In this document: positions 1 to 64,000 of the stretch, one piece after another
How positions within the stretch are numbered: the first letter of the stretch is position 1
Layout of the letters: each line of letters starts with the position of its first letter
Virus record (IMG/VR): IMGVR_UViG_3300037483_001334
DNA: 64,000 nucleotides
From: a virus
Reading direction: 5' to 3' (one strand)
Program-made: the position numbers and the translations under genes
Notes under the pieces: generated by a model
Database searches by the model: none
What the model was told of the DNA's origin: nothing
The model's input: only the letters and a program-made list of their open reading frames with translations

Positions 1-261
1 GGAGAAGCATCGGTGAGGAGCGCGCCTGCCAGTCGCGCCGCAGTGCGTGCGTCTATCGACGGCCTGCGTCATGAGGCGGCGCGCGTAGCGCGTGACGCTG
101 AACAGCTTGCGCGCGGCGCAGACGAGACCGAGCGAGACCTGAAGGACGGCAACTGGACGGAGTTGGCGCGGTTCGGATTCGTCACGTACGACGAGGCCGC
201 CATGATGGCCGCCGCGCCGGTACGGAACCGTCGCCGATCGAAGCGTGGCAGCCGTCGATGA
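1..261 (+). CDS. hypothetical protein, possibly 5' partial, Arg-rich C-terminus (RNRRRSKRGSRR)
   Basis: ORF 13..261; its stop overlaps the ATG of the next gene (ATGA at 258-261). Confidence 0.3.
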   Translation, partial: GEASVRSAPASRAAVRASIDGLRHEAARVARDAEQLARGADETERDLKDGNWTELARFGFVTYDEAAMMAAAPVRNRRRSKRGSRR

Positions 262-2669
262 CCTACGTGTCCGCAGCGCTTCGGCCCAACGCCAAGAACG
301 ACGAGACGGAGAAGCGTGATGACGCTCGTCTCGTAGAGAGCGGCCGTGCGCTCGAAGCGCAGGGCTACAAGGTCGGGTTCTTCTGGGTTCCAGTGCAGAA
401 GGTCCCGGCGCTTGCCCGTGAGATCGAGCGGTTGCAAAAGCGTACGAAGCGTCTCGGCCTGAAGCCGATCGTGTTCGAGCAGGGCGCCGCGTACGAGACC
501 AACGTGCCGTCTACGGTCGTCCGCGTGGGCGAGATGGGCGTGTGGAACGAGACGACGCGCATCGGCAGAGGCAAGGTCGTGCCCGTGCTCGTCGCGGGCG
601 AAGAGCCGCGCCTGCGTGGCTGGCGCCTGATCGCGTGCCTGGACTACGACGAGCAGCAGGCCCAGGGAGGCCCCTGGCTACGCGTGGTCCCCGGAGAGAC
701 GCTGCCGCCGGAGTTTCGCACCGTCGATCCGACGCGGTGCGACCACTGCATGACGAAGCGCGACCGCTCCACCGTCTTCGTGCTCGCCCATGACGACGGC
801 AAGTACACGGTGGTCGGCCGCACGTGCCTGGTCGACTTCCTGGGCGGTCACGGCGATCCGCTGCGCACCGTGGGCGCCGCCGAGATGCTCTTCGCCATCT
901 TCGACGTCGCTCGCGGGATGGAGGACTGGGAAGGCGTCGGCGGCGGTGGCAGCCATCTGGCTCGCGCCGTCGACATGGAGGACTTCCTCGCGGTCGTGGT
1001 GCAGCTGATCGAGAAGTACGGGTGGATCTCGCGTGGCGAGGCGTGGAACAAGGGCACGCGCGCGACGGCCGACGACGCGTGGACGGTCTGCATGCCGCAG
1101 AGGCAGATCGAGCACAGCGTCTCGAAGAGAGAGCAGCCCGACGCGAAGAGCCTGGAGGCGGCCAAGCGGATCGTTCAGTGGGCGACCACCGAGTTCGTCG
1201 ACAAAGATCCGACGGCGCTGACGGACTTCGGCTACAACGCGCGCACGACGCTGATCGCGGGAATCGTGACGCAGCGGAGCGCTGGCATCATCGCATCGCT
1301 CGCTTCGGCCTATCAGCGTGCCGAGACGAAGAGGGCCGAAGAGCAGTCAGGCGGCAGGCTCGACGCGTACTACGGCACCGTGGGCGATAGGATCGTGCTG
1401 GAGCTGGACATGCTCGGCGCTCATCCAGTCGACGGTGCATTCGGCAGATCCTACCTGTGCAGGTTCCTGGGAACAGGCGACGCCGCCGGGTACCCGTTCA
1501 AGTGGTTCGGCTCGAACTGGCCGTTCGATTTCCGCGTCGACATTGCCGCTGGGCAGCACGTCCGCGTGAAGGCTACGATCAAGCGGCACCAGGAGTACCG
1601 CGGTCAGAAGGAAACAGAACTGAGCCGCGTGACTCCCGTCGGGCCCGAAGAGCCGAAGAAGCCGAAGCGCACGAGCCGGCCCAAGAAGCCAACAGACGGC
1701 GGTGCACCGCCCGGAGAAGGTATGCAGCAGAACCCCGAGAGCCCCCTCAACGCGCTGCGCAGCGCGATGCGTGCGACCGAAGGCGAAGACGCGAGCCCCG
1801 AGCAGGTCGCCGAAATCGAGCGCGTCGTCGATCGAGAGGAGAGTGACGGCGATCGATTCCAGATCAACGCCCGCATCCAGGAGCGCCGCGCGAGCCGGCC
1901 TGCGAAGCGTGTGAGCCGTCCCAACGGCACGCTGGTGGCGAAGCGTACGAGCCGACCGAACGGCAAGCGCACGAGCCGTACGGGTCATCCGGGCGCGAAG
2001 CGAACGAGCCAGCCGCTGTGGCGGAACCGTGGCTCCGGCGAGACGGAGGACCGAAGGCTCGGACCGGGCGTCATGGGTCACGTCGAGGGTCGTGAGGTCG
2101 ATCCAGATCGCTTCAAGGGCACGCGAGGCCGCGCGATCGACGAGGCCATGGACAAGTACGAGGTCTTCCACGCGAAGAAGCCGTTGGATGTCGTGGACGT
2201 GAAGCACGAACCGCCCGCACGTCTCGTATGCATCGGTGACGCGCACTCGGTCTCGTACAAGACCGACAAGTGGTACGCCGACGGCAAGGACATCGACTAC
2301 AAGCACCTGCATGGCAAGAGCGAGAAGGTGCCGTACGAGATCGGCAAGGGCGTGATGTTCTACGAGAACGCGCATCTCGCTGGTCCTGAGTCCATCCGCG
2401 CGAATGGCACGACGCGCCCGCCGCGCGCGTACCCGAAGGCCTGGACGCGTCTCGGCAAGTTTCAGGGCGCAGATCTGCGCCGCAACGATGGCGAGTTCGA
2501 AGAGGTCGACGCGCGCAAGAGCGCGAAGGATTGCTGGCTGCTGTGTGCGCCGGACGGGAAGATGCTGGCCATCTACTCGCCGCACCAGCAAGACGATGGC
2601 GGCGAGGGCTTCCTCGCTATTATGTGCGGAGGGGGGCTGCGCGTTCTCAAAGACGGAATCGATGGGTGA
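258..2669 (+). CDS. large hypothetical protein (803 aa) with internal KRTSRP/KRTSRPNG repeats
   Basis: Long ORF; ATGA overlap with upstream gene; repeated KRTSR motifs around residues 470-590. Confidence 0.5.
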   Translation: MTYVSAALRPNAKNDETEKRDDARLVESGRALEAQGYKVGFFWVPVQKVPALAREIERLQKRTKRLGLKPIVFEQGAAYETNVPSTVVRVGEMGVWNETTRIGRGKVVPVLVAGEEPRLRGWRLIACLDYDEQQAQGGPWLRVVPGETLPPEFRTVDPTRCDHCMTKRDRSTVFVLAHDDGKYTVVGRTCLVDFLGGHGDPLRTVGAAEMLFAIFDVARGMEDWEGVGGGGSHLARAVDMEDFLAVVVQLIEKYGWISRGEAWNKGTRATADDAWTVCMPQRQIEHSVSKREQPDAKSLEAAKRIVQWATTEFVDKDPTALTDFGYNARTTLIAGIVTQRSAGIIASLASAYQRAETKRAEEQSGGRLDAYYGTVGDRIVLELDMLGAHPVDGAFGRSYLCRFLGTGDAAGYPFKWFGSNWPFDFRVDIAAGQHVRVKATIKRHQEYRGQKETELSRVTPVGPEEPKKPKRTSRPKKPTDGGAPPGEGMQQNPESPLNALRSAMRATEGEDASPEQVAEIERVVDREESDGDRFQINARIQERRASRPAKRVSRPNGTLVAKRTSRPNGKRTSRTGHPGAKRTSQPLWRNRGSGETEDRRLGPGVMGHVEGREVDPDRFKGTRGRAIDEAMDKYEVFHAKKPLDVVDVKHEPPARLVCIGDAHSVSYKTDKWYADGKDIDYKHLHGKSEKVPYEIGKGVMFYENAHLAGPESIRANGTTRPPRAYPKAWTRLGKFQGADLRRNDGEFEEVDARKSAKDCWLLCAPDGKMLAIYSPHQQDDGGEGFLAIMCGGGLRVLKDGIDG

Positions 2670-2672
2670 GGC

Positions 2673-3005
2673 ATGCCAGGCAATAGCGACATCATCGTCC
2701 AGCAGTGGGGCGCGTTCGGCGCTGTTTTCTTGCTGATTTTGCTGCCTTTGGCAGCCTTCACGCTGCGTCAGACGCTGAAGTTGAACGACGTGCAGAACGA
2801 TAGGGTCAACGACGCGAAGCAGGTCGCGACGACGGTCATCGCCGTCATCAAGGACTTCAGTGAAGCTGCTCGCGAGCAGGTGCGGTCGCAGACCGAGCAG
2901 CGCGCGGTGGGCGAGCACGTGGTTGACACGCTCAGCCGTGTTGAGGCCAGAATCGAATCACTGGAGAACGCAGTGAGCAAGATCCGGCTCGGCGGTGGCC
3001 GCTGA
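2673..3005 (+). CDS. small membrane-anchored protein (N-terminal TM, C-terminal coiled-coil-like)
   Basis: ORF with hydrophobic stretch GAFGAVFLLILLPLAAF. Confidence 0.4.
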   Translation: MPGNSDIIVQQWGAFGAVFLLILLPLAAFTLRQTLKLNDVQNDRVNDAKQVATTVIAVIKDFSEAAREQVRSQTEQRAVGEHVVDTLSRVEARIESLENAVSKIRLGGGR

Positions 3006-3041
3006 CGCGTGCGTGTGTAGGTGTGACCGCAGGAGGATCCC

Positions 3042-3254
3042 ATGAGCTACTCGACAGACCCGAAAGAGGTGCAGGAGATGCGTGAGCAGCTCGCCGCTGC
3101 TCGCAAGGCTGCTCGCGGCGTGAAGGACTCAGCCCGGAACCTGCGGGCACTTCCCCGAAGCAGGCGCCTCGCAGCTGTCACCGCAGCAGACCTCGAACGG
3201 TACGACTCGCTGCACCCGATGAGCACCGACGACACGACGAAGCGGATGCGTTGA
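3042..3254 (+). CDS. small hypothetical protein
   Basis: ORF 70 aa; GGAGGA-type RBS upstream (cgcaggaggatccc ATG). Confidence 0.35.
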   Translation: MSYSTDPKEVQEMREQLAAARKAARGVKDSARNLRALPRSRRLAAVTAADLERYDSLHPMSTDDTTKRMR

Positions 3255-3556
3255 TCCGTCGGGCACTGGATGCTACGCTCGACCACATGAAGAGGACCAG
3301 TCGGAACAGCCGCCGCCGCGCGAGCCGCCAGGTTCTGAAGGCCTACGACATCGTGCTTGTTTATGATCCCGAGGATCGGTGGTGGTCGGCTGAAGTTCCC
3401 GCTCTTCCTGGGGCGTACGGTCAGGGTCGCACGTCGGCCTCTGCACGAAAGAGCGTGATTTCGGCAGTGAACGATATCCTTGCTCTGCACGCCGAGCGCG
3501 GCCATCGGTTGCACGCCGTGCATCGTGTCCGAATCGAGCGCGCAGGCGCGGCGTGA
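3251..3556 (+). CDS. hicB: HicB-family antitoxin with Arg-rich N-terminal leader (alternative start at 3287, MKRTSRNSRRR)
   Basis: Core YDIVLVYDPEDRWWSAEVPALPGAYGQGRTSASARKSVISAVNDIL matches the HicB/UPF0150 fold; stop overlaps the hicA GTG (GTGA). Confidence 0.75.
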   Translation: MIRRALDATLDHMKRTSRNSRRRASRQVLKAYDIVLVYDPEDRWWSAEVPALPGAYGQGRTSASARKSVISAVNDILALHAERGHRLHAVHRVRIERAGAA

Positions 3557-3729
3557 AGCGCAAGGCGCTCATCAAGCAGCTGGTCGCCCTGGGCGCCGTG
3601 TATCTTCGAGAAGGCGCGCAGCACACTCTTTACCAGAACCCTCGCACGGCCGTCGAGCTATCGGTTCCTCGGCACACCGAGGTGTCGAAGCACGTGACGA
3701 AGCAGCTGCTACGCGATGCTTCCGGGTAA
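3553..3729 (+). CDS. hicA: HicA-family mRNA-interferase toxin (GTG start, 58 aa)
   Basis: VKRKALIKQLVALGAVYLREGAQHTLYQNPRTAVELSVPRHTEVSKHVTKQLLRDASG fits the HicA pattern; overlaps the hicB stop. Confidence 0.7.
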   Translation: MKRKALIKQLVALGAVYLREGAQHTLYQNPRTAVELSVPRHTEVSKHVTKQLLRDASG

Positions 3730-4024
3730 ATCGACATGGGATGCGAAAAAAGATCTTGACCAGCCTTTGGAGCGCCTGTAGCTTCTCCATCGAAGACCAG
3801 GGCGCGCGCCCTCACCTGCTACGGTGGTCCGGCAGGGAGACGTGTGCGCGCAGATGGCTTTGATCTACCGGAAGACTACCGAGAAGGCGGCTCGCTCGTA
3901 CGAGCGTTCGCCCGGCATGGCACCGAACCCCGGTGGCGTCACGCATCTCGCTGTGGTGAATCCAGGTCGACCGCGCAAGCATGTTTCCTCTCTCTTCGAG
4001 AACCCTGAGCGGAGGAAATCGTCG

Positions 4025-6439
4025 ATGGCGTACAACTTCAACGGTCTGCGTGCGGCGATGCGCGCGAATCTCGGTCGCAAGCGCAAGAGCAGGAAGGGCA
4101 AGCGTCGCAGCCGTCCGGCTCCGGGCACCGCGGGTATTCGCCGCAACCGCCACGGTCTGATGACCGTCGTTGCGACTGGTAAGCGTCGGTCGCGTAAGCG
4201 TCGGTCGCGTCGCAACCCGGGCATCATGCAGGCAGCGGCGAACCGTCGGTCGCGTCGCAACAGCCGCCGTCGGGCTTCGCGTCGTCCGCGCCGCAACAGC
4301 CGCCGCCGGGCAAGTCGCCGGGCATCGCGTCGCAACGGTCGGCGTCGGTCGCGTCGCAACGCAGGCGCTCGTCGGCGCTCGCGCCGCAACAGCCGCCGTC
4401 GCGCCTCGCGCCGTCCGCGCCGCAACAGCCGCCGTCGCGCCTCGCGCCGTCCGCGCCGGAACAGCCGTCGCCGTGCAAGTCGCCGGGCATCGCGTCGCAA
4501 CGGTCGGCGTCGGTCGCGTCGCAACGCAGGCGCGAAGAAGCGTGCTTCGAAGAAGCGTGCTTCGAAGAAGCCGGCCGCCAAGCGTCGCAGTCGCAAGGCC
4601 GGAACGCGTAAGCGTGCCTCGAAGAAGCGCGTGAGCAAGTCGCACGTCTCCGGGATGCCGACGTTCCGTTCGTCGCACCACATGTACGGCTCGCCGCTCT
4701 TCGGTCAGATGGCGGCAAACCGCCGTCGCCACTCGCGCCGCAACAGCCGCCGTCGCCACTCGCGCCGCAATCCGATGTACTACGCAGCGGCGAACCGTCG
4801 GCGCTCGCGCCGCAACAGCCGCCGTCGTGCATCGCGCCGTCCGCGCCGCAACAGCCGCCGCCGGGCAAGTCGCCGGGCATCGCGTCGCAACGGTCGGCGT
4901 CGGTCGCGTCGCAACGCAGGCGCGCGTCGTCGCTCGCGCCGCAACAGCCACCGCCGGGCATCGCGCCGTCCGCGCCGCAACAGCCGCCGCCGTCGGTCGC
5001 GTCGCAACAGCCGCCGCCGGGCAAGCCGTCGGTCGTCGCGTCGCAACGGTCGGCGTCGGTCGCGCCGGGTTCATCCGAACTTCCTGACGGGCTCGCGCCA
5101 GACGGTTCTCTATCGTCCGGGCACGAAGCGGAAGTCGACTGTCCTGATCGGCGGTCGACGCGTGAAGGGCTACTCGCGCCGGTTCACCTTCGGCGGTGTC
5201 GCCAAGCGCGCGCGCTCGATGCGCGGCAAGTGGGGTCCTGAGCTGGCTCGACTGATCGGTCAGAAGGCCTCCTCGCGTCGGGCCTCTGCTCAGGCGCGCG
5301 GAGCGCGGGGTCCGCTCGGAGGAATCCGAGCGAACGGTCGTCGTCGGTCGAGGAAGTCTGGTTCCAGGAAGAAGTCTGGCGGTTCGCGAAAGTCCGCCGC
5401 GAGGAAGAACAGGAGGCATTCGATGAGCCGCAAGAACAAGCGCCGTAGCAAGAGGAACCCGATCTACGTCCCGCAGACCACCGGTCTGTCGAAGAACAGG
5501 CGCGGCCGTCGGCTTCGTCGGAACTTCTTCAAGCTGTACGGCAAGGACGTGATCACCGACATCGCGATGCCGGCAGGCTACGCGACCGGCGGCTTCCTGA
5601 TCGCGAACGCGCTGTCGAACCTGGCGGCGAACAGCGATCAGGTCCGCGGCGTGCTCGACGCAGGTCGTGGCGCGGACGCTGCTCTCGCGACCAAGAGCGT
5701 CGCGAACGCGGCGGTCATCGCGGGCGCTCTCGGCCTGGCCGCGTGGGCGAGCAAGTCGGGCAACAAGATGATCACGGAGAACGCGACCCCGGTCCTCACC
5801 GGCATGGGTCTCGCGCTCTTCGCCCGTCTCCTTCGCGGCACGGGCCTCGCGCCGTACCTCGGTCGCCTCGGCGAGTACGTCGAGCAGCCGATGGGCGGCT
5901 TCGGCGAGTACGTCGAGCAGCCGATGCAGGGCCTCGGCGCGTACGTCGACGACCCGAGCCACGGCATGGGTCGTGACGCGACGTACTACGCAGCGGCCGG
6001 TCTCGGTCGCGAGACGTACTACGCAGCGGCCGGCTATCACGAGGGCATCGATCCGGCCAACCAGGAGGGCGTCGACGGCCTCATGGACGTGATGGAAGCT
6101 GCTGGGCAGACGGGCACTCCCGTGATGGAAGCGGCGGCGGGCGTCGGGCAGACGTTCTACGCGGCGGCCGGTCTCGGCGGCTTCGGCGAGTACATCGAGG
6201 AGACGGACGTCGACGGCTGGTACGCCAAGAACCCCAGCTTCGTCCGTCCGGGCAGCATGACCGACGGCGGCCGCATGGAGCCCCCGTTCGCGTCCATCCA
6301 GACGCCGGTCGAGGGCGCGAAGCTCATCACGGGCGAGATGCCGTACGAGCGCAAGATTCCGTCGTCGCTCGTGACCCCCGAGGGTCGTGGCTACGCGGGC
6401 GGCGTGTTCGCGCGTCACCTCTTCGGCGGGATGTTCTAG
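4025..6439 (+). CDS. giant Arg-rich tandem-repeat protein (RRNSRRRASRRP units over ~350 aa) with a Gly/Ala-rich hydrophobic C-terminal domain ending ...RGYAGGVFARHLFGGMF
   Basis: GGAGGA RBS 9 nt before ATG 4025; the minus-strand antisense ORF is taken as artefact; its C-terminal motif is shared with the next gene. Confidence 0.5.
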   Translation: MAYNFNGLRAAMRANLGRKRKSRKGKRRSRPAPGTAGIRRNRHGLMTVVATGKRRSRKRRSRRNPGIMQAAANRRSRRNSRRRASRRPRRNSRRRASRRASRRNGRRRSRRNAGARRRSRRNSRRRASRRPRRNSRRRASRRPRRNSRRRASRRASRRNGRRRSRRNAGAKKRASKKRASKKPAAKRRSRKAGTRKRASKKRVSKSHVSGMPTFRSSHHMYGSPLFGQMAANRRRHSRRNSRRRHSRRNPMYYAAANRRRSRRNSRRRASRRPRRNSRRRASRRASRRNGRRRSRRNAGARRRSRRNSHRRASRRPRRNSRRRRSRRNSRRRASRRSSRRNGRRRSRRVHPNFLTGSRQTVLYRPGTKRKSTVLIGGRRVKGYSRRFTFGGVAKRARSMRGKWGPELARLIGQKASSRRASAQARGARGPLGGIRANGRRRSRKSGSRKKSGGSRKSAARKNRRHSMSRKNKRRSKRNPIYVPQTTGLSKNRRGRRLRRNFFKLYGKDVITDIAMPAGYATGGFLIANALSNLAANSDQVRGVLDAGRGADAALATKSVANAAVIAGALGLAAWASKSGNKMITENATPVLTGMGLALFARLLRGTGLAPYLGRLGEYVEQPMGGFGEYVEQPMQGLGAYVDDPSHGMGRDATYYAAAGLGRETYYAAAGYHEGIDPANQEGVDGLMDVMEAAGQTGTPVMEAAAGVGQTFYAAAGLGGFGEYIEETDVDGWYAKNPSFVRPGSMTDGGRMEPPFASIQTPVEGAKLITGEMPYERKIPSSLVTPEGRGYAGGVFARHLFGGMF
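4190..5075 (+). repeat. tandem 36-nt-period DNA repeats encoding RRNSRRRASRRP-type units
   Basis: cgccgcaacagccgccgtcg... repeated many times with variants, within the CDS. Confidence 0.7.
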
Positions 6440-6468
6440 GCGCTCGCTGAGCATCACGGAGCAAAGTC

Positions 6469-7080
6469 ATGAGCAAGCGTCATAGCCGTTCGCGCCGCAA
6501 TAGGCGACTTCGTCGGAACGCAGAGGGTGCCGATTCCGGCATCATCCAGCGTCTCGTCGTGCCGTCTCTGGTCGGTACGGCCGGCATGATGCTCGCTTCG
6601 TGGCTGAGCGAAAACGTCGTCGGCCGCCTGCTGACTGGCCAGGATCCGAAGGTTCTGATGCTGATCACTGGCGCGGGCGGCGGGGCTCTCGCGGTCGCGA
6701 TGGGCAGTGGCATCGGGATGTCGGACGAGGTCAGTCAGGCGCTCGCGACGGGCATGGGCATCGCTGCGGTGATGCCCTACGTGCCGCGTCTGATGTCGAC
6801 CGTGCAGACGACGCCGACGCAGAACGCGTCAGCTTCGGCAAACATGTCTGGGTTCGGAGATCCACTGATCGACACCGCGCACTACGGCGCGCCGTACCAG
6901 GGGATGCTCGGACTCGGCGGGCCGATGCAGCCGCCGGCCGTGTCCACGGTCATTCCGGTGGATCTCGCGCTTCAGATGAAGGTCAAGAAGCAGATCAGGC
7001 GTATTCGAGAGCCCTTTGCGTCCGCAGATCGCGGATACGCAGGCGGCGTGTTCGCTCGTCAGCTTTTCTCAGGAAGCTGA
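6469..7080 (+). CDS. paralogue of the Arg-rich protein: Arg-rich N-terminus (MSKRHSRSRRNRRLRRN), TM/Gly-rich core, C-terminal RGYAGGVFARQLFSGS
   Basis: Shared N- and C-terminal motifs with 4025..6439. Confidence 0.5.
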   Translation: MSKRHSRSRRNRRLRRNAEGADSGIIQRLVVPSLVGTAGMMLASWLSENVVGRLLTGQDPKVLMLITGAGGGALAVAMGSGIGMSDEVSQALATGMGIAAVMPYVPRLMSTVQTTPTQNASASANMSGFGDPLIDTAHYGAPYQGMLGLGGPMQPPAVSTVIPVDLALQMKVKKQIRRIREPFASADRGYAGGVFARQLFSGS

Positions 7081-7263
7081 CAGCAAAAGTCTTCTCCGTG
7101 TTCCGGTAGCCGACGGGTGAAAGCCTCTTACCGCTGAGAGGTTTCGGGACACGGAGACGATCTAACTCTCGCGAGAGAGAAGGATCGTCTGAACCAGCGG
7201 GCAGTGCGACGAGTGGATCGCATGAAATCTCGACGGAAGAAACCCTAGGGCGTCGTCGAGAGT
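7081..7263 (+). promoter_or_regulatory. highly structured intergenic region with nested inverted repeats (terminator/leader for the downstream structural gene)
   Basis: ccgtgttccgg...ccgggacacgg stem; gacgatc...gatcgtc stem enclosing the palindrome tctcgcgaga. Confidence 0.35.
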
Positions 7264-7275
7264 GTGGAGAGAGAC

Positions 7276-8058
7276 ATGCCGAAGATCGTAGGTACCCGTG
7301 AGCGCGTGCATCAGCCGTTCTACGACTCGCTCATCCGAGTCGACGGATCGGTCGATCTCCGTCAGACCAACCAGGGTCTGTTCGGAGCGGTTCCGAACCG
7401 CGCGCAGCTGTTCGTTCGTCAGGGCGCGGACATCTCGGTGTCCAACCTGACCACGGGCGGCTTCTTCCCGTCGGATCAGACGTACATCACCCTCGCGGTG
7501 CGCGTCTGGACGTACTTCCGCTTCAATGGTGAAGCACCGGTCGTCGTGACGCAGGGCGCCCCGCAGCCGATCGGCGGCGTCGACGGCGTGTTCCCGGACC
7601 GCATCATGCGTGTGCACAAGCTCTACCACCAGACCCAGAACCAGTTCTTCTGGCAGATGGTCGCTGGTGACAAGCCGCAGCTCACGACGTTCACCGCGTA
7701 CACCCCGATGGCGGGTGGTCTCGACGGCTTCTTCGCGGACAGCCGTCTCCCGCGCGCGAACAACGGCGTTCCGACCTCGTCGGCGCTGATGCGTCTGGCT
7801 CGTCCGATCCTGATCCCGCCCCGCCAGGGCTTCCAGGTGATCGCGATCGCCTCGCCGATCGGTCAGACGACCGGCGCGTCGGTCATCGAGCAGCTGAACG
7901 GCCTCGTGCCGGACAACAGCCCGAACGCGATCATCAGCGGTTCCGGTCTCACGACCGGTCTCGCGGTGGGCACCGGCCTGTCGGTCGCGGGCGAGGACGA
8001 CATCGAGAAGGACATCAAGTACGTTTTGGATGGCATTCATTCAAGGGATGTCCTCTGA
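7276..8058 (+). CDS. putative virion structural protein (candidate major capsid protein)
   Basis: Position at the head of the structural module; structured leader upstream; no recognisable enzymatic motifs. Confidence 0.4.
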   Translation: MPKIVGTRERVHQPFYDSLIRVDGSVDLRQTNQGLFGAVPNRAQLFVRQGADISVSNLTTGGFFPSDQTYITLAVRVWTYFRFNGEAPVVVTQGAPQPIGGVDGVFPDRIMRVHKLYHQTQNQFFWQMVAGDKPQLTTFTAYTPMAGGLDGFFADSRLPRANNGVPTSSALMRLARPILIPPRQGFQVIAIASPIGQTTGASVIEQLNGLVPDNSPNAIISGSGLTTGLAVGTGLSVAGEDDIEKDIKYVLDGIHSRDVL

Positions 8059-8116
8059 TTTGCCAATCATTCCGCGTAGTTAGCTTCGGCTGACAGAGGC
8101 GGAGTGTGTCGCAAGT

Positions 8117-8147
8117 GCAAAGGTGCCGGCCGCTGTAGCGGTGGCCG
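8117..8147 (+). terminator. strong GC hairpin (ggtgccggccgc tgta gcggtggccggcacc) after the capsid-like gene; no U-tract
   Basis: 9-12 bp inverted repeat. Confidence 0.3.
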
Positions 8148-8171
8148 GCACCAATCGCTTATGATGGTCAC

Positions 8172-9083
8172 ATGATGTTCAACAGCGACGACATGGCGTG
8201 GTTTGCCGGACTCCTCGATGCCGAGGGCTGCTTCGGGCTGCGTCGCCATACGAAGCGGCCAACGCAGGTTTTGGCATCGACGCACTGCGGCCTGGTCGAC
8301 AAGTCAGCCGTTGAGCATGCGAAGGCGATTGCTGAGCAACTGTACGGGAAGAGGCTGACTCTTCATCGCCGCCTGGTGTCTTCGGATATCGGCACCCGCC
8401 CGTTCTGGTTTTTTCAGATGTCGACCAAGAAGCCGTTGCATGGCTTCGTCCAGCAGATTCTTCCGTATCTACGCGTCAAACGCGGCGAAGCGTTGCTTCA
8501 GTGTGCGTTTTTGGACCGCGCAGCTGCGCGCCGGCACATCGGAGATAACGCTGACTTCGCTCTCTGCGCTCTGTCTCAGAAGATGAAGCACGAAGGCGGC
8601 GTGACCGAGATAGAGGTCACCAGCCTAGTTGCTGATCGATTCGCACACGCTGGAAATCAGTTGGCCTGGCTTGGCGGCTACACTGATGGCGACGGTTCCA
8701 TCTCCACCTGTGACGGTACGTCGTACCTGTCGTACTCGTGCGTGAATCGGCAAGAGCTATCTCGTGCGAACGACCTGATCGCTGCCGTGACGGAACGTCC
8801 GGCGCTTCCGATTTCGGTCCTTCGAAATAAGGAGAAGCCCGAGAGCCGCGATCAGTATCGAGTTCAAGTGCAGGACCAGACGAGACTTTCAAGGCTGTTG
8901 CCGGCGATTCGCCCGTATCTGCGAGTCAAAGATCTACAGGCAAGCGCCGTTATGGCGATGTTCTCGGTTGTGCGCGATGAGCGGGTCGACCTGGAGGCGG
9001 CGGTGAAACTGTTGAACCACGACTCTGACAGGACTGTTGTCGAGATGTTGTCGAAGCGCGATCGTGCTGCGATGGGAATCTGA
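8172..9083 (+). CDS. double-motif LAGLIDADG homing endonuclease (free-standing)
   Basis: LAGLLDAEGCF and LAWLGGYTDGDGSI motifs. Confidence 0.85.
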   Translation: MMFNSDDMAWFAGLLDAEGCFGLRRHTKRPTQVLASTHCGLVDKSAVEHAKAIAEQLYGKRLTLHRRLVSSDIGTRPFWFFQMSTKKPLHGFVQQILPYLRVKRGEALLQCAFLDRAAARRHIGDNADFALCALSQKMKHEGGVTEIEVTSLVADRFAHAGNQLAWLGGYTDGDGSISTCDGTSYLSYSCVNRQELSRANDLIAAVTERPALPISVLRNKEKPESRDQYRVQVQDQTRLSRLLPAIRPYLRVKDLQASAVMAMFSVVRDERVDLEAAVKLLNHDSDRTVVEMLSKRDRAAMGI

Positions 9084-9084
9084 A

Positions 9085-9336
9085 ATGTCTGACGATTCCA
9101 AGCTCGAACCCGATCTCCTTCGCTGCAAGTACATCTGCACGGACTGCACGTCACTCGAAGAGATGGCTACGGCTCTGGAAGAGGTCGCGAAGGACCTTCG
9201 AGAGAAACACGCAGCCGGCTGGACTCTTGGCGGCTCCGTGGCGGACGACTACGCGGAGCTTCTTCCGCCTGGCTACGAGTATCCGGACGAAGATGAGGAT
9301 GAAGACGAGAGCGTCGAACTCGCAGAAGCAAACTGA
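9085..9336 (+). CDS. small acidic protein (C-terminal DEDEDEDE)
   Basis: ATG 4 nt after the upstream stop. Confidence 0.4.
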   Translation: MSDDSKLEPDLLRCKYICTDCTSLEEMATALEEVAKDLREKHAAGWTLGGSVADDYAELLPPGYEYPDEDEDEDESVELAEAN

Positions 9337-9397
9337 TCGGCGTCGTCATTCGACGCTGATCGTCGGCCAGTATGGCCATGAAGTCCCGCACGCTGCG

Positions 9398-9440
9398 GGC
9401 AAACCACCAACGGCCAAAGGGAGAAATCCAACGGCCAAAG
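9398..9440 (+). promoter_or_regulatory. two direct repeats CCAACGGCCAAAGG(G/A) upstream of gene 9451
   Basis: accaccaacggccaaagggagaaatccaacggccaaaggacgg. Confidence 0.3.
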
Positions 9441-9450
9441 GACGGTCACT

Positions 9451-10377
9451 GTGGCGATGAACGATCCGGAAGTCGCGCGCGTACTGCGCGAAATGGAAGA
9501 ACAGCACCGCAAGCTGTTCGCGCGCACGAAGGTCCTCAACGAGCGCTACGGCAAGCTCGCGTCCGAGTTCGAGTCGCAGCAGTCCGAGTTGCAGCAGATG
9601 AAGGCTGCGGTCTCGAAGGCCCAGAAGCGCATTCGCTACATCGAGGACATCCCGGGCAAGCGCGTGCCCTACTTCCTGAACTTCAGCATCGACATCCCGG
9701 GTCCGACCGATCCGTCGCTGACGTTGGCGGGCACGCAGCTCGTCGACAACAAGCAGGTGTCGATGGATGGACCGTTCGTGTGCACCTCGTACATGAGCGC
9801 GTTCCTGATGAGGACGTACTCGCAGGGTCCGTACGGCACCGCCGAAGACGGTCGTCCGAACGATCCGCTTGCGGGGACCGAGGTCATCACGCCGCTGAGC
9901 GGCCGCTTCCGGCCCGTCGCGAGCACCGCAGACCCTTTCGCAGGCGCATACATCGGCGCACGCGTCGGCCCGATCACCGTTGCTGGTGCGCAGGCGGTGC
10001 AGACCTTCCGCCCCGGCGAGGTAGACTTCCTGTTCGAGATCCAGGACAACGCATCGAACCGCAATCGGCAGAATCAGATTCCGATGCCGAGCCGGTACAT
10101 CTTCTCCGAGTTCGACCGGCCGCTATACCTGCCGGTCGGCGACTTCTTCGAGCGCGGCTCGACGGTCACGTGGAAGATGACGCTGACCCGCGACATCGGG
10201 ATGGCCGAGGTCAACTGGGCGACCCTGCCGACCGGCTTCGCAGAAGGCGAGCTGACTCCAGCGCCAGACCCGTCGATCGCGGACGGCGCCGGCCGCCTCG
10301 TGGTCCAGCTCGGCGGCACCGTCTACTTCACGATGTGCGGCTACAAGATTCTCCAGGCTGAGTCCCCGGCGGTCTGA
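9451..10377 (+). CDS. putative virion structural protein (308 aa)
   Basis: ORF with N-terminal coiled coil, in the structural block; the overlapping alternative frame 9372..10361 is Arg-rich artefact. Confidence 0.45.
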   Translation: MAMNDPEVARVLREMEEQHRKLFARTKVLNERYGKLASEFESQQSELQQMKAAVSKAQKRIRYIEDIPGKRVPYFLNFSIDIPGPTDPSLTLAGTQLVDNKQVSMDGPFVCTSYMSAFLMRTYSQGPYGTAEDGRPNDPLAGTEVITPLSGRFRPVASTADPFAGAYIGARVGPITVAGAQAVQTFRPGEVDFLFEIQDNASNRNRQNQIPMPSRYIFSEFDRPLYLPVGDFFERGSTVTWKMTLTRDIGMAEVNWATLPTGFAEGELTPAPDPSIADGAGRLVVQLGGTVYFTMCGYKILQAESPAV

Positions 10378-10385
10378 GGACGACC

Positions 10386-11063
10386 ATGAGAGGTCGTCCC
10401 GGCAGGCTGAATAGCCAAGCTGCATCGCCACTACCTCAAGATGAGGTCGTGCCGGTGGTCGAGAACGTTCGCGTTCTCGACGCCTACTTTCAGTTCCTGC
10501 CCAGCCAGCAGCTGACTTTCTTCCAGCGTCCCTTCTTGGCGAAGTATCCCATTCCGCTCGCCCAAGCGGGCGCACCGCCGTATCCGCGCAACATCCCGCT
10601 GTTGCGCCTGGTAGCTCCGCAGGAAGCCTGCATCGTTCTGAAGAACTCGGTGTTCAAGGTATACGAGCACACCGGGATCGATCCGAACGATGTGGTTGAA
10701 GTCGACCCGACGCGCCTGACCACCGTCTTCGGCTTCCAGCTGAAGGTGGGTGGCCGCGGCACGCTCGACTTCATGACGAACCTCACGAGCAAGGGCGACC
10801 CGGTCGTAACGGCGCAGGGCTTTCAGACCTTTCCCCCGTCTCCTGGGCAGGGCAGCTTCTATCCGTTCGGAGGCGATTCGCAGGTCGGCTTGCAGAACTT
10901 CGCGAGCTACGTGCGACCAGGACAGACCATCGAGGCGGCGGTCATCGCGCTCCGTGCTCCGCCTTTCGAGACGAAGCTGCTCTCGGTGGAGATCAACGGA
11001 TTTCTGATTCCCGAGTTTCAGCTCGATCGCATTCTCACGAGAATGAGCGGAGGTGGAACCTGA
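10386..11063 (+). CDS. putative virion structural protein (225 aa)
   Basis: ORF in structural block. Confidence 0.4.
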   Translation: MRGRPGRLNSQAASPLPQDEVVPVVENVRVLDAYFQFLPSQQLTFFQRPFLAKYPIPLAQAGAPPYPRNIPLLRLVAPQEACIVLKNSVFKVYEHTGIDPNDVVEVDPTRLTTVFGFQLKVGGRGTLDFMTNLTSKGDPVVTAQGFQTFPPSPGQGSFYPFGGDSQVGLQNFASYVRPGQTIEAAVIALRAPPFETKLLSVEINGFLIPEFQLDRILTRMSGGGT

Positions 11064-11189
11064 TCGATGATTGAAGGCGGGGTCTGGATCTGACGACGAT
11101 TTCCAGCCCAGAGGAACTCCGTGCGTCGAGGCGCCCAGCCGTAGCAGGGTCCCGACCCCGCCTTCAATCATCGATCTGTCCGATAGCCC

Positions 11190-11954
11190 ATGACCTGGAA
11201 ACGCGGCATGATCTGGAAGACGCCATGGAACCGCGCTCGCGGTACGCCAGACGTCGATCCGTCGGGCAACATGCCGTTCTTCAACACGTTTGACGACGGC
11301 GACGGCAACAGGTGGGAGTACCGGAGCGCCGCGGTCTCGACGCTTGGTGCAGCGTTGCCGTTCTGGTATGGGCTCGTTGGGATCGGCATTGGCGGCAACT
11401 TCGGCGCTGGCGGCTTCGGCGGCGGAGGCTGGAACGCTGCGGTCAGCGGGAACCTGACACAGGTGACTTACACAGCCGCCGTGAATCCGACGTTCACGCT
11501 TGCTGATATCACCGACAGCATGACGGTGCCGGATATCAGTTTCGTCGAGGCCGTGATCGTCGTCGTGACCGTTCTGGACGGTGGATACCGGGTGCGTGCG
11601 TACTTCCAGAATCAGCAGTATCTCGTCTTCGACTCCGTGGCTGCGTACGTGCCAGGTGCTCCGACGCTTCAGTTTCAGCTGCCATTCCAGGGCGCGCTGC
11701 ACGGAGCTGCCGGCGGCGCATTCGATCTGACGTCGGACGAGATGTCGCAGTGGTTCTTGGATCTGAAGTCCAACCTCGCGATCCAGGCCATTCCGGGTAA
11801 GACCTCGCACCTGTACTCGGCGTCGTCCGTTTTCCCGTTGGTGCCGGCTGTGCTGCCGAATGGCGCGGGCGTACAGACGCTGGATCTGACCGCCGTCGGC
11901 GCGCCGGTGTCGGTGCCGGCGAACACGATGGTGCCGGTCAAGTTCAACTACTGA
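11190..11954 (+). CDS. Gly-rich putative structural protein (254 aa)
   Basis: ORF; GGNFGAGGFGGGGW stretch. Confidence 0.4.
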   Translation: MTWKRGMIWKTPWNRARGTPDVDPSGNMPFFNTFDDGDGNRWEYRSAAVSTLGAALPFWYGLVGIGIGGNFGAGGFGGGGWNAAVSGNLTQVTYTAAVNPTFTLADITDSMTVPDISFVEAVIVVVTVLDGGYRVRAYFQNQQYLVFDSVAAYVPGAPTLQFQLPFQGALHGAAGGAFDLTSDEMSQWFLDLKSNLAIQAIPGKTSHLYSASSVFPLVPAVLPNGAGVQTLDLTAVGAPVSVPANTMVPVKFNY

Positions 11955-11962
11955 GGTGAGCC

Positions 11963-12742
11963 ATGGCCCGTCGTGCGCGCAAGAACACCAGCAAGTCGGA
12001 TCTGCTCGACTATCCCATCGTCAACGGGGTCGACGCAGATCGTGGCGAGCTGTTCCTGATGTGGTTCGACGCTCACGCGCCACTGCACCTGCTCGTTTGG
12101 GCCGATCACTTCGAAGACGCATTCGAGTATGCCGTCGACTACCTCGACGACGAGGGCAAGTGCGGAGTGTTCACGTTCTTCGACGAGAGCGACTACAAGG
12201 CCGCCGCCGAGGACGAGGGCATCGGGTGGCCCGAGGACGGCATGCGTGGTCTCTCGGAGCGAGATGCGCAGACGGTGCAGGATGCGACCGAGGTCGATCA
12301 TACGATCATCGGACACACGCAGCTGAAGTGCCAGAAGGGCCAGTACAGCGCAGCGTTCGTCGCTCATGACGACTGGGGCGGCGGCGAGCTTCATGGGGAT
12401 GACGTGAAGTACATTCGCGCGTGGTCGCTCGCATCCGACGACCAGGCGGAAGATCTTCACAAGCTCGGGTGGAAAGAGAAGAGCGCAGAACCGCTCGGCA
12501 TGTGGACGGCGCCGATCGGCGACCGCTGGAATGCGGTCTTCTATGACGAGCGGGCAACCTACGCGCTCGACGGGGGCAACGGCAAGGCCGTGAAGGTCGA
12601 GATCTACGAGGACAAGGGTACCGCTCCGATCAAGACGAAGAAGTTCGTCGACGGCATGGGCAGCGGCTCTGTCGGAGCTAGCGATCCCATGCTCTGGGTC
12701 GATGAGGTTGAAGAGGAACTGGAACAGGCGGACGAGGACTGA
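11963..12742 (+). CDS. hypothetical acidic protein with Arg-rich N-terminus (MARRARKNTSK)
   Basis: ORF 259 aa. Confidence 0.4.
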   Translation: MARRARKNTSKSDLLDYPIVNGVDADRGELFLMWFDAHAPLHLLVWADHFEDAFEYAVDYLDDEGKCGVFTFFDESDYKAAAEDEGIGWPEDGMRGLSERDAQTVQDATEVDHTIIGHTQLKCQKGQYSAAFVAHDDWGGGELHGDDVKYIRAWSLASDDQAEDLHKLGWKEKSAEPLGMWTAPIGDRWNAVFYDERATYALDGGNGKAVKVEIYEDKGTAPIKTKKFVDGMGSGSVGASDPMLWVDEVEEELEQADED

Positions 12743-12743
12743 G

Positions 12744-13049
12744 ATGCCGCGCCGTCGCACCAGCCGCCGTCGCGCGTCGCGCCGCCCTCTCGTGCGCAAC
12801 AGTGCGAAGCGCATGCTGCGCGAAGTCGACACGATCTTGTCGACGGCCGAAGACGAGCTGGAGGGCGGAAGCGTGATGAAGGCGCTTGCGGCATACATGA
12901 TGGCCTCAGACCTCGCATGTAGCAGCGGCATCGCACGCGAGGCCGAGCACGATGACATCGTCTCGCGCGAGTGGACAGCGGTCTCGCGCGAGATGGCGAT
13001 GGTTCTCGACGAGATCGGCGAGCGGCTCCGACAGGCTGGTGTCCGATGA
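12744..13049 (+). CDS. small protein with Arg-rich leader (MPRRRTSRRRASRRP)
   Basis: ATG 1 nt after the upstream stop. Confidence 0.35.
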   Translation: MPRRRTSRRRASRRPLVRNSAKRMLREVDTILSTAEDELEGGSVMKALAAYMMASDLACSSGIAREAEHDDIVSREWTAVSREMAMVLDEIGERLRQAGVR

Positions 13050-13408
13050 GCTATCGACGGGCCCTGGGCTTCGCTGCTCCGTTTACATCGACATCGTGGT
13101 TTGCCGAGGGTGTCGACCCGTACGCCGCGCGGCTCTCACCGCGCGGGTCCATCTACAGTCCGTATGGCTGGGGCCCCGACATGATGATCGGGATGCCGAT
13201 GAACTACACCCACCACATCGACTACGTTCAAGACCCGGTTCTTGCGCGACCTTCGCGCATCGTGCGAAACGACATTGCGAATGCGCATCGCCGGATACCG
13301 GGTGCTCGGGCGAATATCGGCCCAATGCGTGATGTCGTCGGCATCGGCAACTACGATCACGGTCAGTACGAGGGCGACATGCAGTCGCTTGGCGGTCAGC
13401 GGCGATAG
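13046..13408 (+). CDS. hypothetical protein starting MSYRRALGF
   Basis: ATGA overlap with the upstream gene. Confidence 0.35.
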   Translation: MSYRRALGFAAPFTSTSWFAEGVDPYAARLSPRGSIYSPYGWGPDMMIGMPMNYTHHIDYVQDPVLARPSRIVRNDIANAHRRIPGARANIGPMRDVVGIGNYDHGQYEGDMQSLGGQRR

Positions 13409-13469
13409 GGTGGTCTGGAACGGCGATTCAGGCGACGGTCTGAGTGGTCTTCTCTACGGAGGTTCGGTC

Positions 13470-13727
13470 ATGGCAAAGAAGAGGCACAGCAAGCGCGCCA
13501 AGCGCAACAGTCGTCGTCCCCGTCGCAACGGTCCGCGTCGCCGCCTGCGTCGCAACCCGGACACGATCACGTGGATCGCGATCGCGGGCGCGGGCTACCT
13601 CGGCTACCGCTGGTGGAAGAACCGCCAGGCAACGACGGCTATGGCACCGTCTGCCCCCGCGCCGACCGTCGTGCAGCCGACGCCGCCTCCGGCGGTCTCG
13701 GGTCTCGGTTCCCTGATCGTGATGTGA
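13470..13727 (+). CDS. small membrane protein with Arg-rich leader (MAKKRHSKRAKRNSRRPRRNGPRRRLRRNPD) and one TM
   Basis: Internal ATG of ORF 13242..13727 with RBS ggagg. Confidence 0.4.
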   Translation: MAKKRHSKRAKRNSRRPRRNGPRRRLRRNPDTITWIAIAGAGYLGYRWWKNRQATTAMAPSAPAPTVVQPTPPPAVSGLGSLIVM

Positions 13728-13737
13728 GGAGGTTCCG

Positions 13738-13980
13738 ATGCCGCTGTACCGGGTAGATCGTCGTCTCCGGGCCCGAAGGGGCGATTTCGCTGGCTTCGGT
13801 CAGGCGACTGCGGCGGCACCGATTCCTCCGACCACCGTGCTGCTGGGCATCGGTGTGGCCATGATCGGCCTCACCGTGCTCGGTGGTGCGTTGGCAGAGA
13901 AGCATCAGCGGACGAGCCTCGCGAACAACCGTGGTCGCCGTCGGAAGCGACCGCGCCGGAACCGCAGGCGGCGGCGATGA
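13738..13980 (+). CDS. small membrane protein, Arg-rich C-terminus
   Basis: ORF; TM LLGIGVAMIGLTVLGGAL. Confidence 0.4.
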   Translation: MPLYRVDRRLRARRGDFAGFGQATAAAPIPPTTVLLGIGVAMIGLTVLGGALAEKHQRTSLANNRGRRRKRPRRNRRRRR

Positions 13981-14513
13981 GCTATCGCGCGCCACTGGGG
14001 CAAGTCAGCCCAGCCGTTCCGGCTTGCCCTGCGGGGCAGTATCGCCCCGCGGACCTGACGATCGGTGGCCAGCAGCTTCAGGCTTGCCTACCGATTCCAG
14101 CATGTCCGGTAGGGCAGCAGTTCTATCCGCCAAACGGGAGATGGCTGGGCGGATGCGCTCCGCCGTGTCCAGTGTCTGGCGCACAGGCACCGTGTCCGCC
14201 CGGCTCTTCCTACGTGGTGACGGACGATCGGTGCGGCTACGGCAGCTGTCGTCTGACGGCGGCCGGTCTTCCGCATCCGGCGACCGTTCCCGTTTCAAGG
14301 TACACGGCTCCGCCCGCTACGGGTCTCGACAAGATCTGGCAGGACTATCCCAGACTGCGCGAGATCGCATTCGTGGGCGCGCTTGGCGGCTTCGTGGGAG
14401 CCCACTCGAAGTCGAGGATCGGCGGCGCGGCGACGGGAGCAGCAGTTGCAGTCGGCGGATACTTTGCGCTCTACTACGGAGTCCGCGGCTTGGGTATTGG
14501 CGTTCGCCGATGA
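13977..14513 (+). CDS. Cys/Pro-rich membrane protein starting MSYRAPLGQ, C-terminal TM
   Basis: ATGA overlap. Confidence 0.4.
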   Translation: MSYRAPLGQVSPAVPACPAGQYRPADLTIGGQQLQACLPIPACPVGQQFYPPNGRWLGGCAPPCPVSGAQAPCPPGSSYVVTDDRCGYGSCRLTAAGLPHPATVPVSRYTAPPATGLDKIWQDYPRLREIAFVGALGGFVGAHSKSRIGGAATGAAVAVGGYFALYYGVRGLGIGVRR

Positions 14514-14761
14514 GCTACCGCGCACCACAGGCGCTCGGTCAGACCTTTCGTTGTCCGCCTGGCGCGACGATGCAGCAGTGCGTGAGCATGACACCCGGCG
14601 GCGGCGGTCAGATCACCCCACAGGTCGTCGCGATGGGCGTTGGCCTGGTCGCGCTTCTTGGCGCGAGCATCTGGTGGTGGGAGATGAAGCGACGACTCCT
14701 GAACGAGGCGTTTTCTGACGAGGACGACCGCCTGGCAGCGGGACTTGTGGTTGGCGCCTAA
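14510..14761 (+). CDS. small membrane protein starting MSYRAPQALGQ
   Basis: ATGA overlap; TM VVAMGVGLVALLGASIWWW. Confidence 0.4.
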   Translation: MSYRAPQALGQTFRCPPGATMQQCVSMTPGGGGQITPQVVAMGVGLVALLGASIWWWEMKRRLLNEAFSDEDDRLAAGLVVGA

Positions 14762-15312
14762 TGACATTCGTTTCAAATCAGCGACCGGTCGCGCCGTGGA
14801 GCTTCCATCATTGGTGGGGGCAGTGGAGCACTGCTGCGTCGTTGCCAAATGCAGTTGCGTCTACGGCGTCCGGGTACGCGTCTGACCTTCAGGCCGGCGA
14901 CCTGGCTTGGGTCGTAGCCGATTCCGCCATTTACCTCTGCACCGATCCGACCCCGGGAGCCGCCGTGTGGGTCGCAATGTTGTCCACGGCGTCGTCCGAC
15001 CTTCTTCTGGTCAGAACGATTGCCGACCCGGTATATTCGGTCGTAACCGCAGATCACGGATACACGCTTCGTTTCACGAATCCAGCCGGCTGTACGGTCA
15101 CGGTCGACGCTGCGAATGTCGTCGCAGGAGTCTGCGTGACGCTCATTCAGGAGAATGGTGGCGCAGCCGTGCAGCTTGCGTTTGCAGGCGGAATGCTTGC
15201 GGTAGCTAGTGCGTCGTTTACGGCGCCGTATGCGACGTTCGACGATGGCTCGGTAATCGGGATTACCGTGCTCGACGCTACGCACACGAGCGTATACGGC
15301 AAGGTCGCCTGA
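14761..15312 (+). CDS. short tail fibre/receptor-binding protein sharing an N-terminal anchor domain with 16925..18805
   Basis: MTFVSNQRPVAPWS...GQWSTAASLPN N-terminus duplicated at 16925. Confidence 0.5.
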   Translation: MTFVSNQRPVAPWSFHHWWGQWSTAASLPNAVASTASGYASDLQAGDLAWVVADSAIYLCTDPTPGAAVWVAMLSTASSDLLLVRTIADPVYSVVTADHGYTLRFTNPAGCTVTVDAANVVAGVCVTLIQENGGAAVQLAFAGGMLAVASASFTAPYATFDDGSVIGITVLDATHTSVYGKVA

Positions 15313-15314
15313 CC

Positions 15315-16133
15315 GTGTCGCGTCGGAGCGCTATCCTGTCGCAACGTGCTGGCGTGATCGCCGGAAGCGGCGGCTTCAATCCGGCGATGAATGGCGCGCT
15401 GATCGAGGGCTGGGACGCGTCCGTGACACCTCCAGGCGCCCCTGGCGTCATCCCGACGTGGACGGGTATTAACGGGACGGTCGGGACATTCTCTGGCAAC
15501 CCTGTCACCTATTCGCCGACGTCAATGGGCGACGACGAGGGCGGACTGCACTCCGGTGTGGCTATCTCAGGATCGCTGATGACATGTCCGCTTGGCGCTC
15601 TTGTCGTTGGTCGGACCCGGCTTGGCGTGATCCTGGGGGTCGAGAACTTCACGGCCTCAACCCCGGGAGTGCTGGCGGAGTACGGAACGCCAGATGCAAC
15701 CTCGGCCAACGGGCAGTTTGCGGCGATCCTGAACATCGGCGGCGCGAGTTCGGCGGACTACTTTATTTTTGTACGTGGCGGCGGCGGGAACGGAACCTGG
15801 ACCTCTCCAATCAATACGGTTGCGATCAACACGGTAGCTGTGCCCGGCGACCCGTTCGCGCTCAGCTTTGTCGTTGACCTGAACGATACGTCTGGATCGA
15901 CGCTCAGGCGCGTCGACAACGTGGAGACCGCAGGAGGGACGATTGTCGCCGGACTGGTGGCAGGCAGCGTAATGAACAACACTACGCTGTTCATCGGAGC
16001 GCGTGCCGGGGTCATGTTCCCGACGTCGTGTCAGTGGCAGCAGATCTGGCTCGTCGACCCAGATTTTTCGCCGACGACGATGACCGACTACGCTCGCTAT
16101 GTAGACCGTGGCATGGGCGAGGTGGGCGCATGA
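15315..16133 (+). CDS. tail-fibre-associated protein (Gly/Thr/Ser-rich)
   Basis: ORF with GTG start. Confidence 0.4.
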   Translation: MSRRSAILSQRAGVIAGSGGFNPAMNGALIEGWDASVTPPGAPGVIPTWTGINGTVGTFSGNPVTYSPTSMGDDEGGLHSGVAISGSLMTCPLGALVVGRTRLGVILGVENFTASTPGVLAEYGTPDATSANGQFAAILNIGGASSADYFIFVRGGGGNGTWTSPINTVAINTVAVPGDPFALSFVVDLNDTSGSTLRRVDNVETAGGTIVAGLVAGSVMNNTTLFIGARAGVMFPTSCQWQQIWLVDPDFSPTTMTDYARYVDRGMGEVGA

Positions 16134-16897
16134 CATCCGTGCTCATGCTGCCGATGGGGCAGTCGCTGTGCTTGCCGTTCACCGATACCAACAATGTGCC
16201 TGCACCGCTGCTCGCACAGGCCGCGACGCGTCTTGGCATGACCAAGCTGGGCTTCGATTTCACTATCCTTCCAAGGACCACGAAGACGAGTCCCTGGCGG
16301 CCTATTCGTCGATCGAAGAACCGCGAAGGGTTCCGCAACAACCTGGGTTTCGACGCGGCGATGGTGGGTCGACTGCTCGACCTTGGTCACCTCCCGAGCG
16401 TTCTTCAGTGTGCCTTCGGAGCGAGCACGCTGGGCGCGGACTGGCTCTCGCCTGGCGGCCCGCTGTTTGTCAGCGCCACGCAGCTGTTTACGGCTGCATT
16501 CGCTTCGTCGCGAAACCCGTGCCCGGCACCTACGAAGATCATCATAATGTGGGAGCAGGGCCAGAGTGATTGTCAGAGCGCAGCATTCAGCGCCGCCTAT
16601 GCTGCGAACTTTGCCGCCTTCACGACGGCGATCCGAGCGGCGCTTGCCCCTTTCACGGCCAGTACGATCAACTGGATCGTCTGTCAGACATCAAGTGCGC
16701 TTGTGCTAGCGGGCGCGACTGCGCCGCAAATCGCAGCCGTCCGCGCCGGTCAGGCGGCATTCGTAGCCGGCGATGGTGGTAACAGCGCGCTCGTGGATGA
16801 CACCGCATTCCCGACGTTCGATGGCGTGCATCTCACCGAGGCTGGGTCGATCGCCCAGGGCATTGCGGTCGCAGACGCAGCGGCGACGTTTCTATGA
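16130..16897 (+). CDS. SGNH/GDSL-like hydrolase (putative receptor-modifying esterase)
   Basis: C-terminal DGVHLTEAG (DxxH block V); ATGA overlap. Confidence 0.4.
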   Translation: MTSVLMLPMGQSLCLPFTDTNNVPAPLLAQAATRLGMTKLGFDFTILPRTTKTSPWRPIRRSKNREGFRNNLGFDAAMVGRLLDLGHLPSVLQCAFGASTLGADWLSPGGPLFVSATQLFTAAFASSRNPCPAPTKIIIMWEQGQSDCQSAAFSAAYAANFAAFTTAIRAALAPFTASTINWIVCQTSSALVLAGATAPQIAAVRAGQAAFVAGDGGNSALVDDTAFPTFDGVHLTEAGSIAQGIAVADAAATFL

Positions 16898-16924
16898 TCG
16901 CTCTTATGGTGAGCTAGCATCGAA

Positions 16925-18805
16925 ATGACATTCATCTCGAACCAGCGACCGGTTGCGCCATGGTCCCAGCATAACTACTGGGGCCAGTGGTCGACAGCAG
17001 CATCGCTGCCGAACACCGTCGGCTTCACCGAGGGCGGCTACGCGTCCGAGATTCAAGCCGGCGACGTGGCATGGGCAGCTGCCGAAGCGGCGCTGTACGT
17101 CTGCGCCGATCCGACCCCGGGAGCAGCCGTGTGGACGGCGCTTGGTGGCGGTGGCGGTGCCCCATCCGGGCCAGCCGGCGGAGACCTGGCCGCCACATAC
17201 CCAAATCCGGAGGTTGCTGCGATACATGAGACGAGCGGCCCCACCAGGCTGGCGTTCGGCGCAGTCGCGGACGGGCAAGCCCTTGTGCGAGCTGGCGCGA
17301 CTGTCGTCGGTGCACCGTTGCCGCGCGAGATGGGATGGTTCGACATCAGGGATTACGGCGCGCTCTTGTCGCCCGACGACATCGGGCCAGCGCTGCAAGC
17401 GGCTGGCAATGCGGCCATCGCCTACGGCAGCGGGACCGTGTTTGTCCCGCCGCGCCGTGACGGCATCTCTCGCGCCTGGGGACTTCCTAGTACCGCAGGC
17501 GTGGCGATCGCCAGTTCGCCGTCACAGTCGCAGAGCTTCACGATTCAGGGGATCATCGATCAGACGATCATCTCGGTGACTGGCATCGCAGGTCCGGGCA
17601 CCGGAGGTTCCACCATCCAGGTGTCCGACTCGAACGCCATGATCTCGTTCGATGGGCTGATCTTCCTCGGCGACCAGGGCGTCGGGATCAACTGCGGGAA
17701 CGTGATCAACATCCAGCAGGCTCGTACCGGTTCGATCACGAACTGCCAGTTCTGGGGCTTCGCGTGCGACAGGCCTCAGTACGGTGTCGTGCATTGCATC
17801 GCCGACACTACCATCTTCGAGAAAAATACCCTCAAGGGCAACTCCTACTTGGGCACCGCTGGCGAGGGTGCCGTTGTTTGCATTACCGGCGTGCGCGACG
17901 GCGGCCGCGTCACCGGATGTCAGTGGACTGGCGGCGACGGCACCTTCAACGGTACTGTCTACAACAAGAGCGATCCTGCGGTGGGCGGACATCTCTGGAT
18001 CGGCCCGCAAGGCGTCGCGTCCACCGACCCCAACGGCTTCGGCGAGGTGCTCGTCGGCGAGTGTGTCTTCGGCGACGCCGCACTGAACGGGGTTCTTTGT
18101 CGCCCTGTGAGCGGGTATCTGGCGCGCGTGCGTATTCGCGGCTGCGGATTCAATGGTCCTTCAACGCTGGGCGGTGCGCCTATCTCGGCGCGGAAGACCG
18201 GGCAGCTTGTTATCGATGGCTGTCAGTTCGGAAACTCGTCGGCGGGGATCTACTGCGTCGCGTTCGAACGCGGCGACCTGTTCATGCGCAACTGCACCAC
18301 AAACAGTGATACTAAGGTTGTGATCTTCTCCGTCTTCGACGGGATTCCGACGCAGTTCGTCGAGATCGACGAGTGCCAGTCGACCATCCAGCTCGATGAC
18401 ACGACGTTCCCTGGCTCGACGCCAGTGCGCGGCATTCGCCGCACCAAGGGTGTGCAGACGACCCTGTACCCGCCAGGGGATGCGTTCTCGGCGACGCTCG
18501 GTGCGGGCAACAACAACAACTACGCGCTCATCGGCGCCTCCAGCACCTTCCGCGCGTCTGGTGGTGCGGCGTCTGTGTTCACGGGGATCGCGTCGCCCGT
18601 CGCAAACGGCTACTCTCGCACGCTCACGATCGTCAACGTCAGCGCGACCGCGTTCGACATCGCGAACCAGGACGGGAACTCGGACGCTGCGAATCGCATT
18701 CAGACCTCGACTGGCGCGGCGATCACGCTTGCGCAGAACGACACTGCGACGCTCTGGTACGACCCTGTCAGCCTCTTCTGGCGGCAGATCACTACGCTTG
18801 CGTAG
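16925..18805 (+). CDS. tailspike/tail fibre with beta-helix-like central region (626 aa)
   Basis: N-terminus paralogous to 14761; repetitive Gly/Ile/Asn-rich beta-helix-like segments. Confidence 0.55.
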   Translation: MTFISNQRPVAPWSQHNYWGQWSTAASLPNTVGFTEGGYASEIQAGDVAWAAAEAALYVCADPTPGAAVWTALGGGGGAPSGPAGGDLAATYPNPEVAAIHETSGPTRLAFGAVADGQALVRAGATVVGAPLPREMGWFDIRDYGALLSPDDIGPALQAAGNAAIAYGSGTVFVPPRRDGISRAWGLPSTAGVAIASSPSQSQSFTIQGIIDQTIISVTGIAGPGTGGSTIQVSDSNAMISFDGLIFLGDQGVGINCGNVINIQQARTGSITNCQFWGFACDRPQYGVVHCIADTTIFEKNTLKGNSYLGTAGEGAVVCITGVRDGGRVTGCQWTGGDGTFNGTVYNKSDPAVGGHLWIGPQGVASTDPNGFGEVLVGECVFGDAALNGVLCRPVSGYLARVRIRGCGFNGPSTLGGAPISARKTGQLVIDGCQFGNSSAGIYCVAFERGDLFMRNCTTNSDTKVVIFSVFDGIPTQFVEIDECQSTIQLDDTTFPGSTPVRGIRRTKGVQTTLYPPGDAFSATLGAGNNNNYALIGASSTFRASGGAASVFTGIASPVANGYSRTLTIVNVSATAFDIANQDGNSDAANRIQTSTGAAITLAQNDTATLWYDPVSLFWRQITTLA

Positions 18806-18858
18806 CCCCGGGTACCCTTCTCGTTGACCTGGAACCCCAGATCAGCGATACCAAGGGG

Positions 18859-19479
18859 ATGGCCCGACAGCCCCGGCAGAAGCAGATCGAGGACATCCTG
18901 GGCGACGCCCTCGAAGACGGCGTCGAGCATCTCGTAGACCGGGGCTTCGAGTTCTTCCAGCAGGGCGGGTTCCGGGCGGCGCAGAAGTTCAACCAGACGA
19001 CGAAGGCCGCGCTCCCTCCGGAGTACCTCCACGGCACGTTCACCTGCGCGCCATGCACGAAGCAGTTTTCCATCGGCGAGATGGAGCAGGTCCATCCGAC
19101 CAACGGCTACGGCACATGCAAGGTCTGCTACAAGTTCTTGTGGGACTCGGGCGCCGCCAAGCTCCGTGAGCGCGCCAAGGAGCAGGCCAGGCAGGCCGCG
19201 CAGGCCGCCGCACAGGCGGGGGCGCGTCGGGCGCAGCAGGCCGCGCAGCAGGCCGCGCCGGGCTTCGTTGGCCGCCGGCCCTACGAGGTGCTCGGCATCT
19301 CGATCGACGCGACCGAGGCCGAGATCAAGAAGGCGTACAAGAACCTCGCGCTCGAACACCACCCGGACATGGTGTCTGCTGATGCTCCTAGCGGCGTGCG
19401 TGAGCAGAAGCGGCTTCTGTTCGAGGAAGCCACACGCGCGTACAACGCGATGCTGAAGGTCAGGAAGGCGGCCGAGTGA
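18859..19479 (+). CDS. J-domain (DnaJ-like) protein with N-terminal Cys-rich zinc module
   Basis: PYEVLGISIDATEAEIKKAYKNLALEHHPDM contains the HPD motif. Confidence 0.7.
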   Translation: MARQPRQKQIEDILGDALEDGVEHLVDRGFEFFQQGGFRAAQKFNQTTKAALPPEYLHGTFTCAPCTKQFSIGEMEQVHPTNGYGTCKVCYKFLWDSGAAKLRERAKEQARQAAQAAAQAGARRAQQAAQQAAPGFVGRRPYEVLGISIDATEAEIKKAYKNLALEHHPDMVSADAPSGVREQKRLLFEEATRAYNAMLKVRKAAE

Positions 19480-28500: not shown

Positions 28501-30318
28501 ATGGCCGTTCTGATCGCATTCATTCTCGGCGTCGCGCTCGTCGCGACCCCCATCGTTCTCGACGCTGTCGGGATTCACCTCGGCACCGCATCGCAGGTCA
28601 CGATGACCGCATCGGGCGCGGCGATGATCCTGTTCAGCGCAGTCGCGTTCGTGTTCACGCGCCTCTACCACAAGACGAAGGCGTCGGAAGCGTTCGTGCG
28701 CACCGGTCAGGGCGGCGCGAAGGTGATCCAGGACGGCGGAGCGGTCATCGTGCCGTTCATCCACGAGCTGGTGCGCGTCTCGCTGCGCACGCAGCGCCTG
28801 GAGGTCATCCGCGCCAACGAGAATTCGCTAATCACGCACGACAAGCTGCGTGCCGACATCCGCGCCGAGTTCTTCGTGCGCGTCGACCCGGAGGTGAGCG
28901 CGATCCTCCAGGCGGCCCGTTCTCTCGGTGACGGCCAGAGCGATCACGACGCGGTGAAGCTCCTCGTGGAGGACAAGCTCGTCAGCGCGCTCCGCACCGC
29001 CGCGGCGACCAAGACGCTCGAAGAGCTGAACAGCGAGCGGGACAAGTTCCTGGAGAAGGTCACGACGCTGCTCCAGAACGATCTGAAGAACAACGGTCTC
29101 GTGCTGGAGACGGTGACGATCTCGGCGCTCGATCAGACGGATCCGAAGTTCCTCAAGACGAACAACATCTTCGACGCGCAGGGCAGCAAGAAGATCGCCG
29201 AAATCACGCAGGCCAGCCTGACCGAGCGCAACGCGCTGGAGCGCACAGGCGAGGAGACGCGCAAGCAGCAGGACGTCGAGAACCGCAAGCGCATTCTGGC
29301 GATGGAGCAGGACGAGAAGCGCGCGACGGCCACGCAGGAGGCGGAGGTCGCGCAGCTGCGTGCGACGGCAACGCGCGACTCGACGACGAAGGTCATCGAG
29401 ATGGAAAAGGAGACGCAGCTCGCCAACATCGGCAAGCAGCGCGACCTGGAGGTCGCCGAGACCCAGCGTCAGCAGGCCCTGGCCCTCGCGGAAGAGCTGA
29501 AGGGCAAGGAGGTCTCGATCGCGCAGCAGGCCCGTGAGCAGGCGACCCTCGTGGCGCAGCAGCAGAAGGAGGCGGCTGGCGCGACGGCCCAGGCTGAGAA
29601 GGCGGAGCAGCAGCGCATCCTCGCGAAGAAGGAGGCCGAGGTCGCGAGCGCCCAGCAGGAGATCGAGACGATCAAGATCACGCAGCAGGCGGAGCGCGCA
29701 AAGGCGAAGAGCGTCATCGAAGCTCAGGCAGAGGCCCAGCGGTCAGTGCTGAAGAGCAACGCCGAGTCGGACGCGCAGTCGTATCAGATCGAGACGGGTG
29801 CGAAGTCCCGTCGGCTGGCCGCCGACGCCGAGGCCGAGGCGGTGCTCAAGAAGGCGACCGCCGAGACGGACGCTGACAAGATGCGTGCGGGTGCCGAGAA
29901 GGTCCGCGCGATGGTTCCGGTCGACGTGCGCAGGGCAGAGGTCGAGGTCGAGCGAGATCGGGTCGAGACCGTCGTCAAGCCCGAACTGGAAGCCCGCGAG
30001 AAGCACGGCAAGGTCGCGCAGGACTTCGAGATCGCGAAGATGCAGGTCATCGCGGAGAAGGAGGTCCGCATCGCGTTCGCGACGGCGCAGGCGACCGTCT
30101 TCTCGCGCATGGAGGCGAAGTTCTACGGCTCGCCGGCAGACGCCGCGAAGATGCTCGCATCGTTCACCGGCGGCCAGAGCCTGGCGACGACGGTCGAGGG
30201 GCTCGCCGAGAACATGAGCGAGTCGTCGAAGACGTTCGTGGGCGATGCGGTCGTGGCCGTAGGCAGGGCCGCTGTGCAGGCCTTGCAGTCAGCGCCGTCG
30301 GCGCCGAACGGCAAGTAG
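28501..30318 (+). CDS. flotillin/SPFH (band 7) domain protein (YqiK-like)
   Basis: N-terminal TM, SPFH core, long Ala/Glu/Gln-rich coiled coil. Confidence 0.7.
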   Translation: MAVLIAFILGVALVATPIVLDAVGIHLGTASQVTMTASGAAMILFSAVAFVFTRLYHKTKASEAFVRTGQGGAKVIQDGGAVIVPFIHELVRVSLRTQRLEVIRANENSLITHDKLRADIRAEFFVRVDPEVSAILQAARSLGDGQSDHDAVKLLVEDKLVSALRTAAATKTLEELNSERDKFLEKVTTLLQNDLKNNGLVLETVTISALDQTDPKFLKTNNIFDAQGSKKIAEITQASLTERNALERTGEETRKQQDVENRKRILAMEQDEKRATATQEAEVAQLRATATRDSTTKVIEMEKETQLANIGKQRDLEVAETQRQQALALAEELKGKEVSIAQQAREQATLVAQQQKEAAGATAQAEKAEQQRILAKKEAEVASAQQEIETIKITQQAERAKAKSVIEAQAEAQRSVLKSNAESDAQSYQIETGAKSRRLAADAEAEAVLKKATAETDADKMRAGAEKVRAMVPVDVRRAEVEVERDRVETVVKPELEAREKHGKVAQDFEIAKMQVIAEKEVRIAFATAQATVFSRMEAKFYGSPADAAKMLASFTGGQSLATTVEGLAENMSESSKTFVGDAVVAVGRAAVQALQSAPSAPNGK

Positions 30319-30319
30319 C

Positions 30320-30517
30320 GTGAAGTCGGCACAGATCCGCTGGGGCAAGTGCCAGTACTGCGGTGCCGATGGCTGGTGGACTCCGTCGACGCACATCGGG
30401 CTGCATCCGTTGTACGCGCACGATCGGCCCGATGGCCGGCAGTGCCTCAAGGCCGAGCGCGCGTACGTTCACACCAAAGAGGCTGCCTCGAAGTTCGTAC
30501 GGGCGGTGCGACGATGA
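30320..30517 (+). CDS. small Cys/His-rich protein (GTG start)
   Basis: ORF 65 aa. Confidence 0.3.
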   Translation: MKSAQIRWGKCQYCGADGWWTPSTHIGLHPLYAHDRPDGRQCLKAERAYVHTKEAASKFVRAVRR

Positions 30518-30543
30518 AGCTCGCGACAAGAAAGGGAAGCTGA

Positions 30544-30857
30544 TGTCCAACGATGAGAACGGCGGCGATTTGACGGTCGAGTGGCCCGAGCTGCCGCCAG
30601 ACGCGCGGCGGTACGTGTACGACTATTTGCGTCAAGCAATCGCGCAGGCGCGCTTGCGCACCTCTGAAGCGCGACTGGCGAGCGGGGTAGACAGTGCGCT
30701 GGGGACCGGATTCCGCGAGTTCTCGGGCGTACATGCCGCGATGGAGGTTGCGTTCGAAGCGGCGCTCATGGAGCTGGAAGCGGCCGACCCGAACATCTGC
30801 GTGGAATGCGGCGGGTTCCACGAGCCCGAGGCGCCACATCCACACGACGTGTCGTAA
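30544..30857 (+). CDS. small hypothetical protein
   Basis: internal ATG of ORF 30363..30857. Confidence 0.3.
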
Positions 30858-30858
30858 G

Positions 30859-31326
30859 ATGGGTCTCTACCTGAGCATGTACCTCGGTCCGTACGTCGAA
30901 TGCGTCGTGCGTGCGCAGACGCGTGAGGTCGCTGTCTGGGGGTGTACGAACGTCGGCTGCGCGCTGAACGCGAAGCACAGCGCGTTCGAGCCCTCGGGTA
31001 CAAAGTTCTGCGCGGACTGCGGCTCGCCGTGGGGCAAGAGCATGAAGGCCAAGCCGTACCGGCCTAACCCGCATACAGTCTTGGGCGAGAGCGAAGAGCT
31101 GACGATGCTCGGCGAAGACCCGGACGCGTACTACCTCGGCTCGAACATCGCCTCGCCGCGTCGGTTCCACTGCGACGCGTCCGAAGGCGTTCACTTTGAT
31201 GTCTCGTACGTCAACCAGGAAGGCGAGATGAAGTGGTTTTGTGAACGGCACGCCGACGATCTGGCGACGCTTGCCGAGGCATACGACACGCGTGTGGGCT
31301 GGGGCCTGCACGCCAGGTACAGCTGA
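30859..31326 (+). CDS. hypothetical protein with zinc-ribbon-like CADCGSPWG
   Basis: internal ATG of ORF 30694..31326. Confidence 0.3.
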   Translation: MGLYLSMYLGPYVECVVRAQTREVAVWGCTNVGCALNAKHSAFEPSGTKFCADCGSPWGKSMKAKPYRPNPHTVLGESEELTMLGEDPDAYYLGSNIASPRRFHCDASEGVHFDVSYVNQEGEMKWFCERHADDLATLAEAYDTRVGWGLHARYS

Positions 31327-31331
31327 CGGTC

Positions 31332-32276
31332 ATGAAGTTCGATATCGGAAAGCACACGGTTTACCTCGCGCGCCACGGCAGCCGCGCGTATGGCACGAGC
31401 ACGCCCGAGTCCGATCTGGACATCAAGGGCTTCGCAGTCGCGCCGAAGTTGTACACGCTGGGCTTCGCGCACAAGTTCGAGCAGTACGAGGAGCACGGTG
31501 CAGACAGCCCCGAGGGGCCACTCGATTCTGTCGTGTACGACATCCGGAAGTTCTGCCGACTGGCGGCGGACTGCAATCCGAACATCATCGAGGTGCTGTT
31601 CATCGATGACTCGGACGTGCTGACGCTGCATCCAGCTGGGAAGCTGGTGCGCGACAACCGCGAGGCGTTCCTGTCGAAGAAGGCGCGCATCACGTTCAGC
31701 GGGTACGCCGTCAGCCAGCTGAAGCGCATCAAGACGCATCGCGGGTACCTGCTCAACCCGCCTACACACAAGCCGACGCGCGAGGAGTTCGGGCTGGCGG
31801 TCGACATGAAGATCACCGCCGACATGATGGGCGCGTTCGACAAGGTCACCGCTGGCGGAGAAGCTGTCGATCCGAACGTGATGGAGCTGGTGGCGCGCGA
31901 GAAGCGCTACAAGGCGGCGCTCGAACGGTGGAACCAGCACGAGAGCTGGAAGGCGAATCGGAACGAGAAGCGTGCGGCACTGGAAGCGGAACATTCATAC
32001 GATTCGAAGCACGCTGGACACCTCGTTCGGCTCTTGCGGATGTGTCGTGAGATCCTCACGGGCAAAGGAGTGATCGTGCGTCGGCCTGACGCGGCCGAGC
32101 TACTCGCCATCCGCAACGGCGAGTGGTCGTACGAGAAGCTCATCGAGTGGGCCGAGCGCGAGGACGGCGAGATGCGGGCGCTGTACGACGCGTCGACGCT
32201 GCCGGACGAACCGGACATGGGGAAGCTGAACGCGATCTGCGTCGAGGCGCAGGAGCGCTTCTGGAGGATGTCGTGA
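31332..32276 (+). CDS. nucleotidyltransferase (Pol-beta fold) with helical C-terminal domain
   Basis: ARHGSRAYGTSTPESDLDIKGF (hG[GS]x9-13Dh[DE]h motif). Confidence 0.5.
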   Translation: MKFDIGKHTVYLARHGSRAYGTSTPESDLDIKGFAVAPKLYTLGFAHKFEQYEEHGADSPEGPLDSVVYDIRKFCRLAADCNPNIIEVLFIDDSDVLTLHPAGKLVRDNREAFLSKKARITFSGYAVSQLKRIKTHRGYLLNPPTHKPTREEFGLAVDMKITADMMGAFDKVTAGGEAVDPNVMELVAREKRYKAALERWNQHESWKANRNEKRAALEAEHSYDSKHAGHLVRLLRMCREILTGKGVIVRRPDAAELLAIRNGEWSYEKLIEWAEREDGEMRALYDASTLPDEPDMGKLNAICVEAQERFWRMS

Positions 32277-32737
32277 GCACCGTGAAGCCGCGCGCCAAGA
32301 AGCGCGAGATAGCGTACTCGCTACCGGCGGCAGATCCTGCGCTGCTGGCCGAAGCGCAGGCCGCGTTTCGTGCGGCCGTCGAGCACGAGCGTCACATCGC
32401 GATCTCGCACGCGCATCGACACGAGTGGTACGATAAGCTCGATGAGTTCGACCGTCGAAAGTGCAACCGCGAGACCGAGACGTACTTCGCCGAGTATCTG
32501 CGTCTCGACGCGCGGCACGTGTTCTGTTCAATCGCTGGCGGAATGCGACCGGATGCGCCACACCCGTTCCATGCTCAGAACATGAAGCGAGACTACTTCT
32601 TCACCGATAATCGCGAACGTGCGGCCGTCGCGGAAGCGGTGGCATCCGTGCGCAAGAAGGCCAAGCGACTTCCGCTCGACACGGCCTTCGTGAAGGCCTG
32701 CGAGCTTGCGGCCGGGCACAAGTTCGAGGACGTATGA
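32273..32737 (+). CDS. hypothetical protein (GTG start, GTGA overlap)
   Basis: ORF. Confidence 0.35.
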   Translation: MSTVKPRAKKREIAYSLPAADPALLAEAQAAFRAAVEHERHIAISHAHRHEWYDKLDEFDRRKCNRETETYFAEYLRLDARHVFCSIAGGMRPDAPHPFHAQNMKRDYFFTDNRERAAVAEAVASVRKKAKRLPLDTAFVKACELAAGHKFEDV

Positions 32738-33048
32738 TGCGTCTCGTGCGTCTGTGTTCCGTGTGCAGGCAGGAGCACGACTTCTGGCGGCGGGACATGG
32801 CGCGCGCCGGGGTCGCCCTGATCGGCGCAGCACCGTACGCGCCGTGTTGCTGCTGCGGTCAGCAGGTAGGAGACCTCGTCACCGACCGCGGCTACCGCTC
32901 TCGGTTCAATCGCTACGCACGGCGGCAGAAGGCACAGGCGCGCTACGAGGAGGAGAAGCGCCGGCAGGAACAGGAGCGCGAAGAGGCGGCCGATCTCGAA
33001 GCTGAGGCTGAGGATGCGCGGATCATGTACGGCCGCGTGAAGGACTGA
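32734..33048 (+). CDS. small Cys-rich protein
   Basis: ATGA overlap. Confidence 0.35.
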   Translation: MMRLVRLCSVCRQEHDFWRRDMARAGVALIGAAPYAPCCCCGQQVGDLVTDRGYRSRFNRYARRQKAQARYEEEKRRQEQEREEAADLEAEAEDARIMYGRVKD

Positions 33049-33050
33049 GC

Positions 33051-33368
33051 GTGCCGACGTACTCCTCTTGGGCATCGCGGCACATCGAGAGGCTGCTCCT
33101 CGGTGAGACGGTGTCGTTTCGTCCTCGCGGGAACTCGATGGTGCCGCGCATCAAGAGCGGCCAGCTGTGCACGGTCGAGCCGTTGAGCGAGCCGCCCGCG
33201 GTCGACGACGTCGTGCTGTGTCGCGTGCGTGGGTCCTGTTACTTGCATCTCGTGCGCGCGACGGAGCCGGCGAAGGACATGTATCTGATCGGGAACAACC
33301 GCGGGCACCTGAACGGCTGGATCGGCAGGCAGCACGTCTACGGCAAGCTCACGAAGGTCGAGGACTAG
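33051..33368 (+). CDS. S24 (LexA/UmuD-like) peptidase-domain protein
   Basis: RGNSMVPRIKSGQLCTVEP with downstream Lys (GKLTKV). Confidence 0.4.
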   Translation: MPTYSSWASRHIERLLLGETVSFRPRGNSMVPRIKSGQLCTVEPLSEPPAVDDVVLCRVRGSCYLHLVRATEPAKDMYLIGNNRGHLNGWIGRQHVYGKLTKVED

Positions 33369-33558
33369 AGGTGGGGACGCGCCTCGCACGACTGTGTCTC
33401 GACGACTGCTCGGCCCGGAAGTCGGTGCCGGTGGAGATCGTCGGCGAGACCGAGAAACGATTCCGTGTGCGCTTTCTCGAAGCGGCAACATTGCCGCATC
33501 GCGGACCCGTAGAAGTAGGCGACGTGAAGTGGGTTCCGAAGCACGACGTGGTGTCGAA

Positions 33559-33798
33559 GTGACGCACCTGGCGACGCCGCATCTGCAAGGATGCACTTGT
33601 GCGGAATGCCTTTCCTGCCCCTGCGAGCGATGCCAGGAGAAGGCGGCCGAGGTCGCGCGGCTAGCTCGCATCACGAAGGCTGCGAGACCGAAGCCGCCGT
33701 GTCCGGCATGTGGTGGACGTCACATCCTCGGTGAGGATCTGCCCGACTTTCTTGGGGGCGGATACTGTACGACCTGCGAAGGAAGTGGCGATGCGTAA
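33559..33798 (+). CDS. small Cys-rich zinc-binding protein
   Basis: CTCAEC...CPCERC...CPACGG...CTTCEG. Confidence 0.3.
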   Translation: MTHLATPHLQGCTCAECLSCPCERCQEKAAEVARLARITKAARPKPPCPACGGRHILGEDLPDFLGGGYCTTCEGSGDA

Positions 33799-34114
33799 GA
33801 AGCTGACGGACGAAGAAGCGCTCGCTGCGGTGCGCAAGGCGGGAGAGACCGGCGACTTCGAGATGGCCCAGCAGGACTCTCTGGAGCGCTATCCGGAGGA
33901 GGGGCAGCAGATCTGCGAAGCCCTGTCGGAAATGCTGAGCATCCGCGTGGGCTTCCTGTCGGACATGTCGGCGCTCTCGGATTTCCCGACTGAGCGCGTG
34001 GACGCGTTCTATGAGAAGCTCGGTGACCGTCTCTGCGTTCCGGTAGCGCACGGCGACAGCGTGGTCGAGGTCTGCCGGCGCATGCGCGAGAAGGCGAAGG
34101 CTGGTCGAGCTTGA
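33791..34114 (+). CDS. hypothetical protein
   Basis: ORF with RBS ggaagtgg. Confidence 0.35.
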   Translation: MRKKLTDEEALAAVRKAGETGDFEMAQQDSLERYPEEGQQICEALSEMLSIRVGFLSDMSALSDFPTERVDAFYEKLGDRLCVPVAHGDSVVEVCRRMREKAKAGRA

Positions 34115-34527
34115 CGCTTGATCACGCGGCGGGCGATGCTCGGTGCGTGATCTGGTTCATCGCGATCGTCGTCGCATTCATCACGTTGGTCGCCCTTTCG
34201 GGCGCGGCGGTCTTTTTCAGCCGTGTCGATGCGATGTGGGGCGTCTGCGACCTAGAGACCGGCGTCAGCGCCTCGGTCACACGCGTGCACCCGGCGTGGC
34301 TGTTTATCTGGTTTCCAGTCGCGGGCCTCGCGTACTGGGCCGTACGTTTCAACGGCGGAGCTGACGACATGGTGGCCGCATGCGTCTGGGGTCAGGCACG
34401 CCGCGCAGAGCAGCGCGGTACCCTTGATCGAGCCCGCTTCAAGCGTCTGGAAGCCTATCTGGGCGAGCGCTTCCCGAGCGTAGAGGCCTTGGCTCGGCTC
34501 GCAGAACGCGAAGACGACACTCGGTGA
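34111..34527 (+). CDS. membrane protein (TTG/ATG start)
   Basis: ORF with 2-3 TM. Confidence 0.35.
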   Translation: MTLDHAAGDARCVIWFIAIVVAFITLVALSGAAVFFSRVDAMWGVCDLETGVSASVTRVHPAWLFIWFPVAGLAYWAVRFNGGADDMVAACVWGQARRAEQRGTLDRARFKRLEAYLGERFPSVEALARLAEREDDTR

Positions 34528-34529
34528 TG

Positions 34530-34557
34530 TAGGCGGGTATCCGACCGATTTTTTCTG
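34530..34557 (+). terminator. putative intrinsic terminator (GC stem then ATTTTTTCT)
   Basis: ggcgggtatccgaccg followed by a T-run. Confidence 0.35.
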
Positions 34558-34854
34558 TCGTCTTGCTTTTTCTTCTTGACGCCCGCTCGAAGGGCTGTCA
34601 GACATACGAGACCCTGGGGCAGTCGCCCCATCGAACGATAACCTCCCCTCCACCATGACAGCCACCAGCATTTCCAGGCTCCCGATGTCGCTGCCGCTCC
34701 GCGGTCGCGATCTCGGAGTCGTGTGCGCCTGGACGGGCTTCTACGCAGCGCACACGAACCAGGAGAAGCCCAGACCGCCCTCGTAGGAAACCGGACACAG
34801 GTCCAGCAACCAACGAGGGCGCCCCGGGAAACCAGGGTGCCCCTTTTCATTTCT

Positions 34855-34936
34855 GCCGGCTGTGAACGATGGACGTTCGGCACGCTGTAAACGTGCTGCC
34901 CTTCGGGGCTCGGGGGTTCGATTCCCTCATCCGGCA
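34855..34936 (+). tRNA. tRNA-Tyr(GTA), type II with long variable arm
   Basis: D-arm GAAC/GTTC, anticodon stem GCACG/CGTGC with loop CTGTAAA, V-arm GCCC-TTCG-GGGC, T-loop TTCGATT; one acceptor mismatch. Confidence 0.7.
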
Positions 34937-34949
34937 TCAGGATAGGACC

Positions 34950-35144
34950 ATGACCAGCACGCACATCATCGAGAGGTACCGTCGCACGCGCGAGCTGCTC
35001 AAGGCTGCGCGTCTGCGTGGCGGCGAGGACGAGGTCGATCGGCTCGAAGACGAGCTGGACGGTCTGTGGGCGACGATGTCCGGCGCAGATCGCCGGACGG
35101 TTCTGGGCGTCGAAGGGCGAGAGGACAAACGCGCGGCCGCCTGA
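34950..35144 (+). CDS. small hypothetical protein
   Basis: ATG with RBS aggatagga. Confidence 0.3.
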   Translation: MTSTHIIERYRRTRELLKAARLRGGEDEVDRLEDELDGLWATMSGADRRTVLGVEGREDKRAAA

Positions 35145-35148
35145 CAGC

Positions 35149-35223
35149 GGGAGCGTAGCTCAGTGCGGCAGCAGCATTCGGTTTTTACCCGAACGGTCGC
35201 GGGTTCGATGCCCGCCGCTCCCA
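35149..35223 (+). tRNA. tRNA-Lys(TTT)
   Basis: Cloverleaf; anticodon loop TTTTTAC; T-arm GCGGG-TTCGATG-CCCGC. Confidence 0.8.
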
Positions 35224-35225
35224 GC

Positions 35226-35297
35226 GGGACGTAAGCATACGTGGCGATGCACTCGGTTCTTACCCGAGCTAACGGGGTTCGATTCCCCGACGTCCCA
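35226..35297 (+). tRNA. tRNA-Lys(CTT)
   Basis: anticodon loop TTCTTAC; acceptor GGGACGT/ACGTCCC. Confidence 0.8.
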
Positions 35298-35368
35298 TCC
35301 GGATTCGTCTAATGGCAGGACGCGAGTTTCTGGCACTCGCTATCGAGGTTCGATTCCTTGATCCGGAA
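35298..35368 (+). tRNA. tRNA-Gln(CTG)
   Basis: U1-A72, anticodon loop TTCTGGC, T-loop TTCGATT. Confidence 0.8.
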
Positions 35369-35446
35369 CTAGCAGCCGTAACCAACGGCTCTGAAAACTG
35401 AATAGGAACCGAAGAAGACGGCGGGCGCCATCAGGCGTCCGCCCAT

Positions 35447-35518
35447 TGACCAGTAGCTCAGCGGCCGAGCACGTGTCTGTTAAACACGGTGACGTTGGTT
35501 CAAATCCAACCTGGTCAG
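35447..35518 (+). tRNA. tRNA-Asn(GTT)
   Basis: U1-A72; D-arm GCTC-AGCGGCC-GAGC; anticodon loop CTGTTAA. Confidence 0.75.
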
Positions 35519-35522
35519 TCAT

Positions 35523-35595
35523 TCCAGGGATGCTCGACAGGTCGGGCGCTCCGCTGTTTCCGGAGAGTTAGGGGGTTCGAGTCCCTCCCCTGGAG
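35523..35595 (+). tRNA. tRNA-like, anticodon loop CTGTTTC (GTT?) with U37; possibly degenerate
   Basis: Acceptor TCCAGGG/CCCTGGA, T-arm GGGGG-TTCGAGT-CCCTC. Confidence 0.4.
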
Positions 35596-35601
35596 TTTTC
35601 T

Positions 35602-35673
35602 AGGCCATAGCTGCGGATCAGCGGAGTCGACTCCAAATCGACTCGTCATGGATTTCGACTATCCAGTGGCCTG
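35602..35673 (+). tRNA. tRNA-Trp(CCA)
   Basis: anticodon stem GTCGA/TCGAC, loop CTCCAAA; T-arm TGGAT-TTCGACT-ATCCA. Confidence 0.7.
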
Positions 35674-35799
35674 TGAACGGTTCTCGGAGCGTGCGCGCTT
35701 AGCCGAGAGCTGGTCTTTGCCGAGTAAGCTAATCAAGAGAAAGCACTGGTCTGAAAAGCCAGGGAGCTGGGGGCAGTACCCAGACTCGGCATGATGATT
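35674..35799 (+). other. structured non-coding segment (nested hairpins; 7-bp long-range stem GCCGAGT...ACTCGGC)
   Basis: tctcgg...ccgaga hairpin, ctggg-ggcagta-cccag hairpin. Confidence 0.3.
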
Positions 35800-35870
35800 C
35801 CCTCGTGACGCTGCTGGGTGGCGGACCCGTTGTCTGCGGGATGAGAGCGGTTCGATTCCGCTACGGGGGG
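35800..35870 (+). tRNA. tRNA-Asp(GTC)-like, weak (4-bp anticodon stem, U37)
   Basis: Acceptor CCCTCGT/ACGGGGG, canonical T-arm AGCGG-TTCGATT-CCGCT. Confidence 0.35.
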
Positions 35871-35873
35871 TTT

Positions 35874-35948
35874 CGGGGTAAGGGCCCGCTGGAGGGCCAC
35901 CTGGTTTGGATCCAGGCAAACTGATGGGTTCGACTCCCATTACCCCGA
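35874..35948 (+). tRNA. tRNA-Pro(TGG)
   Basis: anticodon stem CCTGG/CCAGG loop TTTGGAT. Confidence 0.75.
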
Positions 35949-36084
35949 CTCGGAGCGTCTTGGCGGAAGTGGCATACGCAGCTGGTAGTAGGGAGCGTCA
36001 TCTCCCGGGGCCAGCCGGAGCAAGCGGCAGATGACCTGTCCGATCTTGCCCTTGTTGGTTCGAGTCCAGCGGACAATCCGATTC
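35949..36084 (+). other. unassigned structured segment in the tRNA array (possible degenerate tRNA; T-arm-like GTTGG-TTCGAGT-CCAGC)
   Basis: 6-bp long-range stem GTCATC...GATGAC; no matching acceptor found. Confidence 0.25.
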
Positions 36085-36155
36085 GGGGTCATCGTACAAC
36101 GGGCGTACGTTGCGTTCGCATCGCAAAAATCGGGGTTCGATTCCCCGTGACTCCA
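36085..36155 (+). tRNA. tRNA-Ala(CGC)
   Basis: G3:U70 identity pair; anticodon loop TTCGCAT; T-arm CGGGG-TTCGATT-CCCCG. Confidence 0.75.
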
Positions 36156-36162
36156 GTCTCAT

Positions 36163-36238
36163 GGTGAACGTAGTGTAGTGGCTTCTGCACGTCCGACTGT
36201 GATCCGGAAGGTGGCGAGTTCAATCCTCCCCGTTCACC
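36163..36238 (+). tRNA. tRNA-His(GTG) with encoded G-1 and C73
   Basis: Anticodon loop CTGTGAT; 8-bp acceptor with G-1:C73; A·C at 31·39; one T-stem mismatch. Confidence 0.55.
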
Positions 36239-36241
36239 CTT

Positions 36242-36315
36242 GCTCTCGTAGCTCAGCAGGATAGAGCCCTTGTTTCCTAAACGAGAGGTCGAGTGTTCGA
36301 ATCACTCCGAGAGCG
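36242..36315 (+). tRNA. tRNA-Arg(CCT)
   Basis: acceptor GCTCTCG/CGAGAGC; loop TTCCTAA; T-loop TTCGAAT. Confidence 0.8.
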
Positions 36316-36323
36316 ATTCTAAA

Positions 36324-36396
36324 CGGCACGTAGCACAGTGGTTAGTGCACTCCGCTGATACCGGAGAGATCGCTGGTTCAAGTCCAGCCGTGCCGA
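36324..36396 (+). tRNA. tRNA-Ile(GAT)
   Basis: D-arm GCAC-AGTGGTTA-GTGC; loop CTGATAC; T-arm GCTGG-TTCAAGT-CCAGC. Confidence 0.85.
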
Positions 36397-36459
36397 TCCG
36401 CAGCGCGCGAGCGGGTTCCATGGGCCTGCTCGGGATGGCCATCCAACCTGCGGAACCAA
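36397..36459 (+). other. 58-nt tRNA-like remnant (7-bp acceptor-like stem TCCGCAG...CTGCGGA)
   Basis: inverted termini, too short for a tRNA. Confidence 0.25.
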
Positions 36460-36532
36460 CGTCGCATAGCTCAGCTAGAAGAGCGCCTGCTCGACATGCA
36501 GGAGGTCCCGGGGGCAGTTCCCGGTGCGACGA
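36460..36532 (+). tRNA. tRNA-Val(GAC) with non-canonical T-loop (GGCAGTT) and C33
   Basis: Perfect acceptor CGTCGCA/TGCGACG; D-arm GCTC-AGCTAGAA-GAGC. Confidence 0.55.
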
Positions 36533-36767
36533 TCCCTCGTAGTTCAAAGGAAGAACTGCCGAAAAACGAAACGGCGCTCGTAACAGACATCGTCTCGCCT
36601 GCTACGCGAACGCCTGTGGCAAGTAGTGGTGTGGGTAGCTCTCGAAGGTTGCGGATGCACCGAATGGCACGAAGGACTCGGGTCGCTAGGGAAGCGAGTT
36701 TTCCTGAACAGGGAGCGCGGTGACGATGGTCCGGGTTCGATTCCCGGCGAGGGAGCTAGTTGGCCTT
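36533..36767 (+). ncRNA. split or intron-containing tRNA-like element: canonical 5' acceptor + D-arm and 3' T-arm + acceptor separated by ~170 nt
   Basis: 5' TCCCTCG-TA-GTTC-AAAGGAA-GAAC; 3' CCGGG-TTCGATT-CCCGG-CGAGGGA-G, exactly complementary to the 5' acceptor. Confidence 0.35.
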
Positions 36768-37169
36768 GGAGACGGTGGTCTGCAACGATCCTGGCGTCGG
36801 CCTGGCCGCCTTCTGCATCAGGTCCGTGACGACGCCGGCCAGAGCGTCCATGGTCATCTCCTTGCGGCGGCTGGTGCGGATGATTCGGTCCTCCCAGTTG
36901 ATGTCGATCGCCTCGTTGTACGTGACCTCGCGGCCGTCATCGCGCGCGACGCGCTCGGACTTCATGATGTTCTCGTCGACCACCTGCTCGAACTCGCGCC
37001 CCGCGATGATGATGGCGGTGGCGAGAGCGTGGTCGTCGACGCCGCTGAGGGTCGGCTCGGGCCGGTTCATCAGCGAGTAGTCGAGCTTATGCTCCTTGAC
37101 GCGGTACGCGATGAGCAGCCCGTCGGCGAGTTCTCGAAGCAGCTTCTCTGGCAGGTCTGTGGTCGGCAT
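36756..37169 (-). CDS. hypothetical protein
   Basis: minus ORF 137 aa. Confidence 0.35.
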   Translation of the reverse strand: MPTTDLPEKLLRELADGLLIAYRVKEHKLDYSLMNRPEPTLSGVDDHALATAIIIAGREFEQVVDENIMKSERVARDDGREVTYNEAIDINWEDRIIRTSRRKEMTMDALAGVVTDLMQKAARPTPGSLQTTVSKAN

Positions 37170-37314
37170 GGTCGACGATGGTACGGGACGCCTTCAGGGC
37201 GTGCAACGGGCTCGTGGTGAAGCGGGATCACACGACCATGGCATGGTCGGTTCGCCAGTTCGATTCTGGCCGAGTCCACTTGTAGCTCATGTAGGAGTGC
37301 GCTACGTTCGTCGC

Positions 37315-37818
37315 ATGAGTGAAAAACGAACGGTGACGGCCAGGTACATCACAAAGGGCGAGCCGTACGTTCGTGTAAAACTGTCGGACAAAACCGTGAT
37401 GCGTGAGCATCGGTTTGTCATGGAAGAAGAGCTTGGGCGCAGGCTTGATTCTAGCGAACACGTCCATCACAAGGACGAAAACAAGCGTCGCAACGATCCC
37501 GGCAACCTAGATCTGACGACCCTGTCTGACCACAGCAAGCATCACGCGCCGCACGCACCGATGGTGCGATTGAGATGCCGTGTTTGCGGAACCGAGTTCG
37601 AGCGCAAAGACCGATACGTCAGATCGAAGAGAAAAACAGGCGCATCGACGCTCTACTGTAGCAACGCGTGCTCACGTCGCGGCACGTCGGCAGCCCGTGG
37701 CATCGTCCACGGAACGAGCATGGCGTACAACCAGAACGGGTGCCGCTGCGAGACGTGCAAGGAGTACAAGCGGCAGCAGAACGCTGCGGCGAAGAAGAGA
37801 CGAGAGTCTGCGGCATAG
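37315..37818 (+). CDS. HNH homing endonuclease
   Basis: EHVHHKDENKRRNDPGNLDLTTLSDHSKHH; C-terminal Cys-rich region. Confidence 0.75.
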   Translation: MSEKRTVTARYITKGEPYVRVKLSDKTVMREHRFVMEEELGRRLDSSEHVHHKDENKRRNDPGNLDLTTLSDHSKHHAPHAPMVRLRCRVCGTEFERKDRYVRSKRKTGASTLYCSNACSRRGTSAARGIVHGTSMAYNQNGCRCETCKEYKRQQNAAAKKRRESAA

Positions 37819-37880
37819 GCCCTAGGGTAGGGCACGTGGTTGCCATCCACGACTTAGCGGGTTCGATCCCCGCATGCCGC
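37810..37880 (+). tRNA. tRNA-Gly(GCC), U73
   Basis: loop TTGCCAT; T-arm GCGGG-TTCGATC-CCCGC; overlaps the HNH gene stop by 9 nt. Confidence 0.8.
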
Positions 37881-37887
37881 TTCATGC

Positions 37888-37960
37888 GGGCCCATAGCTC
37901 AGCCAGGAGAGCGCCTGTTTTGCACGCAGGAGGTCACCGGAGCGAAGCCGGTTGGGTCCA
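37888..37960 (+). tRNA. tRNA-Ala(TGC) with non-canonical T-loop AGCGAAG
   Basis: G3:U70; loop TTTGCAC. Confidence 0.65.
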
Positions 37961-37988
37961 GTGACGTCGGATGTGCATATAGGCTATC

Positions 37989-38492
37989 GTGTCCCGAGCA
38001 AATACCACAGAACGATTTGCCATGACAGCAGAGCAGCTGGCCTGGCTGGCCGGGCTCCTTGAGGGCGAAGGCTCCTTCATGAAGGGCCCACCGTCGAAGC
38101 CCGGAGCGCCATGCGTGGCCGTGTCGATGACCGACCGAGACGTTGTTGAACGTGCTGCGGCATTGATGGGAGTGTCTTGCCAGGGCCCCTACCTCCGCAA
38201 GAACCTGAAAGTGTGGAAGCCGTACTACATGGCGACGGTACGCGGGTATCCTGCCGCCGATCTGATGAAGCTCTTGCGAGATCACATGGGAGCAAGGAGG
38301 AGGGCTCAGATCGACGCGGCCATGGCAACGTTCAGCGTGAAGCATCGTCAGAAGATCCAAAAGTCGCGTGTCTTGGAGATCAAGGTCATGCTGGCGGAAG
38401 GCCGCGGAGACCGTGAGGTGGCCCGCCATTTCAGGTGTGCTCATAGCTTGATCGGACGCATCAGGAGAGGAGAGTCGTACGCACAGGTCTAG
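37989..38492 (+). CDS. single-motif LAGLIDADG homing endonuclease with C-terminal HTH-like tail
   Basis: LAWLAGLLEGEGSF. Confidence 0.8.
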   Translation: MSRANTTERFAMTAEQLAWLAGLLEGEGSFMKGPPSKPGAPCVAVSMTDRDVVERAAALMGVSCQGPYLRKNLKVWKPYYMATVRGYPAADLMKLLRDHMGARRRAQIDAAMATFSVKHRQKIQKSRVLEIKVMLAEGRGDREVARHFRCAHSLIGRIRRGESYAQV

Positions 38493-38499
38493 AGTTTCT

Positions 38500-38570
38500 G
38501 CCCACGCAGCACGAAGGTCGTGCCACTCCCTCGTAGCGAGTAGGTTGGGGTTCGATTCCCCACGTGGGCT
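38500..38570 (+). tRNA. tRNA-Thr(CGT)
   Basis: acceptor GCCCACG/CGTGGGC; loop CTCGTAG; C·C at 31·39. Confidence 0.6.
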
Positions 38571-38573
38571 TCT

Positions 38574-38644
38574 GCCGGCGAAGCATCAAGGGATGCAGCA
38601 CCCCTGTAAGGTGAAAGCGGCGAGTTCGATTCTCGCAGCCGGCT
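38574..38644 (+). tRNA. tRNA-Thr(TGT)-like, copy A (C33)
   Basis: D-arm GCAT-CAAGGG-ATGC, loop CCTGTAA, T-arm GCGAG-TTCGATT-CTCGC; identical ~80-nt copy at 39158-39238. Confidence 0.55.
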
Positions 38645-38703
38645 ACTGGTTGACAATGGAACGACCGAGATGAGAGACTTCGGGCTCTCAAAGGAGCCCG
38701 CAC

Positions 38704-39096
38704 ATGAGCAACACGAGCATCATCATCGAGCACGGAACGTCGGACGCCGAGATCGTCGCAGGTGGCAGCTACATCAGCGAGGTGCAGGTACTGTCCGGGG
38801 TTCACTACACGCGCGTCGGCGACCGCGTCAGCTTCTCCGTGAAGCTGAGGCTGCTGTGGGCAGATGCGGGCGGTGGAAACTTGCAGATTCCGCTGCCGGT
38901 TCCGACCGGCAACGCCGAGAACGCGAAGTTGGTCGCCGTCTGCGTGATCGACGGCGGTCCTGGGTACGGCTTCGTCAGCGAAACGCAGTGCGCCGGCTCG
39001 CCGCCGTATCTGTACGTGGCGTTGGTCGCAGATGCGGGCGTGACCGAGACGACGCTGGCGATTCACGCCGACTATCTCGTCGTCGCGAGTGAGTAG
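38704..39096 (+). CDS. hypothetical protein (130 aa) inserted between duplicated tRNA sequences
   Basis: ORF with RBS aaaggag; flanked by direct repeats. Confidence 0.4.
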   Translation: MSNTSIIIEHGTSDAEIVAGGSYISEVQVLSGVHYTRVGDRVSFSVKLRLLWADAGGGNLQIPLPVPTGNAENAKLVAVCVIDGGPGYGFVSETQCAGSPPYLYVALVADAGVTETTLAIHADYLVVASE

Positions 39097-39167
39097 AGGT
39101 TCCTGCCGCCAAGGTGGAGACAGCGACACGCATCCCCGTTGGAGTTCGATTCTCCCCGTGGGCTTCT

Positions 39168-39238
39168 GCCGGCGAAGCATCAAGGGATGCAGCACCCCTG
39201 TAAGGTGAAAGCGGCGAGTTCGATTCTCGCAGCCGGCT
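39168..39238 (+). tRNA. tRNA-Thr(TGT)-like, copy B
   Basis: identical to copy A; preceded by a partial T-arm/acceptor remnant (39139-39165). Confidence 0.55.
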
Positions 39239-39363
39239 TGTGCTAGTGCCGCCAAAGCCTAGACAGCGAGGTTCCCGCTTGACCCCGCTACCAGCAGCCG
39301 GCAGTGCCAATAACCATCGCGTTTGGCGTTTGACGCATCAAGCACCCCCGTGCGACGCTGCGT

Positions 39364-40062
39364 TTGATGAATAGAAGTGAGGCCGGTCGGCGTGGGTGGG
39401 AGGCCAGTAGCAAAAAGCTGCGAGCCCAGTTGGACGCCAGGGTTGCTGCTGCCAAGGAGAAAGTGGCCGCAAAGGCTTGTCGCCATTGTGGTGTGCCAAT
39501 CCCGTATGAGCGAAGGCGCCACGAGTGTTGCAGTCATAAGTGTGCGTCGGAGCTGAGGTTTCCATCTGCCGGCCGTGTCGTACGCGTTTGCTTTTGCGGA
39601 AATAGAATCACGGGTAAGGACGCTGCGGCGAAGCAGGCCTGTTCGCGAAAATGCTCTCATGAGCAAAAGCATGCCGAGTACATCGTACGCTGGCTGAACG
39701 GTGACGAAGTTGGCGGCGGTTGGGACGCTGTTTCGGAACACGTCAGAAGGTGGTTGATCGAAAAATACGGCGAACAGTGCAGCCAGTGTGGTTGGGCATG
39801 TAGGCATGCGAAGACCGGACGGGTGCCGATACAGGTTGATCATGTTGACGGCGATCCGTATAATCACCGACCTGAGAACCTGCGGCTTCTGTGTCCGAAC
39901 TGCCATTCGCTGACGGATACATACGGCGGCCTGAACTCTGGCCGAGGTCGCAAAGAGCGCGGCGTCAAACGTGCTGTTCTCGCCTTCAAAGCTCAAGAAG
40001 AAGAGCGTCTGCTTGGTATGCAGGAGGTTGCCGGTGCAATGCCGGTTGAAGGCTCTGGCTAG
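39364..40062 (+). CDS. HNH homing endonuclease
   Basis: IQVDHVDGDPYNHRPENLRLLCPNCHSLT. Confidence 0.75.
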   Translation: MMNRSEAGRRGWEASSKKLRAQLDARVAAAKEKVAAKACRHCGVPIPYERRRHECCSHKCASELRFPSAGRVVRVCFCGNRITGKDAAAKQACSRKCSHEQKHAEYIVRWLNGDEVGGGWDAVSEHVRRWLIEKYGEQCSQCGWACRHAKTGRVPIQVDHVDGDPYNHRPENLRLLCPNCHSLTDTYGGLNSGRGRKERGVKRAVLAFKAQEEERLLGMQEVAGAMPVEGSG

Positions 40063-40063
40063 C

Positions 40064-40134
40064 GCGATCGTGGTCAAGTGGCTTGGCCTTGGGCTTCCAA
40101 CCCAATGACGCGTGTTCGATTCACGCCGATCGCT
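40064..40134 (+). tRNA. tRNA-Gly(TCC), U73
   Basis: acceptor GCGATCG/CGATCGC; loop CTTCCAA; T-arm GCGTG-TTCGATT-CACGC. Confidence 0.8.
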
Positions 40135-40206
40135 TCTCGGGCCGATGTTGTTGGTTACCGCAAATGGAGCCGTTGGTGTAGGTTCGATTCCTGCCGCCCT
40201 GCTGTC
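40135..40206 (+). other. tRNA-like segment with canonical T-arm (GTAGG-TTCGATT-CCTGC) but no resolvable acceptor
   Basis: manual folding failed; needs tRNAscan/ARAGORN. Confidence 0.25.
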
Positions 40207-40210
40207 TATG

Positions 40211-40235
40211 TAGGGTGTAGTTCAATGGTAGAACG
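40211..40235 (+). pseudogene. truncated tRNA 5' fragment (acceptor + D-arm TAGTTCAATGGTAGAAC only)
   Basis: no anticodon/T-arm/3' acceptor downstream. Confidence 0.3.
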
Positions 40236-40263
40236 ACGTTAAATCTCCGACGACGCCCCTTGT

Positions 40264-40333
40264 CCGAGAATCTGGAGCGGTCCTTCTGGGAAGGCCGACG
40301 ATTGCAACCCGTCGAGAGGTCTGTTCGATCCAG
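40264..40333 (+). tRNA. tRNA-Cys(GCA)-like, U73, short D-arm, A·C at 31·39
   Basis: acceptor GGAGCGG/CCGCTCC; loop TTGCAAC; T-arm GTCTG-TTCGATC-CAGAC. Confidence 0.4.
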
Positions 40334-40339
40334 ACCCGC

Positions 40340-40405
40340 TCCTTTCTGGCCGAAGTGGAACGGTTATCGTCTCGTAAACGAGAGGCCCAGGTTCGAGCCC
40401 TGGTC
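40340..40405 (+). other. tRNA-like segment (T-arm CCAGG-TTCGAGC-CCTGG; possible TAA anticodon region) not resolved
   Basis: manual folding ambiguous. Confidence 0.25.
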
Positions 40406-40412
40406 ATCGCCG

Positions 40413-40438
40413 AAAGGTGGTGGTAGCTTAGTGGAAGA
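40413..40438 (+). pseudogene. truncated tRNA 5' fragment (GTGGTGG-TA-GCTT-AGTGGAA-GAGC-G) lacking a 3' half
   Basis: tRNA-Arg starts 37 nt downstream, leaving no room for the rest. Confidence 0.3.
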
Positions 40439-40474
40439 GCGCTAAACACCGGGCTGCATCCCTTGCCAGATATT

Positions 40475-40548
40475 GCTGCGGAGGCCGCAGAGGAAGCGGC
40501 GCCCGTTTTCTAAACGGGAACTTGAGGGTTCGACTCCTTCCCGCAGCG
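40475..40548 (+). tRNA. tRNA-Arg(TCT)
   Basis: acceptor GCTGCGG/CCGCAGC; stem CCCGT/ACGGG, loop TTTCTAA. Confidence 0.8.
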
Positions 40549-40555
40549 TGGTTCT

Positions 40556-40627
40556 GTCTGCTTGGTGAAATGGATATCACTCTTCGCTACGAACGAAGCA
40601 TTTCGGGTTCAAGTCCCGAGGCGGACA
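40556..40627 (+). tRNA. tRNA-Arg(ACG)
   Basis: D-arm GTGA-AATGGATA-TCAC; stem CTTCG/CGAAG, loop CTACGAA. Confidence 0.8.
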
Positions 40628-40634
40628 TGGTCGA

Positions 40635-40706
40635 GTTCTCGTCGTTCAACTGGAAGGACACTAGCCTCCGAAGCTAGGAATCGGCGTTCAACTCGCCGCG
40701 GGAACG
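40635..40706 (+). tRNA. tRNA-Arg(CCG)
   Basis: stem CTAGC/GCTAG, loop CTCCGAA; T-arm CGGCG-TTCAACT-CGCCG. Confidence 0.75.
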
Positions 40707-40708
40707 TG

Positions 40709-40787
40709 CTTGTGCGGCGCAGATGGAGATGTCAGGGAGGGTTCATACCCCTTTCAAACCGGGCGCAACTCCCGGGGCCGCAATCAG
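40709..40787 (+). other. tRNA-like segment (possible CAT anticodon; T-loop CGCAACT) unresolved
   Basis: acceptor mismatch and poor D-arm. Confidence 0.25.
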
Positions 40788-40790
40788 TTA

Positions 40791-40860
40791 CGCTGCGTCC
40801 TGATGGTCAGGAATCCGTCTCATACGCGGGTTACCGCGGGTTCGACTCCCGCCGCAGCGA
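40791..40860 (+). tRNA. tRNA-Met/Ile2(CAT)-like with minimal D-arm
   Basis: acceptor CGCTGCG/CGCAGCG; loop CTCATAC; T-arm GCGGG-TTCGACT-CCCGC. Confidence 0.45.
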
Positions 40861-40863
40861 TCT

Positions 40864-40938
40864 CGGGGTGTGGCTCAACCTGGTTAGAGCGCTCGGTTCG
40901 GGTCCGAGAGACTGGCGGTTCGAATCCGCCCACCCCGA
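40864..40938 (+). tRNA. tRNA-Pro(CGG)
   Basis: acceptor CGGGGTG/CACCCCG; D-arm GCTC...GAGC; loop TTCGGGT; T-loop TTCGAAT. Confidence 0.85.
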
Positions 40939-41071
40939 TGGTTCACGGCTCCCCGCCGTGGGCGCTCGTCAGGCTTGCCTGGCGAGCTACTGCACGACGA
41001 CTCAGCTAGCGACGAGGGCGGTCCTACACACCGTTTTTGCAGGGGGCGGAACCCTGGTCGTGCATCGAATC

Positions 41072-41144
41072 GCCGACGTAGCCCAACGGCAGAGGCAGCC
41101 GCTTCAGAAGCGGCACAGTGGTGGTTCAAATCCACTCGTCGGCA
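41072..41144 (+). tRNA. class-I-like tRNA with Leu anticodon CAG (short variable arm), A73
   Basis: D-arm GCCCAACGGCAGAGGC; stem GCCGC/GCGGC loop TTCAGAA; T-loop TTCAAAT. Confidence 0.6.
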
Positions 41145-41149
41145 TGTTT

Positions 41150-41223
41150 GCGCAGGTAGCCCAACTGGCAGAGGCAACGGACTAAGAATCCGTCAAGTGA
41201 GGGTTCAACTCCCTCTCTGCGCA
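41150..41223 (+). tRNA. class-I-like tRNA with Leu anticodon AAG, A73
   Basis: same D-arm family; stem ACGGA/TCCGT loop CTAAGAA. Confidence 0.6.
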
Positions 41224-41228
41224 TCTCG

Positions 41229-42041
41229 TTACCGGCGTCCGAGCTTCAGAACGTTCGGCGCCTTCTTGTTCCACCACCAGAGCTGGAGGCCTACGAGGCC
41301 GATCAGTCCGATGGTCGCGTACTTCCAGTTGTCACTGACGTCGCCGAGTCCGCGCATGCCACGCGAGGTGCCGCTGCGCACGGCGCCGCCGGCTCCGCCT
41401 GGGTGCTTGCCCATCACGCGTGGTCCGCCTCCGCGGTAGGTCATGGCCGATGGCCGCTGCCCCGAGCGCGCGCTCGGCATTCCACGGTGAACCATCGGGC
41501 TGCCGCCCGGGGCAAGCGGCTTCATGCTCGGGCCGCCGCGGTGCACCATGTCTCGGGCTGGTCCTCCGGCGGAAGGCCCCGGTCCTGGAGACCACCGCGG
41601 TCCGCCGCCCGGTCCACGTGCGCTGGGCCCGGCTCCTGGAGACCGAACGGGGCCATTGCCGGGAGCGCCGGGTCCACGTGCGCTCGGTCCCAGGCCTGGA
41701 TGCCAGCTCGGACCACCGCTCGGCCCGCCTGGCCCGCCCGGCTTGCGACCTCCCCAGCGGGGCCCAGGGCCACGAGGCCGGCGACGGCGCCACGGAACGC
41801 CGCTTCCGCTCCAGCCGCCGTCTCCGCCGCTCCATCCCCAGCCGCCGCCGTAGAAGTATGACTGGTCGGCAGGGGGCAACAACGCTTCGAGTCCTGGCTC
41901 GCAGCCGTACTCCCAGAGGACGCCAGCGGCATCTGCTTCGCACGAGTTCCGGTAGCAGCGGCCAGTGAACTGATCGTGGACGGGATCGGTTGCGTCGTCG
42001 CAGTACCCGAGCCGGCTGGGGATCGTAGAGAAGGTCGACAT
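41229..42041 (-). CDS. Pro/Gly-rich protein with C-terminal TM anchor
   Basis: internal ATG of minus ORF; TM YATIGLIGLVGLQLWWW; coding strand uncertain in this GC-rich repeat region. Confidence 0.3.
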   Translation of the reverse strand: MSTFSTIPSRLGYCDDATDPVHDQFTGRCYRNSCEADAAGVLWEYGCEPGLEALLPPADQSYFYGGGWGWSGGDGGWSGSGVPWRRRRPRGPGPRWGGRKPGGPGGPSGGPSWHPGLGPSARGPGAPGNGPVRSPGAGPSARGPGGGPRWSPGPGPSAGGPARDMVHRGGPSMKPLAPGGSPMVHRGMPSARSGQRPSAMTYRGGGPRVMGKHPGGAGGAVRSGTSRGMRGLGDVSDNWKYATIGLIGLVGLQLWWWNKKAPNVLKLGRR

Positions 42042-42113
42042 GTCGCCGATGCTAGCACAGCATCGGAAGAGCTTGCATCCCAGGAGCTTGCGACATACTA
42101 TCGCGCAATCAAT

Positions 42114-42187
42114 GCGGACGTAGCCCAACGGCAGAGGCACCGGATTCAAGTCCCGGTCAGGTGTGGGTTCGAATCCCACGGTCCGCA
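42114..42187 (+). tRNA. class-I-like tRNA with Leu anticodon CAA, A73
   Basis: D-arm GCCCAACGGCAGAGGC; loop TTCAAGT; A·C at 31·39; T-loop TTCGAAT. Confidence 0.55.
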
Positions 42188-42208
42188 ACAACACGATTGA
42201 GGCACATC

Positions 42209-42778
42209 ATGGAGAAGAGAGCGCTGGTTCTGGTCGAGGAGAAGAGAACGCCGATCGTGATCGCCGAGAGGAAGGTTCTCGTCCTGAACATGTACTACCA
42301 GCCGGAGCGCATCGTCGACTGGCAGCGTGCCGTCTGCCTCATCTACGACGGCAAGGCAGACCTCATCGAGAGGTACGAGGGTGAGCTGCTGCGCTCTCCG
42401 AGCATGTCGATGGAGTTCCCGTCGGTCATCCGGAAGACGAAGAAGTCGCGGATGCGGAAGGTCTCGATCAAGTTCTCGCGGCAGAACGTGCTGCTGCGTG
42501 ACGGGAACACCTGTCAGTACTGCCAGGTGCCCTTCGAGCCGAGGGAGCTGAACTACGATCACGTCCTTCCCAGGTCGCGCAAAGGCAAGACCGAGTGGGA
42601 CAACATCGTGATGTCCTGCTACCCGTGCAACGAAAAGAAGGGCGACAGAACGCCGGCCGAGGCCAAGATGCAGCTGAAGCGCGCGCCGCGAAAGCCCGAC
42701 TGGCTTCCCATCGTCAGCAAGCGCTTCGACCTCGGCGCGGTGCCGGAGACCTGGCGGCCGTACCTGGTCGCGGCATGA
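42209..42778 (+). CDS. HNH endonuclease (McrA-like)
   Basis: CQYCQVPFEPRELNYDHVLPRSRKGKTEWDNIVMSCYPCNEKKG. Confidence 0.75.
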   Translation: MEKRALVLVEEKRTPIVIAERKVLVLNMYYQPERIVDWQRAVCLIYDGKADLIERYEGELLRSPSMSMEFPSVIRKTKKSRMRKVSIKFSRQNVLLRDGNTCQYCQVPFEPRELNYDHVLPRSRKGKTEWDNIVMSCYPCNEKKGDRTPAEAKMQLKRAPRKPDWLPIVSKRFDLGAVPETWRPYLVAA

Positions 42779-42990
42779 GCAACCACGACAACCATCGTCG
42801 CGAAGACGTGAAGCGCACGGAGAACGGCCCGCGGTGGAAGACCACGGGCAACTATCCAAATCCGCCGCAGGTCGCCCGCGCGCGTCGCTCCTGGAAGCGC
42901 CTTCTGGCGAGAAAGGAGCGGCATGCGGGTGGCCTGTGCAATCCGTTCTGGGTTGGCAGGCCACGTCGGCCAGACGGTGGGGGCGAGTGA
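42775..42990 (+). CDS. small basic protein
   Basis: ATGA overlap with the HNH gene. Confidence 0.3.
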   Translation: MSNHDNHRREDVKRTENGPRWKTTGNYPNPPQVARARRSWKRLLARKERHAGGLCNPFWVGRPRRPDGGGE

Positions 42991-43556
42991 CGCTCGATCT
43001 GGACAGCTGGGTCGTCGACCAGGTCCGGAAGGTCGTGCGCGAGTACGAGGATGGCGAATGCTCGTTGGGGTCCGTGTCCACGCGGCTGTACGATCTGCTG
43101 GAGCATGCAGGCGTAGACGACATTCTGGCGCCGTTGCCATGGTGGCTGCGTGCTGAAGTGGTCCAGGACATCGATCAGTACCGCGGCGCGACACGTGAGA
43201 GCATGCTGTTCTTCGGCGGTGAGTGCGCCGGAGCCGCGTATGATCGCGAGGCTGAGAAGGCGAAGAGCTTCGATCGGTTTTTCGGTAAGGTCTATCCGAA
43301 GATGCTGGCCTGGCATCAGGCGAACACGCGTACAGATCGGTGGCCGGTGTCGGTCTGCCTCTGGTGGGGTGACGACACGGTGTTTGGCCCCGACGCGCTG
43401 TCGGCGGAACGTCCGCGTCGACATCGGAAGAGGTACTTGACGCGCGAGGAAAGAAAAGACCCGGTTCTGCGTCAGAGGCACGTGCGTGTCCGTGCGACGC
43501 TGGAAGCGATGGCCGAGGTCGAGCGGGGGCGGGAGGTCGCACATGGACTCGCGTGA
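42988..43556 (+). CDS. hypothetical protein (GTG start)
   Basis: GTGA overlap; frame of ORF 42834..43556. Confidence 0.35.
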
Positions 43557-44187
43557 AGCTCTTGCAGACGAGAATCCGGACGCGCTCTGGCCGGACGGCT
43601 TCGAGGAGGCGTACATTGGTCACGCGCGCCGGTGTGGCCAGCCGCCGCTCGCCGCGTTCTCCGTGCGAAAGTGCATCGAGATCTTGATGAAGCGCGACGG
43701 CATGACGCACGAAGAGGCCGAATCGGACGCTACGACGCGCTGCCGCCGCTCAGGCAGAAGTTCGGGTACTACTGGTAGATCTCGGGGTGTCGCCCAAGGG
43801 TTGGGCACGCGGCTGGGGGCCGCGACCATGCAGGTTCGAGTCCTGTCACCCCGATGGAGAACGATGGGCAAGCGCAAGGTCCAGCATCACAACGCAGTCG
43901 CCGCTCGCGCTCTCGAAGCGTTCGCGAACGCGGCGCGCGCGGTCGGCTCACGGCTGAGTCACGGGCTCGACAAGGTCGCAGACGTGATCGATGCTGCTGC
44001 TGAGCATCTCTGGGACGAGCGCGAGCCTAGCGAAAGTTACTTGGTGAAGGAGTGCAGCCTCTGCGACGATACAGGCCACACCAGCGGCGGCTGGCACTCG
44101 GGTCCATGCTTCTGTCCGATGGGTGTTCTGCGAGAAGAGGGCGAGAAGCTCGGCATCATCAAGCCCGGTCCGGACGAGGAGAACTGA
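43542..44187 (+). CDS. hypothetical ORF with a tRNA-Pro(GGG) embedded in frame; the protein may be only the part downstream of ATG 43864
   Basis: the continuous frame spans the tRNA; C-terminal part has CSLCDDTGH...CFCP. Confidence 0.25.
43783..43854 (+). tRNA. tRNA-Pro(GGG)
   Basis: acceptor CGGGGTG/CACCCCG; D-arm GCCC-AAGGGTT-GGGC; stem CGCGG/CCGCG loop CTGGGGG. Confidence 0.75.
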
Positions 44188-44258
44188 CGCATGACGCATG
44201 AACGTAAGGGGGCGGTCTTCTAGCTCTCGGGGCACTTCGCTCCGAGCCCGGAGGACCA

Positions 44259-44435
44259 ATGGCTCGAACCTGGCATCACAGCGACAATCACAGTCCGCAC
44301 TTTCCTAACGGCGCACCGAAGTGGTATCGCCAGAATCTGAATCGGCTGTACCGCGCCCGCGTGAAACATCTGGTTCGCACGCAGCGCTATGAGCGCATCA
44401 CCCGTCCCGTACGTGACGCAGCATGGTACTGGTAG
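44259..44435 (+). CDS. small His/Arg-rich protein
   Basis: RBS GGAGGA. Confidence 0.3.
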   Translation: MARTWHHSDNHSPHFPNGAPKWYRQNLNRLYRARVKHLVRTQRYERITRPVRDAAWYW

Positions 44436-44556
44436 GAGAGCACATGAGAGAGCGAATCAAGAACGCGTTGGCGGCGCTCGCATGGCCACCGGTGGCCGTG
44501 CTGCTGGTGTGTATGGGCTTTCGACCTGCGGGCGGCCGCGGCTCACGGCGGGCCTG

Positions 44557-44919
44557 ATGCTCGTCGAGGTCTACCGTAACCTGAACCGGAAGTGCCTGAG
44601 TATTCGCGACCCTGAGATGCGGAAGGTCATCGGGCACGTCGACAGCGTGCTTCTTCTCGGCGCGCGCTTCGTTGTGTCGGAGGCAGGGCGGCAACGAGTG
44701 CTCCGCACGCGTCAGAAGAACGTGCATGCGGTAGTGCGTGGGATCATGGTCGCTCAGCCGACGCGGGCGCCGGAGTGGAAACGAGTACGCTACGATCCGT
44801 ATGCCGCCGAGACGTTCGTGTGGCAGGAGACTGGAGAGCCGGCGTATGGAGCGTGCCGGGTCTACATCGGACCAGAAGGCATGTACGCTGAGAAGCCACT
44901 AGAGATTTCTGGAAGCTGA
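44557..44919 (+). CDS. hypothetical protein
   Basis: internal ATG of ORF 44389..44919. Confidence 0.3.
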   Translation: MLVEVYRNLNRKCLSIRDPEMRKVIGHVDSVLLLGARFVVSEAGRQRVLRTRQKNVHAVVRGIMVAQPTRAPEWKRVRYDPYAAETFVWQETGEPAYGACRVYIGPEGMYAEKPLEISGS

Positions 44920-45409
44920 ACTGGTCACGGGACCAGGCCCCGTTGCTAGCGGGTGCGTCGCCGAAAGGCGTTGGCGTTCAAGTCGTCCGGCTTCCGTGTG
45001 AGAGAAGAACGTCCGAATCATGATTTGCCGTATCTCGTAGCAGCCGTGCGGCGCGCGAGATGGGGTACAGTGCCGAAAGACTTGCTTGGCCGGCTGCGTA
45101 CTCGACAGGGTCAGGCGATCGGACGGGCACTATTCAGGCACGGCAAGCTGTCGAAGAGCATGCAGCGGAAGGTTTGTGCGATTCGACTTCTTGCCCTGGG
45201 TCCAAATGGAGGGAGAACCGGGAAGGTCCCGGGCCTGTCTGGAAAGCAGGTGGCGGCGTGAGCCGCAGGGGATCGTTACCTCCTCTCTCCGTTTCTGGAA
45301 GGTGAACCTACAAGGCGTAGGACCGGCTTCGAATACCGGCGGCCCCTCGGGGCAGAGATTCGAATTCTCCTCCTTCCTTTTCGTGTCCGTGTCTTGTGCG
45401 AGGTGATGA

Positions 45410-46117
45410 ATGGGTAAGCGCGTGTGGATCGAGCTGGCTCCGCTTGTTGCGTCTGGGCCCGTAGATCCGATGACCGGGATGGTATCGGTCGAGCCGTACA
45501 CGTGGACGGCGCGACTGTCGTGTGGCCACGGCAAGCCGCACGCCGTGTCCGTATTCGCATCGTCTGGCGATCCGATCTGGTGTGACGAGTGCGATGGCAC
45601 CTGCCTCGCTTGCGGCGCGCCAGCTACGACTTGTGTCGACAACACGATCGACTGGGGCGAAGCCTGCGAGACGTGTGCGGCCTTGCCCAAGAAGACCTGG
45701 CCAGCGCGAGTTGAGGCCCATCGCTTCAACATCATGTCGGACGAAGAGCACCTCGACGTGGCTGCGCACTTCGCCAAAGTCGGCATGAGCTACGAGCGCA
45801 AGGCCGCGGACCGAAAGGGCAAGTTCTGGGATGAGCCGCGGAAGTCGCCGCTGTGGTGGACGCATACGCGTGATGGAACAGCAGCAAGCGCGAAAGAGAT
45901 GTTTGCGAAGAGCGCGATGCACTTCATCGCGGCGTTCGTGAGTGAGCGTCCGGCGTACGCGCACGACACTCGTGCCATCGGAGCGTGTGTCGTCTGCCAG
46001 CGCATCGTGACAGGGTCCGTGCCGGCGGTGCTGGTCGACAACCGCAGGAGCGGGTATGGTGGGCGAGTCGCTCACCTCATGTGCTGGGAAGAGAAGGGTG
46101 CGAAATGGAAAGCGTGA
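45410..46117 (+). CDS. Cys-rich hypothetical protein
   Basis: ORF 235 aa. Confidence 0.4.
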   Translation: MGKRVWIELAPLVASGPVDPMTGMVSVEPYTWTARLSCGHGKPHAVSVFASSGDPIWCDECDGTCLACGAPATTCVDNTIDWGEACETCAALPKKTWPARVEAHRFNIMSDEEHLDVAAHFAKVGMSYERKAADRKGKFWDEPRKSPLWWTHTRDGTAASAKEMFAKSAMHFIAAFVSERPAYAHDTRAIGACVVCQRIVTGSVPAVLVDNRRSGYGGRVAHLMCWEEKGAKWKA

Positions 46118-46789
46118 TCGTAGAGATTCGAGCTGGCGAAGGTGGCGCAGACGCCAAGGACTTGGTCCGCGAGCAGTTCGGCGTGTACGCCCGGCTGATG
46201 GAGCGGAGGGGTCTTTGACTTCGCTCTCGTAGATGAGCGCAGCGGCTTCCTCTCGTTCCAAGCGAGCGGCAAGGGAGCGCGTGAGACGTTCTCGCGAGAG
46301 TCAGGAGGGCACCGATGGCAGCGCGTGCCGCCCTCTGAGAAGCGTGGCCGCGTTCAGACATCGACGGTGACCGTTGCGGTGCTGGAAGAGCCGAAGGCGG
46401 CTGCGGTTCAGATCGAAGAGCGCGACGTCGAGTGGTCGACGTGCCGTGGCTCTGGTGCCGGAGGTCAGCATCGGAACGTCACCAACAGCGCGGTGCAGAT
46501 GGTGCACCTCCCGACCGGGCTTCGAGTGCGCGTCGAGAACGAGCGCTCGCAGCATGCGAACCGTGAGATCGCCCTGAGGATCTTGCGCGCGCGCATCCAC
46601 GAGCAGCGCGAGACCGCGAGCACGGCGGCACGGTCAGACAGTCGCCGGCAGCAAGTCGGCAGCGGTGAGCGCGCGGACAAGGTGCGGACGATCCGCGCAC
46701 AGGACGGACAGGTAACCGATCACCGATCCGGACAGCAAATCCGATACAAGGACTACGTCCGAGGAAACTGGGACGGCTTGTTCAGATAA
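46105..46789 (+). CDS. truncated class-I peptide chain release factor (RF1-like domains 2-4 with GGQ; tripeptide-motif position reads PPS) requiring a +1 programmed frameshift at CUU UGA C (46213-46219)
   Basis: Frame 0 (46105-46218) gives MESVIVEIRAGEGGADAKDLVREQFGVYARLMERRGL*. The +1 frame from 46217 continues the homology (ESGGHRWQRVPPSEKRGRVQTSTVTVAVLEE...GSGAGGQHRN...GQVTDHR) to 46789. GGAGG lies 3 nt upstream of CTT, as in prfB. Confidence 0.7.
46205..46219 (+). promoter_or_regulatory. prfB-type +1 frameshift element: internal Shine–Dalgarno GGAGG, 3-nt spacer, CUU UGA C
   Basis: cggaGGAGGggtCTTTGAC. Confidence 0.65.
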
Positions 46790-46876
46790 CGCTTGCACAG
46801 CGTTTCGCAGCATGCGACAGTCTTTTCCCGGTCGGTCAGCCGTTCGCAAGGACGGCTGGCCACCGGGTGCGCCTCT

Positions 46877-46960
46877 GGAGGGTGAAGCTACACGGCGTAG
46901 CGCGGGCCTTGAAAACCCGGTCTGTGGTAACCCCACGGGGTTCGAATCCTCCGCCCTCCG
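46877..46960 (+). tRNA. tRNA-Ser(TGA), type II, G73
   Basis: loop CTTGAAA; long variable arm TGTGG-TAACC-CCACG; C·A at 31·39. Confidence 0.6.
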
Positions 46961-46979
46961 TCTTCGGTTCCTGTTCACT

Positions 46980-47053
46980 GTCCCATTCGTCTAGATGGCC
47001 AAGGACGCCGGCCTCTCACGTCGGCAACGGGAGTTCAAATCTCCCATGGGACG
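46980..47053 (+). tRNA. tRNA-Glu(CTC)
   Basis: acceptor GTCCCAT/ATGGGAC; loop CTCTCAC; T-arm GGGAG-TTCAAAT-CTCCC. Confidence 0.8.
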
Positions 47054-47077
47054 TTCTCTTCTCTGGGCTTGGTTCTT

Positions 47078-47191
47078 TGTGCTGCACACCGGGTAGGCTC
47101 TAGTAGGCCTGTGCCGGTCGGTAGTAGGCGGCGTGCTAGCGCTGTGTACTGTCTGGGTCATACGGTTCGATTCCCCGTGCAGCCACCTTTT
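47078..47191 (+). ncRNA. YrlA-like RNA candidate (Ro60-associated tRNA mimic): terminal 7-bp stem GCTGCAC/GTGCAGC enclosing a tRNA-like T-arm, then CCACCTTTTCC
   Basis: T-loop GGTTCGATTCC but no tRNA acceptor; repeated GTAGTAGGC motifs; immediately upstream of the Ro60 gene. Confidence 0.35.
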
Positions 47192-47234
47192 CCCTGACAG
47201 CTGGGTTGTCGGGTTGTTCGTCTGGGAGGTTCCG

Positions 47235-48941
47235 ATGTCTGACTATGCTGCGCATCTGGGCGATGCGAAGAAGAAGGCTGTTTCTGTCCGCGAGGACGCT
47301 CCGCAGTCGGCCAAGGCCGACGCGCGTCAGGTCAAGAACGCGGCCGGCGGCTTCGCGTTCGAGGTCGACGACTGGAAGCGTCTCGATCGGTTCCTCATCC
47401 TGGGAGCCGAGGGCGGCACGTTCCATGTGGGCGAGCAGAAGCTCGTGCGCGAGGGCGCGGGTGCACTGGAGCGCTGCCTGAAGGACGACGCGAGCGCGGC
47501 GATCGAGCACATCGCGGCGATCAGCGAGTCGGGCCGCGCGCCGAAGAACGATCCTGCGATCTTCGCACTCGCCGTCGCAGCGTCACACGCAGACCCGGTC
47601 GTGCGGCGCCTCGCACTGGCTGCGCTCCCGCGCGTCTGCCGGATCGGCACGCACATCTTCCAGTTCGCGGAGCAGGTCCAGCAGCTTCGCGGCTGGGGCG
47701 CTGGCCTCCGGCGTGCGGTCGGCGCGTGGTACACGAGCAAGGAGGGTGGCGACCTTGCCTACCAGCTGGTGAAGTACCAGCAGCGCGGCGGTGTGTCGCA
47801 TCGCGATCTGCTCCGACTGTCGCACCCGAAGTCGAAGGATCCGATCGTGCAGGCTATCCTGCGGTGGACCATCGCGGGCTCGTCGGGCCTCGGCGAGCGC
47901 AGCGTCAAGCGCAAGCAGCAGGAGGCGGGCGTCTCGTACGAGGCGGTCGCGGCTGGCGCGCTGCCGAAGGTCATCGAGGGCTTCGAGCGCGTGAAGCTCG
48001 CAACGACGCCCGAGGAGTGTGCCGCTCTCGTGCGCGAGTACAACCTCACGCACGAGATGGTGCCGTCTGAGCAGCAGAAGCACGCCGTCGTCTGGGACGC
48101 GCTCCTTCAGCGCATGCCGATGCACGCGATGGTGCGGAACCTGGGCCGGATGACGGCGAACGGCCTGCTCGTTCCGGGCTCGGACGCGGCGAAGCACGTC
48201 GTGAAGCAGCTGAAGAACGAGGCGGCGATCAAGAAGTCGCGAATGCACCCGCTCGCGGTACTGATGGCACTTCGCACATACGCGTCGGGCCATGGCGAGA
48301 AGGGCAAGCTGACCTGGACGGCCGTGAAGCCGATCATCGACGCACTCGATGACGCGTTCTATGCTGCGTTCGAGACCGTCGAGCCCACGGGCAAGAGCAT
48401 CATGCTCGCGCTCGACGTGTCGGGCTCGATGGCTGGCAGCCAGGTTGCCGGCACGTCGTTGACCGCGCGCGAGGCCGTTGCCTGCATGGCGATGGTCACG
48501 GCTCGTCGCGAGCCGGACTACGACCTCGTGGGCTTCACGGCGGGCGGCTCCGGCTATGGCGGCCGCTGGGGCGGCTCGGCGTCGGGTCTCTCTCCCGTCG
48601 CGATCACGGCGAAGACGGCGCTGTCGGACGCGTGCAAGATCATGGAGCGCATGTCCATGGGCGGCACCGACTGTGCGCTTCCCATGCTTCACGCGCTCGG
48701 CAAGAAGCAGAAGGTTGAGGCCTTTTGCGTCTACACCGACAACGAGACCTGGGCGGGCGCCGTGCACCCGTTCAAGGCGATCAAGCAGTATCGTGAGCAG
48801 ATGGGCATCCCCGCGAAGCTCGTCGTCGTCGGCACGGAAGCGTCGCCGTTCACCATTGCCGATCCGTCGGACGCCGGCATGCTTGATGTCGTCGGCTTCG
48901 ACTCCGGCGCCCCCGCAGTCATCGCGGACTTCATCCGCTGA
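47235..48941 (+). CDS. rsr: Ro60 (Ro sixty-related, Rsr) orthologue: TROVE domain + C-terminal vWA/MIDAS
   Basis: Long helical-repeat N-terminal region; DVSGSM MIDAS motif; RBS GGGAGG 6 nt upstream. Confidence 0.75.
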   Translation: MSDYAAHLGDAKKKAVSVREDAPQSAKADARQVKNAAGGFAFEVDDWKRLDRFLILGAEGGTFHVGEQKLVREGAGALERCLKDDASAAIEHIAAISESGRAPKNDPAIFALAVAASHADPVVRRLALAALPRVCRIGTHIFQFAEQVQQLRGWGAGLRRAVGAWYTSKEGGDLAYQLVKYQQRGGVSHRDLLRLSHPKSKDPIVQAILRWTIAGSSGLGERSVKRKQQEAGVSYEAVAAGALPKVIEGFERVKLATTPEECAALVREYNLTHEMVPSEQQKHAVVWDALLQRMPMHAMVRNLGRMTANGLLVPGSDAAKHVVKQLKNEAAIKKSRMHPLAVLMALRTYASGHGEKGKLTWTAVKPIIDALDDAFYAAFETVEPTGKSIMLALDVSGSMAGSQVAGTSLTAREAVACMAMVTARREPDYDLVGFTAGGSGYGGRWGGSASGLSPVAITAKTALSDACKIMERMSMGGTDCALPMLHALGKKQKVEAFCVYTDNETWAGAVHPFKAIKQYREQMGIPAKLVVVGTEASPFTIADPSDAGMLDVVGFDSGAPAVIADFIR

Positions 48942-48949
48942 GTTCACCC

Positions 48950-49020
48950 GGCTCGGGCCGAAGTTCGACGGTTATCGGTTAAATCACCGTCGGATACCAC
49001 CTTGCCCGAGCCATCTTTTC
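48950..49020 (+). ncRNA. Y-RNA-like RNA 1
   Basis: 5' GGCTCGGGC-CGAAG ... CCACC-TTG-CCCGAGCC 3' plus a U-tract; resembles the conserved Ro-binding helix (GGCUGGUCCGAAG / CUUGACUAGCC) with a bulged purine. Confidence 0.5.
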
Positions 49021-49022
49021 TG

Positions 49023-49120
49023 TTCCCGGCCGACGCAGCACGGTTATCAACAACCATACTGCTGAACTTCCTTCGGGGAGTTTTCCGTGATGCACTTCCT
49101 TGCCGGGAGCTTCTATTCTG
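49023..49120 (+). ncRNA. Y-RNA-like RNA 2
   Basis: 5' TTCCCGG-CCGACG ... CCTTG-CCGGGAG 3'; internal GGTTATCAACAACC motif. Confidence 0.4.
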
Positions 49121-49152
49121 CTACGCTGACATCTCCGAAAGGAACCCATTCA

Positions 49153-49245
49153 CGACCGAGCCGACGTCTACGGGTTATCATCCAACAACCGGGCCTAAAC
49201 CCGGCAACAATGCCCCGTTGGCAATACCTTGCTCGGTCTTTTCTC
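49153..49245 (+). ncRNA. Y-RNA-like RNA 3
   Basis: 5' CGACCGAG-CCGACG ... CCTTG-CTCGGTC-TTTTCT 3'. Confidence 0.45.
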
Positions 49246-49250
49246 TTTCT

Positions 49251-49340
49251 GTTTCTAGCCGAAGCCTGCGGTTATCGTTATTCAAAACAACACGGCCGAA
49301 AGGCCGTCTCCGCCGGCATCCCTTGCTAGAAACTTCGCCT
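49251..49340 (+). ncRNA. Y-RNA-like RNA 4
   Basis: 5' GTTTCTAG-CCGAAG ... CCTTG-CTAGAAAC 3'; GGTTATCGTTATTCAAAACAAC motif. Confidence 0.45.
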
Positions 49341-49407
49341 CGTTCGTCTATTGGTAGGACCCTGGCCTTTCGAACCGGGTAAGCGAGTTCGATTCTCGCA
49401 CGAGGCA
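49337..49407 (+). tRNA. tRNA-Glu(TTC)
   Basis: acceptor GCCTCGT/ACGAGGC; loop CTTTCGA; C·A at 31·39; T-arm GCGAG-TTCGATT-CTCGC. Confidence 0.7.
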
Positions 49408-49408
49408 T

Positions 49409-49759
49409 GTGACGATGAAGACTTCAGATCTCCCTCACGTCTGTCATGCGGCCAACGGACGTGGTCGCGTGAAGATGGGCGGGACGTGTTCGGTCCGGCT
49501 GGAAAGCGCCGTCAACTGCACCAGCGGCTGGTCACCGTGCCTCGCGGACTTGGTGTTGCTCGCGGCGAGGCTGGGGCTCCCGTTGTCGAAGCTGGGCATC
49601 GCGCAGGAGTCGGCGGGCGACTGGGCGGAAGACGGCTACAATCTGGAGCTTCAGTGGGCCACCAAAGACTGCAAGCACTGCAAGGCCTTGAATCGTAAGC
49701 AGCTCAAGCAGCTGGCCGAGAAGGCGCTGTTGAAGCAACAACCGTTCTCCGCGGTGTGA
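49409..49759 (+). CDS. small Cys-containing protein (GTG 49409 or ATG 49415)
   Basis: ORF 116 aa. Confidence 0.35.
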   Translation: MTMKTSDLPHVCHAANGRGRVKMGGTCSVRLESAVNCTSGWSPCLADLVLLAARLGLPLSKLGIAQESAGDWAEDGYNLELQWATKDCKHCKALNRKQLKQLAEKALLKQQPFSAV

Positions 49760-49762
49760 TGC

Positions 49763-49833
49763 TCGGGGCTAGTTCAACGGCAGAACGGTGGTCTTTGGAC
49801 CCACGAATGCAGGTTCGATTCCTGCGCCCCGAA
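49763..49833 (+). tRNA. tRNA-Gln(TTG)
   Basis: U1-A72; D-arm GTTC-AACGGCA-GAAC; loop CTTTGGA; U·C at 31·39. Confidence 0.7.
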
Positions 49834-49837
49834 TGGA

Positions 49838-50074
49838 ATGCGTAGCGCAACCATTACGCTGAAGTCGGGCGAGGTGCTCTGCGCGCCGATCTGGGAGTGG
49901 CGTCCGGAAGCCGGCTGGCTGTCTCTCGTCGGAGACGTCTTGTCCATCGTGCGGCTCATCGACATCGACGAGGCACACGTGATGCAGCAGCAGCATATCT
50001 ACCAGCCGCTGGCTGGCGTAAGGGTCGATCTGCTGGAGCGCGCACGACGTGAAGGCTGGGACGGTATGTCGTAA
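49838..50074 (+). CDS. small hypothetical protein
   Basis: ORF 78 aa. Confidence 0.35.
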   Translation: MRSATITLKSGEVLCAPIWEWRPEAGWLSLVGDVLSIVRLIDIDEAHVMQQQHIYQPLAGVRVDLLERARREGWDGMS

Positions 50075-50115
50075 GCCGCTTGACGTGCTGTCGGACAGCG
50101 GGTAGCGTCCCAGAC

Positions 50116-50448
50116 ATGACGACGTTCATCGTTCGCGCGAGGCCGAGCGCCTGGGGTGCTAAGGTTGATGCTCACGATGGGTACGCCTACGGCGGCGGAC
50201 GTGACGGTACGACCGGGCGTGGTTCCGCCGAGCAGTACGCCTCGTTCGCGGAGGCAACGAAGGCCGGCGTGAAGTTGTTGTCGCGTCTCAAGGCAGACGG
50301 TCGCCTCGTTCCGTACGCTGAGGTCGTGGAAGTACTCGACCGCGTCGTGGGTCAGGTAGATCTGGAAGAGCGCATCACGGACGCGCGTGCGCCCGATGCA
50401 GAAGATCGCGGGCCGGCCCGGAAGACTCGTGCACGAAAGCCGCGCTGA
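50116..50448 (+). CDS. hypothetical protein, tandem paralogue A
   Basis: MTTFIVRARPS...; similar to the next gene. Confidence 0.35.
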   Translation: MTTFIVRARPSAWGAKVDAHDGYAYGGGRDGTTGRGSAEQYASFAEATKAGVKLLSRLKADGRLVPYAEVVEVLDRVVGQVDLEERITDARAPDAEDRGPARKTRARKPR

Positions 50449-50459
50449 TGGGAGGTGCC

Positions 50460-50774
50460 ATGACCGGGAAGACGTTCGTTGTGCGCATGAGACTGCCTGC
50501 CGATGAGCAGTCTGACGACGATGAAGTCCAGTACGGATACTGGAATGGCCCTGGCGAGTATGGGGCGGACCGCGGCCGCGCGAAGATCTTCTACAACCTC
50601 GACGATGCGCGTGAGGTGGCACCGCAGCTGATTGCGCTCGACATGCGTCTGAACGGCGTCGAGAGCCTGTCGCGGACGGCCGAGGTCGTGGAGGTCTTTG
50701 AACGCGTGGTCGCCACCGTCGGCCTCTCGATGAACGAGAAGACTCCGGCGCCGGATGCAGACGATCATGGCTAA
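50460..50774 (+). CDS. hypothetical protein, tandem paralogue B
   Basis: MTGKTFVVRMRL...AEVVEVFERVVATVGL parallels AEVVEVLDRVVGQVDL. Confidence 0.35.
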   Translation: MTGKTFVVRMRLPADEQSDDDEVQYGYWNGPGEYGADRGRAKIFYNLDDAREVAPQLIALDMRLNGVESLSRTAEVVEVFERVVATVGLSMNEKTPAPDADDHG

Positions 50775-51153
50775 GCGCACGCCGGACTACGGCTCGGTCC
50801 TGGAACGCATCGAGCGCGCGCTTGGGCGTGTGGCCCTCGCCCTCGAACAGAGGGCCTCGCCGTTCAAGTGGTACGAAGCCAGCTGGTATGATCAGACCTA
50901 TCGACGCCGCGTACGTCAAGCGGTTGAGGCGGAGACCGCAGCGGAAGCGCGCCAGTGGATCGTCAACGGCGGCGATGGCGGCGGCCGTCTTCTGGAACAG
51001 TTTCGTCTCGCTCCGATGCGAGACGAGCAGTGCAGGTTTTGCTGCGATGCGAACTGGCATGAAGACGGAGTGTGCTGTCGTCGGTGCGGCCTGAGTGACA
51101 AGGATGGCACGGAGCGCGCACGTAAGGGCGAGTACTACGAGTACCGCCGATGA
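50767..51153 (+). CDS. Cys-rich hypothetical protein
   Basis: ORF; CRFCCD...CCRRCG. Confidence 0.3.
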   Translation: MAKRTPDYGSVLERIERALGRVALALEQRASPFKWYEASWYDQTYRRRVRQAVEAETAAEARQWIVNGGDGGGRLLEQFRLAPMRDEQCRFCCDANWHEDGVCCRRCGLSDKDGTERARKGEYYEYRR

Positions 51154-51362
51154 AGATCGGAAAAAAGACCGGGGACGGTCGCTTCGGCGAGTACACGTTC
51201 GAGCGTGATGGCGACAAGAAGCTCGTTACGATCGTGGGCCCCGATGTTGGCGACTATCACGAGTACCGTGAGACGATCTCGCTGCCCGTGGAGACCCTCG
51301 TGAAGTATCTGGTGAGGACGGGCAAGGTCGTGAGAAAGACAGCGGAGAAGGGGAAACGATGA
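51150..51362 (+). CDS. small hypothetical protein
   Basis: ATGA overlap. Confidence 0.3.
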   Translation: MKIGKKTGDGRFGEYTFERDGDKKLVTIVGPDVGDYHEYRETISLPVETLVKYLVRTGKVVRKTAEKGKR

Positions 51363-52177
51363 CGAAAAAGAAGGCGGCGGCTGGGCGCACTCACATCATG
51401 TTCGTGCTCGACAAGTCGCAGTCGATGCACAAGTTGCGGAACGAGGTCGTCGACGGCTTCAACAAGCTGATCGCTGAGCAGCGCGAGGAGAAGAGCCCTT
51501 GCTGGGTCAGCCTTGTGCAGTTCGACGATAGGTACGAGGAGACGTTCCTCGATGTGCCGCTGGAGGACGTGCCGCTGCTCACCGCGCTGATGTACGAACC
51601 TAGGGGCTACACTGCGCTCTTCGACGCGCTCGGCCGTGCGATCACATCGCTCGGGACCCGCATCGATCGGCTCGCGATCGGCGATCGACCGGAGAAGGTC
51701 ATCGTCATCGTGCACACCGACGGGGAAGAGAACTCCTCGAAGGAGCGTCGGCCGGCTGAGATCCGCGCGCTCGTGAAGGAGCAGCAGGAGGAGGGCGGCT
51801 GGCTCTTCGTGTTCTCGGGTGCGAACATCGACGCGTTCCAGGCAGGCGGGGACGTCGGCGTGGCCCGTGGTGCGACCGCCGGCTTCGTCGGCAGCAGCGT
51901 GGGTGTCCAAGCCCTGTACAGCTCGACGAGCGCCGCCGTGCTGCGCAGCCGGACGTCGGAGCCCGAGCACTACAAGCAGATGCGTACGGGCGGCATGGCG
52001 TTCTTCAATGAGAACGAGGTCAGCGCGATGGCTGCCGGCGACTCGTCGCTGCTCTCGGGGGCATCGAGCGGCGCGGTCCCACCGCTTCCGTCGGTCGTCG
52101 TCAGCGGTGGCAGCTTGCGCTCGCCGCTCGCCGCGAAGGGCGTGAGGCGCGCTAGTACGCCGGTCAAGAAGAGGTAA
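51359..52177 (+). CDS. von Willebrand factor A (vWA) domain protein
   Basis: MIDAS DKSQSM; HTDGEEN. Confidence 0.6.
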   Translation: MTKKKAAAGRTHIMFVLDKSQSMHKLRNEVVDGFNKLIAEQREEKSPCWVSLVQFDDRYEETFLDVPLEDVPLLTALMYEPRGYTALFDALGRAITSLGTRIDRLAIGDRPEKVIVIVHTDGEENSSKERRPAEIRALVKEQQEEGGWLFVFSGANIDAFQAGGDVGVARGATAGFVGSSVGVQALYSSTSAAVLRSRTSEPEHYKQMRTGGMAFFNENEVSAMAAGDSSLLSGASSGAVPPLPSVVVSGGSLRSPLAAKGVRRASTPVKKR

Positions 52178-52178
52178 C

Positions 52179-52451
52179 GTGTCGGACCGGCAGCTGATCG
52201 CCATCGGCTGGCGGATCACACTTGCCTTCGCGGTGGTGGGCGGCGGCGCGCTGGTGTTCGCCGTGCTCGCGGCGCTCGGCGGCATGGCCTGGTGGGGCGT
52301 GCTCGGGTACGTTGCCGCCAGCGCGGTCGCGCTGTACTCCGCTCACAGGATCATCCAGCTGAACGCGATCCTGCTTGAGAACGCGCTGTCGCTTGAGAGT
52401 CTTCGTTCTCGTGTCGGCAGGAACGCGCTCGACGGTGAAGAGGACGAGTAG
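52179..52451 (+). CDS. small 2-TM membrane protein
   Basis: ORF 90 aa. Confidence 0.35.
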   Translation: MSDRQLIAIGWRITLAFAVVGGGALVFAVLAALGGMAWWGVLGYVAASAVALYSAHRIIQLNAILLENALSLESLRSRVGRNALDGEEDE

Positions 52452-52468
52452 AGCTGCTAGGCTTCGGC

Positions 52469-52723
52469 ATGCTCGACCTTGACGGTGCCGTTGCCATTCT
52501 CGATGCTGCCGCTGTCTCGTGGACTGAGTCCCAGCGCATCGCGTGGCGGCTCGTGAGGTCGCACGCGCGGCGTGGGCGTCGCATCTCGTCTACGACGCTG
52601 CCGGCAATCGGCGCTGCCGCCCAGCACGCATCGCTTGCTCGTGAGCACGCATCGCTCGCGCTCGATGCGCTGGGCGGCGCGGTCAACAACAGGGATGGTG
52701 ACGAAGAGCCCGAAGAGCCCTAG
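52469..52723 (+). CDS. small hypothetical protein
   Basis: ORF 84 aa. Confidence 0.3.
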   Translation: MLDLDGAVAILDAAAVSWTESQRIAWRLVRSHARRGRRISSTTLPAIGAAAQHASLAREHASLALDALGGAVNNRDGDEEPEEP

Positions 52724-53535
52724 ATCTTGGAGTCGAGGTCGTCGGTCACCGCGAAGACGTCATCGCCCTCGTCTGGCGCGTCCGGCCGATCGTCGCCCGG
52801 CGCTCGTTCGTCGAGCATTTCGTCTTCTTGCTCGTCGTCGTCCGCCTGTTGCTGTCCGGAGGGGATCTCTCGCTGCTCGACCGTCGAAGCCGGTGTATAG
52901 CCACGTCCGTGTCTGAAGCGCTCGATGTCCGGCCAGGGCTTGGCATTCGGCATCGAGCTGCGTTTCGGTGCACTTCTTTGAGGCGTGGGAGGCTGGGGCT
53001 GCACGTATTCGCGCCGGAAGTTCCAGTGCGGGTCGTGGGGGTCGTGCATCGCGCGCGCCGTGTACGGATCTTCCCACCAGTGCATCGGCTCCTGAGCGTA
53101 GAGCCCCTCGTCCGGGACCGGCTGCGGATCGAGCTGATCGGCCGCACGCCGTAGGCTCTCGACGACCGCGCCGCGAAGGCCGTGTTGCCGCACGTCCCCA
53201 GCCGCTACGCGGCCCGTGGCGGTCACGGCGCGGGCGAGCCCACCAACGGCGCGCACGACCCCGAGAATGCTTCTGCCGACCGCCAGAGCATCCTGATCGT
53301 CCGGTCGAAGCAGATGTTCTGGACGTACCCCCTCCTCGACCTGATCGAAGACCTCGTCAACCTGGTCGACTTCGTCCTCGTTGAGGTAGTCACCGGCGCG
53401 CCCTAGAACGCCCAGCGGCTCAGAGAAGATGCCGCCGGCAAATCCGCCGCTGGCGAACGGCTGCGGACTTCCGCCTGGGTGAGGGCCAAGGTCGCGCACG
53501 CGACGCTTTTCGTTCCCAGAGTTCTTGCGGTACAT
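52720..53535 (-). CDS. hypothetical protein, acidic C-terminus
   Basis: minus ORF 271 aa; first gene of a leftward block. Confidence 0.4.
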   Translation of the reverse strand: MYRKNSGNEKRRVRDLGPHPGGSPQPFASGGFAGGIFSEPLGVLGRAGDYLNEDEVDQVDEVFDQVEEGVRPEHLLRPDDQDALAVGRSILGVVRAVGGLARAVTATGRVAAGDVRQHGLRGAVVESLRRAADQLDPQPVPDEGLYAQEPMHWWEDPYTARAMHDPHDPHWNFRREYVQPQPPTPQRSAPKRSSMPNAKPWPDIERFRHGRGYTPASTVEQREIPSGQQQADDDEQEDEMLDERAPGDDRPDAPDEGDDVFAVTDDLDSKI

Positions 53536-53555
53536 GCAGCGAAGACGCTACAGCC

Positions 53556-53978
53556 TTACTCTTCGGAAGGCAACGGCCGTCGCTCCGACGGCGCGTCCCA
53601 GCAGTGAAGCGCGCCATCATCGCTGTGCCAGGCGCACGAGCGACGATGTTCGATGCAGATGCAGCGAATGCCGTGGTGCCCATTGCGAACCTCGTGATCG
53701 TGTGCGACGTGTCGCAGGCCGAAGCCCTCGCAGATCGAGTCGCACTCCTGCGTGAGGCTGGTGGGCTCCGGCGGAGGAGGGCACGCGGGCGGCGCCAGGT
53801 GCTCTGGCGGTGACGGACACACGAGTTCGTCGTGTGTCCATTGGATAGTCGAGCGGACTGCGCCGCTGCCCATGCCAAACAGCATTACGAGTGCCATCAG
53901 TCTAAAACCGTTCCGCTCCCACCAGTCGGGTTTCTTTGGCCCGGGACTCGCGCTCGTGCGGAATGGGCCTTCGCTCAC
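53556..53978 (-). CDS. secreted/membrane Cys/His-rich protein
   Basis: N-terminal TM, HDHEVRNGHHGIRCICIEH. Confidence 0.35.
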   Translation of the reverse strand: MSEGPFRTSASPGPKKPDWWERNGFRLMALVMLFGMGSGAVRSTIQWTHDELVCPSPPEHLAPPACPPPPEPTSLTQECDSICEGFGLRHVAHDHEVRNGHHGIRCICIEHRRSCAWHSDDGALHCWDAPSERRPLPSEE

Positions 53979-54000
53979 GACGCGCTCTCCTTGGGTGCCG

Positions 54001-54801
54001 TCACGGCTTCTCTCCGAGCGTTGCCAACTTCAGGCGCAATCGGAAGATCTCGTTCAGCAGGTCGCGTGTGGTCGACTGCATCTTGCCGGGACGCCGCGAG
54101 ATCCACGCGCGTAGTTCCGCCTCCCACTCCGGCGTTACGGGCCGCATCGGGTCGCGCGACACGTCGTCGTACGGCGGCATGAAGTCTTCACGCTCGGCAA
54201 GCGCGTTCATGAACATCACGCCCTGCTCGTGCGCGTCGTCCTGTGCCCTGTGCGTGTGCTTCAGGCTCTTGTCGAACCAGCGCGGCGGGAAGTTTCGCTT
54301 CGACGACTCGGCGAAGCCGGTTCCGAGTAGCGCCATCGCGAAGGTCTTGACGTCGAGCGCCGAGAAGCTGAACGGCGACGTTCCCGTGAAGGCGATCAGG
54401 TACCAGTACACGAACGTGAAGTCGTAGCCGGATGGGTAGCAGACGGCGATGGGCTTGCCGGGCAGGCAATCGAGCCAAGCGACGAACGCGTGCATCGCCT
54501 TGTCGGGATGCTGCACGTTCGTCTGGCATTCCTTCCATGCTTCAGGCTGCGTCGCCCACCATTTCATCGTGTCTGGGTCGGACGTGGCGCCCTGGAGCAG
54601 CTGGAAGTTGGCGCTGAAGGTCGATATGGGCTTCGTGCGGTCTGGGCTGCGCGGGTCGAACGCAGCTGCGCCGAGCGACAGCATCGAGTTCTTGCCCGGG
54701 ATCGGCCCGTCGGACTCGACATCGATCGAGACGTAGATCTCAGGCCTCTGCTTGTGCTTCTTGCTCACACGGCTCTCTTCTCGCGCATCATGGCGCGCCA
54801 C
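54001..54801 (-). CDS. DEDDh-family 3'-5' exonuclease (DnaQ-like fold)
   Basis: Exo [11 protein letters not shown]; Exo III HRAQDDA. Confidence 0.6.
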
Positions 54802-54962
54802 GCATCGATTGCGCCTTGTTCTGTGTTGTGCACGGCCACCTCGTCGACCAGCGCCGACTCGCCCAACGAGGTGAAGCCGTTGTACGCGACGTAGTAGTCG
54901 TCACCCCATCCGGTGACCAGAAACGTCGCGACCTCGTCTTCAACGTCTGCTGTTTCACTCAT
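54765..54962 (-). CDS. small hypothetical protein
   Basis: ORF 65 aa. Confidence 0.25.
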
Positions 54963-56262
54963 CGCGCGCGACCTCCTCTCGTACAGGCGTCACGTCACCC
55001 GCATGCGTCACTTCGATGTCCCAGCGTGCCCCTGTGTGATAGCGGCTGAACGCCGTCGCCGTGGCCGGAGCAAGAGACCATGTTCCGCTGTTGTTGCCGA
55101 AGCTCACCGCGTAGCTTTCCTCTGACACGAGGCGGTACGTGCCGTCCGTGCTCGGCAGCGGAAGGTCAGGCCATGCGATCGGATCTCGGTCGCTGCCGGA
55201 CGTGTTCTCGGTCCGCACGGTCGGCCATTCGTAGAAGTCGTAGTCGCACCACCGGTCGTACGTCGGACACTGCTCGTAGCAGGTGTCGTACTCCGTGCAC
55301 GAGTCGCACTCGGTCGAGTATGTCGTAGTGCACGTCTCTTCACAGTCGCTGAAGCCGTTCGAACCCGACGTGCACTCGGTCTCGCAGTCTTCGCCGGTGG
55401 CGACGTCGTGACAGCGGCAGTCGACCGTGTGCGGATCACAGTCGTACGGATTGCAGTCGTGCGTTCCGTGCTGTTGCTCGACGCACGACACGTTGAACGC
55501 GCCGAGCGGCGAGCCCCAGCCGTTGCCGTGCTGCACGATGCGGTGCTGAAGGGCGAGCGTGCGGTCCCAGCGAGCCGACGTGACCCGAACGTGCTCGTGC
55601 CAGGGCATGAATAGCCATGTCAGAAACCAGACGAGCAGCACGCCGCAGCCGAGCACGGCAACGACCCGGACGATCCCGCGTATGCGTCGCTGCCGACGAA
55701 AGTACGACCGCTCGCTCGCCTCGCTCTCGTCCTCGCTCTCGTCCTCGCTCGGTGGCGGCGGCGACGGCGGCGGACCGGCGGAAAACGCCGCATCACGATA
55801 GCCAACGCCGACCACAGCCGCGCGCGGCGTTTCTCGCCGTGGCCGAACCGTCTCGTCGTTCGCTTCCGCTCCCCCCGTTTCGGGCAGCGTCATCGTCGGC
55901 ATGCCGTTCACGACTGTGCTGGGGTCCCATCCCGCTGCGCGCATGGTAATCGGGTCGGCGTTCCCGTCCGCGCCGCACTCGAAGCACACGACCGCAGAAG
56001 CACGGTTCTCGAAGCGACAGAAGCCGCAGTCCCAGTTTGGCTCGGCGCCGGCCATCGCGACGAGCTTCAGGTCGGTGACAGCCGGAAGGCTCGTAGCGTT
56101 CCTTTCGTCGTACGCCTCGTCACTCTTCCCCTTACCGCACTTGCCGCACCTGAGGTCACGCCCCCTGTTGAGCGCTCGACACGCAGAACACGTCCACGTG
56201 TGCTCGACCTTCCAGCGACGCTTGGTCGTTGTCGTCTTCCAGCGACGCTTGGTCGTTGTCAT
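54955..56262 (-). CDS. membrane protein with two N-terminal RanBP2-type zinc fingers, tandem N-terminal repeat (TTTKRRWK x2) and Cys-rich ectodomain
   Basis: WTCSACRALNRGRDLRCGKCG and WDCGFCRFENRASAVVCFECG; TM VVAVLGCGVLLVWFLTWLF. Confidence 0.45.
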   Translation of the reverse strand: MTTTKRRWKTTTTKRRWKVEHTWTCSACRALNRGRDLRCGKCGKGKSDEAYDERNATSLPAVTDLKLVAMAGAEPNWDCGFCRFENRASAVVCFECGADGNADPITMRAAGWDPSTVVNGMPTMTLPETGGAEANDETVRPRRETPRAAVVGVGYRDAAFSAGPPPSPPPPSEDESEDESEASERSYFRRQRRIRGIVRVVAVLGCGVLLVWFLTWLFMPWHEHVRVTSARWDRTLALQHRIVQHGNGWGSPLGAFNVSCVEQQHGTHDCNPYDCDPHTVDCRCHDVATGEDCETECTSGSNGFSDCEETCTTTYSTECDSCTEYDTCYEQCPTYDRWCDYDFYEWPTVRTENTSGSDRDPIAWPDLPLPSTDGTYRLVSEESYAVSFGNNSGTWSLAPATATAFSRYHTGARWDIEVTHAGDVTPVREEVARDE

Positions 56263-56483
56263 CAGCGCCCGCGTTTCTGGTCCAGGTCGTCAGCGGCTTG
56301 GTCGAGAGCGTCTGCGATGCACGCGGCGATGCTCTCGTACTCGTGGCGCTCGTGCCATCCAGCATGGGCCAGCTGCGTCATCGCGTGTTCTCGCAGTAGT
56401 GCCGCGGCCTCGGCCAGGCCGTCGCGCACGCCGCGCCCGTACGCGTCATCCGAGGGGAGCGGTTCCGGAGTGCCCGCGCTCAC
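56262..56483 (-). CDS. small hypothetical protein
   Basis: ORF 73 aa. Confidence 0.3.
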   Translation of the reverse strand: MSAGTPEPLPSDDAYGRGVRDGLAEAAALLREHAMTQLAHAGWHERHEYESIAACIADALDQAADDLDQKRGR

Positions 56484-56902
56484 GGGTCCTCGTCTCTGTC
56501 GGTGTCGCGCTCGCGATTACAGGTCGCAAGCGCGTGCGCGAGCAAGCGATCATGCAGTTCGTACTGTGCGATCTCGGTCGCGTGCGCCTCGTTGATGTCG
56601 TCGTAGTCGGCGACCAGCACGTCTCGCGCTCTGTAGCAGCGGTCGAGACGCGTTACGCACTCCCCGTGCTCTTCGAGCACCTCCGGTGCACAGAAGTCCG
56701 TGGGCATCACGACGCGCACGGCGGCTGGCTCGCGAACACGGAGGTCGTTCGACCACGAGGCGTTCATGCCGCCCCATCCGGCCACGACCAACGTCCAGAG
56801 AAGAAGAGCGCCAGCCCGTCGCAGGTCAGCACGACGCTCCCTGTCGTGCCAGGCCACAAGCTCAGCTCGCGCCGTCTCGATGTCGTTGGTGCGGTAGGGC
56901 AT
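56480..56902 (-). CDS. membrane protein
   Basis: ORF 140 aa; TM ALLLWTLVVAGWGGM. Confidence 0.35.
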   Translation of the reverse strand: MPYRTNDIETARAELVAWHDRERRADLRRAGALLLWTLVVAGWGGMNASWSNDLRVREPAAVRVVMPTDFCAPEVLEEHGECVTRLDRCYRARDVLVADYDDINEAHATEIAQYELHDRLLAHALATCNRERDTDRDEDP

Positions 56903-57167
56903 GCGACATACGTCTTACACGGCTACATGCGGTCGTGCAACCACAAATCGCAGCAGCGTCCGACCTAGGGCGGCGCGACTTCAACGAACGCCACGAGCCC
57001 CTCGTCAGCCTCACGCATGCAGAGGCGCGCGATGTCTTTGGGCGAGATCAGCTCGCTCGCGTACGTCTTGTCCGGCTGCTGGACCCGGACGGCAGTCGAC
57101 GTGCGCCGAAACTGTGCCCAGCTCGCGGCGTATAGCGCCCACCATTCGGGTCCGAAACGCTGCGGCG

Positions 57168-57530
57168 TCATGGCGTGACGACGTACCAGTCCTTGGCGAC
57201 CATGTCTTCGAGGAGAGCGTCCCAGCCGAAGCGGACGTATCCATGACGAATGCCGTTATCCCGCGGCACCTTGCGGCGCGTGGCCATGTAGATCAGCGGA
57301 CTTTGTGAGTAGCCGGAGGTAGGCCAGGCCCACATCAGTTCGGATTCAGCTTTCTGCAACCCGACCGTAGCTGGATCGAGGACGCCAATCCAGCCGTCAT
57401 GCTCATCGGCCTTCCAGGAGTCGATGTGCCCTGGACGATATCCGTCGCTGGCCCATAGGCGCCGCGCGATCTTCGAGCCCTCATCGAGCATCAATCGCAT
57501 CGCAACTGAGAAATCCATATCACCGTTCAT
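57168..57530 (-). CDS. DUF2829-like phage protein
   Basis: FSVAMRLMLDEGSKIARRLW pattern; internal ATG of ORF 57168..57716. Confidence 0.35.
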   Translation of the reverse strand: MNGDMDFSVAMRLMLDEGSKIARRLWASDGYRPGHIDSWKADEHDGWIGVLDPATVGLQKAESELMWAWPTSGYSQSPLIYMATRRKVPRDNGIRHGYVRFGWDALLEDMVAKDWYVVTP

Positions 57531-57788
57531 CTTCCACCTCTTCCTGAATGTGAACGAAGTCGAGCGCTCGCAGGCCCGCCTCGCTTGCGCGCATCGCCTC
57601 CGCGCTGCGAAGTCGTCGTACTTCAGCGCGCAGCTCATCGAGAGACATCTCGTCCACGTCGTCACGGAATGGGGCGTCGACGACCCACTCGTAGAACGGG
57701 TGAATGACCGGTTCATGGAGGATGCTCGGACGATGCCAGCTTGGCCGGCACATCCAACACCCGCCAGTCGAGCCGCACATGCAGGACG

Positions 57789-58301
57789 TCATGCCTTCTG
57801 CTTTCTGAGTAAACGCCTGGCTGCCGTGAGTAGGTTTTCTGGCTTCGCGTGACGATAGTGGCCCGCGCACAGCTGCACGGGCACTTCGTCTGGTGAGCGG
57901 AGTCCAGGACGCGGAACACGCACGATACGTTCTGCGGCGATCGCCGCGAGACAGAGCGCGCAGTGAGGTCCCGCGTCGGCGGCATCCGGCATCATGTCCA
58001 GTGGGCTGGTGGTATCTGGCCCGTCGTTCATGTGCTTGAGATGAAGCTGAAGTGCCGCGATGAGCGCACGCGTCGCGTCCGGAGTCAGCAAAGGTGTACT
58101 GCCGCTGCCTCCGCTATTGTGCCGTTCGAGAAAGAGCCAGAGTCGGTCTGTTGGACGCCCGAGGCCGTGATTTTGGCCGCCGAAAACGGTTGCTTGCTTT
58201 ACGATCAGCATCGCGCCGTTGGCGTCTTCGATGTTCGCGTACACGCGGCAGCCGCGGGCGTCACGTTTCATGCTGCGTCCTACAGGGTCTTGGGCTCCCA
58301 A
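57789..58301 (-). CDS. hypothetical protein
   Basis: ORF 170 aa. Confidence 0.3.
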   Translation of the reverse strand: MGAQDPVGRSMKRDARGCRVYANIEDANGAMLIVKQATVFGGQNHGLGRPTDRLWLFLERHNSGGSGSTPLLTPDATRALIAALQLHLKHMNDGPDTTSPLDMMPDAADAGPHCALCLAAIAAERIVRVPRPGLRSPDEVPVQLCAGHYRHAKPENLLTAARRLLRKQKA

Positions 58302-58504
58302 CCGCGGCCGATCGGCAGGTCGTCGTAGCGAGGATCGATCACGAGCAGGCCGCGGTCCCAGCTGATGGGGAACGTCTCGTAGGGGCCGCTCTGCGTGACT
58401 AGCTCGCGGTAGAGCGGGCCAGCCGCTCGTGGCTGAAGCCGCAGGATGGCCTCATCAGGAAAGCAGTACTGGTCGGTGGAAGGGTGAACGCCGTGGTAGC
58501 TCAT
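58280..58504 (-). CDS. small hypothetical protein
   Basis: ORF 74 aa. Confidence 0.3.
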   Translation of the reverse strand: MSYHGVHPSTDQYCFPDEAILRLQPRAAGPLYRELVTQSGPYETFPISWDRGLLVIDPRYDDLPIGRGWEPKTL

Positions 58505-58894
58505 GCGTCGAGCTTACCGGACGGCCGTAGGCTCGTCACTTCCGTCGGATCGGCCGGGTGTCCGCCATCATGAAGCTGGGCGCACCCCTGCCGCGGATCG
58601 GCACAGGGCTCCGGATGAAACGGCCCCAGCTGGGCGCGCCGATCCGCAGCTGCTCCATGCAGCGCTTCGTGGCAGCCTCGAAGCTCTTGCCCTCGCCGGT
58701 GAAGACAAGCAGCGGCCGAGGCCACTGACCGACCTGCGTGATGGCGTTGGGATGATCGCTCGCGATCTGGATGTACTGGATGCCGCCCTGCTCGCCGAGC
58801 CAGGCGATCATGTACGCGGTCTTCACAGACGGAGGCGCTGGAATCACAGGCTGTGCTTCTGCGCTGCGCTTGGCTGCGCCACTAAGGACTCGAC

Positions 58895-60400
58895 TCACTT
58901 CTTCCTGCCCTTCGACTGCTCCAGCTCCAGCTCCTGTTCTTCGTCGACGAAGCAGAAGCCGGGCAAGAGATTTCGCTTCCGAAGCCACTCGAAGACCGTC
59001 CGGTGAACGGCGGCGTCCAGCTCGTCATCGTGAGCGTCCGTAACGCGCTCGATCCACTCGTCGCTGGGCTCGTCGGCGCGCATGTACACGAGGCCCTTGG
59101 CCACTCCGGAGAGCACCCCCTCACCAAGGTCAGAGAGCACGCTGTCGAGATCTGGCACCGAGACCAGAGCGACCGTCGGCCGCCCATCCTCCCACTCGAT
59201 CTTCTGCACGCGCGATCTCCACGCTGTCCTAGCCGCCTCCTCCGCCTCTAGACGCGTCGCGTACTCGACGCGTAGATCGTACTGAACGTTGTAGTCGTTC
59301 AGCGCGACGCCCTTGCTCACGTCGGCCGCCGTGCCAGGGATAGCGTAGGCGTAGAACGACCGACCGTCGTACTTCGCGCACTCATCTTCGACAGACTTGG
59401 CTGTCTCGGGGTAGCGCCCCTCGCCATCGAGCCAGGCGAGCACTGCGTTGCCGTGCTCCTGGTTGTTGAGGCCCAGGTGTTCGAGCAGCTGAGCCGCAGT
59501 CGAGTTCGCGGCTCGAAGACGCGCGATCTCACCTTCGAGGACGAGGACGCGAGCTGTCCGAACGTCGACATCGGTCACCGGCTCCACGTTGTCGATCTTT
59601 GCCGGACTTTTTTCGCCGACGCGCCGGACATCCTCACGCGAGACGTCGTGGTCAGAATGACGATCCGCTGTGACGACGCATCGCTCGCCTCTGCCGTAAC
59701 TCTCGCCTCTGCCGTAGCGCTCGAACCTGGCGGCCCGCCAATGCCGCCGCCCGTCCGTCGACGTGACCCTGACCTCGACCTGGTCGCCCGGTTGAAGCCG
59801 TGACCGAATCTGGTTCACGTTCATCAGCCGGCCAGGAGCCGCCGTGCCACTTCGTTCGCGGTCGTGGTCGAAGATGACGCGGTATGGCGTCGCTCCGCCG
59901 TCGTAGACGAAGTCGATTTTTGCCAAGCGCCACTCGCTCCACGCGTCGAGCGCTTCGATGTCGAGGCCACGCCGGAAGGCGGGCCCGAGCGCCTCGGTCA
60001 GATTTTCCGGCCGCCGACGGATCTGCGTGTGGAGATAGGTCTCCTTGTGTGGGTGAGCGGCGGGAAACAAGACGGCACAGGCCAGCTGCGGGGCTGCGTA
60101 TCCCTCGCACTTCTCGTAGTTGTAGCCGTCAAAGGTAGCGGTTGCCCAGCGACCCTCTCCGACGCACACGTAGATGGGGTCACCGGTCTGAAAGCGGTAG
60201 CGGGCGAGCGAGTCGTCGCGCAGCGAGACCGGTCGGCCGTTCAGGCGGCCAGTGGAGTCCTCGAACTGAACGACGAATGCGGCGTCGGGCGCCCATAGGT
60301 TCAGAACCTGCGCTAGGCGCCAGGGGCTCGTCTCGTCTTTTCGAGCTTCGACCTTGGTTCCCGGTGCCCAGAACGACTTCCTGCGTGTCATGGCCGTCAT
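58895..60400 (-). CDS. large hypothetical protein (501 aa)
   Basis: long minus ORF; overlapping ORF 58536..58988 not chosen. Confidence 0.4.
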   Translation of the reverse strand: MTAMTRRKSFWAPGTKVEARKDETSPWRLAQVLNLWAPDAAFVVQFEDSTGRLNGRPVSLRDDSLARYRFQTGDPIYVCVGEGRWATATFDGYNYEKCEGYAAPQLACAVLFPAAHPHKETYLHTQIRRRPENLTEALGPAFRRGLDIEALDAWSEWRLAKIDFVYDGGATPYRVIFDHDRERSGTAAPGRLMNVNQIRSRLQPGDQVEVRVTSTDGRRHWRAARFERYGRGESYGRGERCVVTADRHSDHDVSREDVRRVGEKSPAKIDNVEPVTDVDVRTARVLVLEGEIARLRAANSTAAQLLEHLGLNNQEHGNAVLAWLDGEGRYPETAKSVEDECAKYDGRSFYAYAIPGTAADVSKGVALNDYNVQYDLRVEYATRLEAEEAARTAWRSRVQKIEWEDGRPTVALVSVPDLDSVLSDLGEGVLSGVAKGLVYMRADEPSDEWIERVTDAHDDELDAAVHRTVFEWLRKRNLLPGFCFVDEEQELELEQSKGRKK

Positions 60401-60402
60401 TG

Positions 60403-60903
60403 CTACCAGTCCGTGATCTGCGCAAACGCGTCTTCGTCCGCGTCGAAGCAGTGGTCAGCGCGCGAGGCGAAGACGTTTCGCGCGTGTGCGCCGCTCGCGA
60501 TGATGCGAATCGGCTCCTCGACGTTGTTGCCGAAGGCCTCGATCGCGGCGTTCCAGCCGATGGCGATGCCCAGCTCGGAGTGCACTCCAGCGCCGCCTTC
60601 GGCTGGGCACAAGATCCAGACGATGTCGGCGTCCAGCACGCCCTTCGTGTCATCATCCGCCGCGATTCGTCGCTCTTCGAAGGTCGGCGGCCTGCCGAGG
60701 GCGCGGAATCGCGCGACCTCCGGCGTCCAGTCGCACGTGATGATGTACCCGGCCTTCCGTACCTCATCCATCCACTTCTTCGCACGGTCTTCTTCGTGCG
60801 AGTACGCAGCGATGTAGATCTTGCCGCGCGGCGTGACGCCTCCGACCTCTGGGTCGGGGCTCGGTCGCTCGTCGGTCACGAGAGCGAGCCCTGCATCTTG
60901 CAC
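60403..60903 (-). CDS. nucleoside 2-deoxyribosyltransferase-like protein
   Basis: KIYIAAYSHEED...DADIVWILCPAEGGAGVHSELGIAIG. Confidence 0.35.
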   Translation of the reverse strand: MQDAGLALVTDERPSPDPEVGGVTPRGKIYIAAYSHEEDRAKKWMDEVRKAGYIITCDWTPEVARFRALGRPPTFEERRIAADDDTKGVLDADIVWILCPAEGGAGVHSELGIAIGWNAAIEAFGNNVEEPIRIIASGAHARNVFASRADHCFDADEDAFAQITDW

Positions 60904-61466
60904 GCGGCGCTGACGACCCGGCGCACGAAGGCGCTGAGCGCATCGTGGTGGATGCCGCGGATCGCCGGTGACTGCGACGTCTTCTGGAACATCGCGGTCA
61001 GCTCGGCTGCGATACCGTCGAGCCCCAGCTCAGCGCGGGTGCTCGCGGCCACGGCCGGCATAGCCGCTGGCCGGCGGTGGCCGTTCGCCGTCACCTTCGC
61101 GTGACCACGCAGTCGACGTGCCGCCGGACCGTTCGCAACCGGCCTCGGAAGCGCAGCCTCCGGCATCGGCACGACGACCGCCTTCTTCGGCGCCTTGGTC
61201 TTCGCCGCGCGGATCTCCTTCTGACCCTGGTGGATCATCTTCAGCAGATCGCTGTCCGAGCATCCGAGTGCCCTCGCGACGTGGGCGAAGTCGGGGCTGC
61301 TCTCCTGCATGACCTGATGCCCATTCTCGACGTTGCTCACGAACGTCTTTCTCGCCGCCGTGCTGGTCGAGGCATGCGTGAGCGGGAACATTCTCACGGC
61401 CCCTTCCGGGCCGCTCCAGCCGTTCTTCGTCCGCAGCGCCTTGATTCGATTCCCGAACTCCGTCAT
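60876..61466 (-). CDS. XRE-family HTH transcriptional regulator (repressor-like)
   Basis: MTEFGNRIKALRTKNGWS...; RBS GGGAGG; promoter-like TTGACT-17-TAACGT upstream on the minus strand. Confidence 0.6.
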   Translation of the reverse strand: MTEFGNRIKALRTKNGWSGPEGAVRMFPLTHASTSTAARKTFVSNVENGHQVMQESSPDFAHVARALGCSDSDLLKMIHQGQKEIRAAKTKAPKKAVVVPMPEAALPRPVANGPAARRLRGHAKVTANGHRRPAAMPAVAASTRAELGLDGIAAELTAMFQKTSQSPAIRGIHHDALSAFVRRVVSAACKMQGSLS

Positions 61467-61529
61467 GCGTTCCTCCCGAGGGTTGCCCAACCAGGACGCC
61501 GACGTTACGTGGACGATGTCTGACAGTCA

Positions 61530-61603
61530 AGACAGAAACGCGACGGCTTGCGACATACCGGTCGGGAACCCGTTGACACGCTTCGCTTGGTTCCGGTACC
61601 TAT
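61530..61603. promoter_or_regulatory. divergent promoter/operator region: TTGACT/TAACGT for the XRE gene on the minus strand, TTGACA(61573)-18-TACCTA(61597) for the plus gene (likely leaderless), palindrome TGACAGTCA
   Basis: sequence motifs read directly. Confidence 0.45.
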
Positions 61604-62030
61604 GGGCATGCTCGAACGCACCGATACCGCGGTCACCATCAGCTGCGACGCATGTCGCGCCGTCTGTCTCGTGAAGAGCGAATCCGCACTCAAGTCAGAT
61701 CCAGCGGACCCGAAAGCACCGTCGGTGAAGCTGGACGGGAACGTCGTCGTTCGCGTGCGACACGGCCAGGGCGATCGGCGGCATCGGCGTACCGTTGGCG
61801 GCGGGCAGCATCCGATCATGTGGAACAAGGAGCGGCGCCTCATCACGATCCGCGAGTACCCCTGGCTCTGCGACGACTGCTACGAGACCGGCGGCGTGGG
61901 AAAGCTCGACGACGAATGGAAGCCTCTGCGCGAGGTCTTCTGCACCGCCTGCTCAACCGTTGTTCTGCGGTACGAAGACGCTCCAGAACAGACGTGCCTG
62001 AAGTGTCGCCGGGGGGATGGTTGGCGATGA
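61602..62030 (+). CDS. Cys-rich hypothetical protein (possibly leaderless, ATG 61602/61608)
   Basis: -10 element abuts the ATG. Confidence 0.4.
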   Translation: MGMLERTDTAVTISCDACRAVCLVKSESALKSDPADPKAPSVKLDGNVVVRVRHGQGDRRHRRTVGGGQHPIMWNKERRLITIREYPWLCDDCYETGGVGKLDDEWKPLREVFCTACSTVVLRYEDAPEQTCLKCRRGDGWR

Positions 62031-62263
62031 TGATGCCGTTCCGCGTGACGCACGGCTCACTCGTGCGACCGGGCCCGGAGCCGGGTTGGACGTTCTGCGC
62101 TGGCGGCGGAGACTGCCAGGACGCGACCGGTCGGCGCTGGCCGCTGGGACTCGTGTGGCTGACCCTCGAAGATCCGACCGGCCGCAGGTGGATGTCGTGG
62201 TTCAACAGCTACTTCAGCGTTCAGATCGCGCTTCCGCGCGATTGCCGCGTGACCCAGCGCTGA
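62027..62263 (+). CDS. small hypothetical protein (MMMPFRVTHG...)
   Basis: ATGA overlap. Confidence 0.35.
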   Translation: MMMPFRVTHGSLVRPGPEPGWTFCAGGGDCQDATGRRWPLGLVWLTLEDPTGRRWMSWFNSYFSVQIALPRDCRVTQR

Positions 62264-62309
62264 TGTTGCGGAATGTTGCGCAGCGTCAGACACGTGCTAC
62301 GCCTCGCGG

Positions 62310-62909
62310 GTGAAGCAGTATCCGAGCATCGACGGTGTTCCGCGCTACGGGCCGTGCTACGTGTTCCCGAAGTACGACGGGTCGAACATCCGCGCCGAGT
62401 GGACGAAGAAGCGTGGTTTCGACAAGTTCGGTTCCCGGAAGGTGCTGATCGGGCCGGACAGCATGTTCGCGGAGGCGATCTCGCTCATCGAGGCTCAGGA
62501 GGACGCATTCGCGTCGGTGTGCTCGCGTCAACGCTGGGATCGGGTGACGTGCTTCTTCGAGTTCTACGGCCGGGAGTCGTTTGCCGGCTTGCACGTGGAT
62601 GGCGACCCGAAGGTCACGACCCTGATCGACGTCGACGTGTACAGGCGCGGGCAGATCGACCCGCGCGACTTCATCGACATCTTCGGCGCTTTCGCGTACT
62701 CGGCCCCGTGTATCGCCACGAGCTTCCACAAGGAGTCGCAGCAGGGCGTTCGAGACGGTGTATTCGAGGGGCAGACGTTCGAGGGCGTGGTGTGCAAGGT
62801 CCCGAGCAAGCGGAAGTGGACGCCTCCGTACATGTACAAGATGAAGAGCGCCGCTTGGATCGAGCGCGTGAAGGCGCGGTACGGCGAGAAGGCCGAGGAG
62901 CTGCTGTGA
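62310..62909 (+). CDS. ATP-dependent RNA/DNA ligase-family nucleotidyltransferase (minimal Rnl-like)
   Basis: motif I KYDGSNIR (KxDGxR), motif IV FEGVVCK, motif V YMYKMK. Confidence 0.55.
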   Translation: MKQYPSIDGVPRYGPCYVFPKYDGSNIRAEWTKKRGFDKFGSRKVLIGPDSMFAEAISLIEAQEDAFASVCSRQRWDRVTCFFEFYGRESFAGLHVDGDPKVTTLIDVDVYRRGQIDPRDFIDIFGAFAYSAPCIATSFHKESQQGVRDGVFEGQTFEGVVCKVPSKRKWTPPYMYKMKSAAWIERVKARYGEKAEELL

Positions 62910-63151
62910 TCGTCGGGTGCTACGCAGCCGACTTCTACTGCCAGAACTCGCCGACTGCGGCCGAGACAGTTGATGGGGAAGGGACGTGTTCATCGTACAC
63001 GCCCGGAATCACCGGCCCGCATCAGTTCACGGGCAACACTCGAACGGAAGCGTACGCAGAGGCGCGTGCGTATGGCTGGCGGATCGACGTGAAGACAGAG
63101 CGAGCGTGGTGCCCGGTGTGTGCGGCGACGATGAAGAAGAAATCGAAATGA
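62906..63151 (+). CDS. small Cys-rich protein (GTG start)
   Basis: GTGA overlap. Confidence 0.3.
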   Translation: MIVGCYAADFYCQNSPTAAETVDGEGTCSSYTPGITGPHQFTGNTRTEAYAEARAYGWRIDVKTERAWCPVCAATMKKKSK

Positions 63152-63408
63152 AGAAGGTCCACAGCGTTCGCATCGACCTGACCTCGTGCCCTGGCTGCCA
63201 CGTTGCTGTCGACGGTGCAGGGAACATGGAGGGAGGACGTCTCGGACCGAAGCCGGACGATCTCTGCGTCTGCGTCTACTGCCTCGCGCTGAACCAGTAC
63301 GACGCGGGGATGCAGCTGCGCGCATTCGACTACGAAACGTTGGGACCCGAAGATCGCGCGCAAATCGACAAGGTGCGCGCGATCATCCGCGGCCGCATCT
63401 CGAACTGA
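63148..63408 (+). CDS. small Cys-rich zinc-binding protein
   Basis: ATGA overlap; CPGCH...CVCVYC. Confidence 0.35.
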   Translation: MKKVHSVRIDLTSCPGCHVAVDGAGNMEGGRLGPKPDDLCVCVYCLALNQYDAGMQLRAFDYETLGPEDRAQIDKVRAIIRGRISN

Positions 63409-63466
63409 GCGTTGACGTCCCGCGCGCTAGCGTGTAGCTTACGACACACTTTCAACTGGGGGCCGC

Positions 63467-64000: not shown

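What the first reader, a model, noticed from the sequence alone, without database searches (positions are those of the whole stretch)
41072..42187. Three class-I-architecture tRNAs with leucine anticodons (CAG, AAG, CAA) sharing one D-arm
All three have the D-arm GCCCAAC(T)GGCAGAGGC, an A73 discriminator and a 5-6 nt variable loop in place of the long type-II arm universal in bacterial tRNA-Leu. A34 in the AAG species is also unusual for bacteria. They may be phage-specific Leu decoders tolerated by LeuRS through A73, or tRNAs charged with another amino acid.
Basis: partly seen in the sequence, partly recalled or inferred. Interest (0 to 1): 0.65.

Follow-up and report, generated by a model that had tools for sequence, protein, structure and literature searches.

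The report
Short-arm leucine tRNAs in a phage
The three short leucine tRNAs are real, but they belong to an already known short-arm tRNA-Leu type that is common in actinobacterial chromosomes and in many phages, so this is an ordinary member of a poorly publicised family.

Summary
Three 73-74 nt tRNA genes with anticodons CAG, AAG and CAA lie at 41072-41144, 41150-41223 and 42114-42187 (+). They share the D-arm GUAGCCCAAC(U)GGCAGAGGCA, A73, A15/U48 and a 5-6 nt variable loop.

- The same D-arm marks single-copy chromosomal tRNA genes, mostly in Actinomycetota: 119 of 119 carry Leu anticodons and are 73-77 nt long.
- It also marks 106 of 107 tRNAs found in viral contigs.
- Short tRNA-Leu genes are already annotated in phages of Mycobacterium, Streptomyces, Enterococcus, Bacillus, Vibrio and E. 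coli.
- A model built only from the chromosomal genes scores the three window genes 69-86 bits. The next best window tRNA scores 54.5.
- Fan et al. 2019 showed that Streptomyces coelicolor LeuRS leucylates a type I tRNA-Leu(CAA).

Best reading: these are ordinary Leu-accepting decoders in a roughly 40-gene phage tRNA array. If A34 is deaminated to inosine, the three would together read 99.9% of the window's Leu codons. Mischarging finds no support.

Verdict: new members of a known kind, low to moderate interest. Open questions are why phages so often use the short form, and whether A34 is modified.

The parts
41072..41144 (+). Type I tRNA-Leu(CAG), 73 nt. Parsed as GCCGACG UA GCCCAACGGCAGAGGC A GCCGC UUCAGAA GCGGC ACAGU GGUGG UUCAAAU CCACU CGUCGGC A. 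No encoded CCA.
   Evidence: ARAGORN. Rfam tRNA 57.4 bits. Chromosomal type I Leu model R1 81.6 bits. Parsed.
41150..41223 (+). Type I tRNA-Leu(AAG), 74 nt, with A34. The anticodon loop CUAAGAA differs from the window's tRNA-Arg(ACG) loop CUACGAA only at position 35. Variable loop CAAGU. A73. No encoded CCA.
   Evidence: ARAGORN. Rfam 57.4 bits. R1 85.5 bits. Loop comparison.
42114..42187 (+). Type I tRNA-Leu(CAA), 74 nt, with a 6-nt variable loop UCAGGU. It has an A31.C39 mismatch, a G7.G66 mismatch and the unusual loop UUCAAGU (G37). The same loop and a 31/39 mismatch occur in Streptomyces phage Wakanda tRNA-Leu and in an IMG/VR 447-kb contig (L047).
   Evidence: ARAGORN. Rfam 42.6 bits. R1 69.1 bits. 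Comparisons.
34854..49833 (+). The surrounding single-strand tRNA array that the three genes belong to. It holds 30 ARAGORN tRNAs, 4 seen only by Rfam, and several weaker tRNA-like elements. It is interrupted by HNH endonuclease genes, a Ro60-like gene, an ArfB-like gene and small ORFs.

Best explanation
The three genes are phage-borne members of the type I (short variable loop) tRNA-Leu family. The host leucyl-tRNA synthetase charges them with leucine. LeuRS does not read the anticodon and does not need the long arm. It recognises the acceptor end, the U8:A14 and A15:U48 core and the Leu-type D-loop, all of which are kept here.

The genes sit in a tightly packed array of roughly 40 tRNAs. This array gives a large, high-GC phage, probably an actinophage, its own near-complete decoding set. 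CAG reads CUG and CAA reads UUG. AAG is most likely deaminated to IAG and would then read CUU, CUC and CUA.

Shown here: the genes, their fold, their family membership and the strict coupling of this D-arm to Leu anticodons. Taken from the literature: a type I tRNA-Leu is leucylated by an actinobacterial LeuRS. Inferred: charging of these particular tRNAs, their expression, addition of CCA and I34 formation.
For: (1) The tRNA calls and folds are solid.

(2) The D-arm GCCC-AAY(N)GGYAGA-GGC has the same 3-bp stem and AAYnGGYAGA loop as long-arm tRNA-Leu of phages. Examples are GCGG-AAUGGCAGA-CGC in Wakanda's 84-nt tRNA and many IMG/VR type II Leu tRNAs. E. coli Leu identity elements are A73, A15:U48, G18G19 and A20a, and the long arm is dispensable (PMC9976931). 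All of these elements are present.

(3) A genome scan for the D-arm returned 120 loci, about 100 of them Actinomycetota. It yielded 119 tRNAs, all with Leu anticodons (taa 81, caa 20, tag 13, gag 3, cag 2) and all 73-77 nt long. In 106 loci this was the only tRNA in 8 kb.

(4) An IMG/VR scan found 107 tRNAs with the D-arm, 106 of them with Leu anticodons and all short.

(5) A73 is present in 217 of 218 and U48 in 213 of 218. RNAalifold on 98 members gives a cloverleaf in which 18 of 21 pairs show compensatory changes.

(6) A covariance model built from 43 chromosomal members only scores the window genes 85.5, 81.6 and 69.1 bits. The best other window tRNA scores 54.5.

(7) Each window gene is 81-86% identical to family members elsewhere, but at most 72% identical to any other tRNA in the window.

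(8) S. coelicolor LeuRS leucylates its type I tRNA-Leu(CAA), with kcat/Km 6.25 against 14.2 s-1 uM-1 for type II (PMC6614811).

(9) Leu codon usage in 42 ORFs supported by GC3 is CUG 41%, CUC 40%, UUG 9%, CUU 8%, CUA 2% and UUA 0.1%. CAG + IAG + CAA would therefore cover 99.9%.

(10) Streptococcal TadA deaminates tRNA-Leu(AAG) (PMC13249217). The window's Leu(AAG) and Arg(ACG) anticodon loops differ only at position 35.

(11) Other large viral contigs carry all-type-I Leu sets while Ser and Tyr stay long. L248 has cag/gag/caa, L344 has five and L047 has five. This matches the known dependence of SerRS, but not LeuRS, on the long arm.
Against: No experiment bears on these particular genes, so expression, CCA addition, charging and modification are all inferred. 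The host is unknown.

E. coli LeuRS did not charge the S. coelicolor type I tRNA-Leu, and one Streptomyces LeuRS (S. purpurogeneiscleroticus) also failed (PMC6614811). Charging competence therefore depends on the host.

I could not obtain the S. coelicolor tRNA sequence. Its variable loop ACAGC ends in C48, whereas this family has U48, so it may be a sister lineage rather than the same D-arm family.

The invariance of the D-arm in my samples is partly circular, because the D-arm was the search key. The CAA gene has two mismatches (G7.G66 and A31.C39) and the lowest scores.

I34 is unproven. No deaminase motif was found in the window, and actinobacterial TadA has not been tested on a Leu(AAG) substrate.
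Confidence: 0.85

Rival explanations
1. The short arm is an adaptation, not just inheritance. On this view, phages favour type I tRNA-Leu because it escapes host toxins or nucleases that select class II tRNAs by their long arm. An alternative version is that a minimal Leu tRNA is accepted by many LeuRSs. The window's set would then be a defence-proof replacement for host tRNA-Leu. This adds a layer to the best explanation rather than replacing it.
For: In viral loci fetched for unrelated reasons, 18 of 33 Leu-anticodon tRNAs are short. Whole Leu sets are type I in L248, L344, L047 and this window, including the CUN decoders. Among the 119 chromosomal tRNAs that carry this D-arm, by contrast, 114 have UAA, CAA or UAG anticodons and only 5 have GAG or CAG; my scan did not survey chromosomal long-arm Leu tRNAs.

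Short tRNA-Leu is also carried by phages of E. coli, Salmonella, Enterococcus, Bacillus and Vibrio. The Felix-O1-type gene has no match in 5,426 complete E. coli genomes.

[quoted passage not shown] Evasion of tRNA-targeting defences by phage tRNA variants is established for anticodon loops (PMC10264068, listed).
Against: No toxin has been shown to spare type I tRNA-Leu. Actinobacterial hosts themselves carry type I tRNA-Leu, so simple capture from the host followed by anticodon change explains actinophage cases. LeuRS ignores the anticodon, which makes such shifts easy. My viral sample is small and not random. Gene-size economy or drift would give the same pattern.
Confidence: 0.15
2. The tRNAs are charged with an amino acid other than leucine, giving deliberate recoding or mistranslation of CUG, CUY and UUG codons. 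Precedents are yeast mitochondrial tRNA-Thr(UAG) and Ashbya mitochondrial tRNA-Ala(UAG).
For: They are class I tRNAs with Leu anticodons, which is the architecture of those precedents (PMC7609411). Charging has not been measured.
Against: The 3:70 pairs are C-G, G-C and G-C, so there is no G3:U70. All anticodon loops are 7 nt. The genes do not resemble any other isoacceptor in the window (at most 72% identity). The same D-arm, A73 and U48 sit in single-copy chromosomal Leu(UAA/CAA) tRNAs of Actinomycetota. I infer, but did not test, that those tRNAs carry leucine, because their loci look like ordinary housekeeping genes. These codons make up essentially all Leu codons of the phage's own genes, so reassignment would rewrite every protein.
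Confidence: 0.03
3. One or more of the three genes, especially the CAA gene with its mismatches, are decaying or non-translational tRNA-like elements. They might be relics of duplication, homing-endonuclease cargo, or decoys.
For: The CAA gene has G7.G66 and A31.C39 mismatches and a low Rfam score of 42.6 bits. It lies apart from the other two and next to an HNH endonuclease gene. The array also contains several degenerate tRNA-like elements.
Against: The same UUCAAGU loop with a mismatched 31/39 pair recurs in Wakanda (C.A) and L047 (C.A). This points to a conserved variant rather than decay. The CAA gene still scores 69.1 bits on the family model. The CAG and AAG genes have clean cloverleaves. 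UUG is 9% of Leu codons and would otherwise lack a phage tRNA.
Confidence: 0.05

Closest known systems
Streptomyces coelicolor type I tRNA-Leu(CAA) (Fan et al., NAR 2019, PMC6614811)
   Same: It is a bacterial tRNA with a Leu anticodon and a 5-nt variable loop (ACAGC, against ACAGU in the window's CAG gene). It has U8:A14, G18G19, the T-loop and A73. It coexists with long-arm tRNAs and is leucylated by the single LeuRS.
   Different: It is chromosomal and a single isoacceptor (CAA). It has C48 rather than U48. I could not retrieve its sequence, so a shared D-arm is unverified. The window has three type I isoacceptors, including CUN decoders, and no type II Leu.
Chromosomal type I tRNA-Leu of Actinomycetota (Mycobacterium, Nocardia, Gordonia, Corynebacterium, Arthrobacter, Microbacterium, Bifidobacterium and others), found here
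   Same: The D-arm UAGCCCAAY(N)GGYAGAGGCA is identical, as are A73, U48, A26, the 5-nt variable loop and the length. Identity to the window genes reaches 85%.
   Different: The anticodons are almost only UAA, CAA and UAG, and none of 119 has AAG. G1-C72 predominates there; the window genes also have G1-C72, whereas many phage copies have G1.U72. Most loci hold just this one tRNA in the 8 kb fetched.
Annotated short tRNA-Leu genes of cultured phages: Bixzunavirus (Bonray gag 74 nt, caa 75 nt), Streptomyces phage Wakanda (74 nt), Enterococcus EFDG1 (tag), Felix-O1-like wV8, Bacillus P59, Vibrio KVP40-like V09
   Same: They share the D-arm family, A73 and the 5-nt variable loop. They lie in tRNA arrays and are already labelled tRNA-Leu in GenBank.
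   Different: They are only 75-81% identical to the window genes, and no close relative of the window phage exists in INPHARED or IMG/VR. Most of these phages also keep a long-arm Leu tRNA. None of those I inspected has AAG.
Canonical bacterial class II tRNA-Leu
   Same: Shared features are the Leu anticodons, A73, A15:U48, the 3-bp D-stem with the AAYnGGYAGA loop, and the anticodon-independent LeuRS identity.
   Different: It has a variable arm of 10 nt or more, which is absent here. It usually carries G37 after NAG anticodons and A37 after YAA. The window shows the reverse: A37 with CAG and AAG, and G37 with CAA.
Animal mitochondrial tRNA-Leu
   Same: It has a short variable loop, A73 and A14 as identity elements, and is charged by a LeuRS without use of a long arm.
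   Different: It is an organellar tRNA with a degenerate structure and a dedicated mitochondrial LeuRS. S. coelicolor LeuRS does not charge it.
tRNA-Leu(IAG) of Lactobacillales (PMC13249217)
   Same: The gene encodes A34 in a Leu tRNA, and no GAG isoacceptor accompanies it. TadA converts A34 to I34, which extends reading to CUU, CUC and CUA.
   Different: Its hosts are low-GC Bacilli and, as far as I know, it is a type II tRNA (not checked here). In the window it is a type I tRNA in a 64% GC phage, and I34 is only inferred.

Membership tests
Type I (short variable loop) tRNA-Leu | Cloverleaf with a variable loop of 4-6 nt and no extra arm; at least 5 nt is needed for leucylation in S. coelicolor | tested here: met
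   The variable loops are ACAGU, CAAGU and UCAGGU. The 5-nt minimum is from PMC6614811.
Type I (short variable loop) tRNA-Leu | Leucine anticodon (NAG or YAA) in a 7-nt loop with U33 | tested here: met
   CAG, AAG and CAA are called by both ARAGORN and Infernal.
Type I (short variable loop) tRNA-Leu | Leu-type core: U8:A14, A15 with U48, G18G19, A20a-type D-loop AAYnGGYAGA on a 3-bp D-stem, and A73 | tested here: met
   All elements are present in the three genes. The elements are listed in PMC9976931. The same loop occurs in type II Leu tRNAs.
Type I (short variable loop) tRNA-Leu | Scores higher on a family-specific model than tRNAs of other isotypes | tested here: met
   Model R1, built from 43 chromosomal members, gives 85.5, 81.6 and 69.1 bits. 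The next window tRNA scores 54.5. tRNAscan-SE isotype models were not available.
Type I (short variable loop) tRNA-Leu | Aminoacylated with leucine by LeuRS | not testable with these tools
   This is shown only for S. coelicolor tRNA-Leu(CAA) (PMC6614811). E. coli LeuRS failed on that substrate.
Canonical bacterial class II tRNA-Leu | Long variable arm of 10 nt or more forming a stem-loop | tested here: not met
   The genes are 73-74 nt with 5-6 nt variable loops.
Identity-switched class I tRNAs with CUN anticodons (mitochondrial tRNA-Ala(UAG), mitochondrial tRNA-Thr(UAG)) | G3:U70 (Ala identity), or an 8-nt anticodon loop with descent from another isoacceptor (Thr) | tested here: not met
   The 3:70 pairs are C-G, G-C and G-C, and the loops are 7 nt. 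Identity to any other window tRNA is at most 72%. The precedents are described in PMC7609411.
I34 tRNA-Leu (AAG gene read as IAG) | A34 encoded, with no GAG isoacceptor alongside | tested here: met
   AAG lies at 41184-41186. No Leu(GAG) was found in the window by ARAGORN, Rfam or R1. Only the 64-kb window could be checked.
I34 tRNA-Leu (AAG gene read as IAG) | A34 deaminated to inosine by TadA | not testable with these tools
   The loop CUAAGAA differs from the Arg(ACG) loop CUACGAA at one position. No deaminase motif is present in the window. Codon usage makes I34 advantageous.

The most novel reading that the evidence does not exclude
Short-arm tRNA-Leu may be the preferred architecture of phage-encoded tRNA-Leu across host phyla. 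This would include phages of hosts that have no such tRNA themselves; this was checked only for E. coli, whose LeuRS also failed on the one type I substrate tested. Loss of the arm would then be an adaptation. It would make the phage's Leu decoders invisible to host toxins or nucleases that pick class II tRNAs by their long arm. This window's all-type-I Leu set (CAG, AAG, CAA) would be one instance. I found no paper in the searchable library that describes this phage-wide pattern.
Probability: 0.15. Interest if true: 0.65.

Novelty: new member of a known kind. Interest (0 to 1): 0.3.

Why it matters
For this window it matters little. The genes are correctly read as tRNA-Leu, and annotation pipelines already label such genes that way.

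Two wider points came out of the check.

First, the textbook statement that bacterial tRNA-Leu is always class II fails for much of Actinomycetota and for roughly half of the phage tRNA-Leu genes I sampled. This is relevant to isotype models, to the design of orthogonal Leu tRNAs, and to LeuRS-targeting drugs in mycobacteria.

Second, phages of hosts that lack type I tRNA-Leu also carry it. That poses a testable question about LeuRS recognition and about evasion of defences directed at class II tRNAs.

The A34 Leu gene in a high-GC phage would extend the known range of bacterial I34 if confirmed.

Tried and rejected
- Megablast of 3 kb around the genes against INPHARED found no match, so there is no close cultured relative.
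- A Ro60-protein search of IMG/VR gave relatives of 46% identity at most. Orthologous copies of these exact tRNAs could therefore not be compared.
- An exact-protein look-up found only a 6.6-kb Logan contig from SRR12684493, which gave no clue to the host.
- The S. coelicolor tRNA-Leu(CAA) sequence could not be obtained.
- The Streptomyces hit in that scan (L139) is only a truncated 5' half of a tRNA, not a gene.
- A regex scan for a CDA/TadA-type deaminase motif in all six frames gave only a spurious Cys-rich match.
- The sigma-70 promoter and terminator scan of 40.4-42.4 kb found nothing.
- Literature searches for a prior description of short-arm tRNA-Leu in phages found none. The only relevant paper is Fan et al. 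2019, which does not mention phages.
- The Rfam minus-strand hits to 'Plastid-ycf2 5'UTR' are below threshold. By my reading that model is the antisense of a plastid tRNA, so I dismissed the hits as general tRNA similarity.
- ARAGORN's acceptor register, shifted by 1 nt for the AAG and CAA genes, was rejected in favour of the Infernal register.
Full report
**Observation.** ARAGORN finds 30 tRNA genes on the + strand between 34.8 and 49.8 kb. Its alignments show 7-nt anticodon loops with U33 and short variable loops.

Parsed, the genes read as follows:
- GCCGACG-UA-GCCCAACGGCAGAGGC-A-GCCGC-UUCAGAA-GCGGC-ACAGU-GGUGG-UUCAAAU-CCACU-CGUCGGC-A
- GCGCAGG-UA-GCCCAACUGGCAGAGGC-A-ACGGA-CUAAGAA-UCCGU-CAAGU-GAGGG-UUCAACU-CCCUC-UCUGCGC-A
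- GCGGACG-UA-GCCCAACGGCAGAGGC-A-CCGGA-UUCAAGU-CCCGG-UCAGGU-GUGGG-UUCGAAU-CCCAC-GGUCCGC-A

The shared 20/21-mer occurs three times in the window and never in 100 shuffles. None of the genes encodes CCA. The only long-arm tRNAs in the window are Tyr (85 nt) and Ser (86 nt).

**The same genes elsewhere in phages.** A sensitive blastn of the CAG+AAG pair against 50,697 phage records hit 108 records over 60-70 ungapped bases. The features under the hits are annotated tRNA-Leu genes of 74-77 nt:
- Streptomyces phage Wakanda
- Mycobacterium cluster C phages (Bonray: gag 74 nt and caa 75 nt, next to a cag of 86 nt)
- Enterococcus EFDG1 (TAG)
- Felix-O1-like wV8
- Bacillus P59 (two genes)
- KVP40-like Vibrio phage V09

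Aligned, all share GUAGCCCAAY(N)GGYAGAGGCA (cluster C and EFDG1 with one or two changes), a 5-nt variable loop ending in U, and A73.

Of the 107 tRNAs that carry it, 106 have Leu anticodons (taa 65, tag 20, caa 14, aag 3, gag 3, cag 1). All are 73-78 nt long.

**The same genes in bacterial chromosomes.** About 100 of the 120 loci are Actinomycetota. They include Mycobacterium, Nocardia, Gordonia, Rhodococcus, Corynebacterium, Arthrobacter, Microbacterium, Amycolatopsis, Nocardioides, Bifidobacterium and acidimicrobial MAGs. The remainder are mostly Planctomycetota, with single hits in Myxococcus, Chloroflexaceae and others.

ARAGORN finds 119 tRNAs with the pattern. All have Leu anticodons (taa 81, caa 20, tag 13, gag 3, cag 2) and are 73-77 nt long. 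In 106 loci it is the only tRNA in 8 kb, so it looks like an ordinary chromosomal gene and not part of a phage array.

Features that were not part of the search key are equally conserved:
- A73 in 118 of 119 genomic and 99 of 99 viral copies
- U48 in 119 of 119 genomic and 94 of 99 viral copies
- U8-A9 and A26, invariant

RNAalifold on 98 members, including the three window genes, returns the cloverleaf with a 5-nt variable loop. In 18 of 21 pairs compensatory changes preserve the pair. That phylum is also the likeliest host group of this phage.

**An isotype-style test.** tRNAscan-SE was not available. I instead built a covariance model from 43 chromosomal members only, with no phage or window sequence, and searched the whole window with filters off. 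The three genes score 85.5 (AAG), 81.6 (CAG) and 69.1 (CAA) bits. The best other tRNA, Lys UUU, scores 54.5. Each gene gains 24-28 bits over the general tRNA model. By pairwise identity each is 81-86% like family members from other contigs, 77-79% like its two neighbours, and at most 72% like any other window tRNA. The genes are thus old members of the family. They are neither recent duplicates nor anticodon mutants of another isotype.

**What is known about this kind.** Fan et al. (PMC6614811) found that S. coelicolor has four long-arm tRNA-Leu genes and one type I tRNA-Leu(CAA), with variable loop A44C45A46G47C48. Their main results:
- The single LeuRS leucylates both types, with kcat/Km 6.25 against 14.2 s-1 uM-1.
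- Five variable-loop nucleotides are the minimum for charging.
- U8:A14 and C74 matter, whereas A73 is not an identity element for that enzyme.
- E. coli LeuRS and one other Streptomyces LeuRS cannot charge the type I species.

For E. coli LeuRS, the identity review lists A73, A15:U48, G18G19 and A20a as determinants. It states that neither the anticodon nor the long arm is needed (PMC9976931). The window genes keep all of these elements. Their D-arm has the same 3-bp stem and AAYnGGYAGA loop as long-arm tRNA-Leu, for example GCGG-AAUGGCAGA-CGC in Wakanda's 84-nt gene and many IMG/VR type II genes.

One caveat applies. I could not retrieve the S. coelicolor sequence. Its C48 differs from the U48 of this family, so it may be a sister lineage.

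**How it most likely works.** Host LeuRS charges the three tRNAs with leucine after CCA addition; this step is inferred. In 42 window ORFs with the GC3 signature of real genes, Leu codons are CUG 41%, CUC 40%, UUG 9%, CUU 8%, CUA 2% and UUA 0.1%. CAG covers CUG and CAA covers UUG. An unmodified AAG would serve only the rare CUU and leave CUC to the host. IAG would read CUU, CUC and CUA, so the trio would then cover 99.9% of Leu codons.

The other four-codon boxes with a recognisable Y-reading tRNA in the array use G34: Pro GGG, Ala GGC, Gly GCC, Val GAC and Thr GGU. Only Arg(ACG) and Leu(AAG) have A34. Their anticodon loops, CUACGAA and CUAAGAA, differ at one position. Streptococcal TadA deaminates tRNA-Leu(AAG), and almost all bacterial Leu(AAG) genes lie in Bacilli (PMC13249217). 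A34 is therefore genuinely unusual here, and I34 is a reasonable but unproven inference. I rate it at about even odds.

**Rivals.**
- Mischarging. There is no G3:U70, no enlarged anticodon loop and no kinship with another isoacceptor. Reassigning these codons would rewrite every phage protein.
- Decay. This is conceivable only for the CAA gene, which has G7.G66 and A31.C39 mismatches. However, its odd loop UUCAAGU with a mismatched 31/39 pair recurs in Wakanda and in a 447-kb IMG/VR contig. That argues for a maintained variant.
- Adaptive evasion. In viral loci fetched for unrelated patterns, 18 of 33 Leu-anticodon tRNAs are short. Three other large contigs carry entirely type I Leu sets while Ser and Tyr stay long. 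Felix-O1-type short tRNA-Leu has no counterpart in 5,426 complete E. coli genomes. Abortive-infection and TA nucleotidyltransferases (AbiEii, MenT3) reportedly prefer class II tRNAs. I therefore keep open, at about 15%, the reading that phages favour the short form to escape effectors directed at class II tRNAs. Capture from actinobacterial hosts plus easy anticodon change, since LeuRS ignores the anticodon, is the simpler account for this window.

**Context.** The window is 64% GC. It has no close relative in INPHARED or IMG/VR. Around the tRNAs it carries:
- a Ro60-like gene whose best matches are in Gordonia and Mycobacterium phages
- a Phage_L5_gp82 family protein, an ArfB-like RF-1 domain protein and an RlaP nucleotidyltransferase
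- three HNH endonucleases

An actinophage, possibly a large one, is likely but not shown.

**Verdict.** The genes are new members of a known kind: type I tRNA-Leu, which has been characterised biochemically in Streptomyces, is widespread in Actinomycetota and is already annotated in many phages. Interest is low to moderate at 0.3. The residual value lies in two things, for which I found no description in the searchable literature: the breadth of the short form among phages, and the A34 gene. The array also contains stranger items than the one flagged, notably tRNAs that lack the canonical D-loop/T-loop elbow. These are listed under things noticed in passing.

Noticed in passing
window 35719-35791, 36460-36532, 39982-40054, 40713-40783, 40992-41064 (+): Five tRNA-like genes have good acceptor and anticodon stems. 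By eye their anticodons are GAA Phe, GAC Val, GGU Thr, CAU and UAC Val. Their T-loops lack UUC (GGCAGUA, GGCAGUU, UGCAAUG, CGCAACU, GGCGGAA) and their D-loops lack GG. They therefore have no canonical G18G19/T54-Psi55-C56 elbow, much like tRNA-Pyl or mammalian mitochondrial tRNAs. ARAGORN misses all five and Rfam passes three. An IMG/VR scan for the GGGGGCAGUWCCC T-arm was mostly chance matches, but at least six (up to nine by acceptor pairing) were similar tRNA-like genes in other viral contigs (L282, L302, L307, L318, L344, L355). This may be more unusual than the finding I was given.
   Followed up: partly
window 47133-48941 (+) and 48949-49012 (+): A Ro60/Rsr orthologue (TROVE 2e-45 and Ro60 vWA 5e-59) sits inside the tRNA array. 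Eight bases downstream lies a 64-nt stem-bulge RNA that passes the Rfam gathering score for RF01656 (nematode sRNA ceN72-3_ceN74-2; these are, from my own recollection, stem-bulge Y-RNA-like RNAs), at 40.3 bits against 38. It is likely a phage Ro plus Y-RNA pair. The best protein matches are Ro-like proteins of Gordonia and Mycobacterium phages and a Sinorhizobium jumbo phage, at about 46% identity.
   Followed up: partly
window 46325-46789 (+), 31332-32276 (+): Two translation or RNA-repair accessory genes lie near the array. One is a 154-aa RF-1 (GGQ) domain protein that looks like the ribosome-rescue factor ArfB/YaeJ (Pfam 1.4e-30). The other is an RlaP nucleotidyltransferase of the RNA-repair pathway family (8e-20).
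   Followed up: no
window 38544-38644 and 39138-39238 (+): A 101-nt direct repeat (97% identity, spacing 594) carries identical 71-nt tRNA-like genes at 38574-38644 and 39168-39238. The two copies flank a 130-aa ORF at 38704-39096. The anticodon loop reads CCUGUAA on a 4-bp stem, so position 33 would be C if the anticodon is UGU (Thr). This looks like a duplication made by an insertion.
   Followed up: partly
window 41072-41223 and 42114-42187: Position 37 is the reverse of the usual bacterial rule. The CAG and AAG genes have A37, where G37 (m1G37) is usual after G36. The CAA gene has G37-U38, where A37-A38 (the i6A site) is usual. In the family, UAG mostly has G37, while UAA and CAA mostly have A37. 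No explanation was tested.
   Followed up: no
family-wide (alignment A2): A G1.U72 wobble closes the acceptor stem in 55 of 99 viral type I tRNA-Leu, but in only 20 of 119 chromosomal ones. The three window genes have G1-C72.
   Followed up: no
window 42161-42778 (+), 37096-37818 (+), 8172-9083 (+): Three HNH endonuclease genes are present, two of them inside the tRNA array. One starts about 20 nt after tRNA-Leu(CAA). This suggests that homing elements shuffle the array.
   Followed up: no
window 41229-42041 (-): [quoted passage not shown] It encodes a protein of about 270 aa that is rich in Gly, Pro and Arg and has a C-terminal hydrophobic segment (ATIGLIGLVGLQLWWW). The coding strand is uncertain, because a + strand ORF at 41420-41968 also shows high GC3.
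   Followed up: no
window 35523-35595, 35601-35674 (+): Two further tRNA genes are missed by ARAGORN and by Rfam at gathering threshold, but were found with the custom model. One is a second GUU (Asn-like) tRNA and the other has anticodon CCA (Trp). The array therefore holds about 40 tRNA or tRNA-like genes rather than 30.
   Followed up: partly
L139 (Streptomyces sp. NPDC060205), about 6444-6463 (-): The D-arm match here is only the 5' half of a type I tRNA-Leu followed by unrelated sequence. It is probably an attachment-site remnant of an element that integrated into the tRNA gene.
   Followed up: no

Follow-up and report, generated by a model that had tools for sequence, protein, structure and literature searches.

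The prfB gene, which encodes release factor 2 (RF2), is the textbook case of programmed +1 frameshifting. Its shift site has a CUU codon in the P site, an in-frame stop in the A site and then a C, with a Shine-Dalgarno (SD)-like element 3 nt upstream (PMC12421855, PMC3711429); the site lies near codon 26, in domain 1, and its stop, almost always UGA, is one that the encoded factor itself reads. In a 2025 survey covering more than 12,000 genomes, none of 8,164 prfB genes had TAG at this site, and RF1 genes (prfA) were without a programmed frameshift (PMC12421855). Bacterial RF1 has an N-terminal domain 1, the part that interacts with RF3 and the L11 stalk; a passage of PMC1586002 that cites Mora et al. 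(2003) gives this domain as dispensable for codon-specific release and needed for stimulation by RF3. The class-I paralogue PrfH (RF-H) lacks domain 1, has about 200–230 aa with a codon-recognition-type domain and GGQ, invariably follows an RtcB-family gene in the same orientation and is not known to need a frameshift. ArfB/ICT1 has a GGQ domain and a basic C-terminal tail, and no codon-recognition domain. In the main texts on huge and stop-codon-recoded phages, phage RF1 and RF2 genes appear in translation modules alongside tRNAs (Al-Shayeb 2020; Borges 2021); the main-text passages on release factors and termination in the former make no mention of domain-1 loss, and the main text of the Borges 2021 preprint mentions neither a frameshift nor domain-1 loss in phage release factors.

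Here we describe a release-factor homologue in a 64,000-nt stretch of viral DNA (the window; IMG/VR record IMGVR_UViG_3300037483_001334). An ATG opens a 37-codon frame, ORF0 (MESVIVEIRAGEGGADAKDLVREQFGVYARLMERRGL), which runs into a TGA (Table 1), and from 46217 the +1 frame stays open for 190 codons, closing at TAA 46787–46789 and containing HRWQRVPPSEKRGRVQTSTVTVAV, GGQ and GSGERADKVRT...VTDHR. A GGT spacer (46210–46212) separates GGAGG from CTT, a codon that makes up only 8.4% of the leucine codons in the genes of the window. The following features of a prfB-type cassette are found here: a CUU directly before an in-frame stop, an SD-like element about 3 nt before the slippery codon, the weak termination context of a C after TGA, and homology that goes on in the +1 frame. 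A first-pass annotation had proposed this 37-codon ORF ending in CUU UGA C with GGAGG at 3-nt spacing, and its statements about the sequence all hold. It had also claimed that the release-factor homology passes unbroken into the +1 frame, and an alignment with T. maritima RF1 does run straight over the junction of the joined protein of 227 aa. In an AF2 model the junction, at codon 37/38, falls inside domain 2, as had been proposed, between the long helix and strand 2 of that domain; in prfB the site is in domain 1. Transcriptional slippage was considered and rejected, the T run being only three bases long and the conserved elements being those of ribosomal +1 shifting.

Table 1. Features of the release-factor locus, in positions of the window.
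Feature	Position	Strand	Description	Basis
ORF0	46105..46215	+	Release-factor homologue codons 1-37; includes conserved R-A-G-E-G-G-x-D-A segment	Translation
Shine-Dalgarno-like GGAGG	46205..46209	+	3 nt 5' of slippery codon; putative +1-shift stimulator	Sequence; role by inference
Shift site CUU UGA C	46213..46219	+	CTT 46213-46215, TGA 46216-46218, C 46219	Sequence and family conservation
+1-frame coding part	46217..46789	+	Residues 38-227 and TAA stop; rest of domain 2/4, decoding loop, GGQ domain 3	
P-P-S tripeptide	46328..46336	+	RF1 P-x-T position, decoding loop	Alignment with E. coli RF1
GGQ peptidyl-tRNA hydrolysis motif	46460..46468	+		Translation

Automatic classification of 152 loci placed the same +1 transition at one and the same codon in 119, and 5 more were found by eye. 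The frameshifted loci collapse to 97 unique nucleotide sequences, which we used for all cassette counts. Of these, 96 have CTT as the slippery codon and all 97 have T at the next position; the shift-site stop is TGA in 72, TAG in 22 and TAA in 3, and it is followed by C in 77. GGAGG stands at the exact 3-nt spacing in 53, with GGAG or GAGG at 3–4 nt in 14 more, and CGGAGG is conserved before the shift site in the frameshifted relatives. Judged from these sequences, a cassette shared at one codon by 97 unique homologues is far beyond chance, and it persists in relatives with as little as about 40% amino-acid identity. TAA, the stop read by both release factors, makes up 3% of shift-site stops versus 24% of the stops of flanking genes, a depletion consistent with selection for a stop that is read slowly.

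Taken by itself, the window could suggest a sequencing or assembly indel or a decaying pseudogene, since it is a single contig in which the JGI gene caller annotated only a 140-aa fragment of the gene (P0016, 100% identical). The comparison effectively refutes this explanation: the 97 sequences come from independent samples and assemblers, each needs the same +1 shift at the same codon, and the cassette is kept over the whole range of divergence. Both halves also bear the mark of frame-specific purifying selection. Mean entropy by position modulo 3 is 0.53/0.40/1.42 before the cassette and 1.52/0.63/0.41 after it, the peak of variability moving from the frame-0 third codon position in ORF0 to the third position of the +1 frame beyond the cassette. 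The frame break is not an indel error, as the annotation had supposed it was not.

That no frameshift takes place, with ORF0 a small peptide and the downstream part made from an internal start as a truncated factor, seems to us highly improbable. ORF finders do return a 154-aa ORF from GTG 46325, and some relatives have chance +1-frame start codons upstream of the junction (e.g., P0003). In the window, however, the +1 frame opens only at 46199 and that GTG, at residue 74 of the joined protein, is its first start codon, yet residues 38–73 are conserved, the near-invariant ESGGHRWQR among them. ORF0, whose start and sequence are kept in relatives, is integral to domain 2 in the model, where a strand (residues 3–10) and a helix (15–34) form strand 1 and the long helix of that domain, and in-frame homologues encode both parts as one chain.

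By sequence and predicted fold, the product belongs to the class-I release factors of RF1 type; it has domains 2, 3 and 4 and lacks domain 1. Profile searches with the joined protein, which the annotation had recommended, matched both Pfam families, RF-1 with an E-value of 3.7e-30 and PCRF with 4.9e-19. PCRF was matched only over profile positions 101–194 of 194, its C-terminal half, so that domain 1 is absent, as first claimed; in addition, RF1 alignments start at RF1 residues 87–111, and in most relatives few or no open codons precede the start (1–56; L017 alone has 128). The GGQ motif and the fold of domains 2–4 are those of RF1, and the four-domain architecture is not. The RF1-like character that had been noted is borne out by the NCBIfam models, which rank RF1 (212 bits) above RF2 (140), PrfH (84) and ArfB (32), all of these scores lying below the curated cut-offs: 212.3 versus 400 and 208.9 versus 423.25 bits for RF1 (TIGR00019 and NF001859), 140 versus 370 for RF2 (TIGR00020), 84.3 versus 166.65 for PrfH (TIGR03072) and 32 versus 100 for ArfB, which matched in the GGQ region only. 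A PDB sequence search gave the same order (RF1 163 bits, RF2 95, PrfH 59). The AF2 model (mean pLDDT 84) agrees with ribosome-bound RF1 at TM 0.89–0.90 and 2.0–2.1 Å (Foldseek), with ribosome-bound RF2 entries at TM 0.76–0.84 and with PrfH at TM 0.65. Bacterial RF1 is therefore the best match in both sequence and fold; besides lacking domain 1, the joined protein differs from it in small deletions in domain 2, in a family signature HRWQR where RF1 has HRVQR, and in a variable third position of the decoding tripeptide (T, N or S).

GGQ is invariant in 57 aligned sequences (the joined protein of the window and 56 full-length homologues) and is present in every motif variant listed from frameshifted relatives. 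The Q and T-S positions of RF1's ...Q-R-V-P-x-T...T-S are kept across the family, and alignment with E. coli RF1 confirmed the earlier observation that the window has P-P-S at the P-x-T position of an RF1-like decoding region, where RF2 has SPF. Among 96 frameshifted members the third position of P-x-T is T in 52, N in 34, S in 3, H in 1 and G in 1, and the remaining 5 have 4-residue deletions in the decoding loop (six when duplicates are counted; e.g., L001, L014/L015). RF1-type specificity of the product is not certain, given the Ser in the window and the Asn in about a third of the family, and the loop deletions hint at a function less tied to stop codons in some members.

One part of the first-pass annotation did not survive this comparison, namely the description of the cassette as autoregulatory. 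Because the loop is RF1-like whichever stop occupies the shift site (TGA 74%, TAG 23%, TAA 3%), and identical loops are found with TGA sites and with TAG sites, prfB-style autoregulation is not supported. We consider it improbable that the product reads its own shift-site stop (UGA here) and so limits its own synthesis, even though the cassette architecture is the same as in prfB and TAG-type members (22/97) would self-regulate if the factor has RF1 specificity. An Asn at P-x-T is more frequent at TGA sites (30/72 TGA-type versus 3/22 TAG-type members; Fisher p = 0.02, with phylogeny ignored, and not relied on here), and this could reflect relaxed second-base reading. The loop does not match the stop in the manner of prfB, however, and the stop is interchangeable in this family, whereas TAG was found in 0 of the 8,164 prfB genomes (PMC12421855).

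The carriers, about a hundred large phages, are mostly represented by large contigs that are often rich in tRNA genes. Frameshifted copies also occur in Myxococcota chromosomes, so the gene is not phage-specific; the isolate genome of Nannocystaceae strain ST9 (JBLWFJ010000001.1) is one carrier. The window holds 30 tRNA genes at 34.8–49.8 kb, and tRNA genes, in arrays of up to 24, stand no more than 3 kb from the release-factor gene in 20 of 33 phage loci scanned, L058 and L052 included. Some relatives (L012, L014) have apparent tRNAs with 8-nt anticodon loops nearby. PHROG and Pfam scans, which gave few matches, detected no hallmark virion gene among the large ORFs of the window, and its assignment to a phage is based on its IMG/VR relatives, its tRNA array and its density of unmatched ORFs. 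A megablast search of 50,697 phage records with the locus gave no match, and tblastn alone returned a relative, LR745208.1. Long ORFs and a TGA share of 62% among gene stops indicate that this phage uses the standard code, unlike the recoded phages described previously.

The gene adjoins one for Ro60/TROVE, and an RlaP RNA-repair nucleotidyltransferase and tRNA arrays are nearby; the adjacency to Ro60 is seen again in those loci that match Ro60 (L075, L076, L088, L089). Such neighbors, the absence of domain 1 as in PrfH, and the loop deletions in a few relatives would suit a PrfH- or ArfB-like factor that rescues stalled or damaged ribosomes as part of an RNA-damage countermeasure module. We regard this as unlikely. 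RF1 is far closer than PrfH or ArfB in both profile score and fold, the decoding region is RF1-like rather than PrfH-specific, and the elements that read stop codons are kept in most members. The gene directly upstream (45410–46117) has no Pfam or PHROG match and is not RtcB, the constant partner of prfH, and upstream genes vary among relatives; the Ro60 adjacency is confined to a small clade. No ArfB-type C-terminal tail was found on the joined protein, which, contrary to ArfB/ICT1, has domain 2/4.

Function does not depend on the frameshift, as about half of the database homologues are in-frame, and the shift may carry little regulatory meaning. The junction in in-frame homologues reads RRGLD, encoded CGA AGA GGT CTC GAC, and two in-frame 'fossils' are the cassette minus one G (L152, CGG AGG GTC TTT GAC; L095, CGG AGG GTC TTT AGC), while GGAGG is absent from homologues that are independently in-frame (L019, L047, L048, L050, L051, L107 and L129). 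In a neighbor-joining (NJ) tree the frameshifted lineages are basal and the in-frame ones nested many times, with at least 24 changes between the two states and very short internal branches; Fitch parsimony gives an in-frame root state, owing only to the outgroups. These patterns suggest a cassette that was present in the ancestor of most of the family and repeatedly lost via single-base deletion. In-frame relatives also occur in phages that apparently read TGA as Trp, for which a homologue-based check gave modest support in L036/L037/L040; a comparison of ORF coverage under codes 11, 4 and 15 was crude and did not discriminate recoding. Regulated readthrough as a second recoding solution was considered for the relatives with in-frame TGA and dropped, these codons being probably ordinary Trp codons of recoded phages.

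This history leaves some room for a frameshift without any regulatory role, in which a one-base insertion in the R-R-G-L-D stretch by chance produced a site that shifts efficiently, selection doing no more than keep the gene expressed. The in-frame junction codons are one insertion from the cassette, and the many losses and the abundance of in-frame homologues speak for this account. We hold it to be possible and the less probable course, as the cassette persists down to about 40% identity even though loss of one base can abolish it, and as the avoidance of TAA and the preference for C after the stop are what one would expect were the balance between termination and shifting important.

We suggest, by analogy with prfB, that ribosomes start at ATG 46105, read 37 codons and pause when peptidyl-tRNA-Leu occupies CUU in the P site and UGA-C, a weak termination context, stands in the A site. 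The 16S anti-SD would pair with the GGAGG that lies three bases before CUU, the P-site tRNA would re-pair on UUU, and GAC (Asp) would be read next, giving ...ERRGL-DFALVDE.... Shifting would compete with termination at the site's stop, so that slow reading of the stop would raise the yield, in the window presumably when host RF2 is limiting, and termination there would leave only the 37-aa fragment. The product may recognize UAA and UAG and release peptides independently of RF3, and could add RF1-type termination capacity within the phage's translation module of tRNA arrays. One consideration counts against this mechanism: prfB-type shifting is far less efficient in M. smegmatis than in B. subtilis (6.6% versus 52.7%) and the prfB motif tends to be missing from high-GC genomes (PMC12421855), whereas the window has 64% GC and carries the actinophage-type domain L5 gp82.

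The core of the initial reading, a domain-1-less RF1-like factor that needs a prfB-type +1 shift, has comparative, evolutionary and structural support. We think it probable, from the sequences and the analogy with prfB, that the locus makes one 227-aa RF1-type factor via programmed +1 frameshifting, with a yield set by the competing termination and a cassette that is ancestral. By the same analogy, it is more likely that output depends on host termination capacity at the shift-site stop than that the gene regulates itself in the manner of prfB. Sensing of host RF2 by a UGA member such as this one is plausible by inference, and is not a family-wide rule. A bolder proposal, which we put forward as speculative and doubtful, is that the family as a whole acts as a sensor of termination capacity that couples the two release-factor classes, the RF1-type factor being made as stop reading slows. 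Were this so, regulation would cross between classes, through an RF2-read UGA in most members and an RF1-read UAG in others; the P-P-N variants could be a bacterial-type factor that reads the second base loosely and accepts UGA as well; and a CUU-stop shift would have been used a second, independently placed time in release-factor genes and spread by large phages in a portable translation module.

The recoding mechanism itself is known, and the family of short RF1 factors that depend on it is apparently undescribed. The annotation had claimed that no phage-borne truncated release factor with this hybrid layout was known, and we likewise found no paper describing one, in searches that covered few subscription-journal papers. 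That the same cassette occurs in a different lineage of release factors, elsewhere in the protein and with stops that interchange, separates the shifting mechanism from the logic of autoregulation, and the family provides about a hundred natural variants in which to study the requirements of a +1 site. It also affects genome annotation, as gene callers now truncate or split such genes. The compact three-domain RF1 found in large phages and some myxobacteria bears on phage management of termination in the course of infection and on termination independent of RF3.

Re-reading and translation of the locus bore out the first-pass annotation, which had described a short frame-0 ORF that ends in CTT TGA C behind a correctly spaced GGAGG and continues in the +1 frame, where ESGGHRWQRVPPSEKRGRVQTSTVTVAV and GSGERADKVRTIRAQDGQVTDHR are encoded. 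The profile search that it had proposed matched both Pfam domains on the joined 227-aa protein: RF-1 along its entire length (E 3.7e-30) and PCRF over profile positions 101-194 of 194 only (E 4.9e-19), and release factor (RF) domain 1 is therefore missing, as it had claimed. The upstream gene, which overlaps the start of the RF gene, yielded no match in Pfam or PHROG and hence does not provide domain 1. Annotation pipelines miss the window's RF gene: the sole entry for it is a 140-aa piece named 'peptide chain release factor 1' (P0016).

Features of the RF locus, its surroundings and related loci (window coordinates unless a relative's locus, L-number, is named)
Feature	Position	Strand	Remarks
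ORF0	ATG 46105 to TGA 46216-46218	+	37 codons, MESVIVEIRAGEGGADAKDLVREQFGVYARLMERRGL; translation
SD-like GGAGG	46205-46209	+	then GGT spacer
Slippery codon CTT	46213-46215	+	TGA, then C, directly 3'
+1-frame part	from 46217, TAA 46787-46789	+	190 codons; translation
GGQ motif	46460-46468	+	in +1 frame
Upstream gene	45410-46117
RlaP RNA-repair-pathway nucleotidyltransferase	31332-32276	+	15 kb 5' of RF gene
Three 'tRNA-Leu' genes	41072-41225, 42113-42189	+	size of class I (73-77 nt); long variable arm lacking
HNH endonuclease	42161-42778	+	inside tRNA region
tRNA-like element	46876-46960	+	unannotated; between RF gene and tRNA-Glu(CUC)
Ro60/TROVE + vWA protein	47133-48941	+	Pfam E 2e-45 and 4.5e-59
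In-frame RF gene (P0001)	L152 65-751
In-frame RF gene	L095 3001-3678
In-frame TGA	about 3120-3150 in each of L029, L030, L033, L036, L037, L040, L044, L045, L062
In-frame TGA	L090 967-969
CUA-anticodon tRNA	L032 4731-4807		ARAGORN 'Pyl'
Enlarged-loop tRNAs	L012 507-584, L014 1448-1522, L009 980-1057		ARAGORN 'uaag'

Relatives' loci were drawn from IMG/VR (45), GTDB species genomes (22) and JGI/ENA metagenomes (80). By automatic classification 119 of 152 loci need a +1 shift at the codon corresponding to residue 37/38, and the same shift site was found by eye in five further loci that the script had overlooked. After removal of identical sequences, 97 unique ones served for cassette counts: CTT occupies the P site in 96 and TTT in one, the base after this codon is T in all, and the stop is TGA in 72, TAG in 22 and TAA in 3, with C following in 77. 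CGGAGG lies at -12 to -7 in most of them, and in 53 the GGAGG is separated from CTT by exactly 3 nt. Among Leu codons of the window, CTT is a minor one (8.4%). The best match in an annotated phage collection, a 485-kb uncultured phage (LR745208.1), aligns in two pieces at about 51% identity and shares the 17-nt string GCGGAGGGGTCTTTGAC exactly.

A nucleotide alignment of 19 relatives, in which the cassette is invariant, gave mean column entropies by position modulo 3 of 0.53/0.40/1.42 before the cassette and 1.52/0.63/0.41 after it, so the wobble position shifts by one base there. The window's +1 frame is not open before 46199, and its first ATG, GTG or TTG comes at 46325 (residue 74); the strongly conserved residues 38-73 are thus translatable only by ribosomes arriving from ORF0. 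Judged from these patterns of conservation, selection follows a coding frame that switches by +1 at the cassette, in which every sequence element of a prfB site is present. A sequencing indel, which the first-pass annotation had wanted checked, is excluded by the shared shift codon and cassette across the 97 unique relatives together with the moving wobble position; a pseudogene is excluded by the frame-specific variability and the conserved cassette, and independent downstream initiation by the lack of a +1 start before residue 74.

Comparison with the known release factor classes placed RF1 first throughout. NCBIfam scores for the joined protein, all four under the curated cut-offs, were 212 bits for RF1, 140 for RF2, 84 for PrfH and 32 for ArfB, and a PDB sequence search gave 163 bits for RF1 (E 7e-47), 95 for RF2 and 59 for PrfH, the alignment with T. 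maritima RF1 passing residues 37/38 without a break. An AlphaFold2 model, built from an alignment of the joined protein and 56 full-length homologues (mean pLDDT 84.2), has a strand at residues 3-10, a long helix at 15-34 and the junction in a loop preceding the strand at 38-45. In Foldseek it resembles ribosome-bound RF1 (TM 0.89-0.90, 2.0-2.1 A) more closely than ribosome-bound RF2 entries (TM 0.76-0.84) or PrfH (0.65). The decoding loop keeps the Q, P, G-R and T-S of E. coli RF1 and has Ser for the Thr of the P-x-T tripeptide, in agreement with the first-pass reading. The product is thus shown to be a three-domain RF1-type protein.

A PrfH-like role in ribosome rescue is suggested by the missing domain 1, by the Ro60 and RlaP neighbors (the RF-Ro60 adjacency recurs in the Ro60-matching loci L075, L076, L088 and L089) and by 4-residue deletions in the decoding loop of 5 of 96 frameshifted relatives (six with duplicates). 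However, PrfH is a far more distant match to the product than RF1, an RtcB partner is missing, and the decoding elements are kept in most members.

Ten relatives lack the frameshift and have one TGA codon or two within the RF reading frame, at positions of hydrophobic or aromatic residues; in L090 the TGA coincides exactly with the shift position (AAG GGG TAT TGA CTG). In genes that flank the RF gene of L036, L037 and L040, TGA is aligned to Trp. The ten relatives are probably TGA=Trp recoded phages with an RF1-type factor, a combination described for Jade phages by Borges et al. In phages of this kind ribosomes would run through a UGA site without pausing, in keeping with the lack of the cassette among them. 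The link to stop-codon recoding is confined to these in-frame relatives.

About half of the best 120 database clusters are in-frame (57 full-length, as against 63 that begin near residue 37). At the junction the in-frame proteins read ...ARRGLDVELV..., coded CGA AGA GGT CTC GAC without an SD-like purine run, and their RRGLD confirms the predicted trans-frame Leu-Asp. Two in-frame genes retain more. P0001, which shares 72% of its residues with the window protein, has GAG CGG AGG GTC TTT GAC (RRVFD), and the gene in L095 has CGG AGG GTC TTT AGC (RRVFS); the first equals the TGA cassette and the second the TAG cassette, each minus one G. These 'fossils' directly record how the frameshift was lost from TGA-type and from TAG-type ancestors. 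A neighbor-joining tree of 203 sequences, though poorly resolved, has frameshifted lineages on the family's deepest branches and in-frame members placed among them again and again, which takes 24 changes of state or more. On this tree the cassette looks old and often lost through one-base deletion.

The window (GC 64%, one actinophage-type domain, L5 gp82) has its RF gene within a run of 30 tRNA genes (34.8-49.8 kb), followed 3' by the tRNA-like element, tRNA-Glu and the Ro60/TROVE-vWA gene. The element matches Rfam tRNA-Sec below threshold (37.7 bits, E 1.3e-5) and was not called by ARAGORN; with its 9-bp acceptor stem, 6-bp D stem, long variable arm and UGA anticodon (Ser codon UCA) it may be an 'allo-tRNA'-like serine tRNA. 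Among the three 'tRNA-Leu' genes, which are all that the phage has, is tRNA-Leu(AAG), cognate for the slippery CUU, whose anticodon would re-pair on UUU by two Watson-Crick pairs and one G-U pair. In L032, the only locus with a TTT TAG shift site, an amber-suppressor tRNA lies about 1 kb 3' of the RF gene. Homologous tRNAs with 8-9-nt anticodon loops lie 1.5-2.5 kb 5' of frameshifted RF genes in L012, L014 and L009; enlarged anticodon loops are typical of +1 frameshift-suppressor tRNAs.

IMG/VR carrier contigs are mostly 80-480 kb (for example L028, 456 kb; L008, 424 kb; L026, 369 kb), and phage-like contigs 232 kb and 764 kb long, devoid of Pfam-annotated genes, hold in-frame members as well. 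Of 33 scanned phage loci (L058 and L052 included), 20 have tRNA genes at most 3 kb from the RF gene, and homologues of the window's HNH endonuclease (37-50% identity) are found within that distance in 16 other loci. The family is not limited to phages, as frameshifted copies reside in Myxococcota genomes at host-like GC (0.69-0.72), with D-Tyr-tRNA deacylase among the neighbors. In L057 (Nannocystaceae ST9, 6.98-Mb contig), L059 and L070 the gene (3001-3700) lies directly 3' of a large TPR protein, which suggests a stable cellular locus and not a prophage. Two bacterial MAG loci look phage-derived, L058 (OZ245758.1, 'Polyangiales chromosome'; GC 0.59 vs 0.67-0.72 in other Myxococcota loci) and L052, with 17 and 11 tRNA genes, respectively, around the RF gene and a shared HNH endonuclease; they are probably a prophage or a binning artefact.

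By the prfB mechanism (PMC12421855), the ribosome would pause while CUU is in the P site and its A site holds a stop that is poorly read; the SD-like element would pair with the anti-SD, and tRNA-Leu would re-pair on UUU, with GAC decoded next. Truncated RF1 without domain 1 is stated to keep stop recognition and peptide release and to lose RF3 stimulation (PMC1586002, citing Mora et al., 2003), and the window's factor would behave likewise. The phage would add RF1-type (UAA/UAG) termination capacity alongside its own tRNAs. RF abundance follows cognate stop-codon usage (PMC12421855); the window's genes end in TGA (44), TAG (21) and TAA (6).

In the logic of prfB, the product must read the stop at its own shift site. 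A survey found TAG in 0 of 8,164 prfB genes and no programmed frameshift in prfA (PMC12421855), whereas here TGA, TAG or TAA goes with one type of loop, that of RF1; GGHRWQRVPPTEKRGRVQTSTVTVAV, unchanged, is found with TGA sites as well as TAG sites. The 'autoregulatory' label of the first-pass annotation is not supported for the cassette. Shift-site stops (TGA/TAG/TAA 74/23/3%) differ from those of flanking genes (52/24/24%); TAA is read by both RFs, and the difference is mainly TAA avoidance. We conclude that selection appears to favor a slowly read stop, not a product-specific one. Asn at the P-x-T position is found with 30 of 72 TGA sites vs 3 of 22 TAG sites (p = 0.02, uncorrected for phylogeny), which is no more than a hint at altered specificity.

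Neither the family nor an RF1-type frameshift is mentioned in full-text literature on phage RF frameshifting, prfB-like sites and domain-1-less factors (a coverage outside which most subscription-journal papers fall), in the 2025 prfB survey, the GeneTack census, the PRFect paper, the 2016 recoding review and the 2019 release-factor evolution review, or in the main texts of the huge-phage and recoded-phage papers; within that coverage, the first-pass statement that no phage-borne truncated RF of such layout was known stands. We classify the cassette as a known +1 type; what is new is the gene family, the position within the protein and the freedom from the stop-identity constraint. By analogy with prfB, synthesis of the window's factor should fall as host RF2 activity rises and rise as it falls; this coupling may have regulatory value or may serve just to set the expression level. 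TAG-type members could be self-regulated.

What the first reader, a model, noticed from the sequence alone, without database searches (positions are those of the whole stretch)
47078..49340. Ro60 (Rsr) orthologue flanked by a YrlA-like tRNA mimic and four tandem Y-RNA-like genes with covarying Ro-binding helices
ORF 47235..48941 has TROVE-like helical repeats plus a C-terminal vWA/MIDAS domain, as in Ro60/Rsr. Directly downstream are four tandem modules. Each has a 7-9 bp terminal helix formed by its 5' and 3' ends, flanked by conserved 5' CCGA(A/C)G and 3' CCTTG that can form a bulged helix like the Ro-binding site of Y RNAs (human GGCUGGUCCGAAG / CUUGACUAGCC). The helix sequences differ between copies, but complementarity is maintained, which looks like compensatory covariation. 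Each module has an internal GGTTATC(N)AACAAC motif and ends in a U-tract. Upstream of rsr, a ~115-nt element has a 7-bp terminal stem enclosing a tRNA-like T-arm, the architecture of YrlA. A tandem four-copy Y-RNA array on a phage, set among tRNAs, an RF variant, a vWA protein and an RNA ligase, suggests an RNA-surveillance/translation module.
Basis: partly seen in the sequence, partly recalled or inferred. Interest (0 to 1): 0.85.

Follow-up and report, generated by a model that had tools for sequence, protein, structure and literature searches.

The report
Phage Ro60 gene with six Y RNAs
A large uncultured phage carries a Ro60 RNA-binding protein gene and six small partner "Y RNA" genes set among its tRNA genes; this is a well-preserved new example of a protein-RNA pair already known from bacteria and other phages, not a new kind of system.

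Summary
The core of the finding holds. ORF 47235-48941 is a full Ro60/Rsr orthologue (TROVE 1.7e-45, Ro60-vWA 4e-59, X. laevis Ro60 1.5e-121). Directly 3' lie four real Y-RNA genes (48950-49012, 49022-49110, 49154-49238, 49251-49333). Each has a free-varying but always complementary 7-8 bp terminal stem, an invariant CGA/UUG bulged helix, an upper stem and GGUUAUC. Across 24 copies from eight related contigs, 93.7% of cells pair and 14 of 20 pairs show compensatory change.

One claim fails. The "YrlA-like" element at 47081-47183 is a conserved tRNA-like RNA, but it has no Ro-binding motif and no YrlA match. The true YrlA-type tRNA mimics are two genes 7 kb upstream (40134-40270 and 40342-40473), interleaved with tRNAs. 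A model built without window sequences scores them 70.6 and 68.5 bits.

Phage Ro60 with Y RNAs is already known: mycobacteriophages and others (Chen 2014), and Thermus phage phiLo shown biochemically (2025). The same short Y RNA sits beside Ro60 in 65 of 80 bacterial/MAG loci searched. Verdict: new member of a known kind, moderate interest. Noteworthy side points are the tight embedding in tRNA arrays and the near-metazoan (nematode sbRNA-like) consensus.

The parts
47235..48941 (+). rsr: Ro60/Rsr orthologue, 568 aa (TROVE HEAT-repeat ring plus Ro60-type vWA domain with an intact MIDAS motif)
   Evidence: Pfam TROVE 1.7e-45 and vWA_Ro60 4e-59. PDB: X. laevis Ro60 1yvp 1.5e-121, D. radiodurans Rsr 2nvo 7.8e-103. 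NCBIfam Rsr 1.6e-145. D394, S396, S398, T478 and D502 are invariant in a 14-sequence alignment.
48950..49012 (+). Short Y RNA M1. Layout: 8-bp lower stem, CCGAAG/CCUUG bulged helix, 8-bp upper stem, GGUUAUC, small loop.
   Evidence: R1 77.3 bits, E 2e-16. Rfam RF01656 40.3 bits, above its gathering score of 38. Fold z = -4.19.
49022..49110 (+). Short Y RNA M2 (CCGACG variant). It has an extra UUCG-capped hairpin in the loop. This copy is additional compared with the three-module arrays of the closest relatives.
   Evidence: R1 46.6 bits, E 9e-9. Fold z = -3.14. Relatives carry three modules.
49154..49238 (+). Short Y RNA M3 (CCGACG variant), with an internal CCGGGC/GCCCGG hairpin and an A/C-rich loop
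   Evidence: R1 42 bits, E 1e-7. Rfam RF01656 32.1 bits. Orthologues in L001, L003, L005 and L006.
49251..49333 (+). Short Y RNA M4 (CCGAAG). It ends 3 nt before tRNA-Glu(ttc).
   Evidence: R1 39.8 bits, E 4e-7. Fold z = -4.13. The last module lies 1-4 nt before a tRNA in all seven related contigs.
40134..40270 (+). YrlA-type Y RNA 1. Layout: lower stem, CCGAUG, upper stem, GGUUACC, T-arm, acceptor-like hairpin, D-arm, CCUUG. It lies between tRNA-Gly and tRNA-Cys.
   Evidence: R2, a model built without window sequences, scores it 70.6 bits, E 7e-14. It aligns with the mycobacteriophage JayJay YrlA. Rfam RF02553 YrlA 31.9 bits, E 1.7e-5, below the gathering score of 69.
40342..40473 (+). YrlA-type Y RNA 2. 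Layout: CCGAAG, GGUUAUC, V hairpin, T-arm, acceptor-like hairpin, D-arm, CCUUG. It lies between tRNA-Cys and tRNA-Arg(tct).
   Evidence: R2 68.5 bits, E 2e-13. Sequence and fold.
47081..47183 (+). Conserved tRNA-like structured element between tRNA-Glu(ctc) and rsr: an acceptor-like 7-bp stem, two hairpins and a T-loop. It is not a YrlA, and its function is unknown.
   Evidence: Homologues exist only in L003 (with the duplicate contigs L004, L100 and L107) and L005. The terminal stem shows two compensatory changes between the window and L003/L005. No Rfam match. ARAGORN calls it only at -ps80, and inconsistently.
49337..49407 (+). tRNA-Glu(ttc), 3 nt after the last Y RNA
   Evidence: ARAGORN. 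Rfam tRNA 50.4 bits.
46979..47054 (+). tRNA-Glu(ctc) upstream of rsr. In L001, L006, L007 and L009 it lies about 25-40 nt from the rsr start.
40064..40549 (+). Block tRNA-Gly(tcc) | YrlA-1 | tRNA-Cys | YrlA-2 | tRNA-Arg(tct), with spacers of 0-3 nt

Best explanation
The window is part of a large (jumbo-type) uncultured phage. It encodes a complete Ro60/Rsr ribonucleoprotein module: one Ro60 ring protein and six cognate Y RNAs.

Four are short stem-loop Y RNAs in tandem directly 3' of rsr. Two are YrlA-type Y RNAs with a permuted tRNA-like domain, about 7 kb upstream and interleaved with tRNAs. All lie on the rsr strand inside a roughly 15-kb array of 30 tRNA genes.

Proposed mechanism:
(i, inferred) The Y RNAs are made as parts of long tRNA-array transcripts. 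The tRNA-end enzymes release them: RNase Z or 3' trimming at the upstream tRNA, and RNase P at the downstream tRNA.
(ii, inferred from the conserved site) Ro60 binds each Y RNA through the invariant bulged helix, 5'-C(C)GA..G paired with 3'-C.UUG, stacked on a lower stem whose sequence varies but which always pairs.
(iii, inferred by analogy with D. radiodurans, Salmonella and Thermus phage phiLo) The different loops or tRNA-like domains of the six Y RNAs gate the Ro60 cavity and tether Ro60 to host partners such as PNPase. This would give RYPER-like machines that trim or degrade structured or misfolded RNA during infection. Plausible substrates are the phage's own abundant tRNA precursors, or host RNAs.

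Identity and architecture are shown computationally. Binding, processing and biological role are inferred.
For: Protein. TROVE plus Ro60-vWA domains. Full-length matches to solved Ro60 and Rsr structures. MIDAS residues invariant.

Short Y RNAs.
- All four are found by a covariance model at E = 2e-16 to 4e-7, with no other credible hit in the window.
- In 24 copies from the window and seven related contigs, 93.7% of cells pair, against 36-42% when partners are slid.
- In the same set, 14 of 20 pairs show compensatory change.
- The C-G, G.U and A-U pairs of the CGA/UUG helix are invariant in 24 of 24 copies. This is the pattern expected for a protein-recognition site on a structural stem.
- Ten type-1 copies aligned by MAFFT alone give 95% pairing.
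- The window's four copies alone give 5 of 9 covarying pairs.
- M1 scores above the Rfam gathering score for the nematode stem-bulge RNA family.

Linkage to Ro60.
- The same model gives 81 hits in 65 of 80 bacterial/MAG Ro60 loci, all on the Ro60 strand.
- It also hits next to Ro60 in the isolated phages JayJay and Farewell.

YrlA types.
- A model built without window sequences scores 70.6 and 68.5 bits.
- T-arm and D-arm align with the JayJay YrlA.
- Sub-threshold but specific Rfam YrlA hit.

Processing.
- No promoter-like sites in 46200-49900.
- Spacers of 0-4 nt between Y RNAs and tRNAs, conserved in seven contigs.
- The same tRNA|Y|tRNA|Y|tRNA layout occurs in Gordonia phage Sixama.

Precedent. 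Chen et al. 2014 (PMC4201824) report YrlA RNAs in 254 bacteria and 22 phages. In M. smegmatis, YrlA and YrlB are cut from one precursor, and RNase P cleaves YrlA. Thermus phage phiLo Ro60 binds two phage Y RNA-like molecules and forms a complex with host PNPase (PMC12135203).
Against: - There is no expression, binding or processing data for this phage, and its host is unknown.
- Rfam's vertebrate Y_RNA family gave no hit at E <= 10.
- M2 and M4 get no hit from any Rfam family, and M3 and both YrlA types are below gathering scores.
- M2 and M3 carry CCGACG rather than the published GNCGAA motif.
- The protein scores 485.6 bits against NCBIfam's Rsr equivalog cut-off of 900. It is therefore a diverged Ro60, about 43-47% identical to Ro60 of isolated phages.
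- The YrlA genes are 7 kb from rsr, outside the 4-kb criterion of Chen et al.
- The covariation counts on A6 come from a model-fitted alignment, which leans towards the structure.
- PNPase recruitment and the tRNA quality-control role are analogy only.
Confidence: 0.8

Rival explanations
1. The four downstream modules are not trans-acting RNAs. They are cis elements of the rsr transcript: stacked intrinsic terminators, or 3'-UTR stabilising hairpins or REP-like repeats. They would protect the mRNA or separate it from the tRNA genes.
For: They lie directly 3' of the stop codon. M1-M3 are followed by U-rich tails. One weak terminator-like call overlaps the end of M2.
Against: - The U-tails are not conserved in relatives, and M4 has none.
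- In most bacterial loci and in mycobacteriophages the same RNA lies upstream of Ro60.
- The invariant CCGAAG / GGUUAUC / CCUUG motifs match the Ro-binding site, not a terminator.
- The stems are interrupted by conserved internal loops, unlike terminators.
Confidence: 0.05
2. The modules are genuine Ro60-linked RNAs, but Ro60 is not their main partner in the phage. They act mainly as decoys or sponges for host tRNA- or RNA-processing or defence nucleases (for example PNPase, RNase P/Z, anticodon nucleases). Ro60 would only stabilise them.
For: - They are embedded in tRNA arrays. Two copies carry tRNA-like domains.
- RNA-repair-type genes are nearby: RlaP and an RF1-like fragment.
- The phiLo authors proposed hijack of PNPase (PMC12135203).
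Against: There is no direct evidence. The short Y RNAs have no tRNA-like part. The strict conservation is in the Ro-binding helix, which argues that Ro60 binding is the selected function.
Confidence: 0.1
3. The upstream element 47081-47183 is a decaying tRNA gene or insertion remnant with no function of its own. Alternatively, it is merely an RNase P/Z processing handle for the 5' end of the rsr mRNA. Either way it is not a Ro60 partner.
For: - It is absent from L001, L006, L007 and L009, where tRNA-Glu(ctc) nearly abuts rsr.
- The window copy has a deletion of about 50 nt and a mismatched T-stem compared with L003 and L005.
- Its fold is no better than shuffles.
- No Ro-binding motif and no Rfam hit.
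Against: - Long stretches are identical across contigs whose Ro60 proteins are only 68-70% identical.
- The terminal stem keeps pairing through two double changes, which suggests selection on structure.
Confidence: 0.5

Closest known systems
Mycobacteriophage (cluster C, e.g. ET08/JayJay) Ro60 with YrlA RNA (Chen et al. 2014, PMC4201824)
   Same: A phage-encoded Ro60 with same-strand Y RNAs next to it, in a tRNA-rich phage. The YrlA has a T-arm, an acceptor-like hairpin and a D-arm. GGUUAYC follows the upper stem. In JayJay I also find two short Y RNAs flanking the YrlA (L012 2558-2632, 2651-2806, 2834-2906).
   Different: - In JayJay all three RNAs lie upstream of Ro60 and the 3' motif is CAUG.
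- Here four short copies lie downstream and the 3' strand is the metazoan-like CCUUG.
- Here the YrlA types are displaced 7 kb into the tRNA array.
- Ro60 identity is only about 43%.
Thermus phage phiLo phiRo60 with Yrl1/Yrl2 (NAR 2025, PMC12135203)
   Same: A phage Ro60 plus phage-encoded Y RNA-like RNAs, identified by a terminal stem and the CGAA motif. Binding and a complex with host PNPase were shown experimentally, which is the mechanism I infer here.
   Different: phiLo has two RNAs upstream of the gene, and no tRNA-like Y RNA is mentioned in that paper. The window has six, including two tRNA mimics, all within a tRNA array. Nothing is tested here.
D. radiodurans Rsr / Yrn1, Yrn2 / PNPase (RYPER) and Salmonella Rsr / YrlA, YrlB
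   Same: Several Y RNAs per locus: one type with a tRNA-like module and one a simple hairpin. Chen et al. 2014 state that D. radiodurans keeps both strands of the Ro-binding helix, as this phage does. Its Y RNAs are encoded next to a tRNA.
   Different: These are cellular, stress-induced loci; in Salmonella the locus is in the rtcBA RNA-repair operon. The phage array has more copies and sits inside a large tRNA array.
Nematode stem-bulge RNAs (Rfam RF01656) and vertebrate Y RNAs
   Same: The order of elements is the same: lower stem, bulged CCGrAG, upper stem, GGUUAUC, loop, ACCAnCUUG, lower stem (alignment). M1 and eight short Y RNAs in the related/MAG loci scanned score above the family's gathering score.
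   Different: - Those are eukaryotic Pol III genes with DNA-replication roles that do not depend on Ro60.
- The vertebrate Y_RNA family gives no hit here.
- The similarity could be shared ancestry, or could reflect the shared Ro60-binding constraint.

Membership tests
Ro60 / Rsr protein family | TROVE (HEAT-repeat ring) domain | tested here: met
   Pfam PF05731, 1.7e-45, 156.5 bits against a cut-off of 23
Ro60 / Rsr protein family | C-terminal Ro60-type vWA domain with a MIDAS motif (DxSxS...T...D) | tested here: met
   PF25045, 4e-59. D394, S396, S398, T478 and D502 are invariant in alignment A3.
Ro60 / Rsr protein family | Full-length similarity to experimentally solved Ro60/Rsr | tested here: met
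   1yvp residues 7-533, 1.5e-121; 2nvo, 7.8e-103
NCBIfam NF041674 'RNA-binding protein Rsr' equivalog | Score at or above the curated equivalog cut-off (900 bits) | tested here: not met
   485.6 bits, E 1.6e-145. This is a diverged Ro60, not the narrow equivalog set.
Y RNA (Ro60-binding ncRNA), short stem-loop type | 5' and 3' ends pair into a terminal stem supported by covariation | tested here: met
   93.7-95% of cells pair, and 12-14 pairs show compensatory change.
Y RNA (Ro60-binding ncRNA), short stem-loop type | Conserved Ro-binding motif near the 5' end (GNCGAAN0-1G of Chen 2014; GGUCCGA in vertebrates), with a 3' UUG partner forming a bulged helix | tested here: met
   M1 and M4 carry GCCGAAG. 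M2 and M3 carry GCCGACG, one deviation. All carry CCUUG. The CGA/UUG pairs are invariant in 24 of 24 copies.
Y RNA (Ro60-binding ncRNA), short stem-loop type | Encoded next to Ro60 and on the same strand | tested here: met
   The four modules lie 9-392 nt after the stop codon. The same linkage holds in 7 related contigs and in 65 of 80 bacterial loci, with all hits on the Ro60 strand.
Y RNA (Ro60-binding ncRNA), short stem-loop type | Physically bound and stabilised by Ro60 | not testable with these tools
   Needs pull-down or EMSA.
Rfam RF01656 (nematode stem-bulge RNA) / RF00019 (Y_RNA) | Score at or above the gathering threshold | tested here: inconclusive
   RF01656: M1 scores 40.3 against 38 and passes; M3 scores 32.1 and fails; M2 and M4 give no hit. 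RF00019: no hit at E <= 10.
   No GNCGAA motif. The order is not permuted and the T-stem is mismatched. No RF02553 or tRNA hit even in a 180-nt lax search.
YrlA, tested on 40134-40270 and 40342-40473 | Ro-binding motif, plus T-arm, acceptor-like hairpin and D-arm in permuted order inside a terminal stem | tested here: met
   GCCGAUG and GCCGAAG. T-loop GGUUCGAnyCC. D-arm GUAGyUyAnUGGnAGAnC. An independent model, R2, scores 70.6 and 68.5 bits.
YrlA, tested on 40134-40270 and 40342-40473 | Rfam RF02553 gathering score (69 bits), and the within-4-kb-of-Ro60 criterion of Chen 2014 | tested here: not met
   RF02553 scores 31.9 bits, E 1.7e-5, for 40151-40269. The genes lie about 7 kb upstream of rsr, though on the same strand. 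The YrlA-type RNA of the cluster C mycobacteriophage JayJay also got no gathering-level RF02553 hit, so that threshold is narrow.

The most novel reading that the evidence does not exclude
Ro60 and its Y RNAs form a dedicated accessory of mobile tRNA arrays. In this Ro60 clade the gene and its Y RNAs are almost always embedded in same-strand tRNA arrays: 48 of 60 loci carry at least 3 tRNAs within 3 kb, in the window's phage lineage, in Gordonia phage Sixama and in many MAG contigs. The Y RNAs are spaced like tRNAs, 0-4 nt from their neighbours. On this reading they would be matured by RNase P/Z as pseudo-tRNAs, and the RNP would police folding, trimming or decay of the array's own tRNA precursors, or protect them from host nucleases. 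A second reading is that these bacterial and phage short Y RNAs are true homologues of metazoan Y and stem-bulge RNAs (the same CCGAAG / GGUUAUC / ACCAnCUUG order). The whole protein-RNA pair would then have moved between domains of life, with large phages as plausible vehicles.
Probability: 0.3. Interest if true: 0.65.

Novelty: new member of a known kind. Interest (0 to 1): 0.4.

Why it matters
It adds a clean, multi-copy example of a phage Ro60-Y RNA module from outside the actinophage and Thermus phage examples. The lineage comprises uncultured jumbo-type phages, one on a 297-kb contig.

The module holds six Y RNAs of two architectural classes, so it offers a compact natural set for asking how different Y RNA loops re-target one Ro60 ring.

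The invariant CGA/UUG helix against a freely covarying stem gives a precise, testable binding-site prediction.

The tight interleaving with tRNAs, also visible in an isolated and culturable phage (Gordonia phage Sixama), gives an accessible system. It could test whether Y RNAs are matured by tRNA-processing enzymes, and whether Ro60 serves tRNA-array quality control.

The finding does not change the known picture that phages carry Ro60 and Y RNAs.

Tried and rejected
- Megablast of 46800-49500 against 50,697 phage records gave no match.
- Back-translated Ro60 patterns against IMG/VR viral contigs gave no relatives. Relatives came from the protein database instead.
- The promoter scan found none, and the terminator scan gave only weak calls.
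- ARAGORN on the upstream element gave calls only at a very low threshold (-ps80). These differed between homologues (tRNA-Ala(agc) against a 4-base 'gcta' anticodon), so I rejected the element as a tRNA.
- A metagenome-wide pattern search for the upstream element's core found 13 stretches. Only two were real, both the L003 sequence again; the rest were chance matches in repetitive coding DNA.
- My nhmmer run failed on a format option and I did not repeat it.
- My regex detector missed YrlA-2 and all actinophage Y RNAs. Covariance models were needed to find them.
I did not scan every ORF.
- Two reviews by the Wolin laboratory (PMC10870794, PMC6047535) were not held, so I could not check what they say about multi-copy or tRNA-linked Y RNAs.
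- The regex hit at 42040-42096 has no GGUUAYC and no model hit. I treat it as chance.


Full report
OBSERVATION.

The region reads as the first-stage reader described. ORF 47235-48941 starts at an ATG preceded by GGGAGG. The longer mechanical ORF from the GTG at 47133 is not supported, because homologues align from the ATG.

Four modules follow the stop codon:
- M1, 48950-49012
- M2, 49022-49110
- M3, 49154-49238
- M4, 49251-49333

Each module has, in order:
- a 7-8 bp terminal stem (GGCTCGGG/CCCGAGCC, GTTCCCGG/CCGGGAGC, GACCGAG/CTCGGTC, GTTTCTAG/CTAGAAAC)
- CCGA(A/C)G
- a 7-8 bp upper stem
- GGTTATC
- a variable loop
- the 3' strand of the upper stem
- CCTTG

All four fold with the terminal helix closed and more stably than shuffles, z = -2.7 to -4.2. 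RNAalifold on the four copies alone recovers the terminal helix, with 5 of 9 pairs changed on both sides.

Three details of the description are only partly right. AACAAC occurs in three modules. The U-rich tail occurs in three modules and is not conserved in relatives. M4 runs straight into tRNA-Glu(ttc).

THE PROTEIN.

The product matches Pfam TROVE (1.7e-45) and the Ro60-specific vWA domain (4e-59). It matches solved X. laevis and human Ro60 and D. radiodurans Rsr over its full length, at 1.5e-121 to 7.8e-103. The MIDAS residues are invariant in an alignment of 14 relatives.

It is a diverged Ro60:
- 485.6 bits against NCBIfam's Rsr equivalog cut-off of 900
- at most 47% identical to Ro60 of any of 357 phage records that carry one; the best are Sinorhizobium jumbo phage Phosso and Gordonia phage Sixama

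RELATIVES AND COVARIATION.

The protein database holds the window's own protein, from a JGI contig of 66,678 bp. It also holds a graded series of relatives at 80-57% identity on metagenomic contigs, one of them 297 kb long. Every one of these has a gene-free gap of 360-670 nt after Ro60. A motif-plus-complementarity scan finds one to three modules of the same build in each gap.

Ten of the simplest copies were aligned by MAFFT alone. With the structure I wrote down, 95% of cells pair and 12 of 22 pairs change on both sides. When partners are slid, only 35-44% pair.

A covariance model built from these ten (R1) recovers all 24 modules in the eight contigs at E <= 6e-4. On that model-fitted alignment:
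- 93.7% of cells pair
- 14 of 20 pairs show compensatory change
- the three pairs C-G, G.U and A-U between CGA and UUG never vary, 24 of 24

A freely covarying stem carrying an invariant bulged helix is what a protein-recognition site looks like. It matches the published Ro60 site: GGUCCGA with a bulged C in vertebrates, and GNCGAAN0-1G in bacteria (PMC4201824, PMC4726728).

Rfam independently places M1 in RF01656, the nematode stem-bulge RNA family (Y RNA homologues), at 40.3 bits against a gathering score of 38. M3 scores 32.1 bits. The printed alignment shows the same order of elements: CCGrAG, upper stem, GGUUAUC, ACCAnCUUG. The vertebrate Y_RNA family does not hit.

HOW GENERAL IS THIS RNA?

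R1 also finds copies next to Ro60 in isolated actinophages. In mycobacteriophage JayJay (cluster C) there are three RNAs in tandem upstream of Ro60: a short Y RNA, a YrlA and a second short Y RNA.

In 80 Ro60 loci from a one-genome-per-species collection (mostly Verrucomicrobiota and Polyangiaceae MAGs), R1 gives 81 hits in 65 loci. Every hit is on the Ro60 strand, and most lie 90-160 nt upstream of the gene. So the short Y RNA of this window belongs to a widespread Ro60-linked family.

Chen et al. 2014 reported YrlA-type RNAs in 254 bacteria and 22 phages, and noted a second, hairpin-type Y RNA in each species they studied (PMC4201824). A 2025 study showed that a Thermus phage Ro60 binds two phage-encoded Y RNA-like molecules and assembles with host PNPase (PMC12135203). 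The kind of system is therefore known.

THE 'YrlA-LIKE' ELEMENT.

Its 7-bp terminal stem keeps pairing through two double substitutions: GCTGCAC/GTGCAGC against CCTGTAC/GTACAGG. It also carries a GGTTCGATTCC T-loop.

It is not a YrlA, for these reasons:
- There is no GNCGAA motif.
- The tRNA-like parts are not in the permuted T / acceptor-like hairpin / D order.
- The window copy has a deletion of about 50 nt and a mismatched T-stem.
- Its fold is no better than shuffles.
- Rfam gives no YrlA or tRNA match even when only 180 nt are searched.
- ARAGORN calls it only at a very low threshold, and differently in each homologue.
- L001, L006, L007 and L009 lack it altogether. In those contigs tRNA-Glu(ctc) lies about 25-40 nt from rsr.

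I class it as a tRNA-like element of unknown role. It may be a processing handle or a decaying insertion.

THE REAL YrlA GENES.

The motif scan flagged 40134-40270. It aligns with the JayJay YrlA and with verrucomicrobial YrlA-type RNAs through the T-arm, the acceptor-like hairpin and the D-arm. It gets a specific sub-threshold hit to Rfam YrlA: 31.9 bits, E 1.7e-5, gathering score 69.

I then built a model from six YrlA-type RNAs, none from the window (R2). It scores 40134-40270 at 70.6 bits. It also reveals a second gene at 40342-40473, at 68.5 bits. That gene has a textbook layout: CCGAAG, GGUUAUC, V hairpin, T-arm, GAAA-capped acceptor-like hairpin, D-arm, CCUUG.

The local order is tRNA-Gly | YrlA-1 | tRNA-Cys | YrlA-2 | tRNA-Arg, with spacers of 0-3 nt. 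R2 finds the same interleaving in Gordonia phage Sixama: tRNA-Arg | Y | tRNA-Gln | Y | tRNA-Ile. The window thus encodes six Y RNAs.

CONTEXT.

The window carries 30 ARAGORN-called tRNAs between 34.8 and 49.8 kb, all on the + strand. One more, tRNA-Ser(UGA) at 46876-46960, was missed by ARAGORN but is called in the orthologous position of relatives.

Neighbouring genes include:
- a protein equal to the C-terminal half of RF1 (46325-46789)
- a vWA protein (51359-52177)
- several HNH endonucleases
- a phage L5 gp82-family protein
- an RlaP RNA-repair-pathway nucleotidyltransferase (31332-32273)

An 803-aa ORF has relatives only in jumbo phages of 228-308 kb. I did not find an RNA ligase.

No sigma-70-like promoter lies between 46200 and 49900. 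In all seven related contigs the last Y RNA ends 1-4 nt before a tRNA.

MECHANISM.

Shown by computation:
- a complete Ro60
- six RNAs with the family's binding helix and covarying stems
- same-strand placement with tRNA-like spacing inside a tRNA array

Inferred:
- co-transcription with the tRNAs and release by RNase P/Z (precedent: M. smegmatis YrlA and YrlB come from one precursor, and RNase P cleaves YrlA; PMC4201824)
- Ro60 binding at the invariant helix
- use of the six different loops or tRNA-like domains to gate Ro60 and tether it to host factors such as PNPase (precedents: D. radiodurans RYPER and phage phiLo)

The biological role is the least certain step. Candidates are quality control or trimming of the phage's own tRNA precursors, or redirection of host RNA decay.

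A SIDE OBSERVATION.

Of 60 Ro60 loci taken from MAGs, 55 have at least one tRNA within 3 kb of Ro60 and 48 have at least three. All are on the Ro60 strand, with up to 32 in one locus. Many of these contigs may themselves be phage or prophage DNA. I found no paper in the held library linking Ro60/TROVE to tRNA arrays, but the two relevant reviews were not available.

VERDICT.

The true YrlA genes lie elsewhere in the window.

The system is a new member of a known kind. Interest is moderate (0.4). What gives it value is the copy number, the two architectural classes, the near-metazoan consensus and the tRNA-array embedding.

Noticed in passing
L015-L074 (60 MAG loci holding the closest cellular Ro60 relatives): 55 of 60 loci have at least one tRNA gene within 3 kb of Ro60, and 48 have at least three (up to 32 in L052). 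All are on the Ro60 strand. Ro60 plus Y RNAs embedded in tRNA arrays looks like a general property of this Ro60 clade. Many of these MAG contigs may be phage or prophage DNA.
   Followed up: partly
L008 4943-5071; L025 2801-2870; L027 2846-2916; L037 2628-2697; L045 2736-2807; L047 2844-2915; L063 2839-2912; L073 2905-2974: Rfam's nematode stem-bulge RNA family RF01656 scores Y RNAs next to Ro60 in these related/MAG loci above its gathering threshold (38.8-45 bits). A published review states that bacterial Y RNAs are not homologous to the vertebrate Y RNA clades (PMC4726728).
   Followed up: partly
L012 2558-2632, 2651-2806, 2834-2906 (mycobacteriophage JayJay); L011 5643-5772, 5851-5981 (Gordonia phage Sixama); L014 2708-2839; L013 2578-2712, 2726-2796: Isolated, annotated actinophages carry unannotated Y RNA genes. 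JayJay has a short/YrlA/short triplet upstream of Ro60. Sixama has two YrlA-type genes interleaved with tRNAs downstream of Ro60.
   Followed up: partly
window 46876-46960: A long-variable-arm tRNA with anticodon UGA (tRNA-Ser). ARAGORN missed it, and only Rfam's tRNA-Sec model hit it, at 37.7 bits against a gathering score of 47. ARAGORN calls the orthologues in L001, L005 and L006 tRNA-Ser(tga).
   Followed up: partly
window 46325-46789: A 154-aa protein equal to the C-terminal half of release factor 1 (prfA profile positions 191-338; Pfam RF-1 domain, 1.4e-30). It has weaker matches to PrfH and ArfB. Relatives encode 142-219-aa PCRF+RF-1 proteins at the same position upstream of Ro60 (L003, L005, L006).
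   Followed up: partly
window 31332-32273: An RlaP-family nucleotidyltransferase ('RNA repair pathway DNA polymerase beta family'; Pfam 8e-20, PHROG nucleotidyltransferase 2e-63). It lies just upstream of the tRNA array. I found no adjacent RNA ligase.
   Followed up: no
L001 7936-7980; L005 4706-4750: A conserved hairpin of about 45 nt (for example CACAGGCCGTGCTCGATGAGGTTCGTCGCAAGACCTCGGCCTGTG) lies between the second and third Y RNA modules in two relatives. The window lacks it. An unstructured 41-nt spacer (49112-49152) lies between M2 and M3 there.
   Followed up: no
L022 1877-1953; L040 6184-6258; many loci (e.g. L015 3312-3403): ARAGORN calls tRNA-'Stop'(tta) genes, that is ochre-suppressor-like anticodons, in two Ro60-linked tRNA arrays. 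It also calls a recurrent, unusually long (92-nt) tRNA-Ile(tat) in many of them.
   Followed up: no
L001 3835-5040 and 10195-11712; L003 5945-7447; L005 7160-8668: The 297-kb relative has an IS605-type TnpB (OrfB_IS605 plus a Cas12f1-like TNB domain) inserted upstream of Ro60. A conserved protein of about 500 aa with a faint or weak Cas12f1-like_TNB hit lies downstream of Ro60 in three relatives. No ORF of that size is listed in the corresponding part of the window (49.4-51.4 kb).
   Followed up: no
window 28501-30318: A 605-aa protein with an SPFH/Band-7 domain (Pfam 1.6e-20), unusual-looking for a phage region. I did not examine it further.
   Followed up: no

Follow-up and report, generated by a model that had tools for sequence, protein, structure and literature searches.

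We analysed a 64,000-nucleotide stretch of viral DNA (IMG/VR virus record IMGVR_UViG_3300037483_001334), here called the window, which is part of a larger genome, probably of some 300 kb or more (roughly 300-400 kb). The minus strand carries the genes between positions 54001 and 61490, after which a plus-strand unit begins at 61548. Just past this strand switch sits a short gene bearing the motifs of a covalent nucleotidyltransferase (NTase), whose product is a predicted RNA-ligase-type enzyme and is referred to below as the mini-ligase. The gene, its motifs and its immediate neighbours are given here one per line, with invariance judged from an alignment of 48 family members and with the corresponding residues of T4 Rnl2 where these could be matched.

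61548..62030, plus strand: Cys-rich (zinc-ribbon-like) ORF of 160 aa, first of the plus-strand unit; 46% identical counterpart in the syntenic relative L001
62310..62909, plus strand: predicted single-domain ligase gene; GTG start, TGA stop, 199 aa, 22.8 kDa, pI 8.5
62370..62393, plus strand: motif I, KYDGSNIR, residues 21-28; K21 is the predicted AMP-accepting lysine
62424..62441, plus strand: candidate motif Ia, KFGSRK (K39, G41, R43); K39 and G41 invariant, R43 at least 90% conserved
62550..62570, plus strand: motif III, CFFEFYG, residues 81-87 (E84); F83 and E84 invariant, E84 corresponding to T4 Rnl2 E99
62622..62639, plus strand: motif IIIa, LIDVDV, residues 105-110 (D107); D107 invariant, corresponding to T4 Rnl2 D120
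62778..62798, plus strand: motif IV, FEGVVCK, residues 157-163 (E158, G159, K163); all three invariant, corresponding to T4 Rnl2 E204, G205 and K209
62835..62846, plus strand: motif V, YKMK, residues 176-179 (K177, K179); both invariant, corresponding to T4 Rnl2 K225 and K227
62906..63151, plus strand: Cys-rich ORF of 81 aa whose GTG start overlaps the ligase stop (GTGA)
63148..63408, plus strand: CxxC...CxxC ORF of 86 aa whose ATG overlaps the preceding stop (ATGA); 63% identical in L001/L006

Spurious open reading frames are plentiful in all frames of the window, which has a GC content of 64%. The reading frame at 62310..62909 is a real gene, as judged from its codon-position GC pattern (0.56/0.43/0.89) together with its hundreds of homologs, and the GTG start at 62310 is supported because nearly all of these homologs begin with MK(Q/H)YP. 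The motifs KYDGSNIR, FEGVV and YKMK, from which a preliminary description of the locus had recognised the enzyme, are all present where that description had placed them, and its size estimate of ~200 aa agrees with the 199-aa product. Within motif I, residues K21, D23, G24 and R28 are invariant and N26 is at least 90% conserved. The assignment of motif Ia is one that we infer, as the candidate lies two residues off register relative to K54-R55 of T4 Rnl2. No second ligase of the same family, or other KxDG ligase, was found in the 64-kb window.

A search of 5.8 billion proteins returned 618 homologs at E<=1e-3, the best two being 100% and 76% identical to the window protein. Exhaustive hmmsearch of 1.84 billion cluster representatives (50%-identity clusters) with a 48-sequence profile gave 843 matches at E<=1e-3, 638 at E<=1e-10 and 355 at E<=1e-30. 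Family proteins have a median length of 205 aa, with 252 of the 264 collected falling between 190 and 225 aa, and a median pI of 8.7. The motif I lysine has a median position of 22 in 244 members (residue 21 in the window protein), and a median of 23 residues follows motif V (20 after K179 in the window protein). The few longer ORFs mostly reflect over-extended starts, and a small subgroup of ~285 aa carries a Cys-rich C-terminal tail of ~85 aa. Across the 48-sequence alignment 17 positions are invariant (K21, D23, G24, R28, K39, G41, F83, E84, S90, G93, D107, E158, G159, K163, K177, K179 and W183), and motifs I (KxDG), III, IIIa, IV and V of the covalent nucleotidyltransferase superfamily are all present. 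Relative to L001, the closest relative, the ligase is 76% identical, compared with 46% and 63% for two flanking genes, so that the ligase gene is, on this measure of divergence, under strong purifying selection.

The family comes almost entirely from huge phages. In an annotated phage collection we obtained 20 matches, all of them full length and in genomes of 385-642 kb, comprising four uncultured huge phages, Xanthomonas phage XacN1 and 15 Lak megaphage records. XacN1 is the sole cultured phage among the carriers found, and its homolog, ORF354, is annotated as 'hypothetical protein'. According to a previous comparative study, the ATP-dependent ligases of jumbo phages fall into the Rnl1 and Rnl2 families, and XacN1 has three Rnl2 paralogs (PMC7824862), of which ORF354 may be one. 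Relatives are encoded in 154 IMG/VR stretches, and about half of the 80 loci kept lie on contigs of 200-620 kb. Among prokaryotes, represented by one genome per species (185,579 species), we found only 24 loci, nearly all on MAG contigs and from scattered taxa; these occurrences look as if viral DNA had been mis-binned or integrated. Among known phages none matches the window closely at the DNA level, and the contigs nearest to it, of 297 and 424 kb, are metagenomic. One complete carrier genome, IMGVR_UViG_3300033233_000001 (297,749 bp), encodes a ligase 76% identical to that of the window.

We used sequence profiles and fold comparison to place the protein among the nucleotidyltransferases. 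In PHROGs, the window protein matched phrog_548 ('RNA ligase') at E=3.2e-9; of the 341 positions of this profile the match takes in 32-241, corresponding to the NTase part only. T4 Rnl2, taken from the annotated T4 record, spans the same profile end to end (8e-139), which identifies phrog_548 as the Rnl2 family. In a Pfam scan of the 48 aligned members, PF09414 (RNA_ligase) was matched by 34 (best 1.6e-10) and the Rnl1-type PF09511 weakly by 3, and none matched a DNA-ligase or capping family, PF01068 included. The window protein itself had no Pfam match even at E<=10, and none in NCBIfam or among PDB sequences. Likewise, no solved ligase was reached among PDB sequences by phmmer with the window protein and two homologs or by hmmsearch with the family profile. 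Judged from these searches, the family is too divergent for a direct sequence link to the solved ligases, and it can be connected to known ligases only by comparing folds or through the wider PHROG and Pfam models. When the family alignment was compared by hhalign with single T4 Rnl2, Rnl1 and DNA ligase sequences, or with a 23-sequence T4-like Rnl2 alignment (narrow, Neff 2.6), no significant match was obtained; we attribute these null results to low power and do not take them as evidence against homology. At the level of individual residues, adding T4 Rnl2(1-249) to the family alignment for position matching showed ten catalytic-motif positions to be identical (T4 Rnl2 K35, G38, N40, E99, D120, E204, G205, K209, K225 and K227, matching K21, G24, N26, E84, D107, E158, G159, K163, K177 and K179). 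Residues equivalent to the family's motif I, III, IIIa, IV and V positions are essential in DraRnl (PMC1807946).

An AF2 model built from the family alignment shows one compact domain with the NTase fold (mean pLDDT 95, pTM 0.90). When this model was compared with the PDB using Foldseek, the first 23 matches were RNA-ligase chains, led by T4 Rnl2 (1e-7) and followed by NgrRnl, T4 Rnl1, REL1 and MthRnl, and the first DNA ligase appeared only at 9e-4, about three orders of magnitude in E-value behind the RNA ligases. In BFVD the model came closest to a protein of 204 aa from an uncultured myovirus, labelled 'RNA ligase domain-containing protein' (TM 0.83, 24% identical); next in rank were phage and giant-virus RNA ligase 2 proteins with lengths of 307-362 aa. 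The ranking of RNA ligases first by fold, in agreement with phrog_548 and PF09414, bears out the Rnl-type identity proposed in the preliminary description. That description had named best matches to DNA ligases or capping enzymes as the contrary outcome, and neither the fold nor the profile comparison produced them. Every catalytic-core feature that we tested by sequence or fold was found in the window protein. We consider that it is probably an RNA-ligase-type catalytic core (REL/Rnl2-type, PF09414 lineage) consisting of the NTase domain alone, and predict that it acts as an ATP-dependent polynucleotide ligase.

All six structurally characterised ATP-dependent RNA ligase families, as well as all DNA ligases, have a domain flanking the NTase core: a distinctive C-terminal domain in Rnl1, 2, 3, 4 and 6, an N-terminal OB-like domain in Rnl5 and a C-terminal OB domain in DNA ligases (PMC7261155). 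The window protein has neither the C-domain of Rnl2 nor the N-domain of Rnl5 nor an OB domain; it is a stand-alone NTase domain and lacks the defining domains of Rnl2, Rnl5, Rnl1, DNA ligases and capping enzymes. Compared with T4 Rnl2, and with REL1 and REL2, the mini-ligase is missing the C-terminal domain in its entirety (PF18043, about 90 aa); T4 Rnl2 needs that domain for nick recognition and nick adenylylation (PMC1807946). It also lacks two segments of the T4 Rnl2 N-domain (roughly residues 14-25 and 163-188) and has KxDG in motif I where Rnl2 has KxHG. Identity to T4 Rnl2 is about 15-19%, and a narrow profile of T4-like Rnl2 fails to detect the mini-ligase family. PF09414 and PF18043 occur together in all but one of 120 listed Rnl2 homologs; members of the mini-ligase family list PF09414 alone or nothing, and never PF18043.

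Rnl5 enzymes (DraRnl, NgrRnl), from which we set the mini-ligase apart on the basis of their published description, have an N-terminal OB-like domain (~126 aa) that it lacks and that they need for adenylylation and nick sealing (PMC1807946, PMC4408790). The two are alike in that the chain ends soon after motif V without a C-terminal appendage, as described for DraRnl (PMC1807946). From T4 Rnl1, the classic phage tRNA-repair ligase, the mini-ligase differs in having no C-terminal tRNA-specificity domain; PF09414 matches are far commoner in the family than PF09511 matches, and no Pnkp was found among the window proteins scanned. Capping enzymes, which are GTP-dependent, combine NTase and OB domains with guanylyltransferase similarity, a combination not found in the mini-ligase. 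Minimal DNA ligases (Chlorella virus ligase, Lig E type) retain the OB domain and motif VI within 249-298 aa, whereas the mini-ligase, with some 50-100 residues fewer, has no OB domain. The absence of this domain, which all DNA ligases possess, weighs against the alternative that the protein acts on DNA or RNA-DNA junctions in phage replication or repair, for example at nicks left by RNA patches or primer remnants. The Pfam result (PF01068 in 0 of 48 members) and the Foldseek distance to the DNA ligases point the same way. In the related loci L002/L003, a canonical DNA ligase (PF01068 + OB) is encoded separately, 4 kb from the mini-ligase, with Ro60 8 kb away, so that the mini-ligase is not the sole ligase there. 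Overall, we regard a role on DNA or RNA-DNA junctions as improbable.

A second alternative is that the protein is the catalytic subunit of a two-part ligase, with a binding protein supplied in trans by a gene elsewhere in the phage or by the host. Separate PHROGs families match the Rnl2 C-domain only, from which it follows that split Rnl2 genes exist. A precedent is offered by the trypanosome editing ligases, which depend on OB folds in their partner proteins; the Rnl2-type NTase REL2 of the editosome, which by itself does not bind nicked dsRNA tightly, is helped by the separate protein A1, whose OB fold promotes the binding of RNA by this ligase (L2) in trans (PMC3413154), and PDB entry 9hu3 is a heterodimeric phage DNA ligase. 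The truncation experiments considered below, in which Rnl2 and Rnl5 enzymes cut down to the NTase domain show defects at steps 1 and 2, are also in keeping with a need for a partner, as are the ~85-aa Cys-rich tails of some members and one locus (L036) in which the ligase is in frame with a downstream AAA ATPase (601 aa). This last arrangement is possibly an assembly artefact, however, since a frame change of one base, where stop and start overlap in ATGA, sets it apart from the sister locus L053. One difference from the precedent is that REL ligases retain their C-terminal partner-binding domain; the phage family has no such domain, and no partner was found at its loci.

We searched for a split-off Rnl2 C-domain with an HMM, taking all stop-to-stop ORFs from 40 aa upwards in the window and 110 loci (15,972 in total), and obtained nothing significant. 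The best score (E=0.034) fell on an XacN1 gene annotated as a tRNA amidotransferase. For the regions covered, a split gene is thus rejected, as no Rnl2 C-domain homolog was found. Genes surrounding the ligase were compared by blastp clustering of five genes on each side in 86 loci, which group into 39 ligase clades at 60% identity, with 6-10 kb of flank examined on each side of each locus. No gene is common to the neighbourhoods of the 39 clades, and a conserved operon was rejected on this ground. By number of clades, the nearby genes were NUDIX (4 of 39), HNH (4), a Cys-rich upstream protein (3) and DnaJ (2). A block of HNH, His_Phos_1, GroES, AAA ATPase and glycosyltransferase genes belongs to one syntenic clade, and only one clade has a His_Phos_1 phosphatase close to the ligase.

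The Cys-rich ORFs coupled to the ligase in the window, the Cys-rich gene at -1 in three clades and the tails of the 285-aa proteins had suggested a zinc-ribbon partner. ORFs with CxxC pairs occur at +1 in 6 of 39 clades and at -1 in 3 of 39, against a background of 7.5%, and are not significantly enriched at either position. In the window itself, the flanking proteins are conserved only in the nearest relative. The counterpart of 61548..62030 is absent from ligase loci other than L001, and we regard this ORF as no more than a neighbour of the ligase. The ORF at 62906..63151 had no Pfam match and no tblastn match in any locus, L001 included; that at 63148..63408 is conserved in the closest relative only and had no Pfam or PHROG match. 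A zinc-ribbon partner is therefore unsupported, and with neither a conserved neighbour nor a C-domain homolog at these loci we consider a two-part ligase unlikely.

The window also encodes several RNA-related functions.

31332..32276, plus strand: RlaP nucleotidyltransferase (PF10127, E=8e-20)
34854-49833: 30 tRNA genes, detected with ARAGORN
47133-48941: Ro60 (TROVE 2e-45, vWA_Ro60 4.5e-59)
48949-49012: RF01656 match directly 3' of Ro60 (40.3 bits, above the gathering score)
49153-49238: RF01656 match 3' of Ro60 (32.1 bits)
54001-54801: Rv2179c-like exoribonuclease

RF01656 is a nematode sRNA family of stem-bulge RNAs, which are related to Y RNAs. The large tRNA set, Ro60 with its Y-like RNAs (two matches) and the exonuclease reported in the preliminary description are thus all present. 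Its placement of the ligase near an RNA module holds in that these genes are real, although 7.5-30 kb separates them from the ligase, they belong to other transcription units and the context is not conserved across carriers. Homologs of Ro60 occur in 357 phage records, almost all of them actinophages, and Ro60 is absent from nearly all, perhaps all, records of the phage collection that carry the mini-ligase. With little or no overlap between the two distributions, Ro60 was rejected as a general partner of the ligase. The best candidate for a functional associate of the mini-ligase is RlaP. This 'RNA ligase-associating Pol-beta' nucleotidyltransferase has a jumbo-phage distribution that is reported to mirror that of RNA ligases (PMC7824862). 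Its best match in the phage collection is LR745208, which is also the closest mini-ligase carrier there, and RlaP is present in all 15 Lak records.

The preliminary description had further linked the ligase to an RNA-repair axis acting on cleaved tRNAs. The RNA context is real, as noted above, but no polynucleotide kinase, phosphatase, 2H, RtcB or similar protein was detected in a Pfam scan of 40 proteins of the window, a set made up of every gene call of 150 aa or more apart from the ligase, together with nine shorter ones. The closest characterised relatives, Rnl2 and Rnl5, seal nicks in duplexes, whereas Rnl1 and Rnl4 are the specialists for anticodon-loop repair (PMC4408790). We treat tRNA repair by the mini-ligase as plausible and the RNA-repair axis as a hypothesis.

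Published work on truncated enzymes defines the difficulty with a single-domain ligase. T4 Rnl2 without its C-domain self-adenylylates and cannot seal a nick, and the N-delta-126 form of DraRnl retains 8% of nick sealing and 4% of adenylylation (PMC1807946); for NgrRnl-deltaN, 4% is left (PMC4408790). At the same time, when the nick is already adenylylated, activity is kept or gained by the isolated NTase domain in all three cases, Rnl2, DraRnl and NgrRnl (PMC1807946, PMC4408790). Because isolated NTase domains are poor complete ligases, the mini-ligase may be autonomous, may work with a partner in trans or may carry out a partial reaction. For the last of these, the activity would cover only part of the ligase pathway, with a 5'-adenylylated RNA end as product, sealing of pre-adenylylated ends, or transfer to a non-nucleic-acid acceptor. 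It would resemble the isolated Rnl2, DraRnl and NgrRnl domains in keeping step 3 while losing step 2 or 1, and it would fit the NUDIX hydrolase genes that lie no more than five genes from the ligase in 4 of the 39 independent clades; in L004/L005 such a gene is directly upstream and overlaps the ligase gene. A NUDIX enzyme could act by trimming 5' ends as such, or ends that are 5'-adenylylated or capped. This association is weak, however, at about 10% of clades by raw count, and we know of no ligase-fold enzyme that has AppRNA as its end product. In addition, the motif V lysines are invariant, and the equivalent residue of DraRnl, Lys326, has been implicated in AMP transfer to the 5'-PO4 (PMC1807946). 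We therefore judge a partial reaction to be very improbable.

Between these possibilities we lean towards autonomy, because the gene has no conserved neighbour and the protein keeps a uniform size over hundreds of clusters. Our proposal that the bare NTase domain of ~200 residues is a self-sufficient ligase, performing all three steps on RNA, is nevertheless a tentative one. By analogy with characterised ligases, K21 would attack ATP in step 1 to form lysyl-AMP, within a nucleotide and metal pocket that E84, D107, E158, K163, K177 and K179 would build. In step 2 the AMP would be passed to a 5'-phosphate end, and in step 3 attack by an RNA 3'-OH would form the phosphodiester. Rnl2 and Rnl5 seal duplex nicks with an RNA 3'-OH strand, and in NgrRnl the RNA specificity resides in the NTase domain (PMC4408790). 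Since these are the nearest characterised enzymes, breaks with 3'-OH and 5'-PO4 ends in base-paired or structured RNA would be the most likely substrate of the mini-ligase. Recognition of that substrate could lie with the mildly basic NTase domain itself or with a protein in trans encoded elsewhere. With such an activity, a huge phage would keep its own and host RNAs, tRNAs among them, intact against host nucleases.

The enzyme class is already known, and what is new here is the architecture, in which the catalytic domain stands alone. In the literature that we searched, we found no natural RNA ligase consisting of the NTase domain alone that had been described or assayed, nor any experiment on a member of this family. 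The 204-aa, 24%-identical structural look-alike from BFVD, which may or may not belong to the family, already carries the automatic label 'RNA ligase domain-containing protein'. In the ligase field, the 'stand-alone NTase' figures as a hypothetical or postulated ancestor (PMC4408790, PMC1807946). A conserved family that keeps every catalytic residue without a flanking domain raises the question of whether a bare NTase can be a complete ligase. If the mini-ligase is self-sufficient, it would be a living example of the ancestor postulated for RNA and DNA ligases and for capping enzymes, either as the primary form or as a secondarily stripped form that regained autonomy through changes to the NTase surface. 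A self-sufficient RNA ligase of 23 kDa would also define the minimal ligase and might be a useful reagent, and if the enzyme instead depends on a factor in trans, that dependence would reveal a new partner. For the phages themselves, the family marks huge genomes, almost all carriers being contigs of 200-640 kb with big sets of translation-related genes, and its role bears on how RNA is protected during infection.

Of the 39 independent clades of the mini-ligase family, four had NUDIX hydrolase genes no more than five genes away from the ligase, a raw count taken at the ligase loci; one of these clades showed a 4-nt overlap between the NUDIX gene and the ligase start. DnaJ adjoined the ligase in two of the 39 clades. 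The loci listed for these NUDIX and DnaJ neighbours are L004, L005, L009 and L078 (gene −1), L045 and L047, L062, and L019 and L033. The 392-kb relative represented by loci L002/L003 encodes both of the following downstream of its mini-ligase (locus coordinates):

14597-15715, canonical ATP-dependent DNA ligase (PF01068 plus OB), 4 kb downstream
18119-19759, Ro60 homolog, 8 kb downstream

At locus L036, a 601-aa ORF (6001-7806) joins the mini-ligase in frame to an AAA ATPase, which at the sister locus L053 is a separate downstream gene, ATGA-coupled to the mini-ligase. The two arrangements differ by one base at the junction, so the joined ORF could be a genuine fusion or could stem from an assembly error. 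In a small subgroup of family members (the 285-aa ORFs of L039, L040 and L043, and the 283-aa family protein P0130), the NTase domain is followed by a Cys-rich (CxxC...CxxC) C-terminal tail of ~85 aa, which may serve as an added nucleic-acid-binding module; the C-terminal extension of P0263 (287 aa), by contrast, is not Cys-rich.

In the window, three further genes lie near the mini-ligase:

57168-57716, minus strand, Tad2-like (Thoeris anti-defence 2) domain protein, 182 aa (PF11195, E=1.6e-5)
60403-60903, minus strand, nucleoside 2-deoxyribosyltransferase-like protein, 166 aa, weak likeness (phrog_1817, E=1.7e-4)
61548-62030, plus strand, Cys-rich protein upstream of the mini-ligase

The Tad2-like gene, 4.6 kb from the mini-ligase and scoring only slightly over the curated PF11195 cut-off, is possibly an anti-defence gene. 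The Cys-rich protein contains KLDG at residues 61-64, which looks like ligase motif I; since this protein showed no other ligase motif or ligase similarity, the match is probably due to chance.

A second set of genes lies upstream of and within the tRNA array:

27176-27829, plus strand, AbiEii/DUF2204-like nucleotidyltransferase, upstream of RlaP
28501-30318, plus strand, SPFH/Band 7 protein, 605 aa, upstream of RlaP
31332-32276, plus strand, RlaP, a Pol-beta nucleotidyltransferase of the RNA-repair pathway (PF10127, 8e-20), just upstream of the array
37989-38492, plus strand, LAGLIDADG-like ORF, weak match, among tRNA genes
42161-42778, plus strand, HNH endonuclease, among tRNA genes
46325-46789, plus strand, RF-1 domain protein, 154 aa (PF00472, 1.4e-30), inside the tRNA region and adjoining Ro60

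The HNH and LAGLIDADG-like ORFs are probably homing endonucleases, and the RF-1 domain protein resembles a fragment of a peptide-release-factor or peptidyl-tRNA-hydrolase. Immediately 3′ of the Ro60 gene, Rfam returned two matches to RF01656, a nematode sRNA family of stem-bulge RNAs, kin of Y RNAs:

48949-49012, plus strand, RF01656 match, 40.3 bits
49153-49238, plus strand, RF01656 match, 32.1 bits

Both elements are probably Y-RNA-like phage RNAs that partner Ro60.
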